This document shows positions 1 to 64,000 of a stretch of DNA of 64,000 nt, in pieces. The stretch covers positions 635,004 through 699,003 of the forward strand of contig JBBTSC010000001.1 of NCBI GenBank assembly GCA_038064875.1, in the 5' to 3' direction. This stretch comes from Patescibacteria group bacterium. Lineage in GTDB: Bacteria > Patescibacteriota > Saccharimonadia > Saccharimonadales > 2-12-FULL-41-12. The notes under the pieces are model-generated. The model saw only the letters and a list, made by a program, of their open reading frames with translations. It had not been told where the DNA came from and searched no databases. Position 1 is the stretch's first letter; the number at the start of each line of letters is the position of its first letter. The position numbers and the translations under genes are program-made.

Positions 1-1080
1 ATCCCTCCAGTTTTTATAGGCATCTTCTGCTTTTAGAGTCAGCTTTCGATCCAATTTCTTTATGGGGTGCCAGCTTAGGCCGGCTCTTTTTCCCATGATT
101 CTGGCATTTATTGCTGACGTCACGCCATAATGACCAGTGGCTTTTTGTAGCATACGATCAAATTTGTACGAGCCATACAGTCGGCTGTCTGTGCTATCAA
201 CAAATAGCCGACCGTCAGACTGGATTTCAGGCTTAACGCCAAATTCCTTCTCAAAACCTTCAATGATGCCCTTTTGAGTAGCTTCAAGATTAAGCTTGCC
301 TTTTGAATCGTATTTTTTATATTGATCAAATTCGCTTATCGCAAGTTTGTCGGGGTCAAAAAAGTAGCCCTCACGGTATCCAGACTTGGCTGTATATGCT
401 GTCTCTATTCCAGCAGCCTGCATTTTGGCGTCAATTTTGTTAGCGACATAATTTCCAAGAATACCCATTCTCAGATTTTCAACTCCGGAGCCCTTGTTTA
501 GATAGTAAATATATCGGGCTGTACGGACGGTGCTGATATCAACTTCGCGGTCTCTGGCAGAGAGGTGAAACAACTTTAAGTTTTCACCGATATGGATGAG
601 TTCAAGGGGCCCTTGTACAATTGACGCAACAAATATCAGAATTCCAATAGCTATCGTGCCACCCATGCCAACGCCAACTTTTTTGCGCCCAAATAGAAGA
701 CGGACAAACTTTATGATTCTAGCTTGTGGTGGCAACAAGTTATCCTCTGCATTAAATAGTTCGGCATTTGTAAGACCCATTGGATTTGGCCTTTCGTTGT
801 CATATACACCGTGGTTATAGAGACCTAGCCTCTTCTTTTCTCCAGCAATACCTAAATTTCCTCTTGGGACCCCGTCTCCTTCACCAGAGCCGTCAATGCT
901 ACGGAGTGGACTGTTGCCCATTTCTGCTTGCTCAAGTTCGTCGTGAGGGATTGCAGACGATAGGTTACCGGCTGGCTGGCCATCTCCTTGGCCTTCACCG
1001 TCTATACTGTAGAGTTCAGGGTTTATGACAGGCTCTTTGTCGTCCTGCTGGTAAATCGGATCTCTTAGCGGTCTTGCCAT
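1..1080 (-). CDS. T4SS-locus membrane protein, N-terminal 360 codons only (3' end lies beyond the window edge)
   Basis: Absent from the ORF track because there is no in-window stop. I read all 360 minus-strand codons from ATG (1080..1078) down to position 1 and found no stop. It begins MARPLRDPIYQQDDKEP, has an acidic/Gly-rich head and one TM (VGVGMGGTIAIGILIFVASIV). It starts 14 nt after the VirB4-like stop on the same strand. Confidence 0.6.
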   Translation of the reverse strand, partial: MARPLRDPIYQQDDKEPVINPELYSIDGEGQGDGQPAGNLSSAIPHDELEQAEMGNSPLRSIDGSGEGDGVPRGNLGIAGEKKRLGLYNHGVYDNERPNPMGLTNAELFNAEDNLLPPQARIIKFVRLLFGRKKVGVGMGGTIAIGILIFVASIVQGPLELIHIGENLKLFHLSARDREVDISTVRTARYIYYLNKGSGVENLRMGILGNYVANKIDAKMQAAGIETAYTAKSGYREGYFFDPDKLAISEFDQYKKYDSKGKLNLEATQKGIIEGFEKEFGVKPEIQSDGRLFVDSTDSRLYGSYKFDRMLQKATGHYGVTSAINARIMGKRAGLSWHPIKKLDRKLTLKAEDAYKNWRD

Positions 1081-1094
1081 AGACTATCTCTCAT

Positions 1095-3020
1095 CTACAT
1101 TCCTGGGTGTAAGCGATTTGATACATCTATTGTACCCGATCCGCCTAGGATTTCACCAGCTTGCTCAATCTGTTTAATTTGCTCAGGATTGGTCGTAATC
1201 AGACTAGTTTCTGTAGCACTGGCAGCAATCTGAATATGGATGTGGTTCTGCCCAGCAAAGAAAAGTCCTTGACCAACAGGGAACTGACTAAGGCGTTTTT
1301 TCTCCTCACTCGTTAATTTAAATACCTGACTCAGGACATCCACAGCAGAAGTCGATTGTTTTAGCAGAATCTGCATGCTTGAGTTCGCGACAATTGCTCG
1401 GCCAAGACGACTGCCCATAAAGTCCTCAACATCTTGGGTGATCGTAGTTATACCAAGGTTGTACTTACGGGCACGTTTAGCCAGACTAAATAAGAAATTC
1501 GCGCTATCTTCGTATTTCATCAATTGCCATGCTTCGTCAACAACAAGTATTCGTTTTTTCTGATCAGCTTTGGTTTTGTTCCAGATGTAGTTAAGCACAA
1601 TATACATAGCCACAGGACGGAGTTCATCTTCCAGATCACGGATGTTAAAGACCACCATCGGATTATTTACATCAACGTTACTTGGTTGCGAAAAGATCCC
1701 AGCAAATGTACCAGTAGTATATTTGCGAAGTCTTTGCGCCAAGTTCGGCCCGGATCCACCCATATGCAAGAGAGTTTCATACAAATCACCAATGGTTGGA
1801 GGTATAGACCCGTGGGTCAAAGGGTCATTCGTGATTCCGGCCTTGGCATAGGTCTCAATCAATGCGGCGTCCAGATCAGCTTCTTCTTCTGGGCTCATCG
1901 CAGGATTCACAGTTGCATTTCCCGTATTGGACATTTGTGCAACGGCACCTCCCATCATCAGACGAAGTAGTCCGTGTAGGGTTATCAAGTTGCTTCTCAG
2001 GGCGTCCTCAGCATCTTCAGTATCAATAACTTTTGGCAGATCAAATGGGTTGATCCGAGTAGGTGAATTTAGGCTTAGCTTTATATAGGCGCCACCGACC
2101 GCTTCACACATCCTTTGATATTCATTTTCAGGGTCAATGATAAATACGTCGGTTCCCATCATCATGCTTCTAAGTGCCTCGAGTTTGACCGTAAAACTTT
2201 TACCAGCACCAGACTTAGCGAAGACCACAGCATTGCCGTTCTCCAGGGTAAATCGATCAAATATCACAAGTCCTGAGTTATGCATATTGATTCCATATAA
2301 AATACCGTTGTCCTGCGACAGCTCTGCGCTTGTGAACGGAAAACTAGTGCTAACAGCGCCGGTATTCATGTTGCGCCGAATTTGTAGCTGGTCATAAAAC
2401 TGCGGAACAGTACTGTTAAATCCTTGTTCTTGTTGCGAGCTTGCTGGCTTTGAATAGACCAATTGCTGGCCTAGAAGAGACTCAATTTTATGAGCCACGA
2501 ATTCCAGTTCATCCATCGACGAACCATAGATTGTGAAATAAAAGCCAAACCGGAAAAATCGTTCCTCACCTACCTGTAGCTTGTCTCGCATTTCTTCAGC
2601 ATCTAAGATAGCGGATTGCTTTGCCGGGTCGCGTACACGTCCCTTTTCGCTATCAAGCATGATCCCAGCTTCAAGTTGTGCGACTTTTTTTCGAAGATTG
2701 TCCAGCACAACCTGGCTTTCAACAGGATAAACGTAAATAGATAGATCAATAATTTCGTCGATGTTAACCATACTGCTTAACCATCCTGTTGCCAGTTGGC
2801 GAGGATAGCCATATACGTAGTAGGTTCTAGCATACTGAGTGCCCAGCTGGAAGTGTGTTCCAGAATATTCAATAGAACTTGGGGCGATAAAATCACGAAG
2901 CGCTGTAATCCCTTTGTTGAAAGCTGCTTCAACTTCTCTTTCCTCACGTGCTCTCTGAGCCTGGGCAATAGCTACCGGATCAGCCATCGGCTTCTTTTTG
3001 CCACCACCAAAAACAGCCAC
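1095..3020 (-). CDS. virB4: VirB4/TraE/ConE-type type IV secretion ATPase (C-terminal two thirds of a Gram-positive-type VirB4)
   Basis: Walker A VFAKSGAGKSFT and Walker B RILVVDEAWQLM. The N-terminal pattern DFIAPSSIEY...GYPRQLATGWLSSMVNIDEIIDLSIYVYP is typical of Gram-positive VirB4 proteins. The GTG start overlaps the upstream stop (TAGTG), with AAGGAG 8 nt upstream. Confidence 0.9.
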   Translation of the reverse strand: MAVFGGGKKKPMADPVAIAQAQRAREEREVEAAFNKGITALRDFIAPSSIEYSGTHFQLGTQYARTYYVYGYPRQLATGWLSSMVNIDEIIDLSIYVYPVESQVVLDNLRKKVAQLEAGIMLDSEKGRVRDPAKQSAILDAEEMRDKLQVGEERFFRFGFYFTIYGSSMDELEFVAHKIESLLGQQLVYSKPASSQQEQGFNSTVPQFYDQLQIRRNMNTGAVSTSFPFTSAELSQDNGILYGINMHNSGLVIFDRFTLENGNAVVFAKSGAGKSFTVKLEALRSMMMGTDVFIIDPENEYQRMCEAVGGAYIKLSLNSPTRINPFDLPKVIDTEDAEDALRSNLITLHGLLRLMMGGAVAQMSNTGNATVNPAMSPEEEADLDAALIETYAKAGITNDPLTHGSIPPTIGDLYETLLHMGGSGPNLAQRLRKYTTGTFAGIFSQPSNVDVNNPMVVFNIRDLEDELRPVAMYIVLNYIWNKTKADQKKRILVVDEAWQLMKYEDSANFLFSLAKRARKYNLGITTITQDVEDFMGSRLGRAIVANSSMQILLKQSTSAVDVLSQVFKLTSEEKKRLSQFPVGQGLFFAGQNHIHIQIAASATETSLITTNPEQIKQIEQAGEILGGSGTIDVSNRLHPGM

Positions 3021-3997
3021 TACTTCATCTCCTTATCAAGATTAGGTTGAGGTGCTTGCCCTTCACCTTTTGTCACAACAGGAGCCTGTAGATTATTAAA
3101 ATCTTTTAACTGTTGGCGGGTAGCAGTATCTGGGTTGTAAGCATCGTAGTACAGTTCAATTAGTTCCTGAGTATCGAGTGGCAATCCTTGCACGCCACAT
3201 TGCATCAATCCTGATAGAGTAGCTTGCACACGATTTCGAAGTTCGGCTTTTGCCTCTTCAAGATCCGATTCTGTGATCACAACGTGTGTAGATGGCTTAC
3301 TGAAGACATTGAAGATACCATCAAGCAAGTTCTTGCTAGAAGTAAGTGGCTTTTGTTTCTGACTCTCAGTTAGTGGGAAAAACGGGATAACAATGTAAAA
3401 ATGTTTGTCCATGATGTTTGTTTCAGCTGCCAGTGAATCGATATAGCCAATGTAGTCTTCCATCAGCATAGCCAGTAGCATATTGTCATGTTCTGAGCGG
3501 ATTTTATCCAGTTTCTCCAGATATGGACGAATATCAACTTTTTGAGAACGGACAAAGATCTGGATAGGATAATACAGTGAATTCAAGAAACCCTGAAAGC
3601 TAAATTCTACACCTTCACGCTCTTGAGGACTCATCAGATCAAAGTTGATAGACTTGACCATTACCACAGATCGAAATGAGCCGTCATTCATGATAACGAT
3701 ACCATCGCGGATTTCAGCAATATGAAGTGTGTTCTGAGTACTGTTTGGGTTAATAACAGGCTTATTAGCATTCGGATTTTGAATAGGCGCATTTGGATTC
3801 CCCGGGATTACGGCTCCAGGGTTTAGGTCAGAAGTGAATGTTCCTCGATTTACTGCTTGTGTTGGTTGGGATTTCGCACCTGATTGCGTCATAATCGGAT
3901 CCACAAAAACAGCACCTTTCTGCCCAGTGGTTTGTCCTGCTGGATTGGAATTTTGTGGCTGATTCTGTGACTCTGGTTTCATGTTTGTTGTTTCCAC
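3020..3997 (-). CDS. T4SS protein: N/Q/P-rich disordered head plus a VirB4 N-terminal-domain-like module (putative detached N-domain of VirB4)
   Basis: The first ~95 aa are low complexity (QNQPQNSNPAGQTTGQ...NPNAPIQNPNANKPVINPN). They are followed by IAEIRDGIVIMNDGSFRSVVMVKSINFDLMSPQEREGVEFSFQGFLNSLYYPIQIFVRSQKVD. This matches my recollection of the extreme N-terminus of ConE/Tn916-Orf16-type VirB4. The gene is translationally coupled to the ATPase gene. Confidence 0.6.
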   Translation of the reverse strand: METTNMKPESQNQPQNSNPAGQTTGQKGAVFVDPIMTQSGAKSQPTQAVNRGTFTSDLNPGAVIPGNPNAPIQNPNANKPVINPNSTQNTLHIAEIRDGIVIMNDGSFRSVVMVKSINFDLMSPQEREGVEFSFQGFLNSLYYPIQIFVRSQKVDIRPYLEKLDKIRSEHDNMLLAMLMEDYIGYIDSLAAETNIMDKHFYIVIPFFPLTESQKQKPLTSSKNLLDGIFNVFSKPSTHVVITESDLEEAKAELRNRVQATLSGLMQCGVQGLPLDTQELIELYYDAYNPDTATRQQLKDFNNLQAPVVTKGEGQAPQPNLDKEMK

Positions 3998-4006
3998 CCT
4001 TGTTAT

Positions 4007-4999
4007 TTATCTTAACGAAATAACAACTTCTCCGTCATCAAGACCAGATTTTTTATTAGCTTGTCTGGCGATCGTAGCGACATCAAGGTCGTCATTATTG
4101 ACTAAGCTCATTATAGCAGGATCATCTGTCGACGTCGAAGATCCTGGCTCAGGCAATGTTGTTGAACTGGCAGAAGATGAGCTACCTGTTTTTCGGTCAT
4201 GCAGATGTGGTTTGCCGAGTTCGGTTTTCTCACGTAATTTTTGTGTCAAAAGTTGCTCATCGATATTAGAGGCAGTGTTATTTGAATTGACCGGAAAGCT
4301 AAATGCAGGCTTCTGTGGAGTGAAATTTGGTGGAGGAGTTTGGTTAACTTCTTCGAGTGACTCACCAGAACGAAGTCGATCTAGTTTGTCTATACTACGT
4401 TGATGTAGAGCATCGGTGCTTGCTTGCAAACCTTGGCTTATTGTCTCTTGTCGCACTTCGTACATATCGACAATTTGATCGCTAAGTTCTGATACAGGCT
4501 CAGGTATAACAGGGGTGACCAGTCGATCACTCACAAAATTATCCGTTTGCATTTGGGCTTCAGCTAGACTAGCATGCTTGACTGCCCAGCCACGACTATC
4601 AATAGTTTCTGCTAATGCCTTTAGCCTACTACTAACCTCACCCTGGCTTAAGTTGTTTGTCAGAACTTTCTCAATTTTCTTTGGCGCAGTTACTTTGACT
4701 AATTCTTGAACGCCACTTTGGTCCCAAATACGCTTTTTAGTCATAAAGTAAAACCGTATTTTTGCTAATACCCATATTTCTGTTGGCTGATCTTTGCTCC
4801 AAGGTATTGCTAGAAAGGCACCAACGAGCATTGGTGGAACAAATAAGATTAAAGCCCAAGAAAACCCTTTAACAATTGCAAAAAAACTAAGATACCCAAA
4901 AAAGGCAGCCCCAGTCCCAAATATGAACTGTTTTAGCGTCAGCGGACCGATGAACTTGTCTTCAGCCTCGATATCTTGGATAACCTTATAAGTAGCCAT
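4007..4999 (-). CDS. PrgI/VirB3-like two-TM T4SS membrane protein with a long C-terminal extension
   Basis: The N-terminus YKVIQDIEAEDKFIGPLTLKQFIFGTGAAFFGYLSFF, a second TM and WVLAKIRFYFMTKKRIW follow the PrgI-family layout (charged head, GLTxRQ-like motif, TM hairpin, basic tail). It sits directly upstream of the VirB4 genes (9-nt gap). Confidence 0.7.
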   Translation of the reverse strand: MATYKVIQDIEAEDKFIGPLTLKQFIFGTGAAFFGYLSFFAIVKGFSWALILFVPPMLVGAFLAIPWSKDQPTEIWVLAKIRFYFMTKKRIWDQSGVQELVKVTAPKKIEKVLTNNLSQGEVSSRLKALAETIDSRGWAVKHASLAEAQMQTDNFVSDRLVTPVIPEPVSELSDQIVDMYEVRQETISQGLQASTDALHQRSIDKLDRLRSGESLEEVNQTPPPNFTPQKPAFSFPVNSNNTASNIDEQLLTQKLREKTELGKPHLHDRKTGSSSSASSTTLPEPGSSTSTDDPAIMSLVNNDDLDVATIARQANKKSGLDDGEVVISLR

Positions 5000-5068
5000 A
5001 GGATCATTTTACCATAAGGGTTGTTCCAGGGGCGCAGGAAAAAGCAAATCATCATTGCAGACATAACA

Positions 5069-5097
5069 TTGACAAAAATCAAAATCTATGCTAGAAT
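5069..5097 (+). promoter_or_regulatory. Sigma-70-type promoter for the 5153 gene
   Basis: TTGACA (5069..5074), a 17-nt spacer and TAGAAT (5092..5097), about 55 nt upstream of the ATG at 5153. Confidence 0.5.
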
Positions 5098-5152
5098 TTA
5101 CTATAGTCAAACAAAAAATAAACACCAATTAATATTTGAAAGAATTAAGGCC

Positions 5153-6556
5153 ATGCCACCAAAAGCTCAACAAGCAAACGCCCAACAATCACGTGAAGCC
5201 GGTATGAAAGAACAACTTAAAACGGTTCTTTTTAACGCAGGGCATGAAATGGCAGTTGCTGCAAACGAGGCGCATGACCAACAGATGACTTTTGACGCAC
5301 TAAAGCCCATAGTAAAACAAGGCGCACGTATTGCCATACAAAACGCTGGAGTTCTGGCTAGCGAGAAGTTTGATGAGTATGTAGAAAAAGCCGGCGAACA
5401 CTTTGGGAAAGCTGAGGAATTTGGATTTCCAAAAAGAGATGAAGAACTCCCCAAGGGCTACAAGGCGATCAAGCCATCAGAGAAAGATCCCAACCCAAAT
5501 CTTGATGACACTACTACCCTGGCAGAGCGCATGAACACCCCAGAATTTGTGAAGTGGTTTGAAGACACTCAGCAGTCGATGACTGACTATGTCAACGAAA
5601 CATTTGGTGGAATATTACTTAAAGAAAAAGTAGTAGTTGATGTGCCAGTCGATGGCAAGATGACCAAAGAAGAGAGAGAGGTTGATAAACTTGTCTTGGC
5701 GATTCCGGAAGACTTTGGGCTGGTTACTTACCGTGAAGAAGCAGGAGAAGACGGCGATGGTGAACCTATCTATGAAGATAAATGTGCAGTCGTACTCATT
5801 TCTGATCATGGCATAAACCTGTACAAGCAAGGGTACGGTATTGACCTAAAAGACCCTGCTACCAATATTAACAAAAATTCGTCAAAACCTAAGTCTAAAT
5901 TTGCTAAAAAACTAGCCGAAATTATGCCAGAGAAACCAGCCCCGCCGTATAACCCTACCCTACTCGACCTAAAAGACCCTGCGCAGGAACAGATAGATTT
6001 ACAAAAAGCCAAAGCTAACAGAAAGCCCTGGGAAGGCCCAGTTGACCCGGATGCATTCCACGAAAAGGCAGTCAAAAAAGCGAAAGGTCGTGAAAAACAA
6101 TCATGGGATGATCTTATGGAAATGAAAAAAGACCCACGGTTCATGATGGAGATGACTGATAGCTCAGGAAATGTCACACAAAAACTTGATGCTAGGAGTG
6201 GTCTCTCAAGTGCCTTGGCAGAACAACTAGCTAAGACCAACCCAAGGATAAAAGAAGATCTCTGGGTGACAGGAGACGATCCACAAGAAACAAGATCTAC
6301 TCTAGCCAAAGTCAATAAAGGCAACGCGCTGATGTTCGGAAATCATGCCAATTATGATCTGATTCACGGAAATTTTCGTTTTCGTCCAGTAGTTGTCTGG
6401 GATGATCCAGAAAATCCGAGGACTAAATCAGATGAGCCTACCATTGAGACTGAACGTATTTATGCAAAAGACTTGACCCACTTAGTTGATGGTGTGCCAG
6501 TAGAACTTAGAAAATCTACTTGGGAAGAGCCATCTGAACAAGACGAAGAAGACTAA
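5153..6556 (+). CDS. Orphan highly charged soluble protein embedded in the T4SS locus
   Basis: I prefer ATG 5153 (AAGG 5 nt upstream, downstream of the promoter) over the track TTG start at 5021. The 467-aa product is K/E/D/P-rich with no TM or signal peptide. I recognise no catalytic motif. The C-terminus is acidic (EEPSEQDEED). Confidence 0.7.
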   Translation: MPPKAQQANAQQSREAGMKEQLKTVLFNAGHEMAVAANEAHDQQMTFDALKPIVKQGARIAIQNAGVLASEKFDEYVEKAGEHFGKAEEFGFPKRDEELPKGYKAIKPSEKDPNPNLDDTTTLAERMNTPEFVKWFEDTQQSMTDYVNETFGGILLKEKVVVDVPVDGKMTKEEREVDKLVLAIPEDFGLVTYREEAGEDGDGEPIYEDKCAVVLISDHGINLYKQGYGIDLKDPATNINKNSSKPKSKFAKKLAEIMPEKPAPPYNPTLLDLKDPAQEQIDLQKAKANRKPWEGPVDPDAFHEKAVKKAKGREKQSWDDLMEMKKDPRFMMEMTDSSGNVTQKLDARSGLSSALAEQLAKTNPRIKEDLWVTGDDPQETRSTLAKVNKGNALMFGNHANYDLIHGNFRFRPVVVWDDPENPRTKSDEPTIETERIYAKDLTHLVDGVPVELRKSTWEEPSEQDEED

Positions 6557-6577
6557 GATAACTATATAAAATAGCGA

Positions 6578-9448
6578 CTATTTCTGTTCTTCAGGCGGAG
6601 GTGTTGGTGGTTTAACGGCGTTAGGGTCGAGTCCTTGGCGTATCATTGCTTGTTTTTCGGCATCGCTCATATTGCTACGACCATATTCACGTCGGTACTG
6701 CCTGAAGACAGGATCGTCACGCTGTTTTTCAATAAATTCATTAAAGCTTATTGCTCCACCACCTTCACCGCCCGGTACTTGAACGCCAAGAACACGAGTA
6801 CCAAAGATCTTGCCGTTCTTAGATGAGGCTCCACCCATGGCGTCGTAAAGTCCTGCCACTCCAGCAGTTCTTTGCTTGAAGTATTCTTCTGCAGTGAGCT
6901 TGAGCCCAGTTTTGCCATCCGTAAATGATTTGCCAGCTTGGTAATCTGCAAAGGCATTTTGGACTTCGGCAGACATAACTTTTGCAATATTCTCAGTTGC
7001 CTCACTCTTACCATTTGCAAGGGTATATGCAGGCTGTCCTTCAATTGCCCCGGCGATAAGCTCGGTGTTGGCACTATTAAGTGCTGCTTGCTTGCTGGCC
7101 TCAGTTGCGTTCGGGTCGTTGTAGGCTTTGACTAAATTGTTAAATACGCCAGCGTGGGTGCCAAAGCTGGCTCCACTGATGTCATATCTTTTGGCTCGCT
7201 CGGCATTGGCTCGACCACTGGCGATCAGGTTAAAGGCTTTAAGTGAATCCTGTCCGCCATTTGTAGCTTCGATAATTGCTTGGTGCATCTCACCAGGACC
7301 TTTGCCAAACCCAGTACCAGAGCCGGCGATCTCGTTAATAGCCAGGCTTTCGACAACGTCCGCTGAGGCGTTAGACATAAGTCGAGAGCCTGCCATTGCT
7401 GTACGTTCAGCTTGTTCCTGACTGTAACCCTTTTCATTTCTAAGGAAATCAACCATAGCTGTTCGTTTCTCTGTGGCTGAGCCTTTAGTCTTCATACCTT
7501 TAAGCACTGCATAGTAAGCGTCATCGTTACCGTGAAGAATTTGTGCGTCATAACCGTCTTTGCCCAGTTCGGCTTGTCGACGAAGGTCATGCCCTTCTTT
7601 AACCACTCCAGCATTAAGCCTATAGCCTCCTCTAAATCCTGAGCCATCTTTTTTCAGTCCGGCGGCAACTCCACCAAAGAATTGGTTGCCAGTCATACCT
7701 CTGTTGATACGCCTGTCTCTAGCTTGGTTACGAGCTTTACCGAGGAAGTTATTAGGGTCTTGGCGAGCCTTGCCAATAGCGTCGCGAGCTCTGCCAGACA
7801 AACCTTGAGCTCTATCATTGGCAAGCTTGGCAACTGCGCCGATCGCTCCACCGGCAAATTTGAACGCAAATGGTATCAAAAATAGTGGCAAGTACACAGC
7901 AACCACACCTACCAATATCGCTGCCAGTCCAGCCGTATCATTGAGCGATTCGCTATTGGCTAGAAATATTGCTGCCATAATATCTGACATAGCGAAGATA
8001 ACTGCAATAATAGGATATACAAACAGAGTTTTTGTAAAAAGATTCCACCAAGATTTAAAGTACTTCTCGGTGCCTGGCAGTATGAAACAGGCGATAGCAA
8101 TAGGCGATACAACCGTCAGAAATATAATCAATCCATATCTAATAACCAGGGTCGCCAGAACAGCAATACTGACGAGTACCAGAGATATCATCAGAGGGCC
8201 AAGTAAGCCGAGTGTTGTAACAGCCGTATTGGCAAAACCTTGAACGGCGATAACTTTACCAAGTATCCCCGCACCAATACCACCAGCAGCCACCCCGACA
8301 ACACTCTCTGTGTTAATAGGTAATTTGGGATCATTAAAGGTCCCAGCCGATATAAAAGGGTCTTTTAGGAGTTGGTTGATGCCGGTTCCCACGACCGTCG
8401 TTACATCTATAGCTACGAGACACAAATATATAGACAAGTTGATGCCAATCACTCCGACTAATATCCTCGGCGCCACCTTCTTGGCGGTGTAGGCGTCAAC
8501 TGCATTGAAGCCCCACCCTTCAGTTAGCTGCGATAGTACAAGAATCAACATAATACCAATAAGCAAAATATTGCCAATAGTACGGAATCTCTGCCACGCT
8601 TCGTAAGACGGGTTGCCACCTTCTGCTTGTATCGGAGAGCCCTGCATCAATGGTTTAACTAGGTCCTTAAAAGCAAAGTCAGTAAACTTTGCGCCGATAT
8701 CTATCAGTGGACACAAAATCCAAGACAATGGGTTAACAGAAACTTCACAAGAAGCTTCGGTTTCGCTACTACCGCCACTGCCTGATCCACCTCCCCCACT
8801 GGCTACGACAGCTGGATCGTTGACGGGTTTATCACTTTGCACAGGTTTGCCATCAGCATTAATAACTATTAGTCGCGCATTTCCTACACGATCAATTTGC
8901 TTCTTACAATTTGCTAATGCAGTAGGTTTGATCCCCCAGTAATCACCCGGGAGAGTTTGAAACATACTAGAATCACATCCCAGTGCATCATTGAGTTGGT
9001 TCTGCTTTTCTTTACATTTGTCTTCATTAGGAGAACCGTCTTTGAATTTCTTGCAGTCGTTGCTAGATAACACGCCATGCTGTGCCAGGGCTCTGTTGTA
9101 GCAATCTTTATATTCACCTTGCTTGGTGTACCATTTTTTGTCACCGACACTGGAGTCTTCTGGGTCAGTTCCAATAAATTTTTGATAAAATAATTTGTCA
9201 CTACAGCCCAGCTTGTCCTTAAGTAAGTCTTGCCAATCTTGACAGGTGAATTTGTTTTCGGCACCGACGTCAAATCGATGATCGAGATTATTCAGATCAT
9301 GACAATGCTCTGCAACAAGCAAAAGTATATTGTTCTGCTCGTCCGCATAGACAGGTTTTGGCGATGAGATAAAAGAGGGCGCCAAGTTAAGCACTACAAG
9401 CAGAGTAGACAATGAGCCAAAAATAGCCAATTTCTTGAAAGAAACCAT
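6578..9448 (-). CDS. Giant VirB6/TrbL-like polytopic membrane protein with a Cys-rich ectodomain and a large C-terminal soluble domain
   Basis: Signal peptide (LAIFGSLSTLLVVLNLAPSFISSPKPVYA), then a ~200-aa Cys-rich region and a Gly/Ser linker (ASGGGGSGSGGSS). About 300 aa of successive TM helices follow, then a ~400-aa G/A/K-rich soluble tail. The position and topology fit the VirB6 role. Confidence 0.65.
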   Translation of the reverse strand: MVSFKKLAIFGSLSTLLVVLNLAPSFISSPKPVYADEQNNILLLVAEHCHDLNNLDHRFDVGAENKFTCQDWQDLLKDKLGCSDKLFYQKFIGTDPEDSSVGDKKWYTKQGEYKDCYNRALAQHGVLSSNDCKKFKDGSPNEDKCKEKQNQLNDALGCDSSMFQTLPGDYWGIKPTALANCKKQIDRVGNARLIVINADGKPVQSDKPVNDPAVVASGGGGSGSGGSSETEASCEVSVNPLSWILCPLIDIGAKFTDFAFKDLVKPLMQGSPIQAEGGNPSYEAWQRFRTIGNILLIGIMLILVLSQLTEGWGFNAVDAYTAKKVAPRILVGVIGINLSIYLCLVAIDVTTVVGTGINQLLKDPFISAGTFNDPKLPINTESVVGVAAGGIGAGILGKVIAVQGFANTAVTTLGLLGPLMISLVLVSIAVLATLVIRYGLIIFLTVVSPIAIACFILPGTEKYFKSWWNLFTKTLFVYPIIAVIFAMSDIMAAIFLANSESLNDTAGLAAILVGVVAVYLPLFLIPFAFKFAGGAIGAVAKLANDRAQGLSGRARDAIGKARQDPNNFLGKARNQARDRRINRGMTGNQFFGGVAAGLKKDGSGFRGGYRLNAGVVKEGHDLRRQAELGKDGYDAQILHGNDDAYYAVLKGMKTKGSATEKRTAMVDFLRNEKGYSQEQAERTAMAGSRLMSNASADVVESLAINEIAGSGTGFGKGPGEMHQAIIEATNGGQDSLKAFNLIASGRANAERAKRYDISGASFGTHAGVFNNLVKAYNDPNATEASKQAALNSANTELIAGAIEGQPAYTLANGKSEATENIAKVMSAEVQNAFADYQAGKSFTDGKTGLKLTAEEYFKQRTAGVAGLYDAMGGASSKNGKIFGTRVLGVQVPGGEGGGAISFNEFIEKQRDDPVFRQYRREYGRSNMSDAEKQAMIRQGLDPNAVKPPTPPPEEQK

Positions 9449-9500
9449 AACAATAATGTATCACTTTTTTTCTTCTAGCACCAAAGTGCCTTATCCGAGT

Positions 9501-9529
9501 TTGCAAAATAGTGACATATTTGGAATAAT
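9501..9529 (+). promoter_or_regulatory. Candidate promoter of the pilin-paralog array
   Basis: TTGCAA (9501..9506), a 17-nt spacer and AATAAT (9524..9529), 20 nt upstream of ATG 9549, in the divergent gap facing the VirB6-like gene. Confidence 0.35.
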
Positions 9530-9548
9530 AACCCTGAAGGTAGCAAAA

Positions 9549-10241
9549 ATGAAAATCTTTAATATCAAAATAAAAACATTCTTAATGATCTCTTGTCTGA
9601 GCCTGGCAATTCCCGTGTTTTTCAACAGTAATGCCACTGCCGCGACAGTGAATTGTGGTCCGCTCAATGGTACAGATAAGGCTATTTGTGAAGCGAGCCT
9701 AGAGAAATGTGGCAACACCGATTCCGATAAGGACAAAGCCTGTCGTAGAGGTTTCCGTGAAGGAGCAAAAAAGAACGGTGATGAGATGCGTGATACATGT
9801 ACAGGTTCTAACAAGTCAGAATGTGAAACAGGTTATCGGGCGGGAAAGAGCCAGAGAGATGCTCTAAATAGTGGCACAGGAACCGTGGCGGCGCCACCGG
9901 GAACAATCGGCTCACATCAATGCGGTAATCTCAATGACAAAGACGAGAACGTAAAAACTAAGATCAACTTTGGTTGTTTGGGGACAAAAGCACCGGCCGG
10001 GACCGGACCAATTGAGGACATATTCTTTGCAATAATTCGTTTTCTGTCTAACGGAATTGGAGTATTGATGGTTATAGCTCTTATCGGGGCAGGCATACAG
10101 TACACAACGAGTGAAGGTAATGCAGAACAGACTATCAAATCCAAGAAAAGAATTCAGACAATTATTATGGCGTTGTTCATCTATCTGTTCACCTACGCAA
10201 TACTGCAGTTCCTAATTCCTGGGGGCATCTTCAAGAGATAG
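9549..10241 (+). CDS. T4SS pilin-like (VirB2/TrbC-type) paralog 1 with an enlarged Cys-rich ectodomain
   Basis: I chose ATG 9549 over the track start 9435 because it yields a signal peptide (MKIFNIKIKTFLMISCLSLAIPVFFNSNATA). The ~150-aa mature N-region carries 8 Cys. The C-terminal TM-loop-TM is GIGVLMVIALIGAGIQYTTSEGNAEQTIKSKKRIQTIIMALFIYLFTYAILQF. Confidence 0.7.
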   Translation: MKIFNIKIKTFLMISCLSLAIPVFFNSNATAATVNCGPLNGTDKAICEASLEKCGNTDSDKDKACRRGFREGAKKNGDEMRDTCTGSNKSECETGYRAGKSQRDALNSGTGTVAAPPGTIGSHQCGNLNDKDENVKTKINFGCLGTKAPAGTGPIEDIFFAIIRFLSNGIGVLMVIALIGAGIQYTTSEGNAEQTIKSKKRIQTIIMALFIYLFTYAILQFLIPGGIFKR

Positions 10242-10258
10242 GATATAATTGAAATAGT

Positions 10259-10642
10259 ATGCTTAACATCTTATATCAACTTCAAATCTTTGCAGCCAAC
10301 GGTGAAACTGCAGCCGAGGCGACTTGTCAGAAAGGAAGTTTCTTTTCCTTCCCTACTTGGTATCGGTATCTGCAGGTTGACCCTAAGTACTGTAGTCCAA
10401 AGATAGATAATATAAATGACATTTGGCTTGTTTTGCTTGCAATTGTAGAGATCATGATTCGGCTTGGTGTTATTTTGGCCATCATTTTTGTGATTTACGG
10501 AGCAGTTAGTTTGGTGATTGCACGTGGTACTCCAGAAAAAGTTAACACGGCTCGAGATATGATAATAGATGCGCTCACCGGTCTTGCAATAGGGCTCGTG
10601 GCGATTACGCTCATAACTTTCTTAGGCAGGAGTTTTAACTAA
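10259..10642 (+). CDS. T4SS pilin-like paralog 2
   Basis: Cys pair (C23, C45), then TM1 WLVLLAIVEIMIRLGVILAIIFVIYG, loop ARGTPEKVNTARD and TM2 ALTGLAIGLVAITLITFL. The N-terminal leader is weak. Confidence 0.65.
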   Translation: MLNILYQLQIFAANGETAAEATCQKGSFFSFPTWYRYLQVDPKYCSPKIDNINDIWLVLLAIVEIMIRLGVILAIIFVIYGAVSLVIARGTPEKVNTARDMIIDALTGLAIGLVAITLITFLGRSFN

Positions 10643-10643
10643 T

Positions 10644-10958
10644 ATGTACTACGTAGATTTACTACTTTTAGCTATTACTAAACCGAAGAATTGTGACGAC
10701 CCAAATAATTGTCTAACTACTTTACCGGAAGTCAACGCCTCTGATGGAACAGCAGAGAAAATTTTTGGTATTGTGTTTGGCACCATTGCTGCTGTTGCCG
10801 TATTGATCATTGTGCTGTCAGCGATGAACTGGGCGATTCGTGGTGGTGACCCTGAAGTTATCACTCGCTCACGTAAAGCCATTGTATATGCAGCCATTGG
10901 TCTAGCTATTGCTCTATTGTCAGAACTCTTGGTACTAACACTTTTGGACAGGTTATAG
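10644..10958 (+). CDS. T4SS pilin-like paralog 3
   Basis: Starts 1 nt after the paralog 2 stop. Cys pair NCDDPNNC, TM1 IFGIVFGTIAAVAVLIIVLSAM, loop RGGDPEVITRSRK and TM2 AIVYAAIGLAIALLSELLVL. Confidence 0.65.
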   Translation: MYYVDLLLLAITKPKNCDDPNNCLTTLPEVNASDGTAEKIFGIVFGTIAAVAVLIIVLSAMNWAIRGGDPEVITRSRKAIVYAAIGLAIALLSELLVLTLLDRL

Positions 10959-10960
10959 TA

Positions 10961-11368
10961 ATGAAATTAAAACTTCTATCACTCGCAATTTTATCGACGT
11001 TTTTCGTTATTAGTGCGCAAGCTACAGTTGGTGCGGTTGATCTATTCAAAGGAACTTGTCGTGGTGGTGACACAGCAGACTCAACAGTATGTAAAGACCA
11101 GGCAGAAATCAGTGATAATCCTGGGATAGATGACAACCCTATTTATGGGCCAAATGGAATTATAACGACAGTGACAAATATATTGACCGCTGTAGTAGGT
11201 ATTGGCGCCGTTATCTCAATCGTGTATGCGGGGACAAAGCTCATTTTTTCCGGATCAAATCCACAAGAAGCAAACAGCGCGCGTGAGAGAATCATCTATG
11301 CTTGTGTGGCGCTAGTATTTGTAGCCATGGCCCAAATAATAGTAAGATTTATAATCAATAGGATATAA
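10961..11368 (+). CDS. T4SS pilin-like paralog 4
   Basis: Signal peptide MKLKLLSLAILSTFFVISAQA, Cys pair (GTCRGG...TVCKD), TM1, loop FSGSNPQEANSARE and TM2 IIYACVALVFVAMAQIIV. Confidence 0.7.
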   Translation: MKLKLLSLAILSTFFVISAQATVGAVDLFKGTCRGGDTADSTVCKDQAEISDNPGIDDNPIYGPNGIITTVTNILTAVVGIGAVISIVYAGTKLIFSGSNPQEANSARERIIYACVALVFVAMAQIIVRFIINRI

Positions 11369-11376
11369 TTACAGAT

Positions 11377-11778
11377 ATGACAACAATAATTACACGGATG
11401 TTACTGGCAACTTTTCTCTTCTTTGGAGTGTTGCAGATTTCCTCTGGTCCACCTGCGTTAGCACTAATAGGTTCTGGCGCGAAAGAACAGGCTTGTAAGG
11501 GCGTGGAACTTGACAATGCTACAGGGGCCAATTGTGGCAAGGATTCTAGCAAAGAAACGCAAGATATTGTCCAAACAGTTATTAATATTCTCTCTGCAGT
11601 GGGGGGAATCATAGCGGTCATCGTTATCATAGTGAACGGTATTAGGTTAGTTTTGTCATCTGGAGACTCTGCGAAAGTCAACACGGCTCGCTCAGGGATA
11701 ATCATGGCTGTAGTTGGTTTGTTGGTCATTGCCCTGGCGCAGGCGCTGGTAAGATTTGTAGTAAGTAGAGTCGCTTGA
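11377..11778 (+). CDS. T4SS pilin-like paralog 5
   Basis: Hydrophobic leader, Cys pair (QACKG...ANCGK), TM1 ILSAVGGIIAVIVIIVNG, loop SSGDSAKVNTARS and TM2 GIIMAVVGLLVIALAQALV. Ends in TGA. Confidence 0.7.
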   Translation: MTTIITRMLLATFLFFGVLQISSGPPALALIGSGAKEQACKGVELDNATGANCGKDSSKETQDIVQTVINILSAVGGIIAVIVIIVNGIRLVLSSGDSAKVNTARSGIIMAVVGLLVIALAQALVRFVVSRVA

Positions 11779-11839
11779 TGATCGATAAGTATTGTGCTAT
11801 AAAATAAACAGAGATATATAAGAAAGGAAACTTCTAAAA

Positions 11840-12262
11840 ATGAAAAAATTTATCAAACAAATAGTAACAACACTGAGCTTGGCGATGGTCATGCTTCTTC
11901 CCGCTCTTGTGTCAACAAGTGCTTTCGCAGCAAATATTGACGGTAGTTTATGTAAAGGCGCTGATTTGAAATTCAGTGGCGATGCAAGTAGTGCAGATTG
12001 TAGCACTACAGAACAAGCTGGTGCTGGCCTGGACAAATTGATCACAGATGTAGTTAACATCTTTTCAGTTGTTGTTGGTGTGGTCGCTGTGATTATGATC
12101 ATCTACGGTGGCTTCCGCTACATTACATCTGGTGGTGATTCAGGAAATGTTACTAATGCAAAGAATACTATTCTTTATGCATTAGTCGGACTTGTTATAG
12201 TGGCCCTAGCTCAATTTATTGTAAAATTTGTGCTTAACAAAGCCACCGGCCTCGGTAGCTAG
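11840..12262 (+). CDS. T4SS pilin-like paralog 6
   Basis: Signal peptide ending AFA, Cys pair (SLCKG...ADCS), then VVGVVAVIMIIYGGFRYITSGGDSGNVTNAKNTILYALVGLVIVALAQFIV. Confidence 0.75.
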   Translation: MKKFIKQIVTTLSLAMVMLLPALVSTSAFAANIDGSLCKGADLKFSGDASSADCSTTEQAGAGLDKLITDVVNIFSVVVGVVAVIMIIYGGFRYITSGGDSGNVTNAKNTILYALVGLVIVALAQFIVKFVLNKATGLGS

Positions 12263-12273
12263 AGGGTAAGAGA

Positions 12274-12711
12274 ATGAAAAACATACTCTTAACGCTAGCA
12301 GTCAGTTTTGGGCTGTTTGGTTTGTCACTTGGTGTAGTTAACAACGGGACAGCAGCTGCCTCTACTAAAGGAGAGCTCTGTAGTGGAGCTAACCTAGACA
12401 TCAGTGGTGGAAGTGGCGCGGGCTGTGGCGACAGTAGTGCCTGTAGTGATGATGATAAAAATAATGACGAAGGTTGTGATTCAGAAAAGCTTAATAAGCT
12501 CATTAATACTGTGGTGAATGTTTTTTCCGTTATTGTCGGGGTAGCCGCAGTTATCATGATCATCTATGGTGGATTTAGGTATATTACGTCAGGTGGCGAC
12601 TCAGGGAACATCACCACCGCAAAGAATACTATTCTTTATGCATTAGTCGGACTTGTTATAGTGGCCCTAGCTCAGGGCATCGTCAGGTTCGTACTCAGTA
12701 ACCTTAAATAA
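12274..12711 (+). CDS. T4SS pilin-like paralog 7
   Basis: Leader, 4 Cys in a G/S/D-rich segment, then IVGVAAVIMIIYGGFRYITSGGDSGNITTAKNTILYALVGLVIVALAQGIV. It shares a 56-nt identical tract with paralog 6. Confidence 0.75.
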   Translation: MKNILLTLAVSFGLFGLSLGVVNNGTAAASTKGELCSGANLDISGGSGAGCGDSSACSDDDKNNDEGCDSEKLNKLINTVVNVFSVIVGVAAVIMIIYGGFRYITSGGDSGNITTAKNTILYALVGLVIVALAQGIVRFVLSNLK

Positions 12712-12712
12712 A

Positions 12713-12738
12713 GAAGTCGCTACATTTGTAGCGACTTC
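12713..12738. terminator. Hairpin between convergent genes (pilin array / hsp20)
   Basis: Perfect 11-bp stem GAAGTCGCTAC, loop ATTT, then GTAGCGACTTC. Read on the minus strand it is followed by TTTATTT, so it is best placed as the hsp20 terminator. No T-tract follows on the plus strand. Confidence 0.65.
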
Positions 12739-12765
12739 CCTAGTCTCTAGATAAAGATTTTTGTT

Positions 12766-13227
12766 TTAGAGAATCTCTATTTTCTTTACAGTGTCTTGCT
12801 TTAGCTTTGTAAAGCTAATAGTTAGAACACCATCCTTCAAAACTGCTTCAATCTCGTCTTCTTTTACTGGTACAGGCAAGGCGATACTGCGACTAAATTC
12901 ACCCCAGTAACACTCTTGAACAAAGTAGTTCTCTACGTCGTCTTCATTTCCGGCGCTGAGAGTTCCTTTAATACTAAGCGTATTGTCAGCAATACTTACG
13001 TCTAATTCGTTCTTGTTCACGCCAGCTGTTCGAGCTTTCACGACAAGCTTCTCACGAGTTTCGTACACATCGACAGCAAGTTGTCCAGGAACTACTTCTT
13101 CTTCGTCCCATTCCTCTTCTACTGCTACGGCTTCAGTCTCACCCAAATCATCACCCAAAAATGCAGCTGTTAGTTCGTCTTCCATCAATAGATCTTCGTC
13201 ATCACGCTGTTTTCGCGCCATCATCAT
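12766..13227 (-). CDS. hsp20: Hsp20/alpha-crystallin family small heat-shock protein
   Basis: Alpha-crystallin domain pattern (LAVDVYETREKLVVKARTAGVNKNELDVSI...LSIKG...GEFSRSIALPVPV...VLKDGVLTISF). I chose ATG 13227 (GGAGGG 7 nt upstream) over the track start 13326. Confidence 0.88.
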   Translation of the reverse strand: MMMARKQRDDEDLLMEDELTAAFLGDDLGETEAVAVEEEWDEEEVVPGQLAVDVYETREKLVVKARTAGVNKNELDVSIADNTLSIKGTLSAGNEDDVENYFVQECYWGEFSRSIALPVPVKEDEIEAVLKDGVLTISFTKLKQDTVKKIEIL

Positions 13228-13297
13228 GTTGTTACCCTCCAAGTTAATTTTTTTCGCAGTTTTCGAGATTTTTATGTTATAAACAGTATAACCTGTG

Positions 13298-13326
13298 AAT
13301 GTACTATGGCAATAGTGTTTTGTCAA
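13298..13326 (-). promoter_or_regulatory. Sigma-70-type promoter of hsp20
   Basis: The minus strand reads TTGACA (13326..13321), a 17-nt spacer and TACATT (13303..13298). A 6-bp inverted repeat GTTATA-N5-TATAAC (13276..13292) lies in the transcribed leader. Confidence 0.5.
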
Positions 13327-13352
13327 TATTTACAACATAAAAATTACTACGC

Positions 13353-14027
13353 ATGAAATTTATAGATAAGCTAACATCGGTCATTGCCCCGCACAACTGT
13401 ATTGTTTGTCGGTCTGAAGGGGCTATATTATGTGAGTCCTGTTATCTGTCAGAATTTGTGCCTAAGATTTCTTCGTGTTTCTTATGTAACAAAGCAACAA
13501 ACAACTTTAGTACGTGCCAAAATTGTCAGAGAAAAACCCCTATAAAACAACTGTACGTAGCTACCTATCTGGATAAATATTCTCAAGAGATGGTTCACAG
13601 GCTAAAATTTGATAGGTTGTATGGCGCTGGAGATAGAATTGCCCAGATTCTTAGAGAGAATTCGCCTCCAATGAGCAAAGATACGATCATAACGTATGTT
13701 CCTACTTCCCCTGATCGTGTTCGAAAAAGGGGCTACGATCATGCAAGATTGATAGCAAATAGCTTTGCTCAGATGCACGGTCTAGCTTGTTTGCCATTTG
13801 TTGCGAAAATCAACGCGACCAGACAAGTCGGCGCAAACAAAAAACAGCGCGCAGACCAGGCAAGTAATGCGTATACGACTCTCAAAAGAGACGTTGACCC
13901 AAAGCGCAAAATAATATTAATAGATGACATTATTACTACTGGTGCGACTCTTGGAGCATGTGTCAAAATCATGAAAAAAGCAGGCTACAAAAATGTTACC
14001 TGCTTAGTATTTGCTTCAAAAGCATAA
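13353..14027 (+). CDS. comFC: ComF family protein (ComFC-type phosphoribosyltransferase-fold competence protein)
   Basis: N-terminal Cys clusters (CIVC...CESC, CFLC...CQNC) and the C-terminal PRTase motif ILIDDIITTGATL. Confidence 0.8.
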   Translation: MKFIDKLTSVIAPHNCIVCRSEGAILCESCYLSEFVPKISSCFLCNKATNNFSTCQNCQRKTPIKQLYVATYLDKYSQEMVHRLKFDRLYGAGDRIAQILRENSPPMSKDTIITYVPTSPDRVRKRGYDHARLIANSFAQMHGLACLPFVAKINATRQVGANKKQRADQASNAYTTLKRDVDPKRKIILIDDIITTGATLGACVKIMKKAGYKNVTCLVFASKA

Positions 14028-14041
14028 ATTAATATATATCT

Positions 14042-14134
14042 GGCGGAGGAGGAGAGATTCGAACTCTCGCGGGAGATTGCTCCCCCCTAACGATTTAGCA
14101 AACCGTCCCCTTCAGCCACTTGGGTACTCCTCCA
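14042..14134 (-). tRNA. tRNA-Ser (anticodon GCU), class II with long variable arm, encoded CCA
   Basis: The reverse complement reads GGAGGAGTACCCAAGTGGCTGAAGGGGACGGTTTGCTAAATCGTT...GAGTTCGAATCTCTCCTCCTCCGCCA. Acceptor GGAGGAG pairs with CTCCTCC, the anticodon loop is TTGCTAA, and the T-loop is TTCGAAT. Confidence 0.9.
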
Positions 14135-14202
14135 GATTTCTTCATTATAACAGATACAGAACTGATTGCATGTATTTTTTTTAAGTCAAAAAGGTTAGAA
14201 TA

Positions 14203-14703
14203 ATGGTTATGGATACTACAGACGCAAAGCAAGAAGAAAGTTCAGCAAAATCGATATCGTGGACAGCTTCTGAGTTTGCTAATAGTCATAAAAATGCCGG
14301 CTGGTACCTATTGTTTTTCGGTGGGCTGACAGGGGTCTGCGCATTATTATTTATTGTAGCTAGAGACTTTATGGCCTCGATCTCTATATTTGTTGCAGGA
14401 CTGTTGTTTTTGGTACTAACCGCAAAAAAACCACGCTCGATGCAGTACGTTATTGACGCTAAAGGCCTTGGTATTGGCAGTAAGTTTTATAATTTCTCCA
14501 GTTTTAAATCATTTAATTTAACGGATAATAATGGCATTGCAAACATTGATTTTATACCGATGAGAAGATTTGCTCCCGAGATCTCGATATTTTTACCTCC
14601 GGAACAAGGTCAAGATATCTTGGGGATCATATCTGAGCATCTGCCACATGACGAACGCAAGGAAAACAAAATAGACCAACTGAGTAAAAAACTTAAGTTC
14701 TAA
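14203..14703 (+). CDS. Hypothetical two-TM membrane protein
   Basis: 166-aa ORF with two adjacent hydrophobic helices (WYLLFFGGLTGVCALLFIV, ISIFVAGLLFLVL) followed by a soluble domain. I recognise no motif. Confidence 0.55.
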   Translation: MVMDTTDAKQEESSAKSISWTASEFANSHKNAGWYLLFFGGLTGVCALLFIVARDFMASISIFVAGLLFLVLTAKKPRSMQYVIDAKGLGIGSKFYNFSSFKSFNLTDNNGIANIDFIPMRRFAPEISIFLPPEQGQDILGIISEHLPHDERKENKIDQLSKKLKF

Positions 14704-14752
14704 CTCTGTTCATCACCTCTGTTTCGTGGTATAATTACCCCTGTTAATATGA

Positions 14753-14829
14753 GCACCTGTAGCTCAGCTGGATAGAGCGTCGGCTTGCGGAGCCGAAGGT
14801 CGTAGGTTCGAATCCTGCCAGGTGTACCA
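14753..14829 (+). tRNA. tRNA-Arg, anticodon read as GCG, encoded CCA
   Basis: GCACCTGTAGCTCAGCTGGATAGAGCGTCGGCTTGCGGAGCCGAAGGTCGTAGGTTCGAATCCTGCCAGGTGTACCA. The D-arm and T-arm closely resemble bacterial tRNA-Arg. The anticodon stem is TCGGC/GCCGA and the loop is TTGCGGA. Confidence 0.85.
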
Positions 14830-14840
14830 AGTTTAGTTTT

Positions 14841-15974
14841 TTAAAAAATCGGGGTCCTTACTATCCGATTAGATAGTGCCGTAACGATTTCATAATTAAT
14901 TGTTTTACATTTTGTTGCGACTTCTTCAGCAGAGATTGCTAATTTCCCTTGTTTGCCAATCAAGACCACTTCATCGCCAACAGATACATTATCTAGGTCA
15001 GTAACATCTATAACGAGCTGGTCCATAGCGACAGAGCCAACAATTGGTGCGTAGGCTCCGTTTATCAAAACTCTTCCTGCATTATGGGGCGTTCGTCTCC
15101 AGCCATCTCCATAGCCAATTGGGATCAACGCTACTTTGCTGGGTCTGTCCGCCGTCCACCTCCTGTTGTAGCCTACAGAGTCTCCCTTTTTCAGTTCACG
15201 GACAAATATAACTTTTGATGAGAGGGTAAGGACAGGCTCTAATTGTTTTTCTAGTGTATCGAATAGAGGATGATCTTCACCGAAAGGAGTCAGTCCATAC
15301 GTCATAATGCCAGGCCGTACCATGTCAAAATGTGTATTCGGGTGCGCAAATATTGCGGCGCTATTTGCACAGTGAATGAGTTCTGGTTTTAGGCCTGCTT
15401 TCTTAATGTCGGTAATGCACTCATTGAACAAAGCAATTTGTTTGTCCGTAAACTCACTGTTAGGGTCTTCTGATTCAGCTAAGTGAGTAAATATTCCCTG
15501 TAGCTTCAAGTTTGTTGATGTGTCTATGAGAGAAGCAAGCGAGGTTGCGTCTTTTGGGTCACATCCTGCTCTATGCATACCACTGTCAATCTTTAGATGA
15601 ACTTTTGTCACGATACTATTTTTTTGAGATATATCTTGGAGCTCGTTGATAATATCTCTGTCCATGACGGTGATTTCTGCCCCTAACTCTACCGCCTCCG
15701 TTGCAGATTCACTATCCTGGTTATTCAGTATGAGCACGGGAATTTTTATATCGAGTTCTCGCAGTTGCCTGAGCTCACCAACACTTACAACTCCAAGATA
15801 TGCAACTCCATATTTTTCGGCAGCTTTGGCTATGTGCTCTAGCCCATGTCCGTATGCATTGGCTTTAACAATCGTCATTATTTTTACACCTGGCTTTACG
15901 GCCGAGGAAATAAGTCGCAGATTGCTAGCGTAAGCCACAAGATCAATACTAGCTGTTGATAATCTGTTTGCCAT
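14841..15974 (-). CDS. alr: Alanine racemase
   Basis: PLP-lysine motif VKANAYGHG near the N-terminus. The length (377 aa) and the C-terminal beta-domain pattern (GYGDGW...) fit. Confidence 0.9.
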   Translation of the reverse strand: MANRLSTASIDLVAYASNLRLISSAVKPGVKIMTIVKANAYGHGLEHIAKAAEKYGVAYLGVVSVGELRQLRELDIKIPVLILNNQDSESATEAVELGAEITVMDRDIINELQDISQKNSIVTKVHLKIDSGMHRAGCDPKDATSLASLIDTSTNLKLQGIFTHLAESEDPNSEFTDKQIALFNECITDIKKAGLKPELIHCANSAAIFAHPNTHFDMVRPGIMTYGLTPFGEDHPLFDTLEKQLEPVLTLSSKVIFVRELKKGDSVGYNRRWTADRPSKVALIPIGYGDGWRRTPHNAGRVLINGAYAPIVGSVAMDQLVIDVTDLDNVSVGDEVVLIGKQGKLAISAEEVATKCKTINYEIVTALSNRIVRTPIF

Positions 15975-16038
15975 GCTTATATTATAGTTCCCCGCCGATA
16001 TGATTACTAGCTAGGGTCATTTGTTATATGATTAGACA

Positions 16039-16584
16039 ATGGTTTATGTTGCACTGCTTAGAGGAATCAATGTTGGTGGTAATAACAGAGTAGAAATGTC
16101 TCGACTTAAAAAAATTTTAGAAGGACTAGGTTATAGCGATGTTTCAACGTACATCAATAGTGGAAATGCGTTCTTCAAAACACCAGAATCTGATCCTCGA
16201 AAAATAGAGATAAACATTGAGCAAGCGATAGAGAAGGAATTCAAGCTAAATTTGCATGTTGTCATCAGAAGTTTGCCGGAAATTAAAGAGCTCATCAAGG
16301 CAATTCCTTCTCATTGGCTTAAAGCGTCTGATAAAAAGTGTAATGTTATCTTTCTCAGACATAATATAGACAACAGAGATATTTTGGATAATTTCTCTCC
16401 AAAAGAAGGCATAGAAGAGCTTTCTTATCACCCTGGCACTTTATTATGGTCTGCTAACACAAGTGATCTGACAAGAAGTGAAATGATACAACTAGCTAAA
16501 AACGGTCTTTACAAAGATATGACCATAAGAAATCTTAATACTACCAGAAAGATTCATGAGATTATGAGCAGTCTGCTATCATAG
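16039..16584 (+). CDS. DUF1697 family protein
   Basis: Characteristic N-terminus MVYVALLRGINVGGNNRVEMSRLK, and about 180 aa in length. Confidence 0.75.
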   Translation: MVYVALLRGINVGGNNRVEMSRLKKILEGLGYSDVSTYINSGNAFFKTPESDPRKIEINIEQAIEKEFKLNLHVVIRSLPEIKELIKAIPSHWLKASDKKCNVIFLRHNIDNRDILDNFSPKEGIEELSYHPGTLLWSANTSDLTRSEMIQLAKNGLYKDMTIRNLNTTRKIHEIMSSLLS

Positions 16585-16591
16585 TTGACAT

Positions 16592-17020
16592 ATGGACTGG
16601 AAGATACTTGCCTTTACTGTTCCGATATTGTTTGTAAGTTATCAGGCGCTTGCGAAATTGTTACCAAAAGGAACGTCTGTTTTCTTAGTTAACGCGTATG
16701 CTTCTTTGATTGGGTTTGCCGTTATGATTATCTTGCACCTCATGACACAGCAAGATAAGAGCCTGCATCTAAGCCAAAAAACATTATTCTATGCAGTTGG
16801 TATTGGTCTACTCATTAGCTTTGGCAATTTCGGTATTATAAAGGCCTATTCTCTAGGTGCCCCGCAGACATTATTCACAGTACTATTCTATATAAGTTTG
16901 ATCTTGTACGGTATCATATTTGGCTTAGCTTTTTGGCATGAAAAATTGAACTTAATCCAGGTATTGGGCATATTTTTAGCATGTACGGGGCTCTTTTTGA
17001 CAGTTTATTTTAAGAAGTAG
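16592..17020 (+). CDS. Small EamA/DMT-like membrane transporter (single-domain)
   Basis: 142 aa with 4-5 TM helices and a pattern like one EamA repeat. Confidence 0.55.
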   Translation: MDWKILAFTVPILFVSYQALAKLLPKGTSVFLVNAYASLIGFAVMIILHLMTQQDKSLHLSQKTLFYAVGIGLLISFGNFGIIKAYSLGAPQTLFTVLFYISLILYGIIFGLAFWHEKLNLIQVLGIFLACTGLFLTVYFKK

Positions 17021-17954
17021 CTAATCTTTGAGAGGTCTTGTAGTTTTCTCTTGCCAGATCTCGAAATACTTTCCTAAAAGCTCCAAATCCCCTTGTGGCG
17101 AAAACCCCAGATAACTTTTTGAATGTTGTCCCCTCCGTTGCATATTTACTTGGAGCCTCCGGAAGCCTATCAAAGAATGCCTGGACTAATCTGATCGTCT
17201 CATCCGGGGAGATATTCTTACCGGCTGATCTCATTAAGAATTCATTGAACTCTTTTAGTTGTTGATTGGTCTGAGGAGTGGTGCCAGCTTCAATAAACAC
17301 TGGGGTGCAGTCTATTAATTCTGCAACTTGCCCGGTATCGTTTGCCTCAAGTGCACCTAGTAGCTCATCCCTGCCCTCAAGAGCTAAATATGCATATTGT
17401 GGCACAGATATGCTACCGACTACCTTGCCGTGTCTTAGCCAGAAAGGCTTAACATAACTTGGTCTGAAATAGTTAGCTGATTTTGCGATCAGATCGTACT
17501 TCTTACATGACATGGTCACATGATCTATTCGGGGGTCTATCGTCTCTTCGTGACCTAAGATTAGCGCCCCAATAGGCAAATCTGTCTTTTGAGCTATTGT
17601 ATATCCCGGTTGATCTGGACTAGCAAAATAGACGTTAGATGATTCACCTCTAGCGACGCAAATCGTATGTCCATCAAATTGTCCTATGCTTGTGTCAAAT
17701 CCTTGCTGCCTAAGAATGCTTGAAGTATGAAATGCCATTACGGAACAATCGCCTTCTAATTTTTCTTTTTCTGGGTCATGACCTTCAGGCACAAATGGGT
17801 CCCTAGCGCCGATGGTAAATTTTATTCTCTCATTTACACCAGCAACTACTGCCTGCACAATAGACAATTCAGAATTAAACTCCGGATTCACAGGTATGTC
17901 TAATCTGTGTGTGCCCAAATTCTCAACATGGTTTCCAATAGCCTCTCTACTCAT
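17010..17954 (-). CDS. Hypothetical protein
   Basis: The track ORF runs to 18200 but its first 82 codons overlap the divergent protease gene. I prefer ATG 17954 (MSREAIGNHVENLG...). I recognise no motif. Confidence 0.5.
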   Translation of the reverse strand: MSREAIGNHVENLGTHRLDIPVNPEFNSELSIVQAVVAGVNERIKFTIGARDPFVPEGHDPEKEKLEGDCSVMAFHTSSILRQQGFDTSIGQFDGHTICVARGESSNVYFASPDQPGYTIAQKTDLPIGALILGHEETIDPRIDHVTMSCKKYDLIAKSANYFRPSYVKPFWLRHGKVVGSISVPQYAYLALEGRDELLGALEANDTGQVAELIDCTPVFIEAGTTPQTNQQLKEFNEFLMRSAGKNISPDETIRLVQAFFDRLPEAPSKYATEGTTFKKLSGVFATRGFGAFRKVFRDLARENYKTSQRLATS

Positions 17955-18051
17955 TTGAATATTATAAAATGAAATATAAATAAAGTCTATGATATCGCAA
18001 ATAACTTCTTCTGTTACAATGAGCTTAAGCATTTTGAGGATGGGTAAGTAG

Positions 18052-20064
18052 ATGAAAGATAAATACCAACACAAAAAGTACGCCAAGAAGTATCGCCGGC
18101 GACATTTGTTGAGCTTGGCCATTTTGACTATAGCTACCTGTGCTTCTATCTTTTTCTTAGGCTCAAGTTTTTCTAAAAACGTTTTAGTTATAGACGACAA
18201 AAGCTCTGTAGATATCTCAGCAGATCACTCTGTAAGAATAGACTCAAGCGCTGGGTTCAGCTTTGACATACCTGCCAACAGCTACCAGGTTCTCGCTACC
18301 AAAAAACCTGGTGACCCGTTGCTTGCAACAATTTCGTACAGTGGTGAATACAGCAAAGTACAACTTAAGACGAACAGCCCTGTCGTCTCAGAAGGTTCGT
18401 CCTTTGCTAAATTCAGTGTTGAGAAAAAAACCAGAAAAGACTATGACGTCGTCGCAAAGAAAAAGTCTGAAGAAGATGCGCTGAAAGAGACTGCTAATTT
18501 TTCTGTCAATGGTTTTACTGTCGAACTAACCAAATCTGAAAAGACTAAGCTCAACAATGAAGACTTTCAAGTCTTTGAATACGCACTCATCCCCAATCAA
18601 CCCGGCGCCGACAAAGTATACACAAAAAAATGGCTTAAATTGACTGACAGTGCACTGTACGTTGTGGTGGCAGAAGATCTACATGAATTGGCAGAGGCCA
18701 ATATCAAGTTTGCACTTCCTCTAAAGACTTTGCAGGTGGGCGACCAAATCAAATTACAAAAACTCTCAGGATCAATTTTTTCTAAAGGCACTAGTAAAAA
18801 GAATCAAGAAGCTACGAGTGACGAGATCTCTCCAAGTGTTGTTAAGATCTATCATTTTGTATGTGGTGAATTAATACTTGATGGACAAACTCTGACGAAT
18901 GATACCTGTGATGGCAATGTCGGGAGTGGGTTCTTTGTTAGTAGCGACGGCAAAGTCGCCACAAACGGTCACGTTGTTACTCTAACCCCAGCAGACTTCT
19001 TAATAAATATAGTTAGTGCTAGCCCAGAGAACACCAGACAGTTACTAAAATTCATGGGTGTTCCTGAAGACTACATAACCTCTGCAAATCAGGAAGCCCT
19101 GGCGACTTCTCTAATGAGCAAGCTCTATAATTTGCCAGAAGATCGTCTGCGCATAAATAATTATAGAGAACTCACTGTCCTGGCACTTGGTTCAGAGCCA
19201 CTTCAGTTCTCCAGTGTACAAGACGTTAAAAAACTTATGGACTTTAAGAATAGTACTGGCCTAGTGAAGGCAGAACTACTTGCCCGAAATTACTCAGCTA
19301 AAGACATCGCGAGCTTAAATCAACAGAACAGCTCTGGCTTTTCTGCCAGTGATGTAGCTCTGCTTCAGGTAGACGCTGGCCGTACCCCTTATATTGAATT
19401 TGCTAATAATGACCAGACAGATGTAAATAGCAAGATAACCGTCATTGGTTTCCCTAGCGATGCTGAAAATCAGCTGACCGAAAATGACTCTATATCGCCA
19501 ACCGTTACTACAGGGACAATTAGCGCAAAACGTAGCGCCAATGGTAGTGCGGGTATACTTTTTCAATCAGATGTTGATGCATCTGCGGGAAATTCGGGTG
19601 GCCCGGCCATAAATCAGTACGGGCAAGCTGTGGGAATTCTGACATACAGATATAAAGACGAGACAACTTCAAACGCCGCCAAGAGCTATATCAGGGATAT
19701 CAATGACATAAACGACCTTGCAAAAACCAGAGATATTAAACTGGGTGGCGATAACGTAACTAGTTTGAGTTGGAGAAAAGGCTTGTCGAATTATCATGAT
19801 AGTCACTTCTCAGCGTCACTAAGAGATTTTGCATATGTCCAGCAGTTGTATCCAGCCCATCGTCTGGTAAATGACTATGCATCAAAAGCCAGCCAAGCCA
19901 TTAGAGAAGGCAAAGACAGACCAGTTATAAATGTTAAGGTTGTTGCCCTAGCTCTTAGTGCGCTCTTAGGCATTGTAGGGATAGCTGTCGTGGCAGTCGC
20001 AATTCATAGGCACCGGCTTGGGCACCACATACATAAATCACTAAAATCTCCTCAGACAAACTAG
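18052..20064 (+). CDS. Membrane-anchored trypsin-like (S1 family) serine protease
   Basis: Catalytic-Ser motif GNSGGPAINQYGQAVGI, with upstream His (TNGHVV) and Asp (DVALLQVD) contexts. An N-terminal TM (LLSLAILTIATCASIFFLG) and a C-terminal TM (VVALALSALLGIVGIAVVAVAI) are present. Confidence 0.8.
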   Translation: MKDKYQHKKYAKKYRRRHLLSLAILTIATCASIFFLGSSFSKNVLVIDDKSSVDISADHSVRIDSSAGFSFDIPANSYQVLATKKPGDPLLATISYSGEYSKVQLKTNSPVVSEGSSFAKFSVEKKTRKDYDVVAKKKSEEDALKETANFSVNGFTVELTKSEKTKLNNEDFQVFEYALIPNQPGADKVYTKKWLKLTDSALYVVVAEDLHELAEANIKFALPLKTLQVGDQIKLQKLSGSIFSKGTSKKNQEATSDEISPSVVKIYHFVCGELILDGQTLTNDTCDGNVGSGFFVSSDGKVATNGHVVTLTPADFLINIVSASPENTRQLLKFMGVPEDYITSANQEALATSLMSKLYNLPEDRLRINNYRELTVLALGSEPLQFSSVQDVKKLMDFKNSTGLVKAELLARNYSAKDIASLNQQNSSGFSASDVALLQVDAGRTPYIEFANNDQTDVNSKITVIGFPSDAENQLTENDSISPTVTTGTISAKRSANGSAGILFQSDVDASAGNSGGPAINQYGQAVGILTYRYKDETTSNAAKSYIRDINDINDLAKTRDIKLGGDNVTSLSWRKGLSNYHDSHFSASLRDFAYVQQLYPAHRLVNDYASKASQAIREGKDRPVINVKVVALALSALLGIVGIAVVAVAIHRHRLGHHIHKSLKSPQTN

Positions 20065-20100
20065 AAAATATCTCCAAAAACAGATATAATAAGCCAAATT

Positions 20101-20191
<91 letters not shown>

Positions 20192-20200
20192 TATGTACAA

Positions 20201-20223
20201 CCCGATCCTTGTGATCGGGTTTT
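20201..20223 (+). terminator. Rho-independent terminator after tRNA-Ser(UGA)
   Basis: CCCGATC, loop cttgt, GATCGGG, followed by TTTT. Confidence 0.7.
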
Positions 20224-20367
20224 CATACTGCTGAATTGGTGTGAATTTGAACCCACGGGTGATGGCTTTAGCCAGCACGAACCGTGGTGTTCGGTGAAGA
20301 CTTGCAAAGAAAAGAAAGCACCGAAGGTATTTTCTTTTCGGGCAAGTCGGAGAAGGGCTTGTCCGCT

Positions 20368-20385
20368 ATCCCACCCTCTCCGCCA
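20368..20385 (+). repeat. 18-nt exact direct repeat of the tRNA-Ser(UGA) 3' end (att-like)
   Basis: ATCCCACCCTCTCCGCCA occurs at 20173..20190 (tRNA 3' end) and again at 20368..20385. Confidence 0.9.
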
Positions 20386-20393
20386 TGAAAATA

Positions 20394-20416
20394 GTCGAGC
20401 TATGCTCGGCTTTTTT
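20394..20416 (+). terminator. Rho-independent terminator after the repeated tRNA 3' end
   Basis: GTCGAGC, loop tat, GCTCGGC, followed by TTTTTT. Confidence 0.65.
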
Positions 20417-20476
20417 CATGCTTGGTGTAGATTTGACCGCATGAGAATTGCCCCGGCCCAATGCTAAAATAAGGGT

Positions 20477-20995
20477 ATGAGTAATTCTGTCGATCAAAAA
20501 TCCGAACTTAGAAAGCAATTTCTGACAATGCGCAGGCAAATGGAAGCTGGGGATATGGAACTTCGTTCAGAAAAATTAAATAAAATCCTCAGTAACGAAA
20601 TTGATTGGTCAGAAATAAAGAAGGTCCACTGCTTTTTGCCAATAGTGGATGACAATGAGCCTGATCTACGGTCATTGATTACTTCCCTTGTTAAGCAAGG
20701 AGTACAAATATATACAAGTAATCCTCCTGCAAAGAGCGTTGCAACTCCAGTGAATACAAAACTAGAAAATTTCAGCTTAGATCAAGCCACAGAATTTGAT
20801 CTGATAGTTGTGCCAATGATTGTATACGATCCTGCTACAAACCATCGTCTGGGATTTGGCGGTGGATTTTATGATAGATTACTAAAAAGCCAACCAGGAG
20901 CCCAAAAAATAGGGGTATGTTTTAAAGAATTTAGAATTGACAACCTACCGATAGAATCACATGACCAACCTTTGCAAAAAATATTTGCGGTGTAG
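20477..20995 (+). CDS. 5-formyltetrahydrofolate cyclo-ligase
   Basis: About 170 aa with the C-terminal signature GFGGGFYDRLL. Confidence 0.8.
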   Translation: MSNSVDQKSELRKQFLTMRRQMEAGDMELRSEKLNKILSNEIDWSEIKKVHCFLPIVDDNEPDLRSLITSLVKQGVQIYTSNPPAKSVATPVNTKLENFSLDQATEFDLIVVPMIVYDPATNHRLGFGGGFYDRLLKSQPGAQKIGVCFKEFRIDNLPIESHDQPLQKIFAV

Positions 20996-21004
20996 AATGT
21001 AAAT

Positions 21005-21397
21005 ATGAAGGATTCAATCTTCACCAAAATTATCAAGGGAGAAATCCCGGCACACAAGATTTATGAAGACGATAAAACTTTGGCATTTCTCGACATACAT
21101 CCAGTCAGTCTTGGACACACTTTAGTAATTCCAAAGAAGCAAATAGACCATCTGTGGGATCTAGATGACGAGGATTACCAAGCAGTTATGACATCGTCAA
21201 AAAAAGTCGCTAACCATATCAAAAACATTTTAAATGTTGAGAGAGTTGGCGTAAAAGTTGTTGGGGTTGATGTACCACATGCTCATGTCCATCTGATACC
21301 TTTTGATCAAACTAGTCAATTTAATTCTCCTCAAGACCTAGATTCAGAGCCAGATCACGAGGCCTTAGCTATTTTAGCTAAGAAACTGGCTTTTTAG
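21005..21397 (+). CDS. HIT family (histidine triad) nucleotide hydrolase
   Basis: SIFTKIIKGEIPAHKIYEDDKTLAFLDIHP and the histidine triad HAHVHLIP. Confidence 0.9.
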   Translation: MKDSIFTKIIKGEIPAHKIYEDDKTLAFLDIHPVSLGHTLVIPKKQIDHLWDLDDEDYQAVMTSSKKVANHIKNILNVERVGVKVVGVDVPHAHVHLIPFDQTSQFNSPQDLDSEPDHEALAILAKKLAF

Positions 21398-22373
21398 ATT
21401 TTCTGAGTATTACCCAAGAAACTATTCCTGCCAGTCCTAATATAGTTGCAAAAGCATATTGAATATACGCCAATTTAGAGACAAAACCATATCCAAGTGG
21501 CAATAAGATATCCTTGCCGAACTGATTTTGCCCAAGGAGTGAGTTGCTTGGATTCTTGCTATAGAGCAACAAGGTCACTGTTGCAAGAACGACTAAGGCG
21601 ATCGCGTTTTTTAAAGACGTAGAATAAATAGCTCGTAGCTTTCTATTTCTATGGCGATATAAGAATCCACCTAGCACTAAAATGAATATTATTAAGTTGG
21701 TCCAGAAGACTTTCTGAGCCAGCTTGAAGTATGTCTTGTATGCTTGCGCTTTTGTGAGAGCCTGCCCAATACCTGTATCTGCTAGATTTATCCTGTCTTT
21801 TGAAAGTGGCGTGTCACTCCTGTTTAACTGTTCTCTAAGCTGATTTGTCAGATTCTCAACACTGGTTCCTTGAGGTAGGCACGGCGTGTTGAGAATATTA
21901 TAGTCGTTGCCCACAGAACGCATTTGTGCCAGGCTACATTGAGGGAGCCCAGCCGTTCGTTCTTGAGTATATGCGACCAATTGATTCACAATTTTAACTT
22001 TACTCTCAGTATAGTCGATAACCCCATCTAGCCTGCCATTGGGGCTATTCAGCCATCCATAGACACCATCTATAAGTACTTCAACATATCTTTGAGAGCT
22101 CTCTGGGCTGATTGAATTCTTAAAAATTTGCGCAATTCTTGGGTCTTGCAGAGGCAAATCAGTCGGTTGATTCTTTTTTATCTCAGATATTGTCTGATCA
22201 ACGATTGCTCCAACAAGTTTGTCGTATACCCCCGTACCTTGGATAATTGTTTTTACTTGATCTGGCTGAGTAATGACAAATTGAAAATAATACGTAATAG
22301 GCAACAGAATGATTAGAAAGGCTATTAGCCAATTGAGCAACCAGTCCCCTATCTTGATTAGTATACTTGGCAT
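21378..22373 (-). CDS. Hypothetical membrane protein
   Basis: N-terminal TM (WLLNWLIAFLIILLPITYYF), a ~190-aa extracytoplasmic region, and three C-terminal TMs. I prefer ATG 22373 (MPSILIK...) over the track start 22433. Confidence 0.55.
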   Translation of the reverse strand: MPSILIKIGDWLLNWLIAFLIILLPITYYFQFVITQPDQVKTIIQGTGVYDKLVGAIVDQTISEIKKNQPTDLPLQDPRIAQIFKNSISPESSQRYVEVLIDGVYGWLNSPNGRLDGVIDYTESKVKIVNQLVAYTQERTAGLPQCSLAQMRSVGNDYNILNTPCLPQGTSVENLTNQLREQLNRSDTPLSKDRINLADTGIGQALTKAQAYKTYFKLAQKVFWTNLIIFILVLGGFLYRHRNRKLRAIYSTSLKNAIALVVLATVTLLLYSKNPSNSLLGQNQFGKDILLPLGYGFVSKLAYIQYAFATILGLAGIVSWVILRKSKKPVS

Positions 22374-22395
22374 GTTTTTAGTATATACTAGACAT

Positions 22396-22584
22396 ATGTT
22401 TAGCGGACCAATAATTGGACTCATTGCTGCCATCTCAGCCTCAACATGGATTTATACATGGTCCATGCGCCGAACCGGCAATAACACACAAAATGCCGGG
22501 ATTATTTCAGCAATAGCTGGGATCATCGTTTTCTTCATGGTTTGGTCTATCATCGCGTTAATTGACGCCACCCTAGGCGACTAG
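22396..22584 (+). CDS. Possible small two-TM membrane protein
   Basis: MFSGPIIGLIAAISASTWIY...GIISAIAGIIVFFMVWSIIALI. The start is uncertain (track start 22309). It is divergent from the preceding gene. Confidence 0.35.
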   Translation: MFSGPIIGLIAAISASTWIYTWSMRRTGNNTQNAGIISAIAGIIVFFMVWSIIALIDATLGD

Positions 22585-22632
22585 CCACTTACGGCTAGAA
22601 TATTTCCATTTTAGCGGAGAAATTGTTATTAT

Positions 22633-23484
22633 ATGGCTATGAATGAAGTGGGGCTGGGCGAAGCGTTGCAACAAGCACGTAAAAATAAAGGTTTGACCCA
22701 GCAACAGCTGTGTCAGGTCACTGGTCTTAGTTATTCCACTCTTGCAAAAATTGAGCGTGGAGCTATCAAATCACCGTCAGTATTTACCGTCGCCCAGATC
22801 ACAAGCGCCCTTGGGATCAGCATAGACGAAGTTGTCGGTTCAGTCCCCTCTAAGACTCTGACGAACCAGAGAAAGACTGCAAAAAATGGCGTAAAGTTCG
22901 TTTACTTTGACATAAACGGTTGCTTGGTTCGATTTTATTACCGAGCATTTACTCAAGTTGCACTTGATTCAGGTGCTTCACCAGAACAAGTAGAAGAGAT
23001 ATTCTGGCGCTACAACTCAGAAGTGTGTTCTGGCAACTTAGAACTCGAGCAGTTCAATAAGAAGATAGCAGAAAAGATCAATTTACCAGGCTTCAAGTGG
23101 CAAGAATACTACCTAAAGGCAGTTTCCCCTATAAAAGAAACAGCCGAAGTTATTGCTTGGGCAACACAGTACTACGGTCTAGGAATATTAACTAACATCA
23201 TGCCAGGTCAAATAGACGACGTTATCAAAGCAGGACTCATACCAGACATTCAGTACGATCAGATAATTGATTCTTCAAAGGTAGGGCTGATAAAGCCAGA
23301 TCCAGCAATTTACGAACTTGCCACAAAGCGAGCAGGAGTTAGTCCTGAAGAAATACTGTTTGTTGACGACGAGAGAGCTAACTTAACAGAAGCCAGCAAA
23401 CAAGGTTGGCACACACTTTGGTTTGATGCTTTTGACACAGAAAAATCCGCACAGAAAACCCGCGACGCTCTCGCTTTTAATTAA
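22633..23484 (+). CDS. XRE-type helix-turn-helix domain fused to a HAD-superfamily hydrolase domain
   Basis: The N-terminal HTH is LGEALQQARKNKGLTQQQLCQVTGLSYSTLAKIERG. The C-terminal HAD motifs are FVYFDINGCLV (motif I, DxN variant) and LFVDDERANL (motif IV). Confidence 0.7.
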   Translation: MAMNEVGLGEALQQARKNKGLTQQQLCQVTGLSYSTLAKIERGAIKSPSVFTVAQITSALGISIDEVVGSVPSKTLTNQRKTAKNGVKFVYFDINGCLVRFYYRAFTQVALDSGASPEQVEEIFWRYNSEVCSGNLELEQFNKKIAEKINLPGFKWQEYYLKAVSPIKETAEVIAWATQYYGLGILTNIMPGQIDDVIKAGLIPDIQYDQIIDSSKVGLIKPDPAIYELATKRAGVSPEEILFVDDERANLTEASKQGWHTLWFDAFDTEKSAQKTRDALAFN

Positions 23485-24858
23485 CTAAGCTTTCTCAATA
23501 GCGATAGATAATTCTTTTACAATATTTCCTATATCTGCTGCGCCCGCCTTTGCTTCGCCCCAGATCCTGACAACAGGCTCAGTCCCTGAAGTTCTAACAA
23601 CTACCCGCCCAGAGTCTCCGAGCTGATCTTTGATTTCGCTAATTTTAGCTTGAATCTGCTCATTTTCCTCGATCTTTGGAGCGTTAGGATCAATACGAAC
23701 AGCAACTTTCGCCTCTGGCCACAGGGCTAGATTTCTATAAATATCCGAAAAGGTCTTTCCGCTTTTAGCGACATATGATGCAAACCAGGCGGCCATTCGT
23801 ACTCCATCACCGCTAGATAGCCAGTTCGTATCAACATGATGTCCAGTAAATTCTCCACCTCGCGTCCAGTTATCGCCTTTAGCTTGTCGAGCTACAAGCC
23901 CTGCGGTCACTGCTGTATCTCCGTTTTTACATTGCTCAAATTGAATTCCTCGTGCGCGCAAAGCCTCAACCAAGCCAGTGTTTGTGTAAAGAGTTCCCAC
24001 TATACCAGGCTGACCTTGAGCGAGCGCATAAAGTACATGGTTACCGGTGATTTCACTCATCAAATTTCCGTCAAAACCGACGCCCATCATACGATCACCA
24101 TCTCCATCATTTGCAATTGCACCTACAAAGTTAGGATCAGCTGTTATCTCAAGGTGACTTTTCAAATAATCTTTCACGCCCTCTAGATTAGCAGCACCAC
24201 AGTTTTCGTTAATATTGCCAGCCCCATCACATGCGAATTCATGTACCACAGCACCAAGTTCTCGCAGTATCTCAGGAGTAAATTTCATAGTTGCTCCATT
24301 AGCCCCATCAACAACAAAAACCTTGTCTTTTAGTGGTTTTATGCCAAATTCTTGTTCGATACTTTGCACAACTTGGGTGATGTACCAATCTGCAAGCTCT
24401 GGTTTTTCCACTACTGTTCCAGAACCATTTTTGGTAATTGTCTTGTCAAGGTTCTGCCAATAGATATTGCTAATATTTCCAGCTTCTTCGTTGGTGATTT
24501 TGTCTCCAGAGATTGCAGCTTTCCAGCCATTGTCTGTGTATGGATTATGACTTGCAGTGATCATAACTGCCAAGGCTTTGAACTGTCCCGCAATTTTAAA
24601 AGTTGCTGGCGTAGGAATTACGCCCAAGTCCCAAACTTCTATCCCTGCATCTACTCCAGCCTGCACCACCGCCTTTGCTAGTATCGAGCCCGATGGACGA
24701 CTGTCTCGTCCAACAACCATGACTTTATATTGGCTCGCGTATTGGATTAGCGCCTGGGTAAGGCCATATAGAGTCTCGCTGTTGAGTAGTACTGACCCAG
24801 CTTTTTCAGTGTATTCTCCACGAAATCCATCAGTGCCGAAGAGAGATTTTTGACCCAT
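23485..24858 (-). CDS. glmM: Phosphoglucosamine mutase / phosphohexomutase
   Basis: Active-site loop TASHNPYTDNGWK, metal-binding DGDGDR and sugar-binding GEFTGH. The start overlaps the valS stop (TAATG). Confidence 0.88.
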   Translation of the reverse strand: MGQKSLFGTDGFRGEYTEKAGSVLLNSETLYGLTQALIQYASQYKVMVVGRDSRPSGSILAKAVVQAGVDAGIEVWDLGVIPTPATFKIAGQFKALAVMITASHNPYTDNGWKAAISGDKITNEEAGNISNIYWQNLDKTITKNGSGTVVEKPELADWYITQVVQSIEQEFGIKPLKDKVFVVDGANGATMKFTPEILRELGAVVHEFACDGAGNINENCGAANLEGVKDYLKSHLEITADPNFVGAIANDGDGDRMMGVGFDGNLMSEITGNHVLYALAQGQPGIVGTLYTNTGLVEALRARGIQFEQCKNGDTAVTAGLVARQAKGDNWTRGGEFTGHHVDTNWLSSGDGVRMAAWFASYVAKSGKTFSDIYRNLALWPEAKVAVRIDPNAPKIEENEQIQAKISEIKDQLGDSGRVVVRTSGTEPVVRIWGEAKAGAADIGNIVKELSIAIEKA

Positions 24859-27419
24859 TAGCTCCCGGCTCCGTATCTTTCTATCTGCGAAGCTACAAGC
24901 TCTTGTTCTTTCTTTAGTTCAATAATTGTATCCTTTGTCTCTTGAACTAATTTATCAGGGGCTTTTTCCAGATAATTCTTATTTGCGAGTCTTGATTCCA
25001 AAATCCCAATCTGTTTTTTAATATCAGCCAACTGCTCAGCCAATTGTTTATTGAACCTCTCAGCAGTGTCAAAGTCGATATCTAGCCAGCATTTCTCCTC
25101 GGTACTTATCAGAGAAAGTCCTCGCCCGTCTTGGACACTTGCTACATTATCAAGATTGGCAAGGGCGCCAATTAGATTAGACTGTGATGATATGAAGGGC
25201 GCACGAATATAGTACAGATTGCCTTTTTTGATACGAAGAGCTGTTTTAATATGTCGAATCTCTGACACTACCTTTTGAACTTTTGCAAAATCGTTAGATT
25301 TGCCATCAGAAAACTCAGCAATATTTGGCCAGGGTTGATTTATCAGCAGACTATCTTTATCTGGGTGCAGTGTTTGCCAGATAGTTTCAGTCAAAAATGG
25401 CGCCAACGGATGAGCTATTTTCAGAACGGAACTCAGCGTATGAGCCAAAATAGAGGCATTTTGAGCGGTTTTTGAAGCTTCTATGTACCAATCCGCAAAA
25501 TCATCCCAAACGAAGTGATATAGCACGTCGTAAGCTTCACTGAGCCGATAATTTTCCATGTACTCATCTATCTGAGTTACCGTTTGCGCCAATCTAGATA
25601 AAATCCAATGATCGGCTTCAGTTTTTGGCTTCGGATCAAAGCTTTTCAATGGTTTTTGGTCTAACTTATCTTCGACAAATCTGGCAATATTCCAGATTTT
25701 GTTACAAAAGTTCCTGGCTTCTTCTACTCTTCGACTATCATAACCTCTGTTGACTCCTGCACTTCGCCCAGCCAACAGCCCCATCCGCAGAGCATCTGAG
25801 CCGTATTTTTCAATTACAGGCATTGGGTCTATTACGTTGCCGACAGATTTACTCATTTTTGACCCATCTTCAGCCATCACATAGCCGTGAATGTAAACTT
25901 CACTAAAAGGAATCTCACCCTTTTCGTACAGCCCGAGCATGATCATTCTGCTTACCCATGGCTGGAGTATTTCTCCACCAGTCTCCATCAGGCTATTTGG
26001 ATAAAATTGTTTTTGGTCTTCGCCGGAAAGTGTTGCATAGGGCCAGGAAGAGCTAGTGAACCAAGTATCGAAGACATCAGGGTCACGTCTGTAGGTCTTG
26101 CCATCTTTTTCAATCTGTTCTTTGTCAATTTCGTCGCAGTAAATCCAGTCTTCATTATCACTGATATTCACAAAAGCCGGTATTGGTACGCCCCACGCGA
26201 TCTGCCTGGAAATATTCCAATCTCTCAGATTTTCGAGATAGGCAATCAACTGAGTTCTTCGGGTATCTGGATAGAAAGTAATTTTCTTTGCTTTTAGGAC
26301 TTTTATAGCTTCTTTGGCCAGAGGTTGCATATCAACGAACCATTGCTCTTTGACCATCGGTTCGATCACCGTGCCACATTTGTAACAGTGGCCAACGCTG
26401 TGCAAATGGTCTTTAATTTCTACCAAGAGGCTATCTTTTTCCAAATCTTCCACTACTTTCTTACGAGCGGATGCAACATCCAGGTCTTGATATTTCTCTG
26501 GCGCATTATGGTTAATCTTTCCGCTATGACTAATAACTTGGATCATAGGCAGATCATGTCGCTTCCCTACCTCAAAGTCGTTGAAGTCATGAGCTGGAGT
26601 TATCTTGACCGCTCCTGTGCCGAAATCTTTATCAACGTAGGTATCAGCAACAATAGGAATCTCCCGTTTCGTCAGTGGCAAGTGAACAGTCTTCCCTACC
26701 ATCTCCTTATACCTCGGATCTTTTGGATGAACCGCTACGGCTGTGTCACCTAGCATGGTCTCAGGTCTTGTAGTAGCAACTATAATCTCCCCACTACCAT
26801 CAGTCAGAGGATACTTGATAGACCAGATTTTGCCATTAACTTCTTTGTGCTCTACTTCGATATCAGCAAATCCAGTACCGTGAAATGTGCAGTAATTAAC
26901 TAGTCGCTCACTTCGGTAGATGAGCCCCTCGTCCCACATTTTCTTAAATGTTTTGTAAGCTTGGTCAATTATCTTTTGGTCCAGTGTAAAAGTATATCGT
27001 GTCCAGTCACAACTCGCACCCATTAGCCGAATTTGTTTTTCAAATACACCTCTGTTATCGTCTACAAAATCCCAAATCTGGCTGTAGAGCTCTTCCCTAC
27101 TAAAATCAAATCTGCTTTTGCCGTCTTTTGCTAGTTGTTTTTCGTAGACAGACTGTGTTTCAAATCCAGCATGATCAGACCCCGGGAGATATAAAGCGTT
27201 CTTGCCCTTGAGTCTGCGGTGCCGAATCACCGCATCCTGAATAGCCACCGTGAGCCCCATGCCGATATGCAGATTCGCATTGGCATTTGGTGGAGGCATA
27301 ACGATAGTAAATGAATCTTTCTGACTTCCCTTTTTCGGCGTGAAGGCGCCAGCGCCTTCCCACAGATCGTAGATATCAGATTCGTATTGCTGTGGTTCGT
27401 AGTTCTTGGCCAACTTCAT
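24858..27419 (-). CDS. valS: Valine--tRNA ligase
   Basis: HIGH-type motif PPPNANANLHIGMG, KMSKS (SKMSKSVGN) and a C-terminal coiled coil. I chose ATG 27419 (MKLAKNYEPQQYE) over the track start 27488. Confidence 0.95.
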   Translation of the reverse strand: MKLAKNYEPQQYESDIYDLWEGAGAFTPKKGSQKDSFTIVMPPPNANANLHIGMGLTVAIQDAVIRHRRLKGKNALYLPGSDHAGFETQSVYEKQLAKDGKSRFDFSREELYSQIWDFVDDNRGVFEKQIRLMGASCDWTRYTFTLDQKIIDQAYKTFKKMWDEGLIYRSERLVNYCTFHGTGFADIEVEHKEVNGKIWSIKYPLTDGSGEIIVATTRPETMLGDTAVAVHPKDPRYKEMVGKTVHLPLTKREIPIVADTYVDKDFGTGAVKITPAHDFNDFEVGKRHDLPMIQVISHSGKINHNAPEKYQDLDVASARKKVVEDLEKDSLLVEIKDHLHSVGHCYKCGTVIEPMVKEQWFVDMQPLAKEAIKVLKAKKITFYPDTRRTQLIAYLENLRDWNISRQIAWGVPIPAFVNISDNEDWIYCDEIDKEQIEKDGKTYRRDPDVFDTWFTSSSWPYATLSGEDQKQFYPNSLMETGGEILQPWVSRMIMLGLYEKGEIPFSEVYIHGYVMAEDGSKMSKSVGNVIDPMPVIEKYGSDALRMGLLAGRSAGVNRGYDSRRVEEARNFCNKIWNIARFVEDKLDQKPLKSFDPKPKTEADHWILSRLAQTVTQIDEYMENYRLSEAYDVLYHFVWDDFADWYIEASKTAQNASILAHTLSSVLKIAHPLAPFLTETIWQTLHPDKDSLLINQPWPNIAEFSDGKSNDFAKVQKVVSEIRHIKTALRIKKGNLYYIRAPFISSQSNLIGALANLDNVASVQDGRGLSLISTEEKCWLDIDFDTAERFNKQLAEQLADIKKQIGILESRLANKNYLEKAPDKLVQETKDTIIELKKEQELVASQIERYGAGS

Positions 27420-27481
27420 ATACAGAGCATTATAACAGATTAGGAACATCTTCAAACAACCTATGTATAAGTCAAAGACTA

Positions 27482-27510
27482 TTGACAAAATAGCAAATAT
27501 TTGCTATTAT
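27482..27510 (+). promoter_or_regulatory. Consensus promoter with a 16-bp perfect palindromic operator in the spacer (copy 1)
   Basis: TTGACA (27482..27487), a 17-nt spacer and TATTAT (27505..27510). The palindrome TAGCAAATATTTGCTA spans 27491..27506. The 25 nt TTGACAAAATAGCAAATATTTGCTA recur exactly at 30919. Confidence 0.7.
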
Positions 27511-27547
27511 ACTGAACGATACATCAAAACAAAAAGGAACAACGACA

Positions 27548-28147
27548 ATGCCAAGAAAGCAACCAAAACATAATAGATCACCAATCATAGCTACAGGCTT
27601 GGTAGTAGGGGCTGTAAGCCTATTAGCAGGACATGAAATTGGGCAGAATACTGGTAATGCAAATCGTGTTCCACCTCTTAAAAACGTACCTTCGCGTGCT
27701 GATCTCGGAGAGGCTACTATGACACAACAGGCAGAATATCTTGATGCTAAGAGACTAGAGCAAACAGCTAATAAGGTGAGTAAGCTCACTCCGGAATCTG
27801 TTGCAAAAGCCAAGGATGTGTCTGATGTAGCATCTAACATTCAGGATGTACTTTTTGGGTTGCACGCAAAAACAGGGGCAGAAATGCCAGAAATAGCTGA
27901 TGAGTACTTGCAAGAAGGAGTTATTGAGGCCCTCAACGCTCAAAATATCTACTTTTTACCGAGGGAAGATGATAGCCCTCATTGCTTCAATATGTTTAGC
28001 AAAACAGACGCTAATAATGTCGAAAGTGTTTATGTGCCATATCTGAGCCCAGACGACCCAAGTGTTCGTATTGGAGAAGTTGTGGCTGATCCTCGAGAGC
28101 AACAGCGTTCAGTTGTTGGTAAAAGTGCTGTCCATATAAATCAGTAA
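27548..28147 (+). CDS. Hypothetical single-pass membrane protein
   Basis: 199 aa with a basic N-terminus and a TM (IIATGLVVGAVSLLAG). I recognise no motif. It is driven by promoter/operator copy 1. Confidence 0.6.
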   Translation: MPRKQPKHNRSPIIATGLVVGAVSLLAGHEIGQNTGNANRVPPLKNVPSRADLGEATMTQQAEYLDAKRLEQTANKVSKLTPESVAKAKDVSDVASNIQDVLFGLHAKTGAEMPEIADEYLQEGVIEALNAQNIYFLPREDDSPHCFNMFSKTDANNVESVYVPYLSPDDPSVRIGEVVADPREQQRSVVGKSAVHINQ

Positions 28148-28362
28148 CCAGTTCTGTTTGAACGTGGAAATAGGTAAAAAAGCATACATCAATATAGGCC
28201 TTTGAGTGCTCGCTTGCAAAAGCTTATATCGTCATACCCTTGAATGTCAGTTTTGGCTTTTATTTTTCGCGCCCGGGGTAGCTACCCAGTTTGCTTTTTC
28301 GTACGTTTTTGTTTTCAATTTTCAGTATATTCCTAAAACATAAGCGATGCAAGTATAATTTT

Positions 28363-29427
28363 TTACATCTGTAAAGATGGCTCAATCTGCAGAGATTCGT
28401 AATTTGTCACTCGTCCCTTATTCTTGTAGATTTGGTAGCCTAGTGAGGCTATCATCGCGCCGTTATCTGTGGAGAGTCTTGGATCGGTCTCATGTAGCCT
28501 GGATCCAAACAGTTCATGCGCACGCACGCGTAAATACTGATTGGCAGAGACGCCACCTGTGATAATAATACTCTTCGGGTTGATCCCTTTTTCTGCCTTT
28601 ACTAGCTTATCCAGCAATGTTTCGATAGCAGTGTATTGGAAACTAGCTGCGATGTCAGCCTTCTGGCCATCTGATAAGTGTTTGGCGAGCTCAAAACTAG
28701 GGAAGGAGTGATCCTTACCAACCTCTTTTTGAGCCAGACGAAGAACAGCAGTTTTAAGTCCTGAAAAGCTAAAGTCATAAGGAAAGTCAAGTCGAGATTT
28801 TGGCAGGGCGTAGGCCTGGGGATTACCCTTCTTTGCTAACTTGGCAATACTTGGCCCACCCGGGTATGGCAACCCTAAAATCTTGGCTACTTTATCAAAG
28901 GCTTCGCCAACAGCATCGTCTCTCGTTTGGCCCAAAATAGTGTACTCAAGAGGGCTTTTGTAGTGAACAATTTGAGTATGTCCACCACTGACAATGAGGC
29001 AGAGGGCAGGGAACTCAGGTGCGCGTTCGGGTAGTCTAAGATCTAGCATGCTCTTAGTTAGAAAATTTACTGCCATGTGTGCTTGAACGTGGTTTACGGG
29101 AATGAGGGGTTTTGTGTGCATCTGCCCAAGGGTTTTGGCTGTCATCACCCCCACTAGCAAACTTCCACCTAGCCCTGGCCCATATGTCACAGCTATGGCG
29201 TCGATATCGTCCCAAGTGCACCCCGCTTGCGCGAGCGATTGTTCCAGCACAGGAATCATATATTCTGACTGTGCCCTGGCTGCTACTTCTGGCACAATGC
29301 CCCCATACTGCACGTGTGCATCCATAGAAGATGCGACAACGTTTGATAGTAGTTCATTGCCACTACGAACAATGCCCACACTGGTTTCATCACAACTCGT
29401 CTCTATTCCTAGCACTATCACAACCAC
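28363..29427 (-). CDS. tsaD: tRNA N6-adenosine threonylcarbamoyltransferase TsaD (Kae1/Gcp family)
   Basis: GIETSCDETSVGIV at the N-terminus, the metal-binding H-x-x-x-H context (VNHVQAHM) and SGGVSANQYL. GTG start. Confidence 0.92.
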   Translation of the reverse strand: MVVIVLGIETSCDETSVGIVRSGNELLSNVVASSMDAHVQYGGIVPEVAARAQSEYMIPVLEQSLAQAGCTWDDIDAIAVTYGPGLGGSLLVGVMTAKTLGQMHTKPLIPVNHVQAHMAVNFLTKSMLDLRLPERAPEFPALCLIVSGGHTQIVHYKSPLEYTILGQTRDDAVGEAFDKVAKILGLPYPGGPSIAKLAKKGNPQAYALPKSRLDFPYDFSFSGLKTAVLRLAQKEVGKDHSFPSFELAKHLSDGQKADIAASFQYTAIETLLDKLVKAEKGINPKSIIITGGVSANQYLRVRAHELFGSRLHETDPRLSTDNGAMIASLGYQIYKNKGRVTNYESLQIEPSLQM

Positions 29428-29613
29428 GCACCGCCTTTGCCTGCTAGCTCGCAGAGCGAGCTACTCTGCAAAGCCTCTTGGACTACAATAAATTTTTCTT
29501 TTGAGATACTCCCTTCACTGTACTGTTGGTACAGCTCGGTCTGTTTCTCAAAGAGAAAATTCATTCTAGTCTCAAGTGCGGTGGCTGTGATCATCTCTGG
29601 TATTATATGTCAT

Positions 29614-30903
29614 ATGAAGATGCTCAAGAAACTGGTTAGAAAGATCTTCCCAAAGCAACTTGCTGAGGGTTTGGCTGACGCATTTCGTTTTATAAGGGGT
29701 TGGTTCTGGCGAGCGTATTATGGTTTTCCAAGTGTTGGGCAGAAGATCATTGCGGTCACTGGCACCAACGGCAAGACTACAACTGTTAGTTTTATAAATG
29801 AAATGCTTAAAGCTAGTGGTCAGAAGACAGCGGTTTTGACCACTGCATATTATGAGATTGACGGGAAAAAAGAGTTCAATGCTACTCACAGGACACTGGG
29901 TTCACAGAAAGATGCTCAAAAATTTCTAGCCAAAGCACGAAAGGCAAATGTCGACATCGTGATCATGGAGATTACTAGCCATGCGCTCGTACAGCGCAGA
30001 GTAGAGGGGCTTAAATTTGAAGGGGTAGCTATAACAAATCTAGCTCAAGACCATCTAGATTATCACGGAACAATGGAAGAATACGCACGAGCAAAATCCC
30101 TTGCCATAACAGATTATGATGCGCAGTGGGTGGTGCTAAATGCGAGTGATGAATGGTTCAAATTTTTTAAAGAACGCGTTAGCAAAAACCAGAAGTTAAT
30201 AACGTTTGGCGAGACAAAGACTGCAGATATTCAGCTCAAATCATATGCGAAAAATGCAACCCAAGTTGCGGTAGAAATCAGTGATGATGGCAATACTCAG
30301 GAATTTGATATCCAGCTCATTGGCAAATTCAACGTGCTCAATGCAGTGACAGCTTATGCGGTTGGATCAGCCCTGGATCTTGATCCTAAAAAGGCAGGAG
30401 AGGGTCTAGGCAATCTGATAGGTGTTGATGGGCGGATGGAAGAGATCAAAGAGGGCCAGAACTTTAGGATATTTGTAGATTATTCATATGCATCTGATCA
30501 ACTGGCAAGTGCGATAGAGGCAGGCAGAGAAATAGCCGGAGATGGGAAAGTCTCTGTAGTGTTTGGCGCGACTGGTGATCGTGATCAAGCCCACTGGAGA
30601 TTGATGGGAGAAGGCGCGGTTGGGGCAGACAAAATCTATCTAACAGATGATGAGACTTACCAAAATGACCCTGACGTTATCAGAAAAACAGTTATGGAAG
30701 GCATCAAATCTAAGGGAACAAAAGCGGTAATAACAGAGATACCGGACAGAAAAGAAGCCATAAAAACAGCATTTTCAGAAGCTGAGTCAGGAGAAATTAT
30801 TATACTTGCTGGCCTAGGACATCAGGACTACCGAGATATGGGGGGCAAGAAATTGTCTTGGAAAGAAGCCGAAGTAGCCCGGGAACTTCTCTCACAAATA
30901 TAA
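29614..30903 (+). CDS. murE: Mur ligase family protein, MurE-like
   Basis: ATP-binding loop AVTGTNGKTTT, and the DGRME motif characteristic of MurE-type ligases. I chose ATG 29614 (MKMLKKLVRK) because the track start 29437 overlaps the tsaD upstream region. Confidence 0.8.
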   Translation: MKMLKKLVRKIFPKQLAEGLADAFRFIRGWFWRAYYGFPSVGQKIIAVTGTNGKTTTVSFINEMLKASGQKTAVLTTAYYEIDGKKEFNATHRTLGSQKDAQKFLAKARKANVDIVIMEITSHALVQRRVEGLKFEGVAITNLAQDHLDYHGTMEEYARAKSLAITDYDAQWVVLNASDEWFKFFKERVSKNQKLITFGETKTADIQLKSYAKNATQVAVEISDDGNTQEFDIQLIGKFNVLNAVTAYAVGSALDLDPKKAGEGLGNLIGVDGRMEEIKEGQNFRIFVDYSYASDQLASAIEAGREIAGDGKVSVVFGATGDRDQAHWRLMGEGAVGADKIYLTDDETYQNDPDVIRKTVMEGIKSKGTKAVITEIPDRKEAIKTAFSEAESGEIIILAGLGHQDYRDMGGKKLSWKEAEVARELLSQI

Positions 30904-30918
30904 CAAGCTAAAGCTTAC

Positions 30919-30947
30919 TTGACAAAATAGCAAATATTTGCTACTAT
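30919..30947 (+). promoter_or_regulatory. Consensus promoter with the same 16-bp palindromic operator (copy 2)
   Basis: TTGACA (30919..30924), a 17-nt spacer and TACTAT (30942..30947). The palindrome TAGCAAATATTTGCTA spans 30928..30943. Confidence 0.7.
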
Positions 30948-31013
30948 AGGTCTTGTAAATATAAAACAAAACAAATACAATATAAAATTCACAAAAATTA
31001 ATAAGGAAACCCC

Positions 31014-31667
31014 ATGTTACAAGGAAGCAATAACGAACCAACTCAATCACAAGACTCAGCTATAGATAGCACAGCTAAAACACCTGCTGAGAGGCAAGGT
31101 AAAAGAAACGACCATGCAGGAGAGCCTAGCACGGAAGGAGCTATAGATCATTTTGCACAAAATCGATTCGCAAAATACGACGGACCTGGAGGTGTAGACA
31201 CAGGTGATGACCCTTCGGTTGGTCTCGGTAAAGAATTACATGAACGTCGAGATGAAGCAGAAGAAGATCGAAAAAAGAATGCACGTAAGAATAAAGTCGT
31301 TGCCACTGTATCAGGTGTAGTTGCAGTAGGCGCATCAATAGTTGCTGGAGTGATGCATAATAATGATGGTGATGTTTCTACTACTCCTCTGAGAGACGGT
31401 GATAAACCGGCTCTGTCTGTGCCTAATGATGCTTCGTTAGCGCCAACTCAACCAGCGCAAGTTAGATATAATGGTGTACACACTGCCGACGCACCAATGC
31501 AATCTAATCTACCAACAGCACCAGAGGACAGAGCCTTCGGACAAGAGCTAGCTGAACGGAACAAACAATCCGAGCAACGAGCTGCCGATGCTCTCAATGA
31601 AGTGACAGGTGGCGCACCTGCATCTGACCCAGCTGAAACTGGTGGCGCAGCCCCACAAACTCAATAG
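31014..31667 (+). CDS. Hypothetical single-pass membrane protein with disordered flanks
   Basis: 217 aa with an acidic, disordered N-terminal half and a central TM (VVATVSGVVAVGASIVAGV). The C-terminal part is P/A/Q-rich. It is driven by promoter/operator copy 2. Confidence 0.6.
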   Translation: MLQGSNNEPTQSQDSAIDSTAKTPAERQGKRNDHAGEPSTEGAIDHFAQNRFAKYDGPGGVDTGDDPSVGLGKELHERRDEAEEDRKKNARKNKVVATVSGVVAVGASIVAGVMHNNDGDVSTTPLRDGDKPALSVPNDASLAPTQPAQVRYNGVHTADAPMQSNLPTAPEDRAFGQELAERNKQSEQRAADALNEVTGGAPASDPAETGGAAPQTQ

Positions 31668-31689
31668 AATATTAATTCTTGACTCGTAT

Positions 31690-31716
31690 CTAGCACTCGC
31701 TTGCGTTGAGTGCTAG
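31690..31716 (+). promoter_or_regulatory. CIRCE (HrcA operator) upstream of groES-groEL
   Basis: CTAGCACTC-N9-GAGTGCTAG, against the CIRCE consensus TTAGCACTC-N9-GAGTGCTAA. It overlaps a candidate promoter (TTGCGT 31701..31706, 17 nt, TATTCT 31724..31729). Confidence 0.9.
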
Positions 31717-31802
31717 ATTTTGCTATTCTATCCTCAATTGGGTTTGTGTGCAGTGCGAAAGTACGCAAATTCATTTCTAAAATCTAAAGAGGAGGGAGTT
31801 AT

Positions 31803-32069
31803 ATGTCAGTTCCTATAAAACCATTGTCAGATTATATTGTGGCAGAGTCTGAAGTTGCTAGCACAAAGACTGCTAGTGGTATTTACCTGCCGGAGTCAGC
31901 AACAGAAAAACCTAAAGTTGCCAAAGTGGTAGCTGTAGGTGCGATGTCAAAACAAGTTAAAGTTGGCGATAAAATCGTCTACAAAAGCTACAGCACTACA
32001 GACGTAAAAGTCGAAGGCAAAGATTATATTCTAGTCCGAGAAGAAGACATATTAGCAACGGTTAAATAA
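31803..32069 (+). CDS. groES: Co-chaperonin GroES
   Basis: 88 aa, with IKPLSDYIVAE...ASGIYLPESA (mobile loop) and VGDKIVYKSY. A strong RBS (GAGGAGGGAG) is present. Confidence 0.95.
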   Translation: MSVPIKPLSDYIVAESEVASTKTASGIYLPESATEKPKVAKVVAVGAMSKQVKVGDKIVYKSYSTTDVKVEGKDYILVREEDILATVK

Positions 32070-32088
32070 AGGGAGATTTGAAGAGATT

Positions 32089-33777
32089 ATGGCAAAGAAA
32101 GTATTTTATGATGACGATGCACGGCGAAGGGTCCTAGAAGGCTCTAGAATCCTTTATAATGCCGTAAAGACCACGATGGGGCCAAAGGGCCGAAATGTGG
32201 TGATAAGCAAGTCCTACGGTAGTCCTACGGTCACTCATGACGGAGTTACAGTCGCAAAAGGCGTGGATATCGCTGATGTAGACGACGAAACACTTGGTTA
32301 CAAGGTTGGCGCGGAGCTTATCAAACAAGCTGCTAACAAAATGAATGATGTAGCTGGAGATGGTACGACTACTGTCACTGTGCTTACTTACCATATCTTG
32401 AAAGAGGCAAATCCGCTGATCACTGCTGGACATAACCCAATGTTGCTCCGAAAAGGCTTAGAGTCTGCATCTAAAGAAGTAATCGCCAAGCTTAGCACTA
32501 TGTCTGAGGATATCAAGGCTAGCAAAAAGCGTGTAGCGGAAGTCGCGACTATTTCTGCAGGTGACTCTGTGATTGGTGAGCTGATCGCTGATGTGATCGA
32601 CAAAGTCGGCAAAGACGGTGTCGTGACAGTAGAAGAAGGTCAGGGTCTTGAGCTTGAAAGTGAAGTTGTCGAAGGATTTACTATGGACAAAGGCTTCGTC
32701 AGCCCATACATGGTGACTGACACGACACGGATGGAAGCGATTATCGACAAGCCATCTATCCTAATAACAGATAAGAAAATCAGTTCTGTGCAAGAAATTT
32801 TGCCAATACTTGAGAAACTCGCACAGACAGGCAAAAAAGATATCGTGATCATTGCTGATGATTTAGAGGGCGAAGCTCTCGGGACATTAGTACTTAACAA
32901 ACTAAAAGGTGTGCTAAATATCGTAGCTATTAAGGCTCCGGCTTTTGGTGATCGCCGAAAGGATGTATTGCAAGATATTGCAATCCTAACTGGTGGTGCG
33001 GTGATTTCTGAGGAGCAAGGGTACACATTTGAAACTGCTGATATTTCTATGCTTGGAAGTGCCAGAAAAGTTATTGTTACTAAAGACGAATCAACAATAA
33101 TCGAAGGCTCAGGAGCAAAGAAAGAAGTTGAAAAACGAGTCAAACAAATCAACGAACAAGCAAAACTAGCAACAAGCAAATATGAGAAAGAAAACTTAGA
33201 ACAAAGACGAGCAGCTCTTAGTGGCAAAGTCGCTGTGATCAAGGTTGGTGGTGCATCAGAGACCGAAATTGAAGAAAAGAAATTCCGTGTGGACGACGCA
33301 GTAGCAGCTGTTAAAGCTGCACTTGACGAAGGAATAGTTCCTGGTGGCGGGAAAACACTAATTAATCTAAGTCTATATCTTGCTAATAAACATTCTCCAG
33401 TCAAGGGCATAGAAATGGCTAAGATATTTGCCGAACAAGGAGTAATTACTGGAAATCCTGGCATGGATATTCTCATTAAGGCACTAAACCGCCCGTTCAT
33501 AACTTTAATGAACAATGCTGGCTATAGTCCCGCAGGCTATATCCAGGACATCACTAAAAAAGATGGACTTGGGGTTGATGTTAATACTGGAAAAATTGTT
33601 GATCTCAAAACTACGGGAGTTATTGACCCAACTCGAGTTACTAAAGAAGCTATTCAAAATGCCGTTTCTATCGCAGGAACTGCCATGACTATGGGTGCAC
33701 TCGTTGTAGAAGTTCCAGAAAAAACCCCACCAATGCCAGACATGTCCGGCATGGGCGGTGGCATGATGGGCATGTAG
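32089..33777 (+). CDS. groEL: Chaperonin GroEL
   Basis: AGDGTTTVTVL, GIVPGGG and a C-terminal GGM repeat tail (MSGMGGGMMGM). Confidence 0.97.
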   Translation: MAKKVFYDDDARRRVLEGSRILYNAVKTTMGPKGRNVVISKSYGSPTVTHDGVTVAKGVDIADVDDETLGYKVGAELIKQAANKMNDVAGDGTTTVTVLTYHILKEANPLITAGHNPMLLRKGLESASKEVIAKLSTMSEDIKASKKRVAEVATISAGDSVIGELIADVIDKVGKDGVVTVEEGQGLELESEVVEGFTMDKGFVSPYMVTDTTRMEAIIDKPSILITDKKISSVQEILPILEKLAQTGKKDIVIIADDLEGEALGTLVLNKLKGVLNIVAIKAPAFGDRRKDVLQDIAILTGGAVISEEQGYTFETADISMLGSARKVIVTKDESTIIEGSGAKKEVEKRVKQINEQAKLATSKYEKENLEQRRAALSGKVAVIKVGGASETEIEEKKFRVDDAVAAVKAALDEGIVPGGGKTLINLSLYLANKHSPVKGIEMAKIFAEQGVITGNPGMDILIKALNRPFITLMNNAGYSPAGYIQDITKKDGLGVDVNTGKIVDLKTTGVIDPTRVTKEAIQNAVSIAGTAMTMGALVVEVPEKTPPMPDMSGMGGGMMGM

Positions 33778-33816
33778 CTCATCTACTTTACAGAAACTTA
33801 ATAATCTGATATAGTC

Positions 33817-35391
33817 TTGCACATGTTTAAAGGTTTTGGTGGAAGGGCCTCTGCTCAAGATGGCGCAGAAGTCTTAACTGGTCAGAATGGTAACGAAGCA
33901 GGCCCCGCAATACCGGATGCTGATGGCTTGACAATGCCTTTTGGTGATCAGTCACATTTTGCTGGTCTCTATAGCCACAATAGAATAGGTAAGGCTTGTG
34001 GCATAATCAATGAATGTGTTAACAGCTTTGATATTCGTGAACAGTTTCCTGACGATAGCCCTGAATATAGGAGGATGATTACAGGCATCGCTTCTTTGTG
34101 TGCTCCAAAACTTCCTATACCAGGCAAAAAAAATTATTCAGCCAAAACGGTCAATGAAATACTAGGACCACATGTAAGGGGTTTGTGGCCAGAGGCTGAT
34201 GCTGAGGATAGACTGGCAGTAACAGTTGAAAACGTAGATTTGTTAATCCGTAAAGAGCGTTACATATACGGTGTATCAACTTCAATAGCTATTAACGAAG
34301 GCCTAGACATAGTGACTCCGGAGGGTAAATTCCAGTTAGTGAGTATTATGGCAAATTATGCAACGCGATCATCAACGCCTCAAGACAGAGGAGCTGTCTA
34401 CGCCCTAGCTTACGAAGAAGCTCATAAGATAGGCCGTGACATGGGTTTTACGCGGGGGATTAAAGAAGATCTAGAAGATGGTAAATTAGATGCATGTCTA
34501 GCTCGGGCTCTGGTGATCTCAACGCTAGAGAATGAGCCAGCTTCCAAAAAAGAAGAGAGACAAGCTCGAGGAATTACTAGAGCAGTAGATTTTGCTAAAC
34601 AGATGTCAGGCAAAAGTGAGCTAGATGATGAATTGATAGATATTATGACAAGTGCAACGGCGCTGGAAGCTTGGCCAGCAGAAGCAAAACAAGTTCTCGT
34701 AGAAAAGCGTCGTGAAATAGCTGGCTCAGTTGAGATGAATCTACAGAAAGCCAAAAAAGAATTACAAGAAAGAGGGTTCATCTTCCCAAATGCTGATAGG
34801 CAAGCTCTAGAAGCAGGATTTGCTAAATACTATAAAAAACTAGAGAGACTCGACATGGCAGCATTAGGTGTAACGAAGGTCTTGAAGCATAAACGAATGG
34901 CAAAGGAACCTACGCCTATCCAAGCTATGCAGGATATGCGGGCAACTCCAGAGAAACCGAAAAGGAAGATATTCCCTAACAAGATCCTTGCTCGGGGTAA
35001 AGATGGCGAACACGTAAAATTATCTGTTGAGGATATGATAGAAATGGCAAAAGAGGGCTTTAATGTAGATAAGACACTTGAAGAAGACATAAAGAGCATT
35101 TACAAATATCTCAGGAAGATAAATCTTAAATCTCCAGGTGGTTGTGGTATGAAGAGGATAGAGCGCCATAAAAAGGGTGCTGACGGAAAGCCTTTCTACG
35201 AATTCAAGCCCGGGGAAGCAACTGGACTTCCTACGACAACAAAACTCACAAGAAGACTGCGAGTTATATTTTCTTTGGAAAACAATAGATTTATCATCCA
35301 TGGTATCGTCAACAGAGATAAACTTGACAGCTCCTTAAAAACCATTGACAGAAAGATCAACGCCCCCAAGGGCCACCAGCTCAGAACCTAG
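33817..35391 (+). CDS. Hypothetical protein with a C-terminal RelE/ParE-superfamily-like module
   Basis: 524 aa. The N-terminal ~430 aa has no motif I recognise. The last ~80 aa read MKRIERHKKGADGKPFYEFKPGEATGL...RRLRVIFSLENNRFIIHGIVNRDKL, which follows the pattern of RelE/HigB/Gp49-type toxins. Confidence 0.55.
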   Translation: MHMFKGFGGRASAQDGAEVLTGQNGNEAGPAIPDADGLTMPFGDQSHFAGLYSHNRIGKACGIINECVNSFDIREQFPDDSPEYRRMITGIASLCAPKLPIPGKKNYSAKTVNEILGPHVRGLWPEADAEDRLAVTVENVDLLIRKERYIYGVSTSIAINEGLDIVTPEGKFQLVSIMANYATRSSTPQDRGAVYALAYEEAHKIGRDMGFTRGIKEDLEDGKLDACLARALVISTLENEPASKKEERQARGITRAVDFAKQMSGKSELDDELIDIMTSATALEAWPAEAKQVLVEKRREIAGSVEMNLQKAKKELQERGFIFPNADRQALEAGFAKYYKKLERLDMAALGVTKVLKHKRMAKEPTPIQAMQDMRATPEKPKRKIFPNKILARGKDGEHVKLSVEDMIEMAKEGFNVDKTLEEDIKSIYKYLRKINLKSPGGCGMKRIERHKKGADGKPFYEFKPGEATGLPTTTKLTRRLRVIFSLENNRFIIHGIVNRDKLDSSLKTIDRKINAPKGHQLRT

Positions 35392-35440
35392 AAGTAAACA
35401 CAGGTAGCCTTATCGGTAGGACTATTGTATAATAGGCTTC

Positions 35441-35602
35441 ATGAGATACTTGTTCTCGATGATCTGCGTGGTGGTAGTCTGGCTGACTACTATTGTGATT
35501 GCTGGGAGTTCTAGTCTAAATACTGAAGATAGAACAATTCTTTATTTTTGTATGATATTTCTGACATTGGCGATTTACAAGATAGGCTTTAGCAAAAGAT
35601 GA
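35441..35602 (+). CDS. Unannotated 53-aa two-TM mini-protein overlapping the kinase start
   Basis: MRYLFSMICVVVVWLTTIVIAGSSSLNTEDRTILYFCMIFLTLAIYKIGFSKR. It falls below the ORF-track size cutoff. The TGA stop overlaps the kinase ATG (ATGA). TATAAT at 35428..35433 lies 7 nt before the ATG, so the mRNA may be leaderless. Confidence 0.45.
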   Translation: MRYLFSMICVVVVWLTTIVIAGSSSLNTEDRTILYFCMIFLTLAIYKIGFSKR

Positions 35603-37080
35603 AGACTATCCATAGGATTGCTCGGCTCAAGAAAGTCATGGGAATTGCTCTTTTGATTGCAAAAGCAAAACTAAAAAATAAACAGCTCCCAAAAGGCAAA
35701 GTTCTAGAATCTGTGCTCGACCTCGGCGGGGTTTATGTTAAATTTATCCAGATCTTGGCAGTTAGAAGTATCAATGTAACTTCTTGGGATGGTCATGAGA
35801 TTAAAAGTATTAGCAAGATCTATGATCAGGTAGAGATTGAAAACATTGATATTGATAAGCTTTTGAGTAGTGAGCTTGGTGATTGGACTCAGAGGATTAG
35901 ATATATAGAAAGTCAGCCTTTTGCATCCGGGTCTTTTGGACAAGTCTATCGTGCAGAGCTCAAGGATGGAACCAAGCTGGCAATAAAAGTTGTCAGGCCA
36001 AGCGTGGTCAACAACATAGAATTTGATCTGAAAGTTTTGGGTTTTTTCATCAGGCTGGCAGGTCTTTTCAATAAAAGTGGGTTTGACCTTAGAAAAATAT
36101 ACAAACAATTTGCAGAAGTGACGCGGAGAGAATTGGATTATGAACAAGAAGTTAAATATGGAGATTTGCTTTATCATAGATACAAAAATCATCATTCGAT
36201 CGTCATACCTAAAACGTACTTAGAACTTTCAAACAAACACGTTATTACCCAGGAATTTATAGACGGTATTTCGGCAACCAAGTTATTTGATGTGAAAGAG
36301 CAAGGCTTAGACCCTGTTGCTTATATCAAGGATGAGCTTGGGTCTGATTTGATATTCCAGCTGATGGCGCTGGGTAGAGATCAATTAGATAGTCTGCTAA
36401 CAGATGGTTCTTCGCATGGGGACCCTCATCCGGGGAATATTGTGCTAATGACTAATAACAAGATTGCTTTGCTTGATTTTGGCATACAGGCTCATTCACC
36501 AGATGACCGAAAAGCTTTTTTCGGACTAGTCAAAGAATATCAGAAGATTTATGCTGGCAAATTTGATTTTGAAAACTATATTATTGCCCTAATGAATCTT
36601 TTTGTAAGTGAATTACTCAGTGCGGTAAGTACGCTCGACACCTATAGCCGAGGGGCAGTTTCTGACCAGATGTTGAGCGCTATCAAGGCCACCGTCGAAA
36701 GTATTTATCAAGGTTCAACACGTGAAATGGCACATCTCTTGGAGAGGCAAAAACATTTGTTGATTTTTACATCTGTCATCAATCAGAATAACCGGTTTAG
36801 CCTGAACTTTGAGATAGAGCAACCAGAGTTCTTAAGAGCAACAAATTTGTATTTGAATTTGGTTGAAGCTTTGGGACTTAAGCAAGTCGTGCTGAGCAGT
36901 GTCTACACAGATATCGTCATGAAATACGAAGACGTACAGTTGCCGACAAAGACCAGAAATACGACACCAGACCAAGCCGTAGAAGTCATTTCACATTGGT
37001 TAGACGATATAGCTTCAAGAGACATCTATCTATTCAATATGCTCGCATCAAAGATCAGAAAAGGAGCTTTAAATGCTTAA
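35599..37080 (+). CDS. ABC1/UbiB-family atypical protein kinase
   Basis: Nucleotide-binding PFASGSFGQVYRAELKDGTKLAIKVVRP and a catalytic-loop equivalent HGDPHPGNIVL. Confidence 0.85.
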   Translation: MKTIHRIARLKKVMGIALLIAKAKLKNKQLPKGKVLESVLDLGGVYVKFIQILAVRSINVTSWDGHEIKSISKIYDQVEIENIDIDKLLSSELGDWTQRIRYIESQPFASGSFGQVYRAELKDGTKLAIKVVRPSVVNNIEFDLKVLGFFIRLAGLFNKSGFDLRKIYKQFAEVTRRELDYEQEVKYGDLLYHRYKNHHSIVIPKTYLELSNKHVITQEFIDGISATKLFDVKEQGLDPVAYIKDELGSDLIFQLMALGRDQLDSLLTDGSSHGDPHPGNIVLMTNNKIALLDFGIQAHSPDDRKAFFGLVKEYQKIYAGKFDFENYIIALMNLFVSELLSAVSTLDTYSRGAVSDQMLSAIKATVESIYQGSTREMAHLLERQKHLLIFTSVINQNNRFSLNFEIEQPEFLRATNLYLNLVEALGLKQVVLSSVYTDIVMKYEDVQLPTKTRNTTPDQAVEVISHWLDDIASRDIYLFNMLASKIRKGALNA

Positions 37081-37246
37081 AAATATATTGCCATTTATCA
37101 AATATCCTTATGCCACGGGGTTGATATCGATTGTCTGGATAGGCACAGCGATGCTCTACTATATAGATAAAGATTTGCCGATTACTTTGATGATAGCAGT
37201 GAACTGTGTTGTTACTATCATCATACTAAATAACAGCATGAAATAG
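37073..37246 (+). CDS. Unannotated 57-aa two-TM mini-protein overlapping the kinase stop
   Basis: MLKNILPFIKYPYATGLISIVWIGTAMLYYIDKDLPITLMIAVNCVVTIIILNNSMK. The ATG at 37073 lies 8 nt inside the kinase gene, with AAGGAG upstream at 37061..37066. Confidence 0.45.
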   Translation: MLKNILPFIKYPYATGLISIVWIGTAMLYYIDKDLPITLMIAVNCVVTIIILNNSMK

Positions 37247-37292
37247 CCATTTTAAGTGGTTACTAAGGCACTAGCCGTGTAAAATAGTAATA

Positions 37293-38195
37293 GTGGATTC
37301 TAAGAGAAAATATACAACTTATTACTCATCTAGTCGTAGTCGCCAAGTGCTGGCCAGCAACCGACAAAATAATAAGAAACGGCTGGTATATTTGGCCTGC
37401 ACTGTGCTGATTGTGCTCATAGGATATGTTATGTTTTTCGGTGATTCTGACAAGCCACAATCCAAGGCTCAGCCGGCACCGAGTGTCCCGGCTTTCACGC
37501 TAGACTCAGTCTCATTGGACCAAAATATTAATGCAATTTTGCAGACTATCCCTAAAAATATCCAGACATCTGTAGCGGTAGTTGATCTGACAAACCAAAA
37601 GAGCTATTCGTATGGCACACAGGCACCCTTTGATTCCGCAAGTGTTGCAAAAGTGGTGACTGCTACCCTTTTTCTACATAAAGTTGAACAAGGGAAATAC
37701 TCTCTCTCGGAAAAGTTTGGTACGGAAACAGCTAGCGAGCAACTAAAAGCGATGATTGAGGACAGTGACAACACTGCTTGGAAGTTGTTCAATGATGAAT
37801 TAACTCACCCGGAGCTAGATTCTTGGGCCAGACAAAATGGTATGACTAGCTACACTAGTGATAAGAATCAAATGACATCCAATGACATGGCTAGTCTGCT
37901 ACAAAAACTTTATGCTAAAAAGCTGTTGAATGAGCAAAATACCAATCTGCTTTTGTCACATATGAAAGTGTCGGAAAACTCACTGATTTCGCAGTACGCT
38001 CCGGCAGGTGCCACTGTCTATCGAAAAGCTGGCTGGCTCAGTGATAGATACCATGAGGCAACGATTGTCGATAATGGCAAACACCCTTATGTATTGGTAA
38101 TATTTTCAAAAACATCGGCAGAAGTATACCCTTCAGGAACAGGCAAGGGGATGTATAAATCAATAGTTGACGTTACTACAAGACTTTTTCAGTAG
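37293..38195 (+). CDS. Class A beta-lactamase-related serine hydrolase (penicillin-binding fold)
   Basis: SxxK (SVAK in DSASVAKVV), SDN (EDSDNTAW) and a KTG-like KAG (RKAGWLS). An N-terminal TM anchor is present. GTG start. Confidence 0.65.
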   Translation: MDSKRKYTTYYSSSRSRQVLASNRQNNKKRLVYLACTVLIVLIGYVMFFGDSDKPQSKAQPAPSVPAFTLDSVSLDQNINAILQTIPKNIQTSVAVVDLTNQKSYSYGTQAPFDSASVAKVVTATLFLHKVEQGKYSLSEKFGTETASEQLKAMIEDSDNTAWKLFNDELTHPELDSWARQNGMTSYTSDKNQMTSNDMASLLQKLYAKKLLNEQNTNLLLSHMKVSENSLISQYAPAGATVYRKAGWLSDRYHEATIVDNGKHPYVLVIFSKTSAEVYPSGTGKGMYKSIVDVTTRLFQ

Positions 38196-38271
38196 GTCCA
38201 CTCACAGATTTGTTGCATATTATGCAATAATGTATTACAATTGCAATAGAAACTGTTTAGGAGGAAAACTA

Positions 38272-38709
38272 ATGGCATTTTTTGATCGATTCAAAAGAAA
38301 GAAAACCGCAAGTGTATTGCCACAAGAAGTGGATGACTATTATCGTGCTGAAAAACGCGGACGGCGCGGTGCTGCCTTTTTTCTCGGACTGATGACCCTA
38401 GTTCTGACAATTCTCTTTGTTCTGGGCGTATTTTTCATCGGTAGATACTTCTATAACAAAGTGAGAGATAATTCTAGTGATAACACATCAATAACAACTT
38501 CTGATGCGAACAAGAATACCTCGTCAGAGAAAAAGTCATCTGACGATAAGTCACAGAGTCCAGTCAGCTCTGGTAGTGGATCAGGAAGCTCAACAACAGG
38601 TAGCACTCCTGCGCCAACCCCAGCTCCTACTACCCCATCTGTTGCTCCAAACACTGGCGATAATGTGCCGGGAACTGCTCTGCCACGTACTGGCGACGAA
38701 GGAATGTAG
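38272..38709 (+). CDS. N-terminally anchored Ser/Thr/Pro-rich surface protein
   Basis: I chose ATG 38272 (AGGAGG upstream) over the track start 38167. The product has a basic head, a TM (AAFFLGLMTLVLTILFVLGVFFIG) and a low-complexity S/T/P tail that ends ALPRTGDEGM. Confidence 0.6.
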   Translation: MAFFDRFKRKKTASVLPQEVDDYYRAEKRGRRGAAFFLGLMTLVLTILFVLGVFFIGRYFYNKVRDNSSDNTSITTSDANKNTSSEKKSSDDKSQSPVSSGSGSGSSTTGSTPAPTPAPTTPSVAPNTGDNVPGTALPRTGDEGM

Positions 38710-39017
38710 TCCTTTGGGAGGGAAAACCCAGAAAGATTTTTCGCGCTTCCTTAGACTCGGATAAATCCTCTTGATCCTCCCTTTCCAATGTGTGCAGATA
38801 ATAATGAACAAGTAATTATTATCAGCATTATAGATGAGATTAAGTTATTTTGTAGGTTTTTTGACTTTTAGTATGTGAGTAGCGTTACTTTATATATATG
38901 CATACTCAGCTAAGCTGTAACTAGTACGATGTGAGGGAATTCGTACGGGTAAGTGCACGAGAGGGACGTGTGGAGATTGCTATCAACAAGGTAATAAGCA
39001 ACAAGGGGGACATAGTT

Positions 39018-39314
39018 ATGACAATGACAAGACAAGATCTTTTGGCTGCTACCGAGAGCGCCAAGAATAAAATTATTGAGAAATTAGTGACACGGTACGA
39101 TGTGCAATACGCTGCAGATCAAGCACGTGATCGCATAATGTCAAATATGAACGCTCTACATGTTGAATTAATGGCAACTCTCAGGAATTCTAATGCACAT
39201 CATGACCAGACGCTTCGCAAGATGAATGATTTAGAGACCAGAATGGCCGGGCTACAGCAAGAGGTGCGGACACTTCAACAGGTAATGACTCGTCTTTCGG
39301 GCTCAGTTAGATAG
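39018..39314 (+). CDS. Small coiled-coil protein, unknown function
   Basis: I chose ATG 39018 (AAGGGGGA upstream) over the track GTG at 38931. The 98-aa product has a heptad-like C-terminus (LRKMNDLETRMAGLQQEVRTLQQVMTRL). Confidence 0.5.
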   Translation: MTMTRQDLLAATESAKNKIIEKLVTRYDVQYAADQARDRIMSNMNALHVELMATLRNSNAHHDQTLRKMNDLETRMAGLQQEVRTLQQVMTRLSGSVR

Positions 39315-39335
39315 AAAGCGTTGAGAGCCTCTGTC

Positions 39336-39707
39336 TTAGGATGCTAGCTTTTGCTTGACTCGCTCTGCCACTTGACGTGGAGTCATCTCTGCTTTGACTA
39401 TAAAATCTAGGACGTCGAGTCCTTTGATGCTTGGTGGAGCTTCTTGCTCTCCCATGTTAGTGAGGATTATTACCTTAATTTTCTTCCCCCAAGGTTCCTG
39501 GCGCATTTTGGTCAACATCTCGTCGCCGTTCATATCTGGCATCATTAGATCAAGTAATAGGATATCTGGCTTCATTTCCTCAACCATCTCAAGACCGAGG
39601 ACACCTCCGTTTGCAACTTCTACAATGAACCCTTCGGATTCAAATTTTACTCGATACATCTGAGATATAGTTTGATCATCTTCGACAATCGCAATTTTTT
39701 GTGCCAT
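39336..39707 (-). CDS. Stand-alone response-regulator receiver (CheY-like) protein
   Basis: IAIVEDD, the phospho-acceptor context LLLDLMMPDMNG, and VIILTN...K. There is no output domain. Confidence 0.88.
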   Translation of the reverse strand: MAQKIAIVEDDQTISQMYRVKFESEGFIVEVANGGVLGLEMVEEMKPDILLLDLMMPDMNGDEMLTKMRQEPWGKKIKVIILTNMGEQEAPPSIKGLDVLDFIVKAEMTPRQVAERVKQKLAS

Positions 39708-39903
39708 ATACTAGGATTCTAACAAATTTTAAGCAAAAGCGCTAACAAGGGTACTGGTATAAGGGATATTGAAATTTGCTTTTTATGTCAATTCAATGTT
39801 TAATTATAATAAGTTTTTCGAGTATTAGATTTGATACTTGCCTACAAGAGACGATGTAAATAAATTAAAAAGATAGATTATTGGTGATAAAATAGAGCTG
39901 TTT

Positions 39904-40386
39904 ATGATTATCCATATTGCAAAAGGAGTTGGTTCTGGTTCGACAAAGCTTGCAGCTTTTGATGCTGCCCTAAATCATGCAGGGGTAGCTAACTATAATT
40001 TGATTAAACTTAGCTCTGTTATACCCGAGAATTCTGAGATAGTAGTACATAGGGGCTCAATTCCAAAAAGCAAAATTTCTGGATCATGGGGGGACCGTAT
40101 GTACGTTGTTATGGCCGAGGAGAGAGAAAATACCCCAAATGCAGAAGCATGGGCAGGCATAGGTTGGGTCCAGAATAAAAGGACAGGAGAGGGCCTATTT
40201 GTTGAGCATGAAGGCGCTAGTGAAAAGTCGGTTAGGCGTGATATTAAACAGAGTCTTGAAGATTTAGTAAAGAATAGAAATGGTAAATTTGGCAAGATCG
40301 AGATGGTGGTCTCTGGGACATCATGTAAAAACACACCAGTTTGCTCGTTGGTTGTTGCTGTTTTTCAGATTAGCAAATGGGATTAG
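39904..40386 (+). CDS. pdaD: Pyruvoyl-dependent arginine decarboxylase
   Basis: GVGSGSTKLAAFDAALNHAGVANYNLIKLSSVIP (the Ser-Ser self-processing region), and about 160 aa in length. Confidence 0.85.
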   Translation: MIIHIAKGVGSGSTKLAAFDAALNHAGVANYNLIKLSSVIPENSEIVVHRGSIPKSKISGSWGDRMYVVMAEERENTPNAEAWAGIGWVQNKRTGEGLFVEHEGASEKSVRRDIKQSLEDLVKNRNGKFGKIEMVVSGTSCKNTPVCSLVVAVFQISKWD

Positions 40387-40395
40387 TCAAAGGAC

Positions 40396-41766
40396 ATGAA
40401 TTTACAAGGAACTAATTTGCCAGAAAGTTCACTCGAAGCTAACGGGCGTAGCACGATGAACATAATTAAGAGAGCAACACAAACTGGCGTGGTGGTTGCT
40501 GAGCTTTTGCCAACTAACGAGGCTATAAGATATGGTGCTCTAGGGCTAGCAATGACTAAGTTTGGGGCTGATCCTTTAGTTGGCGCAGCAACCCTTGGCG
40601 GAGCTACTTTGTTAGTAGAAGGAACAGCCGCATTGGCGACAGCGGAGCTATTAACAACAGACAAAAGTCAAAAGGTGATTTCAAGAATAAACGAAAGTGT
40701 TCACAAAATAATACCAGAACACGTAAAGATGTCACCGGTTACAGAGGCTGGAGTTGCTTTGTACGGTGGTTCAGTAGTTGTTATGGCTGAGAAGCAACGC
40801 GAAAATCCGGAAAGGACAGTGGCACAAAATAGACGATACGGGCTTCTTACTGCCTCTTGGATGAGTGGTGTTTTGGCAGTTGAAGGCGCTGTTATTGCTC
40901 AAGGCATCGATAATATTACTGACCCTAAAACTGTTGGATTCGCCTTGATTGCTATGGGTGGTTTAGCTGCTGCAATTAAGTGGGCGAAGAATCAAGTAAA
41001 GAAAGATATTGTGGGCTATGAAGCAAGGTACGACTTAAGCGATCAAGAAATTGGCGAATTGGAGCGTGACTTAATTGAAGAGATTAAGCTTAGGGGTGTA
41101 GAAGAAGGAGTTACGGCCACATGGGTTAAACCAGATAGTAAATACGCAAATTTGGTTAGAACTGTTGAAGCAGGATACTTTCCGGAAGTAACTGAAGTTA
41201 CCGAAGAAGATGAAAAGAACACAATGTTTATGATTTTAGTTGATACAAGATCTTCAGTAAATCGCGTGATACATGCAACTACTGTAATGAAACCTAACGA
41301 AGTGGATCCTAGTTGCGACAATCAGCCAACTGGCTTCTATACAGTCGACCGCTTAGTCGACCTAGGTAACTTTAGCTCAGAAGAATTCTATAATTGTTAT
41401 CAAGGAAGGGATATAGACTTAAGTAAATCCATAAGCATTGAAACCAATTTTAGGGTCGGAGAACAGAGCAAAATAAATGGGATAGGATCAGCAGAACTAG
41501 CATATATAGCTCTACTGCAGCATATCGAAGAAGGAGGTGGAGAGCTTGGCAAGTCAGTAGTGTTTGCTACCATTAATGATCTGCAGGCAGAATCTCTTAA
41601 AAGGCTGGGAATAAAATCTGAAAATCTAATGGGCAGGGATGATCTACTAACTCCTGAGGAACATTTTGGTGTTCATACTAAACCAGTTGCAATAATGGTT
41701 GACGATGAAGTGCGCAGAATACTTAATAACTTAGGCGATAAAATCCCCCAGATTGCCCTAACCTAA
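40396..41766 (+). CDS. Membrane protein with a C-terminal acyltransferase-like (GNAT-fold-like) domain, function unknown
   Basis: The N-terminal ~200 aa has 4-5 hydrophobic Gly/Ala-rich helices. The C-terminal domain carries NGIGSAELAYIALLQHIEE, which resembles an acyl-CoA-binding loop. The assignment is tentative. Confidence 0.45.
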   Translation: MNLQGTNLPESSLEANGRSTMNIIKRATQTGVVVAELLPTNEAIRYGALGLAMTKFGADPLVGAATLGGATLLVEGTAALATAELLTTDKSQKVISRINESVHKIIPEHVKMSPVTEAGVALYGGSVVVMAEKQRENPERTVAQNRRYGLLTASWMSGVLAVEGAVIAQGIDNITDPKTVGFALIAMGGLAAAIKWAKNQVKKDIVGYEARYDLSDQEIGELERDLIEEIKLRGVEEGVTATWVKPDSKYANLVRTVEAGYFPEVTEVTEEDEKNTMFMILVDTRSSVNRVIHATTVMKPNEVDPSCDNQPTGFYTVDRLVDLGNFSSEEFYNCYQGRDIDLSKSISIETNFRVGEQSKINGIGSAELAYIALLQHIEEGGGELGKSVVFATINDLQAESLKRLGIKSENLMGRDDLLTPEEHFGVHTKPVAIMVDDEVRRILNNLGDKIPQIALT

Positions 41767-42650
41767 TCTTTGCGCTTAATGGTGTATTTTTTTAAAAATT
41801 TGTGTGGCTTATACTCATTTTTGTTTCTTTTTAAGCCTTTTAAGCCGAGATCTTGCTCCCAATTCACATATTTACACCCCTCTTCAAGAAGTTTATTTGA
41901 GCTGAAAAATGTGAGAGCAGTATCAATATTACTATAATTTGCTAGATATTTTTGAAAATGACAAATTGCATTTTTATCATCCAACTTTTCGTTAATTGAA
42001 AAGCCAACGACAACTTTATCGATCTGTATCTCAGTTATAATCACATCGAGATTGGCTATATTGTCAAGCAGTATGCCGATGGCTCTTCTTTCGTTAGCTT
42101 GCTCGATATCGTCTGTTTTTCTTGTCTTCCAATTATCAAAAATATTCAAATACTTCTTATGAATTATATCTTGGGAAGTAGATATGTGCTTAACCACAAA
42201 ACCGTTATAACGGGCGGAAAACTGATTTAATTTATTTCTCTGCTTTTTGTTTGATTTTCCGACTAAGTTTAAAATTTCGGGAATATAATATATATAATCA
42301 AAATTATCTGGGTCTTCTAAAACAATAAAGTCTTTATCTTTTCGCAAGTTTTCAACAACTAACTCAGGAACAAGTTTTAGTTCAGGAGTAGTCAACAAAA
42401 GTTTTTTTATTGATTCATCTATATTATCCTCGCCAAGGATCGAGTAAACATCTTCCCCTGTTAAATAATCAGGTATTTTTATTACAAGGTTTTTGCCGAT
42501 TGTGCTTAAAGCTGCGTTTTTATTAAAATCCCAACAGAGCATACTGGTAAAATTAAAGTCAGAGTATGAATCATATAAATTGGTTATTTTCTCAACGTCA
42601 TTTTTCAATGAGATGTTAAGTTTTGTGAAATTTGGATAGTTTGTCAGCAT
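41763..42650 (-). CDS. DUF2156-like protein (aminoacyl-tRNA-dependent transferase fold, as in the MprF C-domain)
   Basis: The N-terminal SDFNFTSMLCWDF motif and ~295-aa length fit DUF2156. The gene converges on and overlaps the previous gene by 4 nt. Confidence 0.5.
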   Translation of the reverse strand: MLTNYPNFTKLNISLKNDVEKITNLYDSYSDFNFTSMLCWDFNKNAALSTIGKNLVIKIPDYLTGEDVYSILGEDNIDESIKKLLLTTPELKLVPELVVENLRKDKDFIVLEDPDNFDYIYYIPEILNLVGKSNKKQRNKLNQFSARYNGFVVKHISTSQDIIHKKYLNIFDNWKTRKTDDIEQANERRAIGILLDNIANLDVIITEIQIDKVVVGFSINEKLDDKNAICHFQKYLANYSNIDTALTFFSSNKLLEEGCKYVNWEQDLGLKGLKRNKNEYKPHKFLKKYTIKRKD

Positions 42651-42759
42651 TTAGAGACTATAATACTCTAGACAGAAAAATTCTCATAGATATTATGTTC
42701 TTAGAAAATGCTTATGTATACTTCATTCCTGCTATCATATTTATGTAAGTGGATAATAT

Positions 42760-44988
42760 ATGTCGATAGATTCAGTAATACTCATCATATGTATAGTTGT
42801 AGCCTTCTTGTTGGGGTTATTAGTATTTTTGCAAAACCGTCAACAACCTAACAATGTTCGTTTTGCTCTGCTAAGTGTGGCTCTGATCTTGTGGATTACT
42901 TTTAATTATATTTCTGACAATTCAGATAGTCATGTTCTCTTGTCAACAAGACTTACATTTATTAGTGGTATCTTGACAATTTATGCTTTTGTTAATTTTC
43001 TTTTACATTTTCCAAAGAATGTTTTGGTTAAATTTAAATTGTCGATCAACACTTTTAATCTAATAGCACTCTTCATGTTGCCTGTAGCACTAACCCCTTG
43101 GTTCATCGAATCAGTATCAATAAGTGAGAGTCATGCTGAGATAACAACAGGATCACTATACAATGCCTTTAACCTATATGTGTTGGTGGGTGTTTTGATG
43201 ATAATAACATCTATAAAAGGGCAATATAGTAGCGCAGAGTCTCAGGTCCAAAAAAATCAGATTAGACTTGTCTCTACAGGCGCGCTACTCTATGCATTTT
43301 TTGCTATTGGTTCCAACGTAATACTTCCATTCATAATCGATAATTGGTCTGTTTCTAGGTTTGGCCCAGCGTTTACTTTGTTTTTTCAAATCATGGTGGC
43401 GTATGCAATTATTAAGCATAAGCTTTTTGATATTAAAGCTTTGGTTGCACGATCTTTTGTATATACGATAACTACCACTGTTCTGGTCACGCTATATTCT
43501 GCGATATCTCTGCCGATAAAGAATTTCCTGATATCTATCAATACAGAGAGTTACGTTTCGACAATTGTAGAGATTGTCCTGTTGGGAATCTTTGGCGTAT
43601 CTTTCTATCCGCTCAAAGTTTATTTCGACCGTGTAACCACCAAATACTTTTTCAGAGATCACTATAACACACAGGAAGTTTTGCGAAGTATTAACACTAT
43701 CTTGTCAGACAGTGTAGATCTAGACAGGATGCTACACAGAGTTGGCGGGATACTCAGAGCAACTCTACACGTAGAGTATTGCTCGTTCATGATCAACGAA
43801 AGTGATGGAGAGACCAATAGCATAAGACATATCAATATAGGTAGGGCTATTCATCGAGTTACTATTCACGAAAATTTAGAAAAACTTCTCAAAAAAAGCA
43901 ATGTAGTTATAACAGAGCAACTTCGCGATGATAACCCGCTTGAGAAAGAGCAAAAAGAACAACTTACCAGGCAAGACATCGCGGGTGTAGTAAAGCTCAA
44001 AGGAGTTGACGAGCATGGTCATATAGAGAATGAAGGATTTCTAATACTCGGCAACAAAAAGAGTGGTCGAGGATTCTCAGGGCAGGACGAAAAAATGCTG
44101 GAGATTCTCTCTGGTCAATTCGCTGTGGCTATACAGAACTTAGTGCATCTTGATGAAATCGTGCACTTCAACATAAAACTTCAAGAAGAAGTCACCGATG
44201 CTACCAAGGAGCTCAAGGTAAAGAACAAGAAACTTCGTGAGCTCGATCAGACAAAGGATGAATTCGTTAGTATGGCTTCACACCAGCTACGTACGCCACT
44301 GACTTCTGTAAAAGGCTACTTGAGTATGGTACTAGACGGTGATGCTGGCGAGCTCAAGCCCGCACAAAAACAACTGCTCGACCAAGCCTATATCAGTACT
44401 CAGAGGATGGTTTATCTCATAGCCGACTTACTAAATTTATCTCGTCTCAAAACAGGCAAATTCATGATCAACCCGCAACCTACCAATTTAGCCCACATGA
44501 TTGAAGGCGAGATACATCAGATCGAGCAAACAGCTAAAGCTAGCGATTTGAAAGTGAGCTTCATGTGTGATCCGTCTATCCCGGATCTGATGCTTGATGA
44601 TATGAAGACTAGGCAGGTGATAATGAACTTTATCGATAACGCGATCTATTACACGCCAAAAGGTGGGAATATAGAGGTATATCTAGAAAAAGAAGACGGA
44701 AAAGCTATCTTTAAAGTTAGCGACAGTGGTATTGGCGTGGCCAAAGAAGACCAAAAAGAACTCTTTGGTAAATTCTTCCGTGCTGGAAATGCCCGAAAAG
44801 CGCGACCAGATGGCACAGGACTCGGGCTTTATATGGCAAAGATGGTTATCGATGCTCAAGGTGGAAAGATCCTGTTCTCTAGTCAAGAGGGCAAAGGCAG
44901 TACCTTTGGGTTCAGCTTTGACATAGAGCAACTAAAAGTTGGCGTTGATACACAAAATCTACCAGTTACCCCTGACCAAGCGCCATAA
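42760..44988 (+). CDS. Sensor histidine kinase with a polytopic N-terminal membrane domain
   Basis: About 7 TM helices, a central GAF-like region, H-box FVSMASHQLRTPLTSVKGY, N-box NFIDNAIYYTP and G-boxes DSGIGV / GTGLGLYMAK. Confidence 0.9.
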   Translation: MSIDSVILIICIVVAFLLGLLVFLQNRQQPNNVRFALLSVALILWITFNYISDNSDSHVLLSTRLTFISGILTIYAFVNFLLHFPKNVLVKFKLSINTFNLIALFMLPVALTPWFIESVSISESHAEITTGSLYNAFNLYVLVGVLMIITSIKGQYSSAESQVQKNQIRLVSTGALLYAFFAIGSNVILPFIIDNWSVSRFGPAFTLFFQIMVAYAIIKHKLFDIKALVARSFVYTITTTVLVTLYSAISLPIKNFLISINTESYVSTIVEIVLLGIFGVSFYPLKVYFDRVTTKYFFRDHYNTQEVLRSINTILSDSVDLDRMLHRVGGILRATLHVEYCSFMINESDGETNSIRHINIGRAIHRVTIHENLEKLLKKSNVVITEQLRDDNPLEKEQKEQLTRQDIAGVVKLKGVDEHGHIENEGFLILGNKKSGRGFSGQDEKMLEILSGQFAVAIQNLVHLDEIVHFNIKLQEEVTDATKELKVKNKKLRELDQTKDEFVSMASHQLRTPLTSVKGYLSMVLDGDAGELKPAQKQLLDQAYISTQRMVYLIADLLNLSRLKTGKFMINPQPTNLAHMIEGEIHQIEQTAKASDLKVSFMCDPSIPDLMLDDMKTRQVIMNFIDNAIYYTPKGGNIEVYLEKEDGKAIFKVSDSGIGVAKEDQKELFGKFFRAGNARKARPDGTGLGLYMAKMVIDAQGGKILFSSQEGKGSTFGFSFDIEQLKVGVDTQNLPVTPDQAP

Positions 44989-45015
44989 TTGTAAGGATTT
45001 TCACACTGGTTATGG

Positions 45016-45044
45016 TTGACTAAACAGTCTAAATGTGGTAAACT
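45016..45044 (+). promoter_or_regulatory. Sigma-70-type promoter (extended -10) for the 45096 block
   Basis: TTGACT (45016..45021), a 17-nt spacer ending in TGg, and TAAACT (45039..45044). Confidence 0.5.
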
Positions 45045-45095
45045 GCCTCTGAACTTAAAAAGTTTGTATTTCAAGCATAATATGCGAGAAAAGTT

Positions 45096-46226
45096 ATGGA
45101 TAGAAGAGAACAAGAACCAAAGCTTAACGTTTTACAGCGGACGAGCGAAAGAATAGAATCAGTAGCCGATAGAGTCGGAAGTTGTGTCGGATCAGTTGTT
45201 GATTTTGTTGGTGATATAGATTTGCGTGGCAATCGTCTTCTTTTGCCAGCTCTGGCATTTATTGCAATAGGTGGGGCGTTAAATTCAGATGCAGATATTG
45301 CTGATGCACGTGGCTCTTCTGGCCCAGGAATTACTAGATATACAGATGAGAACCCACGTACTAGCTCCGTTACAACGACAACCTTCAAAGAGTCACGAAA
45401 TCAGACTAGAATTTCAGTAAAAACATCTTCTAGGAAGCCAAAGAATGCTCCAACAGACTTTGATGCTCTTAAATCAACAAATCCAGCAGATCCACTAGCT
45501 CCGAAGACTCTAAGATACCCGGCATTTGAAAACAATCCACTTGATATAACTATTCGAGTACCTTATAACTTTGAGTTTGGTAAGCCAACTCCAGCTACAT
45601 ACATAATGAAATATGATGCAAAGCAGAAGTGGCGACCACGAGGCGTTAAATCAAAAAATGCTAAATCACACAAGAAGAATTTTGGAAAAACTCCACTGAC
45701 CGTCTTTAACATGTACACAAACGAAAATTATGGGCTAACAAATTTCAAGGATAATCTATACTACAGTAAACTCACAGGCAAGCCCCAGTCTGATGTTAAT
45801 AAACATCCTTCTTTTAAGATAAAGCCTAATAAGACAGTAGTAAAAACTATCATGACTACCTTTGACCAATGTAATGACTGGGTGTTTAGAGGTCCAACAG
45901 CTGAATCAGATAGGGCAAAATTCAAGGCAGAAGGCTTTGACCCCATTCCACCAGAAAATTACCGATGTTTACCAGTTGATATGGCATTAAATGTTGAAGC
46001 AAAGCTGAAGAAAACAAAAAAACGAGGTGGCAAGAAACTGGTCTACGAATCAGATGTGAGCAATTCCGTTGGGATAAATAATGTCAGCATAAAGAATCCA
46101 ACTGAGATCTTTACATTGCCCGGCGATGAGCCTGCCCCGTCGCCAACTACTCCGACTGGTCCAACTGGTCCAACCGCTTACACCTATCCAAGTCGTGATA
46201 ATCACGAGTTTAGCCTAGTCGCCTAA
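45096..46226 (+). CDS. Hypothetical N-terminally anchored extracytoplasmic protein
   Basis: 376 aa with a TM at LLLPALAFIAIGGAL, a K-rich body and a C-terminal PTTPTGPTGPT tract. I recognise no motif. Confidence 0.6.
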   Translation: MDRREQEPKLNVLQRTSERIESVADRVGSCVGSVVDFVGDIDLRGNRLLLPALAFIAIGGALNSDADIADARGSSGPGITRYTDENPRTSSVTTTTFKESRNQTRISVKTSSRKPKNAPTDFDALKSTNPADPLAPKTLRYPAFENNPLDITIRVPYNFEFGKPTPATYIMKYDAKQKWRPRGVKSKNAKSHKKNFGKTPLTVFNMYTNENYGLTNFKDNLYYSKLTGKPQSDVNKHPSFKIKPNKTVVKTIMTTFDQCNDWVFRGPTAESDRAKFKAEGFDPIPPENYRCLPVDMALNVEAKLKKTKKRGGKKLVYESDVSNSVGINNVSIKNPTEIFTLPGDEPAPSPTTPTGPTGPTAYTYPSRDNHEFSLVA

Positions 46227-46311
46227 AAGCTTAACCTTATTGCTATAGATGCTTGCAATATAGTATTATTGTATAAGCGTAAGCATAGCTAATCTAACAA
46301 TGGTCAGGTGA

Positions 46312-46719
46312 GTGGTGAAGGTAAAGCTAAAATTTAAAAAAGATTTGTTCAAAACAAAACCGTTTTTGGTCGGCGTGGTTTTGACTCTTATACTCTTGAT
46401 TATCATAGGGCTTGCTACTGTGTATTACTTTACGTACGGTAAAGACGCACAAATTCCAGAAGATCGTAGGAATGTAACTGGTCCGGCAGTAAAAGCAGTG
46501 CCTGACCCTGCAGGTGGTGACCCCGCCCTCGTTACTAGCTATTATCAGCAGGCGCTCAGTGCATGGAAAGCCGGAGATAAGGAAAAAGCAAAATCACTAG
46601 CCCAAAAAGGGCTTGATGTAAATGAACAACTTACAGAGGCACAGAAATCTCAAGTGCCAGATCAAATGAACACAGTTTACAATCTTTTTTACATAACCGA
46701 AGGAAGTTATCGTGAATAG
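46312..46719 (+). CDS. Hypothetical single-pass membrane protein
   Basis: GTG start after AGGTGA. It has a TM (PFLVGVVLTLILLIIIGLATVYYF) and a short helical ectodomain. Its end overlaps the next gene by 8 nt. Confidence 0.55.
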   Translation: MVKVKLKFKKDLFKTKPFLVGVVLTLILLIIIGLATVYYFTYGKDAQIPEDRRNVTGPAVKAVPDPAGGDPALVTSYYQQALSAWKAGDKEKAKSLAQKGLDVNEQLTEAQKSQVPDQMNTVYNLFYITEGSYRE

Positions 46720-49700
46720 TATTCTAAGTATGAGAAGTAGAATTTTTATACTCTTAGCTCTCTTAGTTTCGACGGTCGCCCTAACGGTATGTTCACCTAA
46801 AATAGCTCATGCTGACTATTTTGACTTGGATAATTATCTTTCAGTGCCCTATGATCAATATGTAAGTAATGAAGAAAATGATCCTGTCACTGGTAGAGGC
46901 AATAAAACCCCAAGATTAAGATTTTTATTCTATACTGACGAAAACGCTCCCTCAGATTTTGTGATCATTCAGAACGTGACAGTTACTGGAAAGCCAAGAT
47001 GTGGTGATTTCAATATATCCATCAATAATTTACCTGATGATGCTCCTAGGAATGGTAGAGATAATTTCGGAAGTCCTGTCGCTGTAAACGAGGGAAATAC
47101 TGATAAGTGTAGGACTACAAGCGACGGAAATGGCTTTATAATCAGAGATCTCGCATCATATAATAAATTTCGTCCATCAGTCAGATTTCCTGGCAGAGCA
47201 GTGGTTGCTATTGAGTTGAGACTGAAGGATACTTCATCAAGTAAGTTTGTTGACGTAGATGTATCATTCAATGGCAATAATAGACTAAGTCACATTGGCT
47301 CATATACTAATCCCCCAGTCGATGCTGATGGCGTAAGTTATAGTCGTTGGCAAGCTGGCTATGGGAATATAGTTGCTGACTTTGCTCCTCCGTGTGATTA
47401 TAACGGTCCAGGAACGGTCAATATACATTGGAAAGATGCTGATTCGCGAGAAGATGCAAACGGCGGACCTTCACAGCCGGTAACCTATAGGATGGAAATG
47501 AAAAACGCTCCAACAACCTCACAGCCAAATCCGCCCTGGCGCCAGATTCGTAGTGGAGATGCCGGTAGCGGTGGCGACATAAAGAATAGGTCATTTCCGG
47601 CAGTCGCTGGCGCAAAATACAGAATGATATTTGAGAATGTTCGAGGCAGAGGCAGTAGTAATCCGGCCAATACAGTTAAAGTCTGGTATCCTTTTGATCA
47701 GGCCGCGGCTTTTGTGCCTTGCCCGCCAAAGACTGCAGGAGGAAATGCAGTTTGTCAGAGGTTTGGAGCATTGCCTGATCGTTATAAGCTCCAACCACAC
47801 TCACGCTATAGGTTCTCCTATTATCCAAACAGTAATCCGGGAACTTTGGGGAACTGGGCAACAACCTCAGGTAGTTACATAAGAAATGACGCAAGCTTGT
47901 TTTGGTCCGGCAATGATGGTTGGTCAGCTGTAGATTATCAGACAAATAGCACGAACAGCACAGAAGACTATTATTATGATTATCCTCCACCTTCGTCAGA
48001 TGGATGGATTGTCAAAGTAGAGCGATGGGAGCATACAGAACGTAGAGATTCTCCTTCACCAACATGGGATGGGCAAGAGTGGGAGTATCACCATGATTCA
48101 TATCAGGTTAATGGGTGTTATGTTGCCCCGTGCACTGTTAGTGTTGGAGCAAGTCTGGGAGGAAGACCTAATTCTGCAGGGGCGAATACGAATATAGGAT
48201 TGTCAGTTGACGTTACAAACACTGGGCTGGCAGATATGAACAACATCACAGTTAATATTGGGTCTAACCCAGGCGGAATTGGATACAGTACATCATTCCC
48301 ATTAGGCTCAGGAGATCCAACTTCTGTAGATCCTGGCTTGTTAGCGCCCGACGATATAAATTCTAGAACGATAACGGCTAGCCTGAATTATGGTGCAGTA
48401 AATCTGGGGTCATGCTCTACTAGTCTAGATACCTACAGAGAATATGATGTTGGGGCGATAGCACGGATTAACAGTGCTGATAACGAAAATCCAACAGTTA
48501 TAAATTACACCGCAGGAGGCTCAGCATTTATTAGAAACCCAGGAGTCAATGTAGTTATACCAACTCAGGCTAATATAGTTAGACAAAACGAGGATGGTAC
48601 GTATAGTGGCTCTCTGGACACATTGGTTAATGGTTCTCCAACGTATGCGCCGTGGACACAAACAGCAAATAGTACGGCAGTGAACAGAACTCTAATACCT
48701 CCCGGGGCGTTCTATTGTGTTAGAACGGTTCTTGCACCCGGTCATGGATGGGTTGGTCCGCCTGTTAGCGGAGGAACAAGCTCAAACATAATTGCTATTG
48801 AGAACAGACAAGACGAACGGTGTGAGAGGGTGGTCAATAAACCTTATGTAAGGTTCTACGGTCAAGACGTGTTTGCCGGAGGTAATTTCCCTAACGATAC
48901 GCAAACAAACGGTGGAATCGATGCTAACTACAGAGCAACAGGTGTTGGTTCTGGTGTTGAATATGCTGCCTTTGCACTGGGTGGAATAGATAGGTTTGCT
49001 TCAAATAACATGAAGACAGATGGAGCATTTGACCTGCTAAACTTTGCTTCTACGCCAACCAAGGGTAACTTTGGCGCGGAGCATATAGCAACAGACTATT
49101 TTGCTAATATACCACTCAACGTTAGAACGTTGCCAGCCACGGGCAGTGTTGACATAAGCTCGGTAAATAACGAGTCCGTGTATTACAACGGAGATGTCAG
49201 CATAGATGCTAGCTCACCTCTAGCTCCTGGCACAAGTAGAACACTATTTGTAGACGGAGATGTAGTGATCAGGAATAATATTGCCTATACAAACTGGGGC
49301 ACAGATATAAATGCGATTCCGAATTTCCGACTCTTTGTAAAAGGCAACATCTATATTGCTAGTAATGTGGGTCAAATAGATGGACTTTTGGTCGCTCAGC
49401 CGACTGATGATCCAAATACTGGTCAACTACATACGTGTACAAAGCCAGATGGCTCTCCAGCTAGTCTGACTATCAGGGGTACGGCGAGTAACAATAGTAA
49501 CCCAGCAGACCCTAATTATGGTGAGTGTTCAGGCAAACTGACAATCAATGGAGCTGTCGTGGCGCAAAAAGTTAAATGGCTCAGGACATTTAGGACACTG
49601 AGTGACGCTCTGAGCGGTGGACTGGAGCCATATAACGGTACAAATGCATCAGAGCTCATTAATGCGTCTTCAGAACTTTACTTTGGCAGGCCAGCAGATC

Positions 49701-49765
49701 CTCCAACAGGTGGTGGTACGAGTGGCAAGTATGATTCATATCAAGCGTTACCGCCAATACTTTGA
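46712..49765 (+). CDS. Large secreted orphan protein (1017 aa)
   Basis: Signal peptide (IFILLALLVSTVALTVCSPKIAHA). The body is G/N/T/S/P-rich with scattered Cys pairs. The C-terminal third has beta-strand-like periodicity (LFVDGDVVIRNNIAY...FRLFVKGNIYIASNVGQIDGLLVAQ...LTINGAVVAQKV). Confidence 0.7.
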   Translation: MNSILSMRSRIFILLALLVSTVALTVCSPKIAHADYFDLDNYLSVPYDQYVSNEENDPVTGRGNKTPRLRFLFYTDENAPSDFVIIQNVTVTGKPRCGDFNISINNLPDDAPRNGRDNFGSPVAVNEGNTDKCRTTSDGNGFIIRDLASYNKFRPSVRFPGRAVVAIELRLKDTSSSKFVDVDVSFNGNNRLSHIGSYTNPPVDADGVSYSRWQAGYGNIVADFAPPCDYNGPGTVNIHWKDADSREDANGGPSQPVTYRMEMKNAPTTSQPNPPWRQIRSGDAGSGGDIKNRSFPAVAGAKYRMIFENVRGRGSSNPANTVKVWYPFDQAAAFVPCPPKTAGGNAVCQRFGALPDRYKLQPHSRYRFSYYPNSNPGTLGNWATTSGSYIRNDASLFWSGNDGWSAVDYQTNSTNSTEDYYYDYPPPSSDGWIVKVERWEHTERRDSPSPTWDGQEWEYHHDSYQVNGCYVAPCTVSVGASLGGRPNSAGANTNIGLSVDVTNTGLADMNNITVNIGSNPGGIGYSTSFPLGSGDPTSVDPGLLAPDDINSRTITASLNYGAVNLGSCSTSLDTYREYDVGAIARINSADNENPTVINYTAGGSAFIRNPGVNVVIPTQANIVRQNEDGTYSGSLDTLVNGSPTYAPWTQTANSTAVNRTLIPPGAFYCVRTVLAPGHGWVGPPVSGGTSSNIIAIENRQDERCERVVNKPYVRFYGQDVFAGGNFPNDTQTNGGIDANYRATGVGSGVEYAAFALGGIDRFASNNMKTDGAFDLLNFASTPTKGNFGAEHIATDYFANIPLNVRTLPATGSVDISSVNNESVYYNGDVSIDASSPLAPGTSRTLFVDGDVVIRNNIAYTNWGTDINAIPNFRLFVKGNIYIASNVGQIDGLLVAQPTDDPNTGQLHTCTKPDGSPASLTIRGTASNNSNPADPNYGECSGKLTINGAVVAQKVKWLRTFRTLSDALSGGLEPYNGTNASELINASSELYFGRPADPPTGGGTSGKYDSYQALPPIL

Positions 49766-49781
49766 TTAATAAAATATAAAT

Positions 49782-50975
49782 ATGATCTTACACCACTACG
49801 CACTTCACAGAATGAGCATGAGAAAAGACGATCTTGGCGAGCTGTATGTCTCTGCCTCGCTGAGGTCTTTTGCCCTCGGTCTAGCTGGCATATTTATACC
49901 AATATTCTTGTACAAACAGGGTTGGTCTCTGACAAATATACTGTTCTTTTACATGATATTTTTTATGTATAGTTTAGCGTTCGCTAGATATCTAGGTGAA
50001 TATGCTATGAAGTATGGCTCTAAGCATCTGATGGCGGTCTCGTTTTCTTTTAGTTTTGCATCTTTGGCGTTCCTCAGCATAGATCAATCTCTTATATCAG
50101 TTTTTTGTATAGTGGCCCCACTTTATGCGATAGCAGAGTCGGCTTATTGGATAAGCAATCATGTGATATTAACAGAGACTAAAGAGTCTGGGCATGTCGG
50201 AAGATCTGTTGCAAAGTACAATATACTGGTTGGTATTTTCTCTGCTTTGGGTCCTCTAGTCGGTGGTGTGATCGGTGAGCACTATGGTTTGAGGACGGCT
50301 TTTATGATTAGTTTGGTTGTTCTGATTGTAGCCCTGAGACCTCTTTTTATCACAAGAGAAGGGATTAGTTTTGGTAAATTTGATCTGAGTAAACTTGAGA
50401 AGGATAAAGGGTTGATCCACGATATGTTCATCCTTGGGCTAGGTACAATAGCAAACGCAGCTGTATTGGTGTTTTGGCCGTTATTTATCTACAGCAGAAC
50501 TGGAGGTTTGATAAAAACAGGTTTGATAGTTGCTATATCTCTAACTGCTACAACTTTGGCGTGCTGGATGGCGGGCCAGTTAAATGATAACAACAAGGGT
50601 AGAAAAGTTAGAAAGCTAGGATCTCTAACCTGGTTCATAGCGTCTGTTGCTATGGTTTTGAGTCCTGGCATAATTATCTTAGCCTTAGCTAATATGTTAG
50701 GTCATATTAGTCAGATGTTGTCTGTGGTGCCAAGGACATCAACGGTTATCTCCCACTCATTTGATGAATACAGAGCAGAATATATGACAGTAATGTTTAT
50801 GTCTATTCAATTTTTCAAGGTTATATTCATGGCTATTATGGTTGTTGTCAGTCAGCAGATGGATGATTCGAGAGTGCTGAGCACAGGTCTAATATTTGGT
50901 GGTCTGAGCGCCCTTGTGTATTACTATAGTTTTAGTAGAAAACGAAAAATCGTGAAAGATGTTAAAATAGGATAA
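49782..50975 (+). CDS. MFS-type transporter
   Basis: 397 aa with about 11-12 TM helices in two halves. Confidence 0.65.
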   Translation: MILHHYALHRMSMRKDDLGELYVSASLRSFALGLAGIFIPIFLYKQGWSLTNILFFYMIFFMYSLAFARYLGEYAMKYGSKHLMAVSFSFSFASLAFLSIDQSLISVFCIVAPLYAIAESAYWISNHVILTETKESGHVGRSVAKYNILVGIFSALGPLVGGVIGEHYGLRTAFMISLVVLIVALRPLFITREGISFGKFDLSKLEKDKGLIHDMFILGLGTIANAAVLVFWPLFIYSRTGGLIKTGLIVAISLTATTLACWMAGQLNDNNKGRKVRKLGSLTWFIASVAMVLSPGIIILALANMLGHISQMLSVVPRTSTVISHSFDEYRAEYMTVMFMSIQFFKVIFMAIMVVVSQQMDDSRVLSTGLIFGGLSALVYYYSFSRKRKIVKDVKIG

Positions 50976-50989
50976 CAAAGGGAGAATAT

Positions 50990-52018
50990 ATGTTGGATGA
51001 TTCAAATTTCATAAATAAAACGGATAAATCAGATGCTCTCGGGCTTGCTAGTCTCAATGCGGAGCAACTCAAGTATGAATATAATTTGACTATTCTTGGT
51101 TCGCGTTCAGAAGTCGACAACATTGTAGTTAGCGGTATGGGTGGTAGTGCTCTGGGGGCGCTTTTTATTAAATCTTGGCTAGACTTAGATATTCCTTTTG
51201 AGATAGTGAGGGACTACAGCCTGCCGAGTTATGTAAATGAGAGAACTCTTGTTATTGTCTCAAGTTTTTCTGGGAATACAGAAGAGACACTTTCTTGTCT
51301 GGACCGGGCAGAGCAAAATAATGCAAAAGTAGTGTGCGTAGCTGGTGGCGGGCAGTTAGAGGAAAGAGCGTCGAGTGCAGGACACACTTTTGTAAAATTA
51401 CCAGAGTGCCCACAACCTAGATTTGCAGCATTTTACAGTTTTAAAGCGATGGTAGCGATTTTGGTCGCGTTTGGCGTGGTAGACGGGGGCAAATTGACAG
51501 AAATAACTGAAACTAGTTCGTTCTTGAGTGATGAGATCAAAAAAATTACTCAAGATGTTCCAACAGCGCAAAACCCGGCCAAGCAATTGGCTCAAGAAAT
51601 TATCGGAAAAAGCCCAGTTATCTATGCGGGAAGCCTCATGGCAGGCCCAGCTTACAAGTGGAAGATAAGTTTTAACGAAAATGCAAAGAATGTTGCATGG
51701 TACGGCGTGTATCCTGAGTTCAACCACAACGAATTTATTGGCTGGTCTAGTCACCCAAAAGACAAGCCTTACGTTGTTATTGATTTGAGATCTAGTTTTG
51801 ACCATGAACAGGTTAAAAAACGTTTTGAAATCTCTGATCGTTTACTATCTGGCCAGAGACCGAAGGCGAATGTAGTTGAAATAGTCGGATCCAGTAGGCT
51901 ACAGCAGCTAGTATGGGCAGTAACTTTCGGCGATTTTGTATCACTATATGTGGCAATACTTAATGAAGTTGATCCTTCACCTGTAGCTTTGGTCGAACAA
52001 ATGAAGAAAGAGCTTTGA
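50990..52018 (+). CDS. Bifunctional phosphoglucose/phosphomannose isomerase (SIS-domain PGI/PMI family)
   Basis: SGMGGSALGA, SSFSGNTEETL, and a C-terminal bifunctional-PGI/PMI-like region (YPEFNHNEFIGW). Confidence 0.8.
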   Translation: MLDDSNFINKTDKSDALGLASLNAEQLKYEYNLTILGSRSEVDNIVVSGMGGSALGALFIKSWLDLDIPFEIVRDYSLPSYVNERTLVIVSSFSGNTEETLSCLDRAEQNNAKVVCVAGGGQLEERASSAGHTFVKLPECPQPRFAAFYSFKAMVAILVAFGVVDGGKLTEITETSSFLSDEIKKITQDVPTAQNPAKQLAQEIIGKSPVIYAGSLMAGPAYKWKISFNENAKNVAWYGVYPEFNHNEFIGWSSHPKDKPYVVIDLRSSFDHEQVKKRFEISDRLLSGQRPKANVVEIVGSSRLQQLVWAVTFGDFVSLYVAILNEVDPSPVALVEQMKKEL

Positions 52019-52029
52019 GGATCTAGGAG

Positions 52030-52689
52030 ATGTTGTTTGAGAAAAAGAACTTACCCTTTTTCTCTGTACTACTTCTGCCTGCGGTTGTCGCTTTAGCGCT
52101 TCTTGTTATTCGAATTGTGGCAACAGATAGCACTAGGTATCTTTTTCTAATCTGGAATTTACTACTTGCTTTCGTGCCTCTTGTTTTACTCCTAGTTCTT
52201 AAAAACCGACTTAAAAACACCGCATGGTGGAGTGTTCCTAACATACTCATAACTTTTGCTTTCATCGCTTTTCTACCAAATGCGTTCTATATCATGACCG
52301 ACTACAAGCACCTACGCGGTGCGAGTGAAATTAACATTAACTATGATATTTTGATGATCAATGTTTTTGCTTGGACAGGACTACTTTGGGGATATTGTGC
52401 GACATTAGAATTTCACAAAGAGTTGAAGAAGAGACTCTCATCTTCACGTGCTTTAATATCAATGGGATTAGTTTTTTCAGCAATTAGTTTTGCGATCTAC
52501 CTAGGCAGGTTTGTCAGATGGAATAGTTGGGACATACTTGTTCAGCCTGCAGCCATAATATTTGATGTGAGTGATCAAGTGATAAATCCGTCGATGCACG
52601 TTAACGCGTATTTCTATACTTTTATATTTTTCATCTCTTTGTTCTCTATCCACTACACGTTGTGGCGGTTGATCTCTAAATCTAGATAA
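52030..52689 (+). CDS. DUF1361 family membrane protein
   Basis: FLIWNLLLAFVPLVL and LPNAFYIMTDYKHL motifs, with about 6 TM helices. Confidence 0.7.
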   Translation: MLFEKKNLPFFSVLLLPAVVALALLVIRIVATDSTRYLFLIWNLLLAFVPLVLLLVLKNRLKNTAWWSVPNILITFAFIAFLPNAFYIMTDYKHLRGASEININYDILMINVFAWTGLLWGYCATLEFHKELKKRLSSSRALISMGLVFSAISFAIYLGRFVRWNSWDILVQPAAIIFDVSDQVINPSMHVNAYFYTFIFFISLFSIHYTLWRLISKSR

Positions 52690-52724
52690 CGACTGAATGC
52701 TACCAGTGATATAATAGGGACAAG

Positions 52725-54410
52725 ATGAAGTACGAGGTAGCTCAAGCGCTAGAGACTAAAGTTAAAGAACTCTACCCTGATTGGAAGCAGGTTGAAGTAG
52801 AGCTTGATCAAACAGAAGAAAAATTTGGCGACTATTCCTGTAATATTGCTATGAAAATGGCTAAATCCCAAGGTTTGAACCCTCGCGATATAGCTGATAA
52901 GTTAGCAAAGGCCGTCAATGACGCAAAGTTGTTCTTTAGTGCAGAGGTTGCTGGGCCTGGCTTTATAAATATTGCCATATGCGACGATGCTCTCTTGTCT
53001 TATACAAATAAGTCTCCAAATAACCCTGGTGTATATTCGGGACAAAAATTCTTAGTGGAATATTCTGACCCAAACCCTTTCAAACCTCTCCATGCAGGAC
53101 ACCTCTATACAACATTGATAGGGGACGCTGTAGCAAGAATAGTTGAATATGCTGGGGCAGATGTCACCAGGATTAACTATGGTGGAGATGTCGGGCTACA
53201 TGTCGCAAAAAGCATGTGGGCAATACTCAAAAATTTGGGTGGTGAGAATGTAGAAAAATTGCGTACTGTCTCAGAAGATTCCAGAGCTGTGTGGCTTGGC
53301 GAAAGATATGTTGAAGGCAATAATGCGTACGAAGAAGAGGGCTCAAAACAAGAAATAACAGATCTCAATAAAAAGATTTATGAAATACATAGTAAAAAAG
53401 ATAAAACATCGGACCTGGCCCAGATCTATTGGACCTGTCGTAGCTGGAGTTATGATTATTTCAATTCTTTATATAAAGAACTTGGCGTTATTGATTTTGA
53501 CAGGTATATTCCCGAGAGTGAAGTGACAGATCTTGGTCTTGAAACAGTGAAAGAGCAGTTAAAGCAAGGTGTTTACGAGGAAAGTGATGGGGCAGTAGTT
53601 TTTCGAGGTGAAGATGATGGTCTGCACACCCGTGTTTTTATAAATGCCGAAGGGCTACCTACCTATGAGGCAAAAGAAGTGGGCCTGATACTAACAAAAT
53701 GGCAAGATTATCAGTATGATAAATCAATCATAATAACTGCGAATGAACAAGAACAGTATATGCAGGTAGTTTTATCTAGTGTAGGTAGATTCAAGGTAGA
53801 GCCAGTTGAACGAACAAATCATTTAACGCATGGGGTTGTGAAGCTGGCAGGTGGAGAAAAAATGAGTAGCAGGAAAGGTAATATATTGAGCGCAGTTGAT
53901 GTTATTCGTTCAGCAGAGTCTACGAGTAAGAAGACATTTGGTAACGATAACCCAGGTATTGCTGTTGGTTCAATTAAGTATTCATTTGCAAAACAGAGGA
54001 TTGGCGGAGACGTAATTTATGACCCAATCGTGTCTGTGAATATGCATGGTGATAGCGGACCATACCTCCAATACGCACTCGTAAGAGCAAAAAGTATTAT
54101 CAAAAAAGCTGGAAATACTATCAGCCAGGACTTAAGTAGTAGCAAAAAGTTAGACAATTATGAACGAAGTATATGTAGAAAGATGCAATATTTTGACTCT
54201 ATCGTTGATTCTTCTGCACGTGAGCTTGCCCCAAATCAAATATGCACGTATGCTTTTGAGCTAGCACAAGTCTTCAATAGGTTCTATGAGAACAGCCCAG
54301 TCTTGAATAACGAAAGAACAGACATAAGAATTAGCATTGTAAAAAAATACACAAGCATTTTAGAGCAATGCCTACAGCTCATAGGGCTAGACATAGTTGA
54401 GGGTATGTAG
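52725..54410 (+). CDS. argS: Arginine--tRNA ligase
   Basis: SDPNPFKPLHAGHL (HIGH region), MSSRKGN (KMSKS equivalent) and a C-terminal DALR-type anticodon-binding domain ending in M. Confidence 0.93.
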   Translation: MKYEVAQALETKVKELYPDWKQVEVELDQTEEKFGDYSCNIAMKMAKSQGLNPRDIADKLAKAVNDAKLFFSAEVAGPGFINIAICDDALLSYTNKSPNNPGVYSGQKFLVEYSDPNPFKPLHAGHLYTTLIGDAVARIVEYAGADVTRINYGGDVGLHVAKSMWAILKNLGGENVEKLRTVSEDSRAVWLGERYVEGNNAYEEEGSKQEITDLNKKIYEIHSKKDKTSDLAQIYWTCRSWSYDYFNSLYKELGVIDFDRYIPESEVTDLGLETVKEQLKQGVYEESDGAVVFRGEDDGLHTRVFINAEGLPTYEAKEVGLILTKWQDYQYDKSIIITANEQEQYMQVVLSSVGRFKVEPVERTNHLTHGVVKLAGGEKMSSRKGNILSAVDVIRSAESTSKKTFGNDNPGIAVGSIKYSFAKQRIGGDVIYDPIVSVNMHGDSGPYLQYALVRAKSIIKKAGNTISQDLSSSKKLDNYERSICRKMQYFDSIVDSSARELAPNQICTYAFELAQVFNRFYENSPVLNNERTDIRISIVKKYTSILEQCLQLIGLDIVEGM

Positions 54411-55046
54411 TTGAAGCGGGCTATTATCTTTGATTTTGACGGAACGATAGCTGATACAGTGCCAATAATGCTAGATATCTATCACAAAAAGGCAGAAACT
54501 AAAGGATGGCCTGTTATAACTCCTACAACACTAGTTGAGCTCAAGAAGGGTTCGATAAAACAAGCCATGAGGTGGGCTGGGGTCAAGTTTTGGCAGATAC
54601 CAGGACTACTGAGTATGGGAAGAAGTTACATGAAAGAACGTGCTAATGATATACAAATGTTTGATGGCATCCCACAGTTGATGAAAGATATACCTGCCAG
54701 TACCGACCTATATGTGCTTAGCAACAATGACTCCACGACAATTGAGCAGGTGCTCATAGCTAATGGGTTGAATAATAAAGTTAGGGTGCTACCTAGGCCT
54801 AGCTTGTTTAATAAAGATAAGTCAATAAAGAGACTACTCAAATTGAATAAATATTTTAATAAAGACGTCATTATGGTTGGTGATGAGGTCAGAGATATTG
54901 AAGCTGGCAGAAAAGCAAAGATACATTCAGTGGGAGTTAGTTGGGGCTTGCAAGATAAGTCTTTGCTTAAAAAAGCCAAAGCAGATGAAGTTTGTGACAG
55001 TGTAGGTGAGCTCAATATAGCTATAGAACGTATCTTTAGTAACTAG
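54411..55046 (+). CDS. HAD-superfamily hydrolase (phosphoglycolate phosphatase-like)
   Basis: Motif I IIFDFDGTIADT and motif IV MVGDEVRDIEAG. The TTG start directly follows the argS stop. Confidence 0.8.
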   Translation: MKRAIIFDFDGTIADTVPIMLDIYHKKAETKGWPVITPTTLVELKKGSIKQAMRWAGVKFWQIPGLLSMGRSYMKERANDIQMFDGIPQLMKDIPASTDLYVLSNNDSTTIEQVLIANGLNNKVRVLPRPSLFNKDKSIKRLLKLNKYFNKDVIMVGDEVRDIEAGRKAKIHSVGVSWGLQDKSLLKKAKADEVCDSVGELNIAIERIFSN

Positions 55047-55761
55047 GGGCTGACGGTAAACCAAAATATTCTTCAAGAGTTTTATTAGAGCTGTGTAGAT
55101 CTTTGGCAACATCTGTGCCAACATAGCGTAGATGCCATGGTTCAAATTGATAGCCTGTTATACCTGTCTTGTCTTTTTGATACCGAATAATAAACCCAAA
55201 CTTATATGAATTTTGGGATAACCATTTTCCTCCTGGGGTTTCTGAAAAGCAAATATCAAGATCGCAGGTGTTATCACTGTTACCGAGGTCAACAGCTAAG
55301 CCCGTTTGGTGCTCGCTATGTCGAGGTCGCGCACTGTATGTGTCTGCTAGTGCTTGACCGTCCTTGGATAAGTAACTGCTGTAGAGTGAATCTTGGCTTG
55401 ATTGAGATCTATAGCCACTAATCAAGCGTAAATTTATGCTTTGTGCTCGTGCTTCTGATAAAAGGGCGTCTAACTTTTCTTTCGGCTCCTTTCTTAGTAG
55501 GCCGTCTAGATCAGTTGGAGTGTAGCCGTCTGGTAGGGGTCGCTTTTTGTTGACTACGAATGAAATGCTATCTGGATCATTGTAATTACTTTTATCTGTA
55601 ATAATCGGCGGATTTTTCGACTCATTTGCCCTATTTGTGAGATTGGTAAAAGCAAAAATAAAAAGTAAAATAAAGATTGGGACGTATATTACTTTCTTCT
55701 TTAGGGCTGACACACTATAATTATACGTAAATGACAGAAATAAACTATAAAGACCTGCCAA
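55036..55761 (-). CDS. VanY/M15-family D-alanyl-D-alanine carboxypeptidase
   Basis: SGYRS, SEHQTGLAVDL and EPWHLRYVG zinc-site motifs, plus an N-terminal TM. The start is uncertain. A GTG at 55713 preceded by TATAAT (55725..55720) would avoid the 31-nt head-on overlap with orn. Confidence 0.85.
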   Translation of the reverse strand: MAGLYSLFLSFTYNYSVSALKKKVIYVPIFILLFIFAFTNLTNRANESKNPPIITDKSNYNDPDSISFVVNKKRPLPDGYTPTDLDGLLRKEPKEKLDALLSEARAQSINLRLISGYRSQSSQDSLYSSYLSKDGQALADTYSARPRHSEHQTGLAVDLGNSDNTCDLDICFSETPGGKWLSQNSYKFGFIIRYQKDKTGITGYQFEPWHLRYVGTDVAKDLHSSNKTLEEYFGLPSAPSY

Positions 55762-56291
55762 AACCGACTAAATTACTCTGGGTTGACCTAGAGATGACAG
55801 GACTTGATATTGCCCGAGATAGAATACTCGAAATTGCGTGTGAAGTAACAGATTTTAACTTTAAGACACTGGCGAGCTATGAGGCTGTTATCAGACAGCC
55901 AGATACAGTCATGGGCACAATGAATGAATGGTCCCAGAAGCAACATAAAATTAGCGGTCTTATAGATAGAATAGAAAAAAATGGGAGACCAGAAAAAGAA
56001 GTAATACATGAACTAGTTGGCTTCATAAAAGCACAATTTGGTTCAGAGCCAGCGATATTAGCCGGAAATTCTATACATAATGATCGTAATTTTATAAAAC
56101 AATGGTGGCCTGAAGTTGAATCACTGCTTCACTATAGGATGTGCGATGTAAGTAGTCTCAAAATTATTATGAACAGCAAGTACGATACAGAGTTCAGTAA
56201 GAAAGAAGTCCATCGTGCATTTGACGATATCCAGGCTAGCATTGCTGAATTGCAATATTATCTAGATTTCTTAAAAAACAATGAAGCATAA
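55731..56291 (+). CDS. orn: Oligoribonuclease (DEDDh 3'-5' exoribonuclease)
   Basis: Exo I LWVDLEMTGLD, Exo II GNSIHNDRNFI and Exo III HRAFDDIQASI. Confidence 0.9.
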   Translation: MTEINYKDLPKPTKLLWVDLEMTGLDIARDRILEIACEVTDFNFKTLASYEAVIRQPDTVMGTMNEWSQKQHKISGLIDRIEKNGRPEKEVIHELVGFIKAQFGSEPAILAGNSIHNDRNFIKQWWPEVESLLHYRMCDVSSLKIIMNSKYDTEFSKKEVHRAFDDIQASIAELQYYLDFLKNNEA

Positions 56292-56598
56292 AGAGGTTGA
56301 AGAGTATCTGCTATCAATGCCAAATGCGTGGTTAGATTATCCATTTGGCAAGGAAGTAGCTGTGTACAAGGTCAATGATAAGATGTTTGCTCTTATTGGA
56401 GAGGGATCAGACCCTGTGAGGATCAGTCTAAAATGTGACCCAAAGCTTGCCGAGGTCTTGCGCGGTAAATACGAGACAGTTATGCCTGGCTATCATCTCA
56501 ATAAAAAGCACTGGAATACGATAATTTTGAGCGGTCAGTTATCGGATGAAGAGATAAAAGATCTGATACTTTTGAGCTATAAATTGGTGGCAAAGTAG
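56281..56598 (+). CDS. MmcQ/YjbR family DNA-binding protein
   Basis: YPFG...VYKVNDKMFAL...SLKCDP...PGYHLNKKHWNTI. Confidence 0.8.
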   Translation: MKHKEVEEYLLSMPNAWLDYPFGKEVAVYKVNDKMFALIGEGSDPVRISLKCDPKLAEVLRGKYETVMPGYHLNKKHWNTIILSGQLSDEEIKDLILLSYKLVAK

Positions 56599-56599
56599 A

Positions 56600-57196
56600 C
56601 TACTTTTTGGTAGTCAGTAGAGCATCGACATTTTGATATATCGGCTTCAGCGTGGCTTTTTCAGCCTTGTTCCCAGAGTCGTAGGCTTTTTGAATAAGTA
56701 TTTTATATTGCTGTAATTTCTCTTCCAATATTTGATTGTAGGTATCATTGAATTTGTTATTCTTGGTAGCTTTTTCCAGGCTTGCGTCCACAGAGGGGTC
56801 TTTAGATGAAGCTAGAACTTTGGGATTAACTTTTTTTACCCCTCTTTTTGCAAGCATACTACTGATACTGCTCTGAGAAGAGATAGTCGTAACTTTCACG
56901 TTCAGCGCCCGATATTTTGTCGTCTCGGTAGCCGATTCGTCTTTAGAAGGGAGGTCAGCTATCCTGATGAGTTCAGTCTGGGCTTTAGTGATTTCGGTTA
57001 GATTATTTTTTTGGGAGTTATTGCCACTATTAATAACGGCGTTTAATAGTATAAAGATAATAACGATAACGAATAGACAAAAACCAATAAAACCAAAAAG
57101 CATTTTTGGATTGGCCTTTAGATCAATGGGTGCCTTTTTCTGCTTCTCGGGGTTTAATATAAAGTCGTATTGATTGTTGTTGGGTTGCATAAGCAT
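56600..57196 (-). CDS. Hypothetical N-terminally anchored protein
   Basis: 198 aa with a TM (MLFGFIGFCLFVIVIIFILLNAV) and a K/S/T-rich ectodomain. Confidence 0.55.
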   Translation of the reverse strand: MLMQPNNNQYDFILNPEKQKKAPIDLKANPKMLFGFIGFCLFVIVIIFILLNAVINSGNNSQKNNLTEITKAQTELIRIADLPSKDESATETTKYRALNVKVTTISSQSSISSMLAKRGVKKVNPKVLASSKDPSVDASLEKATKNNKFNDTYNQILEEKLQQYKILIQKAYDSGNKAEKATLKPIYQNVDALLTTKK

Positions 57197-57231
57197 TATG
57201 ATACCACAGGCTGGAGGGGTAAAATAAGATC

Positions 57232-58983
57232 ATGGATGCTGTGAGCGATATCAAAGCCAGACTTAATATTGAGGACGTTATTGGAGAGTATGTTCGACTT
57301 AAAAGGACAGGTAGGAGCTACAAGGGATTAAGCCCTTTTACGAATGAGAAGACACCAAGTTTTGTAGTTAGTCCAGAAAAAAATATCTGGCATGACTTTA
57401 GCTCTGGCAAGGGCGGTGATATGTTCAGCTTTATCATGGAAGCTGAGAGCGTGGATTTTAAGAACGCACTTGAATTATTGGCAAGAAAAGCTGGAGTTGA
57501 CCTCGATAAATATCAAAATAGTTCGAATACAAAGCAAAGCAAAGACCCCCTATATAAAGTGCTAGAAGATGCGACGCATTTCTACCAAAAGTCTTTGGTT
57601 AAGAATAAGAAAGCACTCGATTATCTTTCTCAGCACAGGAAATTTTCAAAACAAATAATCCTAGATTTTCAGATTGGCTATAGTCCGGCGGGCGGAAGAG
57701 AATTACTTGATTATTTGATGAGTAAAAAACATTCCCTGGCAGATATAAATAAAGTTGGGCTGACTAGTAAGTATAAAGGTGAGAACCAAGATATGTTCCG
57801 TGGGCGAATCATGTTGCCACTTTGTGATTCATTTGGCCGAGTCATTGGATTTACGGCGCGTTTACTTGATGATAATCCCAATGCTCCAAAATATATTAAT
57901 ACTCCAAGCACGTTACTTTATGATAAAAGTCGCCATGTTTATGGGCTACATTTGGCCAAGCAAGCAATTAAAAAAAACAATTTCTCGGTCGTTACTGAGG
58001 GAAACCTTGATGTTGTCAGCTCACACCAAGCAGATGTTAAGAATGTGGTGGCTATAGCTGGAACTGCGCTGACGCGCTATCAGACGAAGATACTTGCAGG
58101 GCTATCAGAGAACATACGACTGAGTTTTGACCAAGATAGAGCTGGCCTTAACGCTACTGAGCGGTCTTTGGAAGTTGTAGCTGATCAGTCAGTTAATCTC
58201 TGCGTTATAACTGTCCCAGAAGGCAAAGATCCAGATGATCTGATCAAGAAAGATCCCGAACTTTGGAAAAAAGCAATTGATAATTACAGCTACGCGGTAG
58301 ATTGGATAATCGAAAAATATAAAAAAGATTTCGACCTAAAAACTCCCAATGGGAAAAAAGATTTTGGAGCAAAGGTTGTTGATGTTCTTCGCTTGATTAA
58401 AGACCCGATAGAACAGGAGCACTATGTGAAGGTTGTTGCTGAGCAGTCAGGCATATCAAAAGAAGCTCTTGTGGCAAAGATTTCTCAGGTAGGAGAGACA
58501 GATAAAGAACGACCACTAAAAGCTGTTAAGCATTCAGAGAATATTGATAATAAACAAGATATTGAGTTAAAAAAATCAATAGACCAACTGTTCTCAATAA
58601 TGCTCTGTATGCCGGGTACTCGTCGTTTTGTGAGTGATTTGTCAGAAGATATACTGCAGAACAATGAACAAAAAGATATTTTTAGATTCTTGCGTGATAA
58701 TCCAACAGCAGAGCCGAAGTTATCAGATCATGAACAGTTGAGGCAACACGAAAATTATGCTAAGATATTAGTAGTAAACTTTGAAGAATTGTTTCAAGAT
58801 ATTGAGACACTTGAGTTGCAATACGAAGCAGAAAGACTAAAAAACAAAATTATTGAACAATTTGTTAGAAAGAAAAAAATTGAAATTTCTTTGGAACTTA
58901 AAAATGCTGATAAGACAAAAGAGCGAGATCTTTTGACCCAGTCAGGCAGACTAGATAAAATGCTAAAAAGCAAGAAGGTGTAA
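57232..58983 (+). CDS. dnaG: DNA primase DnaG (zinc-ligand-less variant)
   Basis: NEKTPSF motif, and Toprim ([10 protein letters not shown] ... DQDRAG ... EGKDPDD). The canonical C-H-C-C zinc ligands read S-T-D-S ([12 protein letters not shown]...[11 protein letters not shown]). Confidence 0.92.
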
Positions 58984-58985
58984 CT

Positions 58986-60086
58986 ATGGTTGATGAACAA
59001 AAAGATATAAGTGAGATAAAAAAAGAGCTCGTTGAAAAAGCAAAAAAAGATGGCAAGATAAAGCAAGAAGATATATTTGCTCAAATTCCAGATTTGCCAG
59101 CGAATTCTGAAATCCTAGACGGTCTTTATACAGAATTGGCAGACCTAAATATTGAAGTTGATAATGGTGAGGCAAGTACTGTCGAGATTACTGACGATTG
59201 GTCAACTGAAGATGATGAAGAAGTTATCGTTGACGATAAAGTATATCTGGACGATATAGCTGATGATTCAGTACGTCTTTATTTACGAGAAATCGGGAAA
59301 ATTCCGTTGCTAAAAGGTGATGAGGAGCTTGAACTTGCTTACCGCGTAGTTGCTGGTGACAAGGATGCTAAAGACAAAATGGCAGAAGCTAACATGCGTC
59401 TTGTGGTTAGTATCGCGAAGCGTTATGTTGGTCGTGGTCTGGATCTTCTTGATCTTATCCAAGAGGGCAATACCGGACTTCTCCGTGCGGTTGAGAAATT
59501 TGATCCAGACAAAGGGTTCAAATTCTCTACATATGCAACTTGGTGGATCCGTCAAGCAATAACTAGAGCGATTGCTGACCAAGCAAGGGTTATTCGTATT
59601 CCGGTGCACATGTTCGAGACTATTAACAAGTTACTCAGAACACAAAGAAGGTTAACTCAAGAACTCAACCGCGAGCCAACAAACGAGGAAATTGCCGAGG
59701 CTATGGAGATGGACGTAGAAAAAGTTGAGCATATTATGAAGATCAAACAAGATATTCACTCACTTGATGCTAGCGTGCGTGATGATGAAGAAGACAGTGT
59801 TCTCGGAGATTTTATAGAGGACGAAGATACTGTGACCCCGGAAGAGTCTGCAACAGGACAGCTACTCAAAGAGCATGTCAAAGACATGCTGGGCTCTCTA
59901 TCAGACCGTGAACAGAAGATAATCAAACTGCGCTTTGGGCTTGAGGATGGCAAAAACCATACGTTAGAGGAAGTGGGTCAAGAATTTAGCGTAACACGTG
60001 AGCGAATTCGACAGATTGAAGCTAAAGCTCTTGCAAAACTTAAGAAGCACAAAGACGCAAAGAAACTTCACGACTACCTGGGCTAG
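58986..60086 (+). CDS. rpoD: Primary RNA polymerase sigma factor (sigma-70/RpoD)
   Basis: Region 2 ([19 protein letters not shown]), region 4 ([24 protein letters not shown]) and an acidic N-terminal region. It starts 2 nt after dnaG. Confidence 0.95.
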
Positions 60087-60088
60087 GC

Positions 60089-60655
60089 ATGAAATTAATA
60101 GGTATTGGTGGCACAAACGGTTCTGGAAAGGATACTCTAGGTGAGATCCTACAGGATAAATATGGCTGGAAGTTTATATCGCTAACAGATGTCCTTAGAG
60201 ATATTGCTCGGCAAAGAGGTATGCCTATAGGCAGAGAAAATCTTCGTCAGATTAGCGCAGAACTCAGAGAAGAACATAGTACAGGAGTGATGATAGACCT
60301 AGTTGCTGGCACGTACAAAAATCTAGGCCAAGACTACGAAGGTCTAGTTACGGCGTCGCTTCGTAACGACGGAGAGGCGGATCGCATACACGAGTTAGGT
60401 GGTAAGGTAATCTGGATAGATGCCGATCCAAAGTTGAGATATAAGAGGATAGTATCAAGATCTAGGTCTGATGATACGGTTAGCTTTGAAGAATTTATAA
60501 AACAAGAACAAATAGAAATGCATGGGGCCAAAAACGAATTTGAGCTAAGGTCTGCAGATGTTAAAGACAAGTCTGACATATTTATTGAGAACGACCTTGG
60601 CTACCAAGAGCTAGTTGAAAAGGTCACTATTCTTGCCAAAGAACTTGGGTTATAG
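60089..60655 (+). CDS. P-loop nucleotide/nucleoside kinase-like protein
   Basis: Walker A IGIGGTNGSGKDT, ~188 aa, with an adenylate/dephospho-CoA-kinase-like layout. The substrate is not assignable. Confidence 0.55.
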   Translation: MKLIGIGGTNGSGKDTLGEILQDKYGWKFISLTDVLRDIARQRGMPIGRENLRQISAELREEHSTGVMIDLVAGTYKNLGQDYEGLVTASLRNDGEADRIHELGGKVIWIDADPKLRYKRIVSRSRSDDTVSFEEFIKQEQIEMHGAKNEFELRSADVKDKSDIFIENDLGYQELVEKVTILAKELGL

Positions 60656-60716
60656 CAATCCAAAGGACAAAACATGCTTTTTTGAGATGATGGATTGATG
60701 AGATGAAAATACGTGT

Positions 60717-61814
60717 TTAGTTTTTTGGATTGCTATAGAGTTCTTTTTTAATTTCGTTCGCTAAAGCAGGATTCCACATAGCTCCAGTAGCAGATTGCAC
60801 TAAGTCTGCTCCAGCATTTTTATAGTCCTGAAAATCATCTTTTGTCATCACTCCACCGACACCAATTATCTCAAAGTCTAGACCAAAATCTTTTCTAATT
60901 TTTGACAGTCTCTTAACCATATCAATTCCCGCCCACTTGATTGATGCTCCACATACGCCACTGTTGAGTCGATTTGGTCCAGGAAGTGCTTGTTCGCCCT
61001 TTTCATTAACCACGGGTGCTGAGATTGTGTTGATTACTGATACGCCGGCAAGGTAAGGGCTGGTATCTTTAATAATTTTCTCAAGAAGTGTTTGTTGCCC
61101 CGCTGAGAAATAGCCGAATTTGGCAATCAGAGGGGTATTTCCAACTTTGGCTTTTACTCGCTTACAAATGCCGATAACTGCGTCATAGTTGTAGCAGAGA
61201 ACACCTTCAGTGGCAACATTTGGGCAAGAAAGATTTATTTCAATTGCTTCAACACCTGCCTTTGTTGCAAGGCTGGCAGCTTCAGCAAAATCATCCCAAT
61301 AATCTTCTTCTGAAAATCCGTTTTTAATGGTCCCAACAACACTCATAATCAGTAACTGACCTCTGCCTTGATATGAAACAGCTTTTTTCAAATCTTCTAC
61401 CCAGAATTCGGGGCCTCTTGAAGGGTTACCAAAAGAATTTGTTATTGACAATTCCTTCTCAGATTTTTCTGTTTTAAGTAGTCCGAGCTGAGGCTTTCCA
61501 GCCTTCTCTAAAGTTAAGTCTCCATCAACGTCTAGATACAAAACATTTGGGAATTCGTTGCAACTAAATTCAGTGCTTCTCTGCGTCTTGTAGCAGAGAA
61601 CATCAAATCCGTTATCAAAAGCATATTTAATATATTCACTATTGAGGAGTGGCCCTGCAGGAATGCCGAAGGGTGAATAAATTTTTTTGCCTAAAAAACT
61701 AAACTTAGGCTCGCCAACATCTTTGACGATGACTTCTTTTCCGGTATTTGTTGGCCCATCGTCAAAGTTATCGTCGTAAGTTTTAGTTGGGTCGTAAAAT
61801 GCTTTTTTTGTCAT
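60717..61814 (-). CDS. Dihydroorotate dehydrogenase-family flavoenzyme (class 1 / DPD-like)
   Basis: FGIPAGPL, IEINLSCPNV (active-site Cys context) and IIGVGGV. Confidence 0.75.
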   Translation of the reverse strand: MTKKAFYDPTKTYDDNFDDGPTNTGKEVIVKDVGEPKFSFLGKKIYSPFGIPAGPLLNSEYIKYAFDNGFDVLCYKTQRSTEFSCNEFPNVLYLDVDGDLTLEKAGKPQLGLLKTEKSEKELSITNSFGNPSRGPEFWVEDLKKAVSYQGRGQLLIMSVVGTIKNGFSEEDYWDDFAEAASLATKAGVEAIEINLSCPNVATEGVLCYNYDAVIGICKRVKAKVGNTPLIAKFGYFSAGQQTLLEKIIKDTSPYLAGVSVINTISAPVVNEKGEQALPGPNRLNSGVCGASIKWAGIDMVKRLSKIRKDFGLDFEIIGVGGVMTKDDFQDYKNAGADLVQSATGAMWNPALANEIKKELYSNPKN

Positions 61815-61836
61815 GATCTATATTATTCTAACAGTT

Positions 61837-62931
61837 TTAGTTAGCTTCGAATACTGTTTTCCCGCCACTAACTAACTTTGTTAGCTTACCGCCTGCAATA
61901 TAACCGACATAGGGTGACCAGCCAGTACCAGATAAAATTTCTTGTTCAGTTATCTTGTGAACTTGGGCTTCGGATGTGTCCCACTCCGTGTAATTTTGTT
62001 CAGGGTCAAAAGAAAGCCCGAGCACCTCGATAGGTTGCGTATGAGTGGCATCGATAAGTCGTTCAATAGACAGCAGGTTCTTGCGCACCAGACTTAACAT
62101 AATTGGCATGATGTGCTCTATACCAGGGAGACCAAAACAGGTTGTATGGCTAGAATCGTGGATACCCTCAGGGTTGTTAGATTCAGCCTTTAGCTTACTA
62201 TCAACAGAATGAGGCGCATAGTCAGACTCTAATATGTCAATTTCTCCAGAAGAGAGAAGTGAAAGTAGCGATTTAGCCTCCGACTGTTCGGGTAGTGGTG
62301 GTTGCATTCGAGCAAACCAGCCTTGGCCAATAGTATCGTGAGATGTTTTTAGAAAATGATGAGGACAGACGCCACAACTAAGTTTTCGCCCTTGTTTTTT
62401 GTAAGAATTGATCAATTTTACTTGTGCTGTGCTATGAACATGGCAAACATGCAGATGATGGCCATAAGTACCAGTTACTATTTCGATAAGTTCTTCTAAA
62501 TTATCTGCACCAGCGTGGAGCATAATTGGCTTTTGTGGTGCAACACGATGCCACTCTTTGATAATTGGCTCAAAGTCTTTAGCGGTGTAGTCATTATCAT
62601 TACCTGTTGTTGGTGCACCGTAGAGCTTTATGCCTACAGCTCCAGCTTTCGCCATGCCCTCAAGCTCATCAAGATTATCAGATTCTGGTTGGCTACCTGC
62701 GTAAAACAGTGTTGTGATAACAGAATCCTTCTCTGCTATGGATTGTTTTTCTTGTAATTTAGCCAGGCTCCAGGTCGGGTTTCCCGGGTTATTCGGCATA
62801 TCACAAATCAGTGAAAATCCCCCACGGGAAGCAGAAAGAGAGCCGTTTTTTATAGTTTCGGCTTTGTTGTCACTTGGCTCACGCAAGTGGACATGTAGGT
62901 CGATTGCTCCCGGCAACTTTATGATTGACAT
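61837..62931 (-). CDS. Dihydroorotase-like cyclic amidohydrolase
   Basis: Metal-binding DLHVHLREP at the N-terminus, with later H and D ligands (HVCHVHS, ESDYAPH). Confidence 0.75.
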   Translation of the reverse strand: MSIIKLPGAIDLHVHLREPSDNKAETIKNGSLSASRGGFSLICDMPNNPGNPTWSLAKLQEKQSIAEKDSVITTLFYAGSQPESDNLDELEGMAKAGAVGIKLYGAPTTGNDNDYTAKDFEPIIKEWHRVAPQKPIMLHAGADNLEELIEIVTGTYGHHLHVCHVHSTAQVKLINSYKKQGRKLSCGVCPHHFLKTSHDTIGQGWFARMQPPLPEQSEAKSLLSLLSSGEIDILESDYAPHSVDSKLKAESNNPEGIHDSSHTTCFGLPGIEHIMPIMLSLVRKNLLSIERLIDATHTQPIEVLGLSFDPEQNYTEWDTSEAQVHKITEQEILSGTGWSPYVGYIAGGKLTKLVSGGKTVFEAN

Positions 62932-62995
62932 GTACGTATAATCCTATAGAAAAACACTATAAAACACAAGTGTAGAGTGCTATAATTGAGCCAAG

Positions 62996-63784
62996 ATGAA
63001 ATATCAAAAAGAGTTGGACCTCGCTAAAGATTTGGCTGAAAAAGCTGGCAAGATCATGCATAAGTATTTTAATGCTGAGCACAGAAAAACTGTTAAACGT
63101 GACGGTTCATTTGTGACGGCGGCCGACACAGAAGCTAACGATATGGTTATTGACGAGATAGAGAAGCATTTTCCAGACCACGGAATTATTGGCGAAGAAG
63201 CTTCTCGGCACGCGGGCGAGGACTATACATGGATATGTGATCCTATAGATGGAACACTACAGTTCACGCTTGGTGTCCCAGTCAGCGTCTTTGCTATTGG
63301 GCTGATGCATCAAGGCAAGATGCTAATGAGTGTCATATATAATCCATTCACAGACGACCTTGCCTGGGCAGTCAAAGGCGAAGGAGCCTATTTGAACGAT
63401 AAGAAAATATCTGTATCTGAATGCCATGATTTAAATGGAGCTATCATCGACGTATTTGGAGCTAGTAAATACTTCAATAAGTATGAATTCTTTGGACAAG
63501 AGCGCAAAAATTATAAATTGATTCCATCTGGAATATATTCGGGGCTATACGGTGGCATGTTGGTCGCTTGCGGAAGAATTGATGGAGCAATCTTTAATAT
63601 GTCACCGCCACACGACAGCGCTATGGCTCAACTGCTGGTTGAGGAAGCTGGTGGCGTAGCCACTAACTTAGTCGGTAGAGATCAGCGTTATGATAAGCCA
63701 GTATTTGGAATGATAGCTGGCAATAAAACTATGCACAAAAAACTTAAAGATCTCGTAGAGCCATACCTAGAATCTGATCAATAG
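62996..63784 (+). CDS. Inositol monophosphatase family protein
   Basis: GEE metal site (IIGEEAS) and WICDPIDGT. Confidence 0.85.
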   Translation: MKYQKELDLAKDLAEKAGKIMHKYFNAEHRKTVKRDGSFVTAADTEANDMVIDEIEKHFPDHGIIGEEASRHAGEDYTWICDPIDGTLQFTLGVPVSVFAIGLMHQGKMLMSVIYNPFTDDLAWAVKGEGAYLNDKKISVSECHDLNGAIIDVFGASKYFNKYEFFGQERKNYKLIPSGIYSGLYGGMLVACGRIDGAIFNMSPPHDSAMAQLLVEEAGGVATNLVGRDQRYDKPVFGMIAGNKTMHKKLKDLVEPYLESDQ

Positions 63785-63827
63785 AAACCTCGGCCAATGA
63801 TTTGGCTATAACTGATATAATAGGGTT

Positions 63828-64000
63828 ATGAGTTCCGGGCGTAAGAAGTTAGCCATCATTGACGGTAAAAGCGTTTTTTACAGAGGCTACTACGCTATGG
63901 GCAATCTTGCTACCAAAGATGGCACTCCGACAGGAGGTGTGTATGGTTTTGCTGTGATGGCACTTGAAGTTATTAAAAGGCTCAATCCTGACTATGTGTG
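63828..64000 (+). CDS. polA: DNA polymerase I, 5'-3' exonuclease domain (5' fragment; continues beyond the window)
   Basis: My own translation from ATG 63828 reads MSSGRKKLAIIDGKSVFYRGYYAMGNLATKDGTPTGGVYGFAVMALEVIKRLNPDYV, a typical PolA/FEN N-terminus. It is not in the ORF track because there is no stop in-window. Confidence 0.8.
   Translation, partial: MSSGRKKLAIIDGKSVFYRGYYAMGNLATKDGTPTGGVYGFAVMALEVIKRLNPDYV

Follow-up and report, generated by a model that had tools for sequence, protein, structure and literature searches.

The VirB4 ATPase of a chromosomal T4SS in a Saccharibacteria (Patescibacteria) bacterium is encoded by two adjacent genes, and this two-gene VirB4 is real, conserved and normal for the lineage, not peculiar to the genome at hand. 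The locus was identified in a stretch of 64,000 nucleotides (the window; GCA_038064875.1, JBBTSC010000001.1:635004-699003) and both genes are read from the minus strand. The upstream one, ORF1 (3020..3982, 320 aa from ATG 3982), encodes a TrsD-like protein carrying the opening part of the VirB4 N-terminal domain (NTD), and the downstream one, ORF2 (1095..3020, 641 aa), encodes a VirB4-family ATPase without that part. The VirB4 motor of the Saccharibacteria T4SS is very probably made as these two polypeptides, which together would rebuild a complete NTD.

ORF1 and ORF2 as consecutive parts of VirB4

ORF2 is identical to MEK7626374.1, annotated as 'DUF87 domain-containing protein'. It matches the NCBIfam model NF045971 (VirB4-like, CD1110 family) with 359.1 bits (above the cut-off of 325; E 4.7e-107) and spans model positions 185-732 of 752. 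Residues 22-233 (2322..2957, minus strand) were assigned by profile and alignment to the second half of the VirB4 NTD and open with the conserved block D-F-I-A-P-S..G..Y.RT..V.GYPR..GWL. The C-terminal RecA-like ATPase domain comprises residues 234-609 (1194..2321, minus strand; match to 4AG5, E 8e-49) and contains the Walker A motif SGAGKS at residues 270-275 (2196..2213) and the Walker B motif ILVVDE at residues 491-496 (1533..1550), both on the minus strand. A complete NTD, which in TrwK comprises residues 15-400 (PMC9259494), is absent from the ORF2 chain, the first ~185-280 model positions being matched by ORF1 instead.

Since residues 22-233 of ORF2 still belong to the NTD and the ATPase domain begins only at about residue 234, the break falls inside the NTD and not, as the initial annotation had it, between an N-domain and an ATPase. 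Its place corresponds to CD1110 positions 118-185 and to about residue 170-200 of TrwK, the latter mapping being approximate and derived from alignment offsets, not from structural superposition. The affinity to ConE and Tn916 Orf16 proposed at the same time was rejected: the nearest relatives are of the MPF-FATA class (CD1110, TrsE), with CD1110 at E 4.7e-107 far above TcpF, the sole matching MPF-FA model in NCBIfam (E 3e-4, 18.8 bits, cut-off 1100), and the MPF-FA affinity was judged through this model.

ORF1 is identical to MEK7626375.1, annotated as 'hypothetical protein'. The reading frame had been described as 3020..3997; its TAG end stands, and its start is most likely not GTG 3997, which would give a maximal product of 325 aa, but ATG 3982 (MKPESQNQ...), the start that fits MEK7626375.1 and the N-termini of the homologues. 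In the 325-aa numbering, used here throughout, residues 6-85 (3743..3982, minus strand) form an N/Q/P/T/G-rich low-complexity head, delimited by comparison with homologues, in which no transmembrane segment was predicted. Such a head had been noted before and is real, although the domain behind it starts at about residue 86 (NSTQN) instead of about residue 100. Among the homologues the head is P/Q/N/A/G-rich and hypervariable in sequence as well as in length (18-119 aa in close Saccharibacteria, 4-230 aa in the whole family).

Residues 86-308 (3074..3742, minus strand) form the conserved TrsD or 'TraC-like' domain, delimited by profile, alignment and an AlphaFold model, and both their sequence and their predicted fold show homology to the opening part of the VirB4 NTD. 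The AlphaFold2 model of residues 86-325 has a mean pLDDT of 76.9 (about 90 in the core), and its 14 best Foldseek matches in the PDB consist of TrwK/VirB4 chains only (E 2e-4 to 6e-3, probability 1.00; query-normalised TM-score up to 0.49 over 188-234 columns), after which comes a match with E 0.34. When PDB chains were searched by sequence, neither ORF1 by itself nor a profile of 35 sequences found a VirB4, the only matches being chance ones to Hsp70 fragments, and the kinship to solved VirB4 structures appears at the level of the modelled fold only. These structural matches, together with those of NCBIfam VirB4 models at their N-terminal positions, bear out the earlier suggestion that the upstream protein resembles the VirB4 N-terminal module.

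With the NCBIfam TrsD/TraD model NF041427, ORF1 scores below threshold (22.6 bits, cut-off 200, E 7.6e-5); because of this difference in bits it is placed as a distant relative of staphylococcal TrsD, outside NCBI's staphylococcal/enterococcal subfamily. When 35 diverse homologues were compared, TrsD was matched by 34 (best E 1.6e-9), VirB4_plasma by 31 and the CD1110 N-terminus by 29. The family PF26593 ('TraC-like') is precomputed for the 90%-identity cluster representative holding ORF1 (P0001) and for all 240 homologues listed with it. A local Pfam hmmscan of ORF1 and two homologues, with a copy that may be without PF26593, gave no family even at E 10, and the literature search turned up no mention of PF26593.

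The two proteins tile VirB4 in order and without overlap in four independent NCBIfam models. In CD1110 ORF1 covers positions 2-117 (with its residues 88-202) and ORF2 185-732; in VirB4_CagE (792 positions) 19-125 and 234-734, respectively; in VirB4_plasma (894 positions) 101-233 and 284-893; and in TraC-F 118-183 and 301-742. The same order is found in a natural single-chain fusion of 898 aa (P0226), identified in 3 independent samples and preceded immediately by prgI. Residues 86-308 of ORF1 align with its residues 13-228 (35% identity) and residues 22-615 of ORF2 with its residues 312-889 (51% identity), an 80-aa P/A-rich linker lying between the two parts.

This colinearity bears on the alternative that the TrsD-like protein acts independently as an accessory factor. 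It would then be a VirB4 N-terminal paralogue of ancient origin that serves as an adaptor or a regulator, perhaps by means of its variable disordered head, and would not complete the VirB4 fold. Several features are in keeping with this alternative: TrsD homologues of Gracilibacteria lie mostly away from virB4 (PMC12102498), 12 of 81 genomes tolerate inserts between the two genes, and the hypervariable head and the TM-like helix of Bacillota plasmid homologues suggest lineage-specific roles. Against this, ORF2 is without exactly what ORF1 supplies, its coverage starting between positions 185 and 284 in CD1110, VirB4_CagE and VirB4_plasma and at 301 in TraC-F; P0226 is colinear with ORF1 plus ORF2; and a paralogue beside a complete VirB4 would not account for partners in Patescibacteria, Bacillus plasmids and pSK41 that are all truncated at one and the same point. 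An accessory role is accordingly considered unlikely, and the two chains are taken as parts of one VirB4.

The junction and its conservation among relatives

The junction (3018..3034, minus strand) comprises AAGGAG at 3034..3029, a spacer of 8 nt to the ORF2 GTG, and TAGTG. The TAG stop of ORF1 (3022..3020) shares its G with the GTG start of ORF2 (3020..3018), so that the genes overlap by 1 nt, and the Shine-Dalgarno sequence sits within Lys-Glu codons of ORF1. Both the TAGTG overlap and the AAGGAG 8 nt upstream of GTG, already noted in the initial annotation, were confirmed in the sequence. An earlier start of ORF2 is impossible, because its frame contains TGA and TAA stops just 4 codons 5' of the GTG. 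The layout is what translational coupling would be expected to look like.

Relatives were gathered by a scan of genome contigs, from which the best 80 loci were taken; all of them are Saccharibacteria, and the scan is silent on other phyla, which were covered through a plasmid search and pSK41 (see below). The junction set comprises 79 complete loci, namely 78 from species-representative Saccharibacteria and that of the window. Among the best 80 loci a fused gene pair was found in none of the 78 complete species representatives (0/78): the split is present in every related genome examined, as the proposal of a genuine two-polypeptide arrangement implied. In 67 of the 79 complete loci (~85%) virB4 starts between -8 and +12 nt from the upstream stop. 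TAATG was identified in 34 junctions, and a GGAG-type motif lies upstream in 62 of the 67 close ones. The junction is more than chance. The trsD-like gene and virB4 are separated by inserts of 16-470 nt in 12 of 81 loci from Saccharibacteria, so that tight coupling of their translation cannot be a strict requirement.

The protein data agree. The best 120 homologues of ORF1 are, every one, 255-358 aa long, among the 150 best representatives of 50%-identity clusters all but one (149) are short, and the relatives of the N-terminal part of P0226 itself are likewise short. Single-chain re-fusions such as P0226 are rare.

The alternative of an indel from sequencing or assembly, or of a frameshift that recently turned a single virB4 into a pseudogene, has nothing in its favour except how often frameshift errors occur in metagenome assemblies generally. 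The exact ORF1 and ORF2 proteins were each recovered on 7 contigs from three repositories (NCBI, ENA and Logan); the split recurs in 78/78 complete relatives (among the best 80 loci), in thousands of protein clusters and in plasmids of cultured organisms; and ORF2 has its own start and Shine-Dalgarno sequence at a position conserved in the orthologues. An artefact of this kind was rejected, its probability being practically negligible.

Scarcely more credible is a single-chain VirB4 produced by programmed ribosomal frameshifting or stop-codon read-through at the junction, which the one-base overlap and the T5 and A5 runs just downstream might suggest; slippage at these runs had been left possible by the initial annotation and is judged unneeded and unlikely. 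Ahead of the GTG the ORF2 frame stays open for no more than 4 codons (GGA GAT GAA GTA), a stretch free of slippery heptamers. Among orthologous junctions all three relative frames are represented (of the 67, offset 2 mod 3 in 55, 1 mod 3 in 7, and in frame behind the stop in 5), so no single recoding event is conserved, and 12 loci carry inserts between the genes. The T5 and A5 runs encode a conserved N-terminus, MA-V/F-F-G..KKK, which is also present in TrsE of pSK41 and in one B. thuringiensis plasmid VirB4. Recoding was rejected on the short open frame without a slippery heptamer and the mixed junction frames, and separate translation of two chains is the reading retained.

Gene neighbourhood and proposed assembly

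Upstream of ORF1 lies a gene for a PrgI-family (VirB3-like) membrane protein of 330 aa (4007..4999, minus strand; PF12666, E 8e-12); its PrgI domain occupies residues 5-91, and the C-terminal remainder is a long low-complexity extension. The prgI stop is 24 nt before the ORF1 ATG, giving the order prgI(virB3-like)-trsD-like-virB4. A polytopic membrane protein of 956 aa with a signal peptide (6578..9448, minus strand) has no family profile match; its position, by analogy with the systems in PMC12102498, suggests a VirB6-like translocon subunit. Six tandem VirB2-like T4SS pilin genes (PF18895 T4SS_pilin, TrbC/VirB2) are located on the plus strand at 10259..12711. Neither a relaxase nor a coupling protein was matched among the window ORFs profiled, which were part of all its ORFs. 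The locus is a chromosomal T4SS of a Saccharibacteria bacterium.

In the proposed mechanism ORF1 would supply the first ~220 residues of the VirB4 NTD behind a lineage-specific disordered P/Q/N-rich head, and ORF2 the rest of the NTD and the C-terminal ATPase domain. Both genes are presumably co-transcribed, the basis being their spacing only. Ribosomes ending ORF1 may re-initiate on ORF2 by translational coupling, which would yield near-equimolar chains, and these would associate non-covalently into a complete VirB4 NTD. The rebuilt domain may act like its R388 counterpart, in which the VirB4 NTD binds VirB3 and mediates VirB4 dimerisation.

In R388 VirB3 contacts TrwK residues 9-65, equivalent to TrsD, and 219-394, equivalent to ORF2 (PMC9259494 supplement 4); these contacts are taken from the co-evolution sheet with measured distances, as Supplementary Table 2 of the same paper gives interface areas and no residues. 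Because VirB3 touches both equivalent parts there, PrgI probably clamps the ORF1 and ORF2 chains to the membrane, by analogy. A further and doubtful extension is that VirB4 of the Patescibacteria and pGO1 type is an obligate heteromer, with the TrsD-like module held by the VirB3/PrgI clamp, the head as a lineage-specific handle and the fission functional, not neutral. If this were true, the handle, acting separately from the ATPase, would tune assembly, membrane attachment or substrate/host specificity.

Saccharibacteria are reported to require the Patescibacteria T4SS for living as epibionts (PMC12102498). The N-terminal VirB4 module of this system is mislabelled or missed because pipelines call the halves 'hypothetical protein' and 'DUF87 domain-containing protein'. 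Anyone modelling or purifying the Saccharibacteria VirB4 machine should include the TrsD-like chain, and probably PrgI too. Apart from this bearing on annotation and modelling, the arrangement matches what has been published as normal for the lineage, and no new question follows from it.

Comparison with known systems

The upstream protein belongs to the known TrsD family and the arrangement is already known. According to a 2025 survey (Quinonero-Coronel et al., Microb Genom, PMC12102498), TrsD outnumbers every other T4SS component in Patescibacteria, is remotely homologous to the N-terminal portion of VirB4, usually lies beside virB4 (1,664 of 2,272 TrsD homologues adjoin it) and is essential in Southlakia epibionticum, as taken from a Tn-seq study cited there. 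The systems of that text and the window share the Saccharibacteria lineage, the VirB6-like, PrgI/VirB3, TrsD, VirB4 and VirB2-like pilin components, and a chromosomal location among housekeeping genes. There is no substantive difference from the systems described there, and the window is one more instance. The word 'split' is absent from that paper, and in the passages retrieved no mention was found of a stop/start overlap, of a break inside the NTD or of a rare fused form. The TrsD-VirB4 homology, for which those passages cite Guglielmini et al. 2014 (PMC4027160), is absent from the main text of the latter.

Single-chain VirB4 proteins (TrwK of R388, PDB 7O41, 7OIU and 8RTB; CD1110/PrgJ type) have the domain content of ORF1 and ORF2 together. 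They share with the window the Walker A and B motifs, the 4AG5-like C-terminal domain and a VirB3-like gene upstream, and the ORF1 model fits the TrwK fold. They are, however, one polypeptide of ~750-830 aa, whereas the chain of the window is broken inside the NTD. The VirB3-VirB4 fusions of some conjugative systems indicate that the covalent connectivity of VirB3, VirB4-NTD and VirB4-CTD is evolutionarily plastic; they are the opposite of the fission in the window, where prgI is a separate gene, and none was found in Patescibacteria (PMC12102498).

A known precedent for the break is TrsD-TrsE (TraD-TraE) of pGO1/pSK41 (MPF-FATA, pGO1 subclass), where a VirB3-like protein (TrsC), TrsD and VirB4 (TrsE) follow one another as in the window. 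In pSK41 these are TrsC at 25492..25899, TrsD at 25886..26569 (227 aa) and TrsE at 26584..28602 (672 aa). TrsE is a VirB4 starting at the position homologous to the start of ORF2, behind a short Lys-rich N-terminus, and TrsD aligns with the ORF1 domain over its whole length, with an identity of just ~20%. Differences are the 14 nt between trsD and trsE (an overlap in the window), the P/Q/N-rich head present in ORF1 and missing from TrsD, and the nature of pSK41, a conjugative plasmid with relaxase and coupling protein, whereas the window system is chromosomal.

A tblastn search matched 387 plasmid records in all, mostly from Bacillus. The two Bacillota plasmid loci examined, from Pontibacillus and B. 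thuringiensis Bt407, both contain a separate gene between prgI and virB4, and both of its products have a TM-like helix in place of a head of the ORF1 type. In TrsE, in the VirB4s of the Pontibacillus and Bt407 plasmids and in ORF2 alike, the chain starts a little ahead of the D-x-I-A-P...GYPR...GWL block. The split is old, and lies at the same point in TrsD-TrsE of pGO1/pSK41 and in the plasmids of the Bacillus group.

ORF1 and ORF2 as complementary VirB4 parts

ORF2, the VirB4-family ATPase gene, occupies 3020..1095 on the minus strand (641 aa, GTG start). ORF1, the TrsD-like gene upstream on the same strand, has its 3' end at 3020 and its first in-frame start at GTG 3997 (325 aa, the numbering used here); the database copy starts at ATG 3982 (MKPESQNQ..., 320 aa), in agreement with the N-termini of homologues. 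The TAGTG overlap and the AAGGAG 8 nt upstream were present as described in the initial annotation: the ORF1 stop TAG lies at 3022..3020 (minus), the G at 3020 being the first base of the ORF2 GTG, and AAGGAG at 3034..3029 (minus). An earlier start of ORF2 is impossible because its frame contains TGA and TAA directly 5' of the GTG, with only four sense codons between; the GTG aligned with the ATG of orthologues (M-A-F/V...). Both proteins are identical to entries from a Patescibacteria group bacterium MAG, MEK7626375.1 ('hypothetical protein') for ORF1 and MEK7626374.1 ('DUF87 domain-containing protein') for ORF2, and each exact protein was identified in 7 contigs (NCBI, ENA, Logan). The closest named relatives are Candidatus Saccharibacteria.

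Profile coordinates, fold match and a natural fusion indicate that ORF1 and ORF2 tile one VirB4 without overlap, the family model not being covered by ORF2 alone. In the NCBIfam profile CD1110 (752 positions) ORF1 residues 88-202 matched positions 2-117 and ORF2 residues 39-594 matched positions 185-732 (E 4.7e-107, 359 bits, cut-off 325). The same complementarity was found in the NCBIfam profiles VirB4_CagE (ORF1 positions 19-125, ORF2 234-734), VirB4_plasma (101-233 and 284-893) and TraC-F (118-183 and 301-742). CD1110 is an MPF-FATA model, and by profile score (E 3e-4 for the MPF-FA model TcpF) the nearest family is MPF-FATA, not the ConE/Orf16 type proposed earlier. Single-sequence matches of ORF1 to NCBIfam models were weak (E 1e-4 to 1e-3). 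At the family level, 35 diverse homologues matched TrsD (34/35), VirB4_plasma (31/35, best E 1.8e-13), CD1110 (29/35) and VirB4_CagE (11/35). ORF1 residues 86-325 were modelled with AlphaFold2 from a 94-sequence alignment (mean pLDDT 76.9, core around 90), and the model's best 14 Foldseek matches against PDB were all R388 TrwK/VirB4 chains (E 2e-4 to 6e-3, probability 1.00; next match E 0.34). ORF1 is therefore an N-terminal piece of VirB4, as had been suggested. The Pfam family PF26593 ('TraC-like') is precomputed for all ORF1 homologues (P0001-P0120, P0278-P0397), in disagreement with a local hmmscan of the window protein and two homologues against Pfam-A, where no family was obtained even at E 10.

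The break had been placed at the boundary between the N-terminal domain (NTD) and the ATPase; the alignments move it. ORF2 residues 234-609 matched the VirB4 C-terminal domain (CTD) crystal structure 4AG5 (E 8e-49), and TrwK 581-733 aligned with ORF2 residues 425-574. In R388 TrwK the NTD comprises residues 15-400 and the CTD 400-823 (PMC9259494), so ORF2 residues ~22-233 are still NTD and the split falls inside this domain.

Conservation of the two-gene arrangement

The best 120 ORF1 homologues were all 255-358 aa, and of the best 150 cluster representatives all but one were short (110-478 aa). Among 80 species-representative Saccharibacteria genomes both genes were identified in 78 loci and were fused in none. 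Counting the window, 79 loci were complete, and in 67 of them the virB4 start was found at -8..+12 nt relative to the upstream stop, with stop/start overlaps of type TAATG (n=34) and ATGA/GTGA/TTGA (n=10); a GGAG-type motif preceded 62 of the 67 close junctions, usually within conserved Lys/Arg-Glu codons. Across orthologues the two genes meet in all three possible frames (55, 7 and 5 cases); no one frameshift or read-through event is conserved, and the slippage first considered is unlikely. The two-gene arrangement is real and conserved.

The virB4 start fell outside -8..+12 nt in 12 of 81 Saccharibacteria loci (L003, L005, L007, L008, L011, L022, L033, L037, L038, L040, L042 and L079; in most of them the junction is at about 4680-5180). 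Eleven of these have an insertion of 16-470 nt between the genes, often right after a retained ATGA stop/start overlap, and the twelfth, L079, has a 14-nt overlap instead. Most insertions contain non-conserved ORFs of 20-47 codons; the one in L040 encodes a 23S rRNA-intervening-sequence protein (PF05635, E 3e-34). Covalent continuity is clearly not required, and insertions seem to have occurred at the junction repeatedly.

The only long protein in the best 150, from an exhaustive search of 1.84 billion cluster representatives, was P0226 (898 aa). Its residues 13-228 aligned with ORF1 residues 86-308 (35% identity) and 312-889 with ORF2 residues 22-615 (51% identity), both parts being joined by an 80-aa P/A-rich linker. 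P0226 is a genuine natural fusion, since it is encoded in three independent samples (sequencing runs; L083 4001..6697, L084 and L085 1431..4127) with prgI directly upstream. The nearest relatives of its N-terminal part are also short, the closest being a separate 222-aa protein (66% identity), and P0226 looks like a secondary re-fusion.

Genomic neighbourhood

ORF1 and ORF2 belong to a chromosomal type IV secretion locus. A PrgI/VirB3-like gene (4007..4999, minus; Pfam E 8e-12) encodes 330 aa, with the PrgI profile spanning residues 5-91 only; the other ~240 residues make up an S/T/D/E/P-rich extension of low complexity. The gene at 6578..9448 (minus) encodes a polytopic membrane protein of 956 aa, and between both genes, on the opposite strand, lies a K/E/D-rich ORF of 511 aa (5021..6556, plus) without significant Pfam/NCBIfam match, the sole hit being Aspzincin_M35 below threshold (E 0.024). 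Six tandem T4SS-pilin genes follow at 10259..12711 (plus; T4SS_pilin PF18895, E 1e-4 to 5e-16). The paralogues are 104-145 aa long, and all carry a signal peptide and, at the C-terminus, a hydrophobic hairpin; some also match TrbC/VirB2, and six copies is an unusually large array beside a T4SS. An ORF of at least 360 aa (1..1080, minus) begins ~15 nt past the virB4 stop and extends beyond the window start; it has one hydrophobic segment and gave no hit in the Pfam search. For S. epibionticum, the genes reported downstream of virB4 include those for a peptidase and a lysozyme.

Farther along the window housekeeping genes were identified: ValRS, phosphoglucomutase, TsaD, Mur ligase, GroEL and alanine racemase. 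GC skew is negative at 22-28 kb (-0.07 to -0.14) and positive from 30 kb on (+0.1 to +0.2), and gene orientation flips with it (about 22000..30000). A replication origin or terminus could lie here, or the change could be a mere strand switch; six ORFs from the 21-34 kb stretch were profiled, and none matched DnaA.

Proposed assembly and comparison with known systems

The two genes encode complementary parts of VirB4, and both their tight spacing and their synteny are conserved. They would be co-transcribed and translationally coupled, yielding chains in roughly equimolar amounts. The TrsD-like domain probably packs on ORF2 residues 22-233, and the NTD so completed would mediate VirB3 binding and VirB4 dimerisation, the roles of the R388 NTD (PMC9259494). 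VirB3 of R388 lies within a few angstroms of TrwK 9-19 and 54-65 (TrsD-equivalent) and likewise near 219-226, 248-260, 284-323 and 361-394 (ORF2-equivalent) (PMC9259494); by analogy, PrgI probably bridges both chains. Transmembrane helices were predicted in neither ORF1 nor ORF2, and the membrane anchor would therefore be PrgI.

According to Quinonero-Coronel et al. 2025 (PMC12102498), TrsD is 'the most abundant T4SS component' in Patescibacteria (2,272 homologues, 1,664 VirB4-associated), is otherwise confined to the pGO1 subclass of MPF-FATA, has no assigned function, and in Southlakia epibionticum ML1 a homologue beside virB4 is listed as essential. The entity was thus already described, and the arrangement is already published as TrsD plus VirB4. 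The initial interpretation mostly stands, with its break point, family affiliation, slippage and novelty corrected. The present analysis adds the exact tiling and locates the break within the NTD; further details are the conserved overlap of stop and start codons, the rare fusion found in nature and the fold match to TrwK.

A tblastn search of plasmids with the ORF1 domain matched 387 records, mostly Bacillus. In plasmids of Pontibacillus (L001 4869..5693) and B. thuringiensis Bt407 (L002 4845..5831) the matching 'hypothetical protein' gene is separate, lies between prgI and a 620-660-aa VirB4, and overlaps virB4 by 11 and 14 nt, respectively. The order is the same in pSK41: TrsC, TrsD (227 aa) and TrsE (672 aa). 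TrsD-like proteins were alignable across the whole domain, and TrsE, these two Bacillota VirB4s and ORF2 share a homologous start position preceded by a short Lys-rich N-terminus. The systems differ at the TrsD N-terminus: Saccharibacteria have a P/Q/N-rich head (18-119 aa in close relatives, 4-230 aa family-wide), the Pontibacillus and B. thuringiensis proteins have a hydrophobic TM-like helix in its place, and pSK41 TrsD has neither. A more novel reading, improbable though conceivable, is that the split is put to functional use, the N-module being detachable and its decoration variable. The VirB4 fission itself is common to these systems and presumably old.

Follow-up and report, generated by a model that had tools for sequence, protein, structure and literature searches.

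The literature on promoter propagation in prokaryotes includes the concept of putative mobile promoters, identical promoter sequences standing before non-homologous genes. Among repressor operators, those of the Cro/CI and XRE type (phage 434, lambda OR, the SinR boxes) consist of a 12-20-bp dyad located between the -35 and -10 elements and are present in at least two near-identical copies per genome, and a dimeric HTH protein bound there would exclude RNA polymerase. The sites described here share this arrangement. Centromere-like parS sites are 16-bp palindromes that approximate TGTTNCACGTGAAACA, form clusters around the origin and have no tie to promoters. The small genomes of Patescibacteria (CPR) encode very few regulators and, to our knowledge, gene regulation has hardly been characterised in this group.

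The window analysed here, a stretch of 64 kb (64,000 nucleotides), comes from a groundwater Saccharibacteria genome. As an earlier note on this DNA had stated, the 25-mer TTGACAAAATAGCAAATATTTGCTA is present in two exact copies, at 27482-27506 and 30919-30943, about 40 kb from dnaA. No third match with three or fewer mismatches was found within the window, and no further copy in an extra 10 kb past either of its ends (two copies per ~84 kb); none of 100 shuffled sequences (0/100) matched the 25-mer. The likeness extends over 29 nt with a single mismatch, which distinguishes the two -10 elements (TATTAT and TACTAT), and the flanks of the two copies do not align with each other. The earlier note had named membership in a longer dispersed repeat as something that would speak against its reading; with only 29 nt shared, unrelated flanks and two copies in ~84 kb, a dispersed repeat or MITE is rejected. 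Each copy does complete a well-formed, consensus-like promoter, as had been claimed: TTGACA-17-TAnnnT with a TG at -15/-14, i.e. a TG-extended -10, and sigma-70 consensus matches of 11/12 and 10/12. Both rank among the top sigma-70-like matches within 22-36 kb, and among the genes of the window is one for a primary sigma factor that has regions 3 and 4. The features are listed in Table 1.

Table 1. Position of the two promoter copies and of the surrounding features in the window.
Feature	Position	Strand	Description
HTH/HAD gene	22633..23484	+	XRE/Cro-C1 HTH fused to HAD-IA hydrolase; candidate regulator by domain type only
Upstream block, copy 1	27429..27481	.	conserved block upstream of the copy-1 -35; conserved with L001 and L002
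Promoter copy 1	27482..27510	+	-35 TTGACA 27482-27487; spacer 27488-27504 (17 nt); -10 TATTAT 27505-27510
Copy 1 TG	27502-27503	+
Copy 1 predicted start	~27517	+	leader ~31 nt
Copy 1 core palindrome	27493..27504	.	half-sites GCAAAT and ATTTGC; -24 to -13; invariant in orthologues
Reverse TATAAT	27506..27511	-	perfect TATAAT, 1 bp offset from + strand -10; possible divergent promoter to valS (start codon 27419)
Gene 1	27548..28147	+	199 aa; hydrophobic segment residues 10-28 after short basic N-terminus; some helix in C-terminal part
Right-hand block	28162..28362	.	conserved non-coding block closing copy-1 cargo slot; 96% identical L002, 82% L041
Promoter copy 2	30919..30947	+	-35 30919-30924; spacer 30925-30941; -10 TACTAT 30942-30947; TG-extended
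Copy 2 core palindrome	30930..30941	.	perfect palindrome here 16 bp, 30928-30943
Copy 2 predicted start	~30954	+
Gene-2 leader	30948..31013	+	A/C-rich, nearly invariant in most orthologues
Second promoter-like site	30953-30981	+	TTGTAA-17-TACAAT, in gene-2 leader
Gene 2	31014..31667	+	217 aa, acidic; hydrophobic segment residues 93-111, then invariant GVHTxDAP..LP motif

The perfect 16-bp palindrome described earlier in the spacer, overlapping the -10, is exact in both copies (at 27491-27506 in copy 1), and in copy 1 it extends to 20 bp, with half-sites AATAGCAAAT and ATTTGCTATT (27489-27508). Its centre lies at -19/-18 and both the 16-bp and the 20-bp forms cover the TG and -12/-11. The position is operator-like, as proposed: the dyad extends across the TG into the first bases of the -10, and a dimer bound at this place would obstruct RNA polymerase. 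Simulated windows contain a mean of 1.2 perfect palindromes of at least 16 bp, so that a lone palindrome of this length is unremarkable and the signal resides in the exact duplication and the conservation across genomes. The conserved unit is not the 16-bp palindrome, as had been supposed, but the 12-bp core GCAAATATTTGC. Part of the outer TA..TA belongs to the -10 itself, and orthologues have AC, AA, GG or TG in place of the left TA; the right half of the dyad overlaps the generic TG-extended -10. Palindromes of at least 16 bp are found in 8/25 Saccharibacteria instances versus 2/15 other promoters caught by the same pattern, a difference that is not significant, and the few 20-bp palindromes (L040, L060 and copy 1) are found where N5 and the -10 match.

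Comparison of orthologous loci, where conservation of the palindrome had been suggested as a check, shows that the 12-bp core is maintained. The copy-1 promoter is 100% conserved in L001 and L002, relatives' overall DNA identity being 80-85%, and the copy-2 promoter is conserved in L001-L006, L041, L066, L076, L094 and L095. Across nine gene-2 orthologues no change is seen at copy 2 in the -35, in the 12-bp core (positions -24 to -16 included) or in the TA with which the -10 begins, and variation is confined to -27 to -25, the inner positions of the -10 and some of the leader; base conservation outside the needs of the polymerase is limited to the core. Two of the nine were found without the motif, by protein profile alone (P0010, 33% identity, and P0011), and carry the exact core in register. 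Since the majority of instances came from exact-match searches, invariance of the core is proven for the protein-ascertained orthologues only. The 25/25 identity of the two copies is lineage-specific, since copy 2 has AATAC for AAATA in L001-L003. In L041, whose MurE and TsaD are 53% and 75% identical, both slots are occupied, the site at the copy-1 position matching the core at 11/12. The copy-2 upstream variant of the window matches L004-L006, while its gene-2 protein is closest to that of L001.

In a survey of 185,579 reference genomes, 20 promoter-form matches were obtained, 13/20 of them in Patescibacteria, mostly Saccharibacteria. The -10 pattern TAnnnT was found in register in 20/58 genome matches, against ~1 expected, and a metagenome scan revealed many more Saccharibacteria-like instances. 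The spacer is 17 bp long in all instances, all Saccharibacteria instances have the sigma-70 form of the two copies, and every instance has one register relative to the -35 and -10, which is the register that the scans imposed. When 246 kb of Saccharibacteria DNA were examined for other TTGAC(A/T)-17-TAnnnT sites, the core match did not exceed 8/12, save one 11/12 orthologue; core matches among these promoter sites are bimodal, not graded. The generic features of other Saccharibacteria promoters are an A-rich stretch at -28 to -26 and T-15 G-14, nothing more, and the core is absent from the groES, hsp20 and tRNA promoters of the window. The same 12-mer occurs in a few genuine Firmicutes and Arcobacter promoters, which makes it at least compatible with ordinary promoter function; an Oscillospiraceae tRNA promoter (L054 and L067) has the same spacer. 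Three matches in viral contigs, none with a -10, were taken as chance. No mention of the motif sequence was found in the literature, and neither were reports on Saccharibacteria promoter motifs.

The genes (cargo) behind the element have little in common. The two in the window had been described as encoding membrane proteins with similar TM and juxtamembrane stretches. Each product does contain one hydrophobic segment, which is not a common theme across genomes, and their similarity is not significant (BLASTP E = 0.15), on which ground genes 1 and 2 are rejected as paralogues. Gene 1 is an orphan with two homologues in 5.8 billion proteins. The gene-2 family comprises six representative clusters in 1.84 billion proteins and is always located immediately upstream of groES/groEL, in the conserved order gene 2-groES-groEL. 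No Pfam or NCBIfam family was detected above threshold for these two proteins and ten cargo proteins of other genomes, and the predicted structures of the gene 1 and gene 2 products are of low confidence (mean pLDDT 52.6 and 50.1). Across genomes the cargo represents ~21 unrelated orphan families, mostly acidic, with a hydrophobic segment in under half. An ORF in the correct orientation begins 0-92 nt downstream in 33 distinct cases, and L039 and L071 have their ATG at the predicted +1, exactly 7 nt past the -10, which is where a leaderless mRNA would have it; both observations corroborate promoter function. Different genomes have three unrelated genes behind the same promoter at the copy-1 locus, and the right-hand conserved block is kept in L002 and L041 despite a different preceding gene. 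This block includes a terminator-like GGGTAGCTACCC followed by a T-run. Rfam identified three tRNAs only in the window, and permissive scans of 28120-28420 and 29380-29660 gave no credible match.

The interpretation put forward earlier therefore retains its promoters, the position of the palindrome and the conservation in orthologues, and loses its unit size, the relatedness of the proteins and the membrane theme. Recurrence before unrelated fast-evolving proteins in many Saccharibacteria makes the element a good candidate regulatory switch, and we give an even chance to the view that a strong sigma-70 promoter here incorporates the operator of a dimeric repressor. Each site has the form of a strong promoter of housekeeping type, with the 12-bp dyad at -24 to -13. 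A dimeric DNA-binding protein conserved in Saccharibacteria would recognise the dyad and, once bound, would mask the TG motif together with the upstream edge of the -10, deny access to RNA polymerase and in this way repress an otherwise strong promoter. The promoter with its putative operator behaves as a conserved module in fixed chromosomal slots, in which the gene that is driven evolves very fast or is replaced; the regulated set would consist of lineage-specific orphan proteins, most of them acidic and some anchored in the membrane or secreted. The sequences, the promoter form, the conservation beyond coding sequence, the enrichment in one clade and the absence from other promoters of the same genomes are observed, and protein binding to the dyad, repression and the functions of the products are what we infer. 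In favour of this reading are the exact duplication before non-homologous genes, a conservation above the background of the relatives, the exact core of the profile-found homologues, the two occupied slots of L041, the clade enrichment and the discreteness of the element. As a point against an operator, a single register is seen everywhere (it was imposed by the scans), whereas operators often vary in position; the unenriched dyad extension, the overlap of the right half with the generic TG-extended -10, the 12-mer in promoters of other phyla and the lack of a recurring HTH gene beside the motif also count against it.

In the main rival reading the 29-bp unit would act without a dedicated regulator, as a constitutive promoter of very high strength with a spacer (A/T tract and TG) that is optimal for the RNA polymerase of the clade, kept by selection for high expression and recombined between loci as a 'mobile promoter', the dyad being a by-product of mirroring the extended -10 TTTGC. 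This seems possible, if rather doubtful. The common register of all instances agrees with it, as do the overlap of the right half-site with the generic T-15 G-14, the lack of enrichment of the dyad extension, the occurrence of the same spacer in real promoters of unrelated phyla and the paucity of regulators in these small genomes; signs of recombination at the promoters (the replaced copy-1 cargo, the discordant affinities of the copy-2 upstream variant and protein) also fit. It is difficult to reconcile with the bimodal distribution of the core and with its absence from the remaining promoters of these genomes that are strong or of housekeeping type. Moreover, the element is conserved at orthologous loci whose proteins are as little as 33% identical, which requires purifying selection on the spacer, not copying alone, and we know of no sigma-70 RNA polymerase-spacer contact that would explain the invariant G-24 C-23 A-22 A-21 A-20. 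A spacer operator of the MerR type is rejected, the spacer having the optimal 17 bp throughout versus the over-long 19-20 bp of that type, and so is parS, to which the sequence is unrelated and from which the sites differ in always being in register with the -35 and -10.

The position of copy 1 in the gap upstream of valS had led to the proposal that it may influence this gene. Such an influence is possible in view of the minus-strand TATAAT (27511-27506), which is missing from the promoter scan list because of a weak -35. A divergent control region, in which dyad and opposite-strand TATAAT form a bidirectional promoter co-regulating valS and gene 1, is very unlikely: the 1-bp offset is indeed typical of bidirectional promoters, the valS start lies 128 nt from gene 1 and copy 2 shows TATAGT at the same position, but no gene runs divergently from copy 2 or from most of the other instances. 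Between valS and the upstream block, L002 has an insertion of 185 nt; the block stays beside gene 1, travelling with the gene-1 promoter and not with valS, and tight coupling to valS is accordingly not conserved. The left half-site reverse -10 is gone in the AATAC, AATAA and AAAGG variants, where the TA is lost, and a reverse-strand promoter from this half-site is rejected accordingly. It is still less probable that the element is an SOS (LexA) box from which small membrane proteins, for example division inhibitors, are expressed upon DNA damage. A 12-20-bp palindrome overlapping a promoter would suit LexA, and genes 1 and 2 resemble YneA, SidA and ChiZ in being small, lineage-specific, single-pass membrane proteins; against this, lexA, recA or uvr genes account for none of ~33 downstream genes (no Pfam family in those scanned), no LexA was found in the window and most cargo proteins are without a TM segment. 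Hardly credible is a variant of the CIRCE/HrcA heat-shock operator. The outer arms TAGCA..TGCTA look CIRCE-like, gene 2 directly precedes groES/groEL in a conserved order and, 750 bp farther downstream, there is a genuine CIRCE at 31690-31716. However, CIRCE (TTAGCACTC-N9-GAGTGCTAA) has 9-nt arms 9 nt apart whereas the half-sites here abut, the outer TA that gives the resemblance is not conserved, most other instances are away from chaperone genes and the hsp20 of the window lacks the motif.

The claim that no regulator is identifiable in the window needs qualification. An ORF survey revealed one recognisable sequence-specific DNA-binding protein, the Cro/C1-type HTH/HAD fusion, and nothing ties it to the motif: its upstream region contains no motif-like site and no inverted repeat, and no HTH gene was found to recur beside the motif in other genomes. 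An iterated XRE-HTH search of all Saccharibacteria loci gave no match beyond the window, L001 and, at 30% identity, a small HTH of L094. It is a rather unlikely extension of the operator reading that a single Saccharibacteria-wide repressor switches on hypervariable, lineage-specific acidic proteins as a set, in conserved expression slots with cargo exchanged by recombination; we are just as hesitant about the corollary that this exchange takes place at the conserved promoter and 3' blocks and that the proteins are membrane, secreted or otherwise exported. If true, this would be the first regulon defined for Patescibacteria and a regulated cassette-like system for proteins that episymbionts use on their hosts.

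Short and sharply delimited, this cis-element shows stronger conservation than the genes behind it and marks fast-evolving orphan proteins, thereby flagging a set of 'dark' proteins as probably co-expressed. Its 12-bp core offers a probe for DAP-seq or pull-down, and the native promoter is ready for the genetic systems that now exist in Saccharibacteria. The combination of conserved promoter and replaceable cargo suggests a route of accessory-gene turnover in such genomes.

Compared with the known systems, the sites resemble SOS boxes in that a palindrome overlaps the promoter and two of the products are small, fast-evolving single-pass membrane proteins, and they depart from CIRCE by a half-site spacing that is 9 bp shorter. 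Unlike Cro/CI-type operators they are neither clustered nor cooperative, and unlike the phage switch they involve chromosomal orphan genes at conserved slots. As with mobile promoters, the same promoter precedes unrelated genes and signs of recombination are visible at its boundary; in contrast to these, the common sequence is only ~29 bp long, and orthologous loci have retained the element stably over deep divergence rather than acquired it by recent spread.

The 25-mer TTGACAAAATAGCAAATATTTGCTA, which the earlier note had described as a promoter with an embedded 16-bp palindrome occurring twice, is exact at both positions (copies 1 and 2, Table), and allowing up to three mismatches reveals no third copy in the window; 100 shuffles gave no match. 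Both copies have the form TTGACA-17-TAnnnT with TG at -15/-14 and rank among the best sigma-70-like matches in a consensus scan of 22-36 kb; transcription is predicted to begin near 27517 from copy 1 and near 30954 from copy 2. The palindrome, with half-sites TAGCAAAT and ATTTGCTA, is exact in both and is perfect over 20 bp in copy 1 (27489-27508). Since each window should contain about one perfect palindrome of 16 bp or more, a lone example would be unremarkable, and the signal lies in duplication and conservation. The only other perfect 16-bp palindrome of the window, TTCTTTATATAAAGAA at 53465-53480 within the argS coding region, fits chance. Alignment of the two regions leaves 29 nt shared, identical but for one mismatch (TATTAT vs TACTAT), between unrelated flanks; the 25-mer is therefore not a piece of a longer dispersed repeat. 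The sequence comes from a groundwater MAG of Patescibacteria/Saccharibacteria; dnaA lies ~10 kb away from the window, which itself encodes the primary sigma factor (regions 3 and 4 present).

Features of the window and of the palindrome promoter
Feature	Position	Strand	Remarks
Type IV secretion/conjugation-like cluster	1095-12711		
TraG-like ATPase	1095-3020		in this cluster
PrgI-family protein	4007-4999		in this cluster
TrbL-like protein	6578-9448		956 aa; in this cluster
Six tandem VirB2/TrbC-type pilin paralogues	10259-12711		in this cluster
TraC-like protein			in this cluster
XRE-HTH/HAD-IA fusion	22633-23484		unusual fusion joining a Cro/C1-type HTH to a HAD-IA phosphatase-like domain; synteny kept in L001 and L002
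valS	24858-27419	minus	
Copy 1	27482-27506		followed by gene 1
Gene 1	27548-28147		199 aa
Non-coding block	28162-28362		200 nt, right edge of replaced segment; 96% identical in L002, 82% in L041
tsaD	28363-29427	minus	
MurE-like ligase	about 29614-30903		
Copy 2	30919-30943		followed by gene 2
Gene 2	31014-31667		217 aa
Canonical CIRCE	31690-31716		3' of gene 2, 5' of groES and groEL
Bare dyad	-24 to -13 of promoter		AGCAAATATTTGCT; 12-bp core, also GCAAATATTTGC

Relatives retrieved via their proteins (loci from other genomes or metagenomes, designated L) keep the synteny at an overall DNA identity of 80-85%. L001 and L002 match copy 1 at every position. Nine copy-2 orthologues, with protein identity down to about 22-36%, all keep the -35, the 12-bp core and the -10 TA unchanged, whereas positions -27 to -25 (AAATA, AATAC, AATAA), the inner -10 and parts of the leader vary. 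Locus L041 (protein identities: TsaD 75%, MurE 53%, GroEL 82%) has both slots, the fixed chromosomal places of promoter and downstream gene, and its site at the copy-1 position matches 11 of 12 core bases. Two gene-2 homologues found by protein profile alone, and thus unbiased as to the motif (P0010 at L094 and P0011 at L095), carry the exact core in register. Since the core is invariant while outer positions vary, the deeply conserved unit is the 12-bp core, and the perfect 16-mer and the 25/25 identity are features of this lineage. Conservation of the palindrome ahead of orthologues, which the note had proposed to check, thus holds for the core and not for the longer match.

In 185,579 reference genomes, TTGACA-N5-GCAAATATTTGC matched 58 times, 20 of these with TAnnnT in register (~1 expected by chance). 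Thirteen of these promoter-form matches come from Patescibacteria, most under a Saccharibacteria or Saccharimonadales label; the remaining seven, in Firmicutes and Arcobacter, are at about chance level among real promoters. Saccharibacteria contribute, by rough estimate, well under 1% of the scanned bases, and their count exceeds the chance expectation hundreds of times over. Metagenomes yielded 29 more matches, the majority Saccharibacteria-like; the 20 kb past the window ends held no further copy. As an internal control, 246 kb of Saccharibacteria DNA was searched for all other TTGAC[A/T]-17-TAnnnT sites; these score at most 8/12 against the core, a single 11/12 orthologue excepted, and share as generic features only A-rich -28 to -26 and T-15 G-14. 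The element is therefore discrete and does not represent the extreme of a spacer preference shared by promoters in general.

With its centre at -19/-18, the dyad covers the TG and -12/-11. From established promoter biology, we infer that a dimer on the dyad would block sigma regions 3 and 2.4, and that near-consensus hexamers with an optimal 17-bp spacer should make the promoter intrinsically strong, so that repression would be the natural reading. MerR-type activation requires a 19-20 bp spacer. The earlier proposal of an operator for a dimeric repressor is consistent with this geometry and with the invariance of the core. We give an even chance to the dyad being a putative operator for a dedicated DNA-binding protein, because -24 to -16 is invariant where RNA polymerase is not known to need particular bases, and because other promoters of the same genomes are without the core. 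It is also possible, though rather doubtful, that the sequence is a strong promoter module without a regulator. Against an operator stand the single register common to all instances (a register imposed by the scans) and the absence of enrichment for dyad extension past 12 bp. A regulator was not found either, the sole HTH protein in the window being the XRE-HTH/HAD-IA fusion. The statement that no regulator is identifiable in the window must accordingly be qualified by this one protein, which may combine enzyme and repressor in one, as BirA and NadR do; no related site lies upstream of its gene, and no counterpart recurs near other promoter instances. Its start appears almost leaderless, with TATTAT immediately 5' of the ATG.

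The genes driven by the promoter are diverse. The 33 distinct downstream ORFs form 21 families unrelated by BLAST; for 30 of the 33 proteins the pI is at most 5.6, a hydrophobic segment occurs in only about 8 of the 21 families, and ten proteins scanned gave no Pfam match above threshold. The ATG of L039 and L071 lies exactly at the predicted +1, indicating probably leaderless mRNAs and independently supporting the promoter assignment. Stand-alone response-regulator receiver genes open a recurrent locus type (L021, L022, L039, L071, L078), followed by a conserved ...GCATAAGCATA and then the palindrome promoter, behind which L039/L078 and L071 encode a leaderless M(E/D)TPKPT... protein. The receiver gene is a homologue of window 39336-39707, after which there is no palindrome promoter.

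In the copy-1 slot, one promoter precedes three mutually unrelated genes (window/L001; L002; L041/L073). The replaced segment has sharp edges: the promoter and leader, conserved up to about 27534, lie to its left, and to its right lies the non-coding block, in which no significant fold, covariation, Rfam family or conserved small ORF was seen. The block contains a terminator-like GGGTAGCTACCC then a T-run, and a half-CIRCE-like TTTGAGTGCTCGCTTGC. The 283-aa L002 gene of this slot (6188-7036) has a HEMGH motif (HExxH, zinc-protease-like) and no Pfam/NCBIfam family. At copy 2, the gene-2 protein is 89% identical to that of L001 and 69-72% to those of L004-L006, but 30890-30930 (the murE 3' end, the stretch 5' of the -35, and the AAATA variant) matches L004-L006, which implies a mosaic ancestry, probably with a recombination junction at the promoter or close to it.

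Genes 1 and 2 each encode one hydrophobic segment, in line with the single-pass membrane proteins of the note; the loose similarity that it saw between their TM and juxtamembrane stretches is not significant (E = 0.15), and the two are not homologous. Neither has a Pfam/NCBIfam family, and both predicted structures are of low confidence. With two gene-1 homologues among 5.8 billion proteins and six representative clusters of gene 2 among 1.84 billion, both are extreme orphans. The A/C-rich gene-2 leader is conserved better than the protein itself; within it, a second promoter-like site (TTGTAA-17-TACAAT, 30953-30981) is unchanged in eight of nine orthologues; L041 lacks it. The CIRCE, CTAGCACTC-N9-GAGTGCTAG, upstream of groES (31803) and groEL (32089), overlaps a TG-bearing promoter, TTGCGT-16-TATTCT; the window showed no hrcA gene.

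At copy 1 the opposite strand carries a perfect TATAAT (27511-27506), which overlaps the plus-strand -10 in a geometry typical of bidirectional promoters, so that co-control of valS with gene 1 is conceivable, but in L002 a 185-nt insertion parts valS from the conserved block, which remains with gene 1. At most other promoter instances a divergent gene is absent. Between tsaD and the MurE-like gene, 29425-29612 is a strongly self-complementary element of ~185 nt (RNA fold z: minus strand -8.0, plus strand -4.6) that matches no Rfam family and carries a minus-strand TATAAT at 29606-29601. A 75%-identical copy lies in L002 (5901-6084) between valS and copy 1, and the tsaD/murE gap of L001 and L002 is without it. 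Its appearance suggests either a small MITE-like mobile element or a structured leader not yet described.

The palindrome promoter is a real, conserved cis-element, and it offers an experimentally tractable entry into Patescibacteria regulation. The searchable literature contained neither the motif string nor a description of Saccharibacteria promoter motifs. Readings as a LexA, CIRCE/HrcA, MerR, parS or MITE sequence each fail on a defining feature. As a kind of element, dyad operators within core promoters are textbook knowledge; the palindrome promoter itself, its clade-wide spread and its link to replaceable orphan genes appear undescribed.
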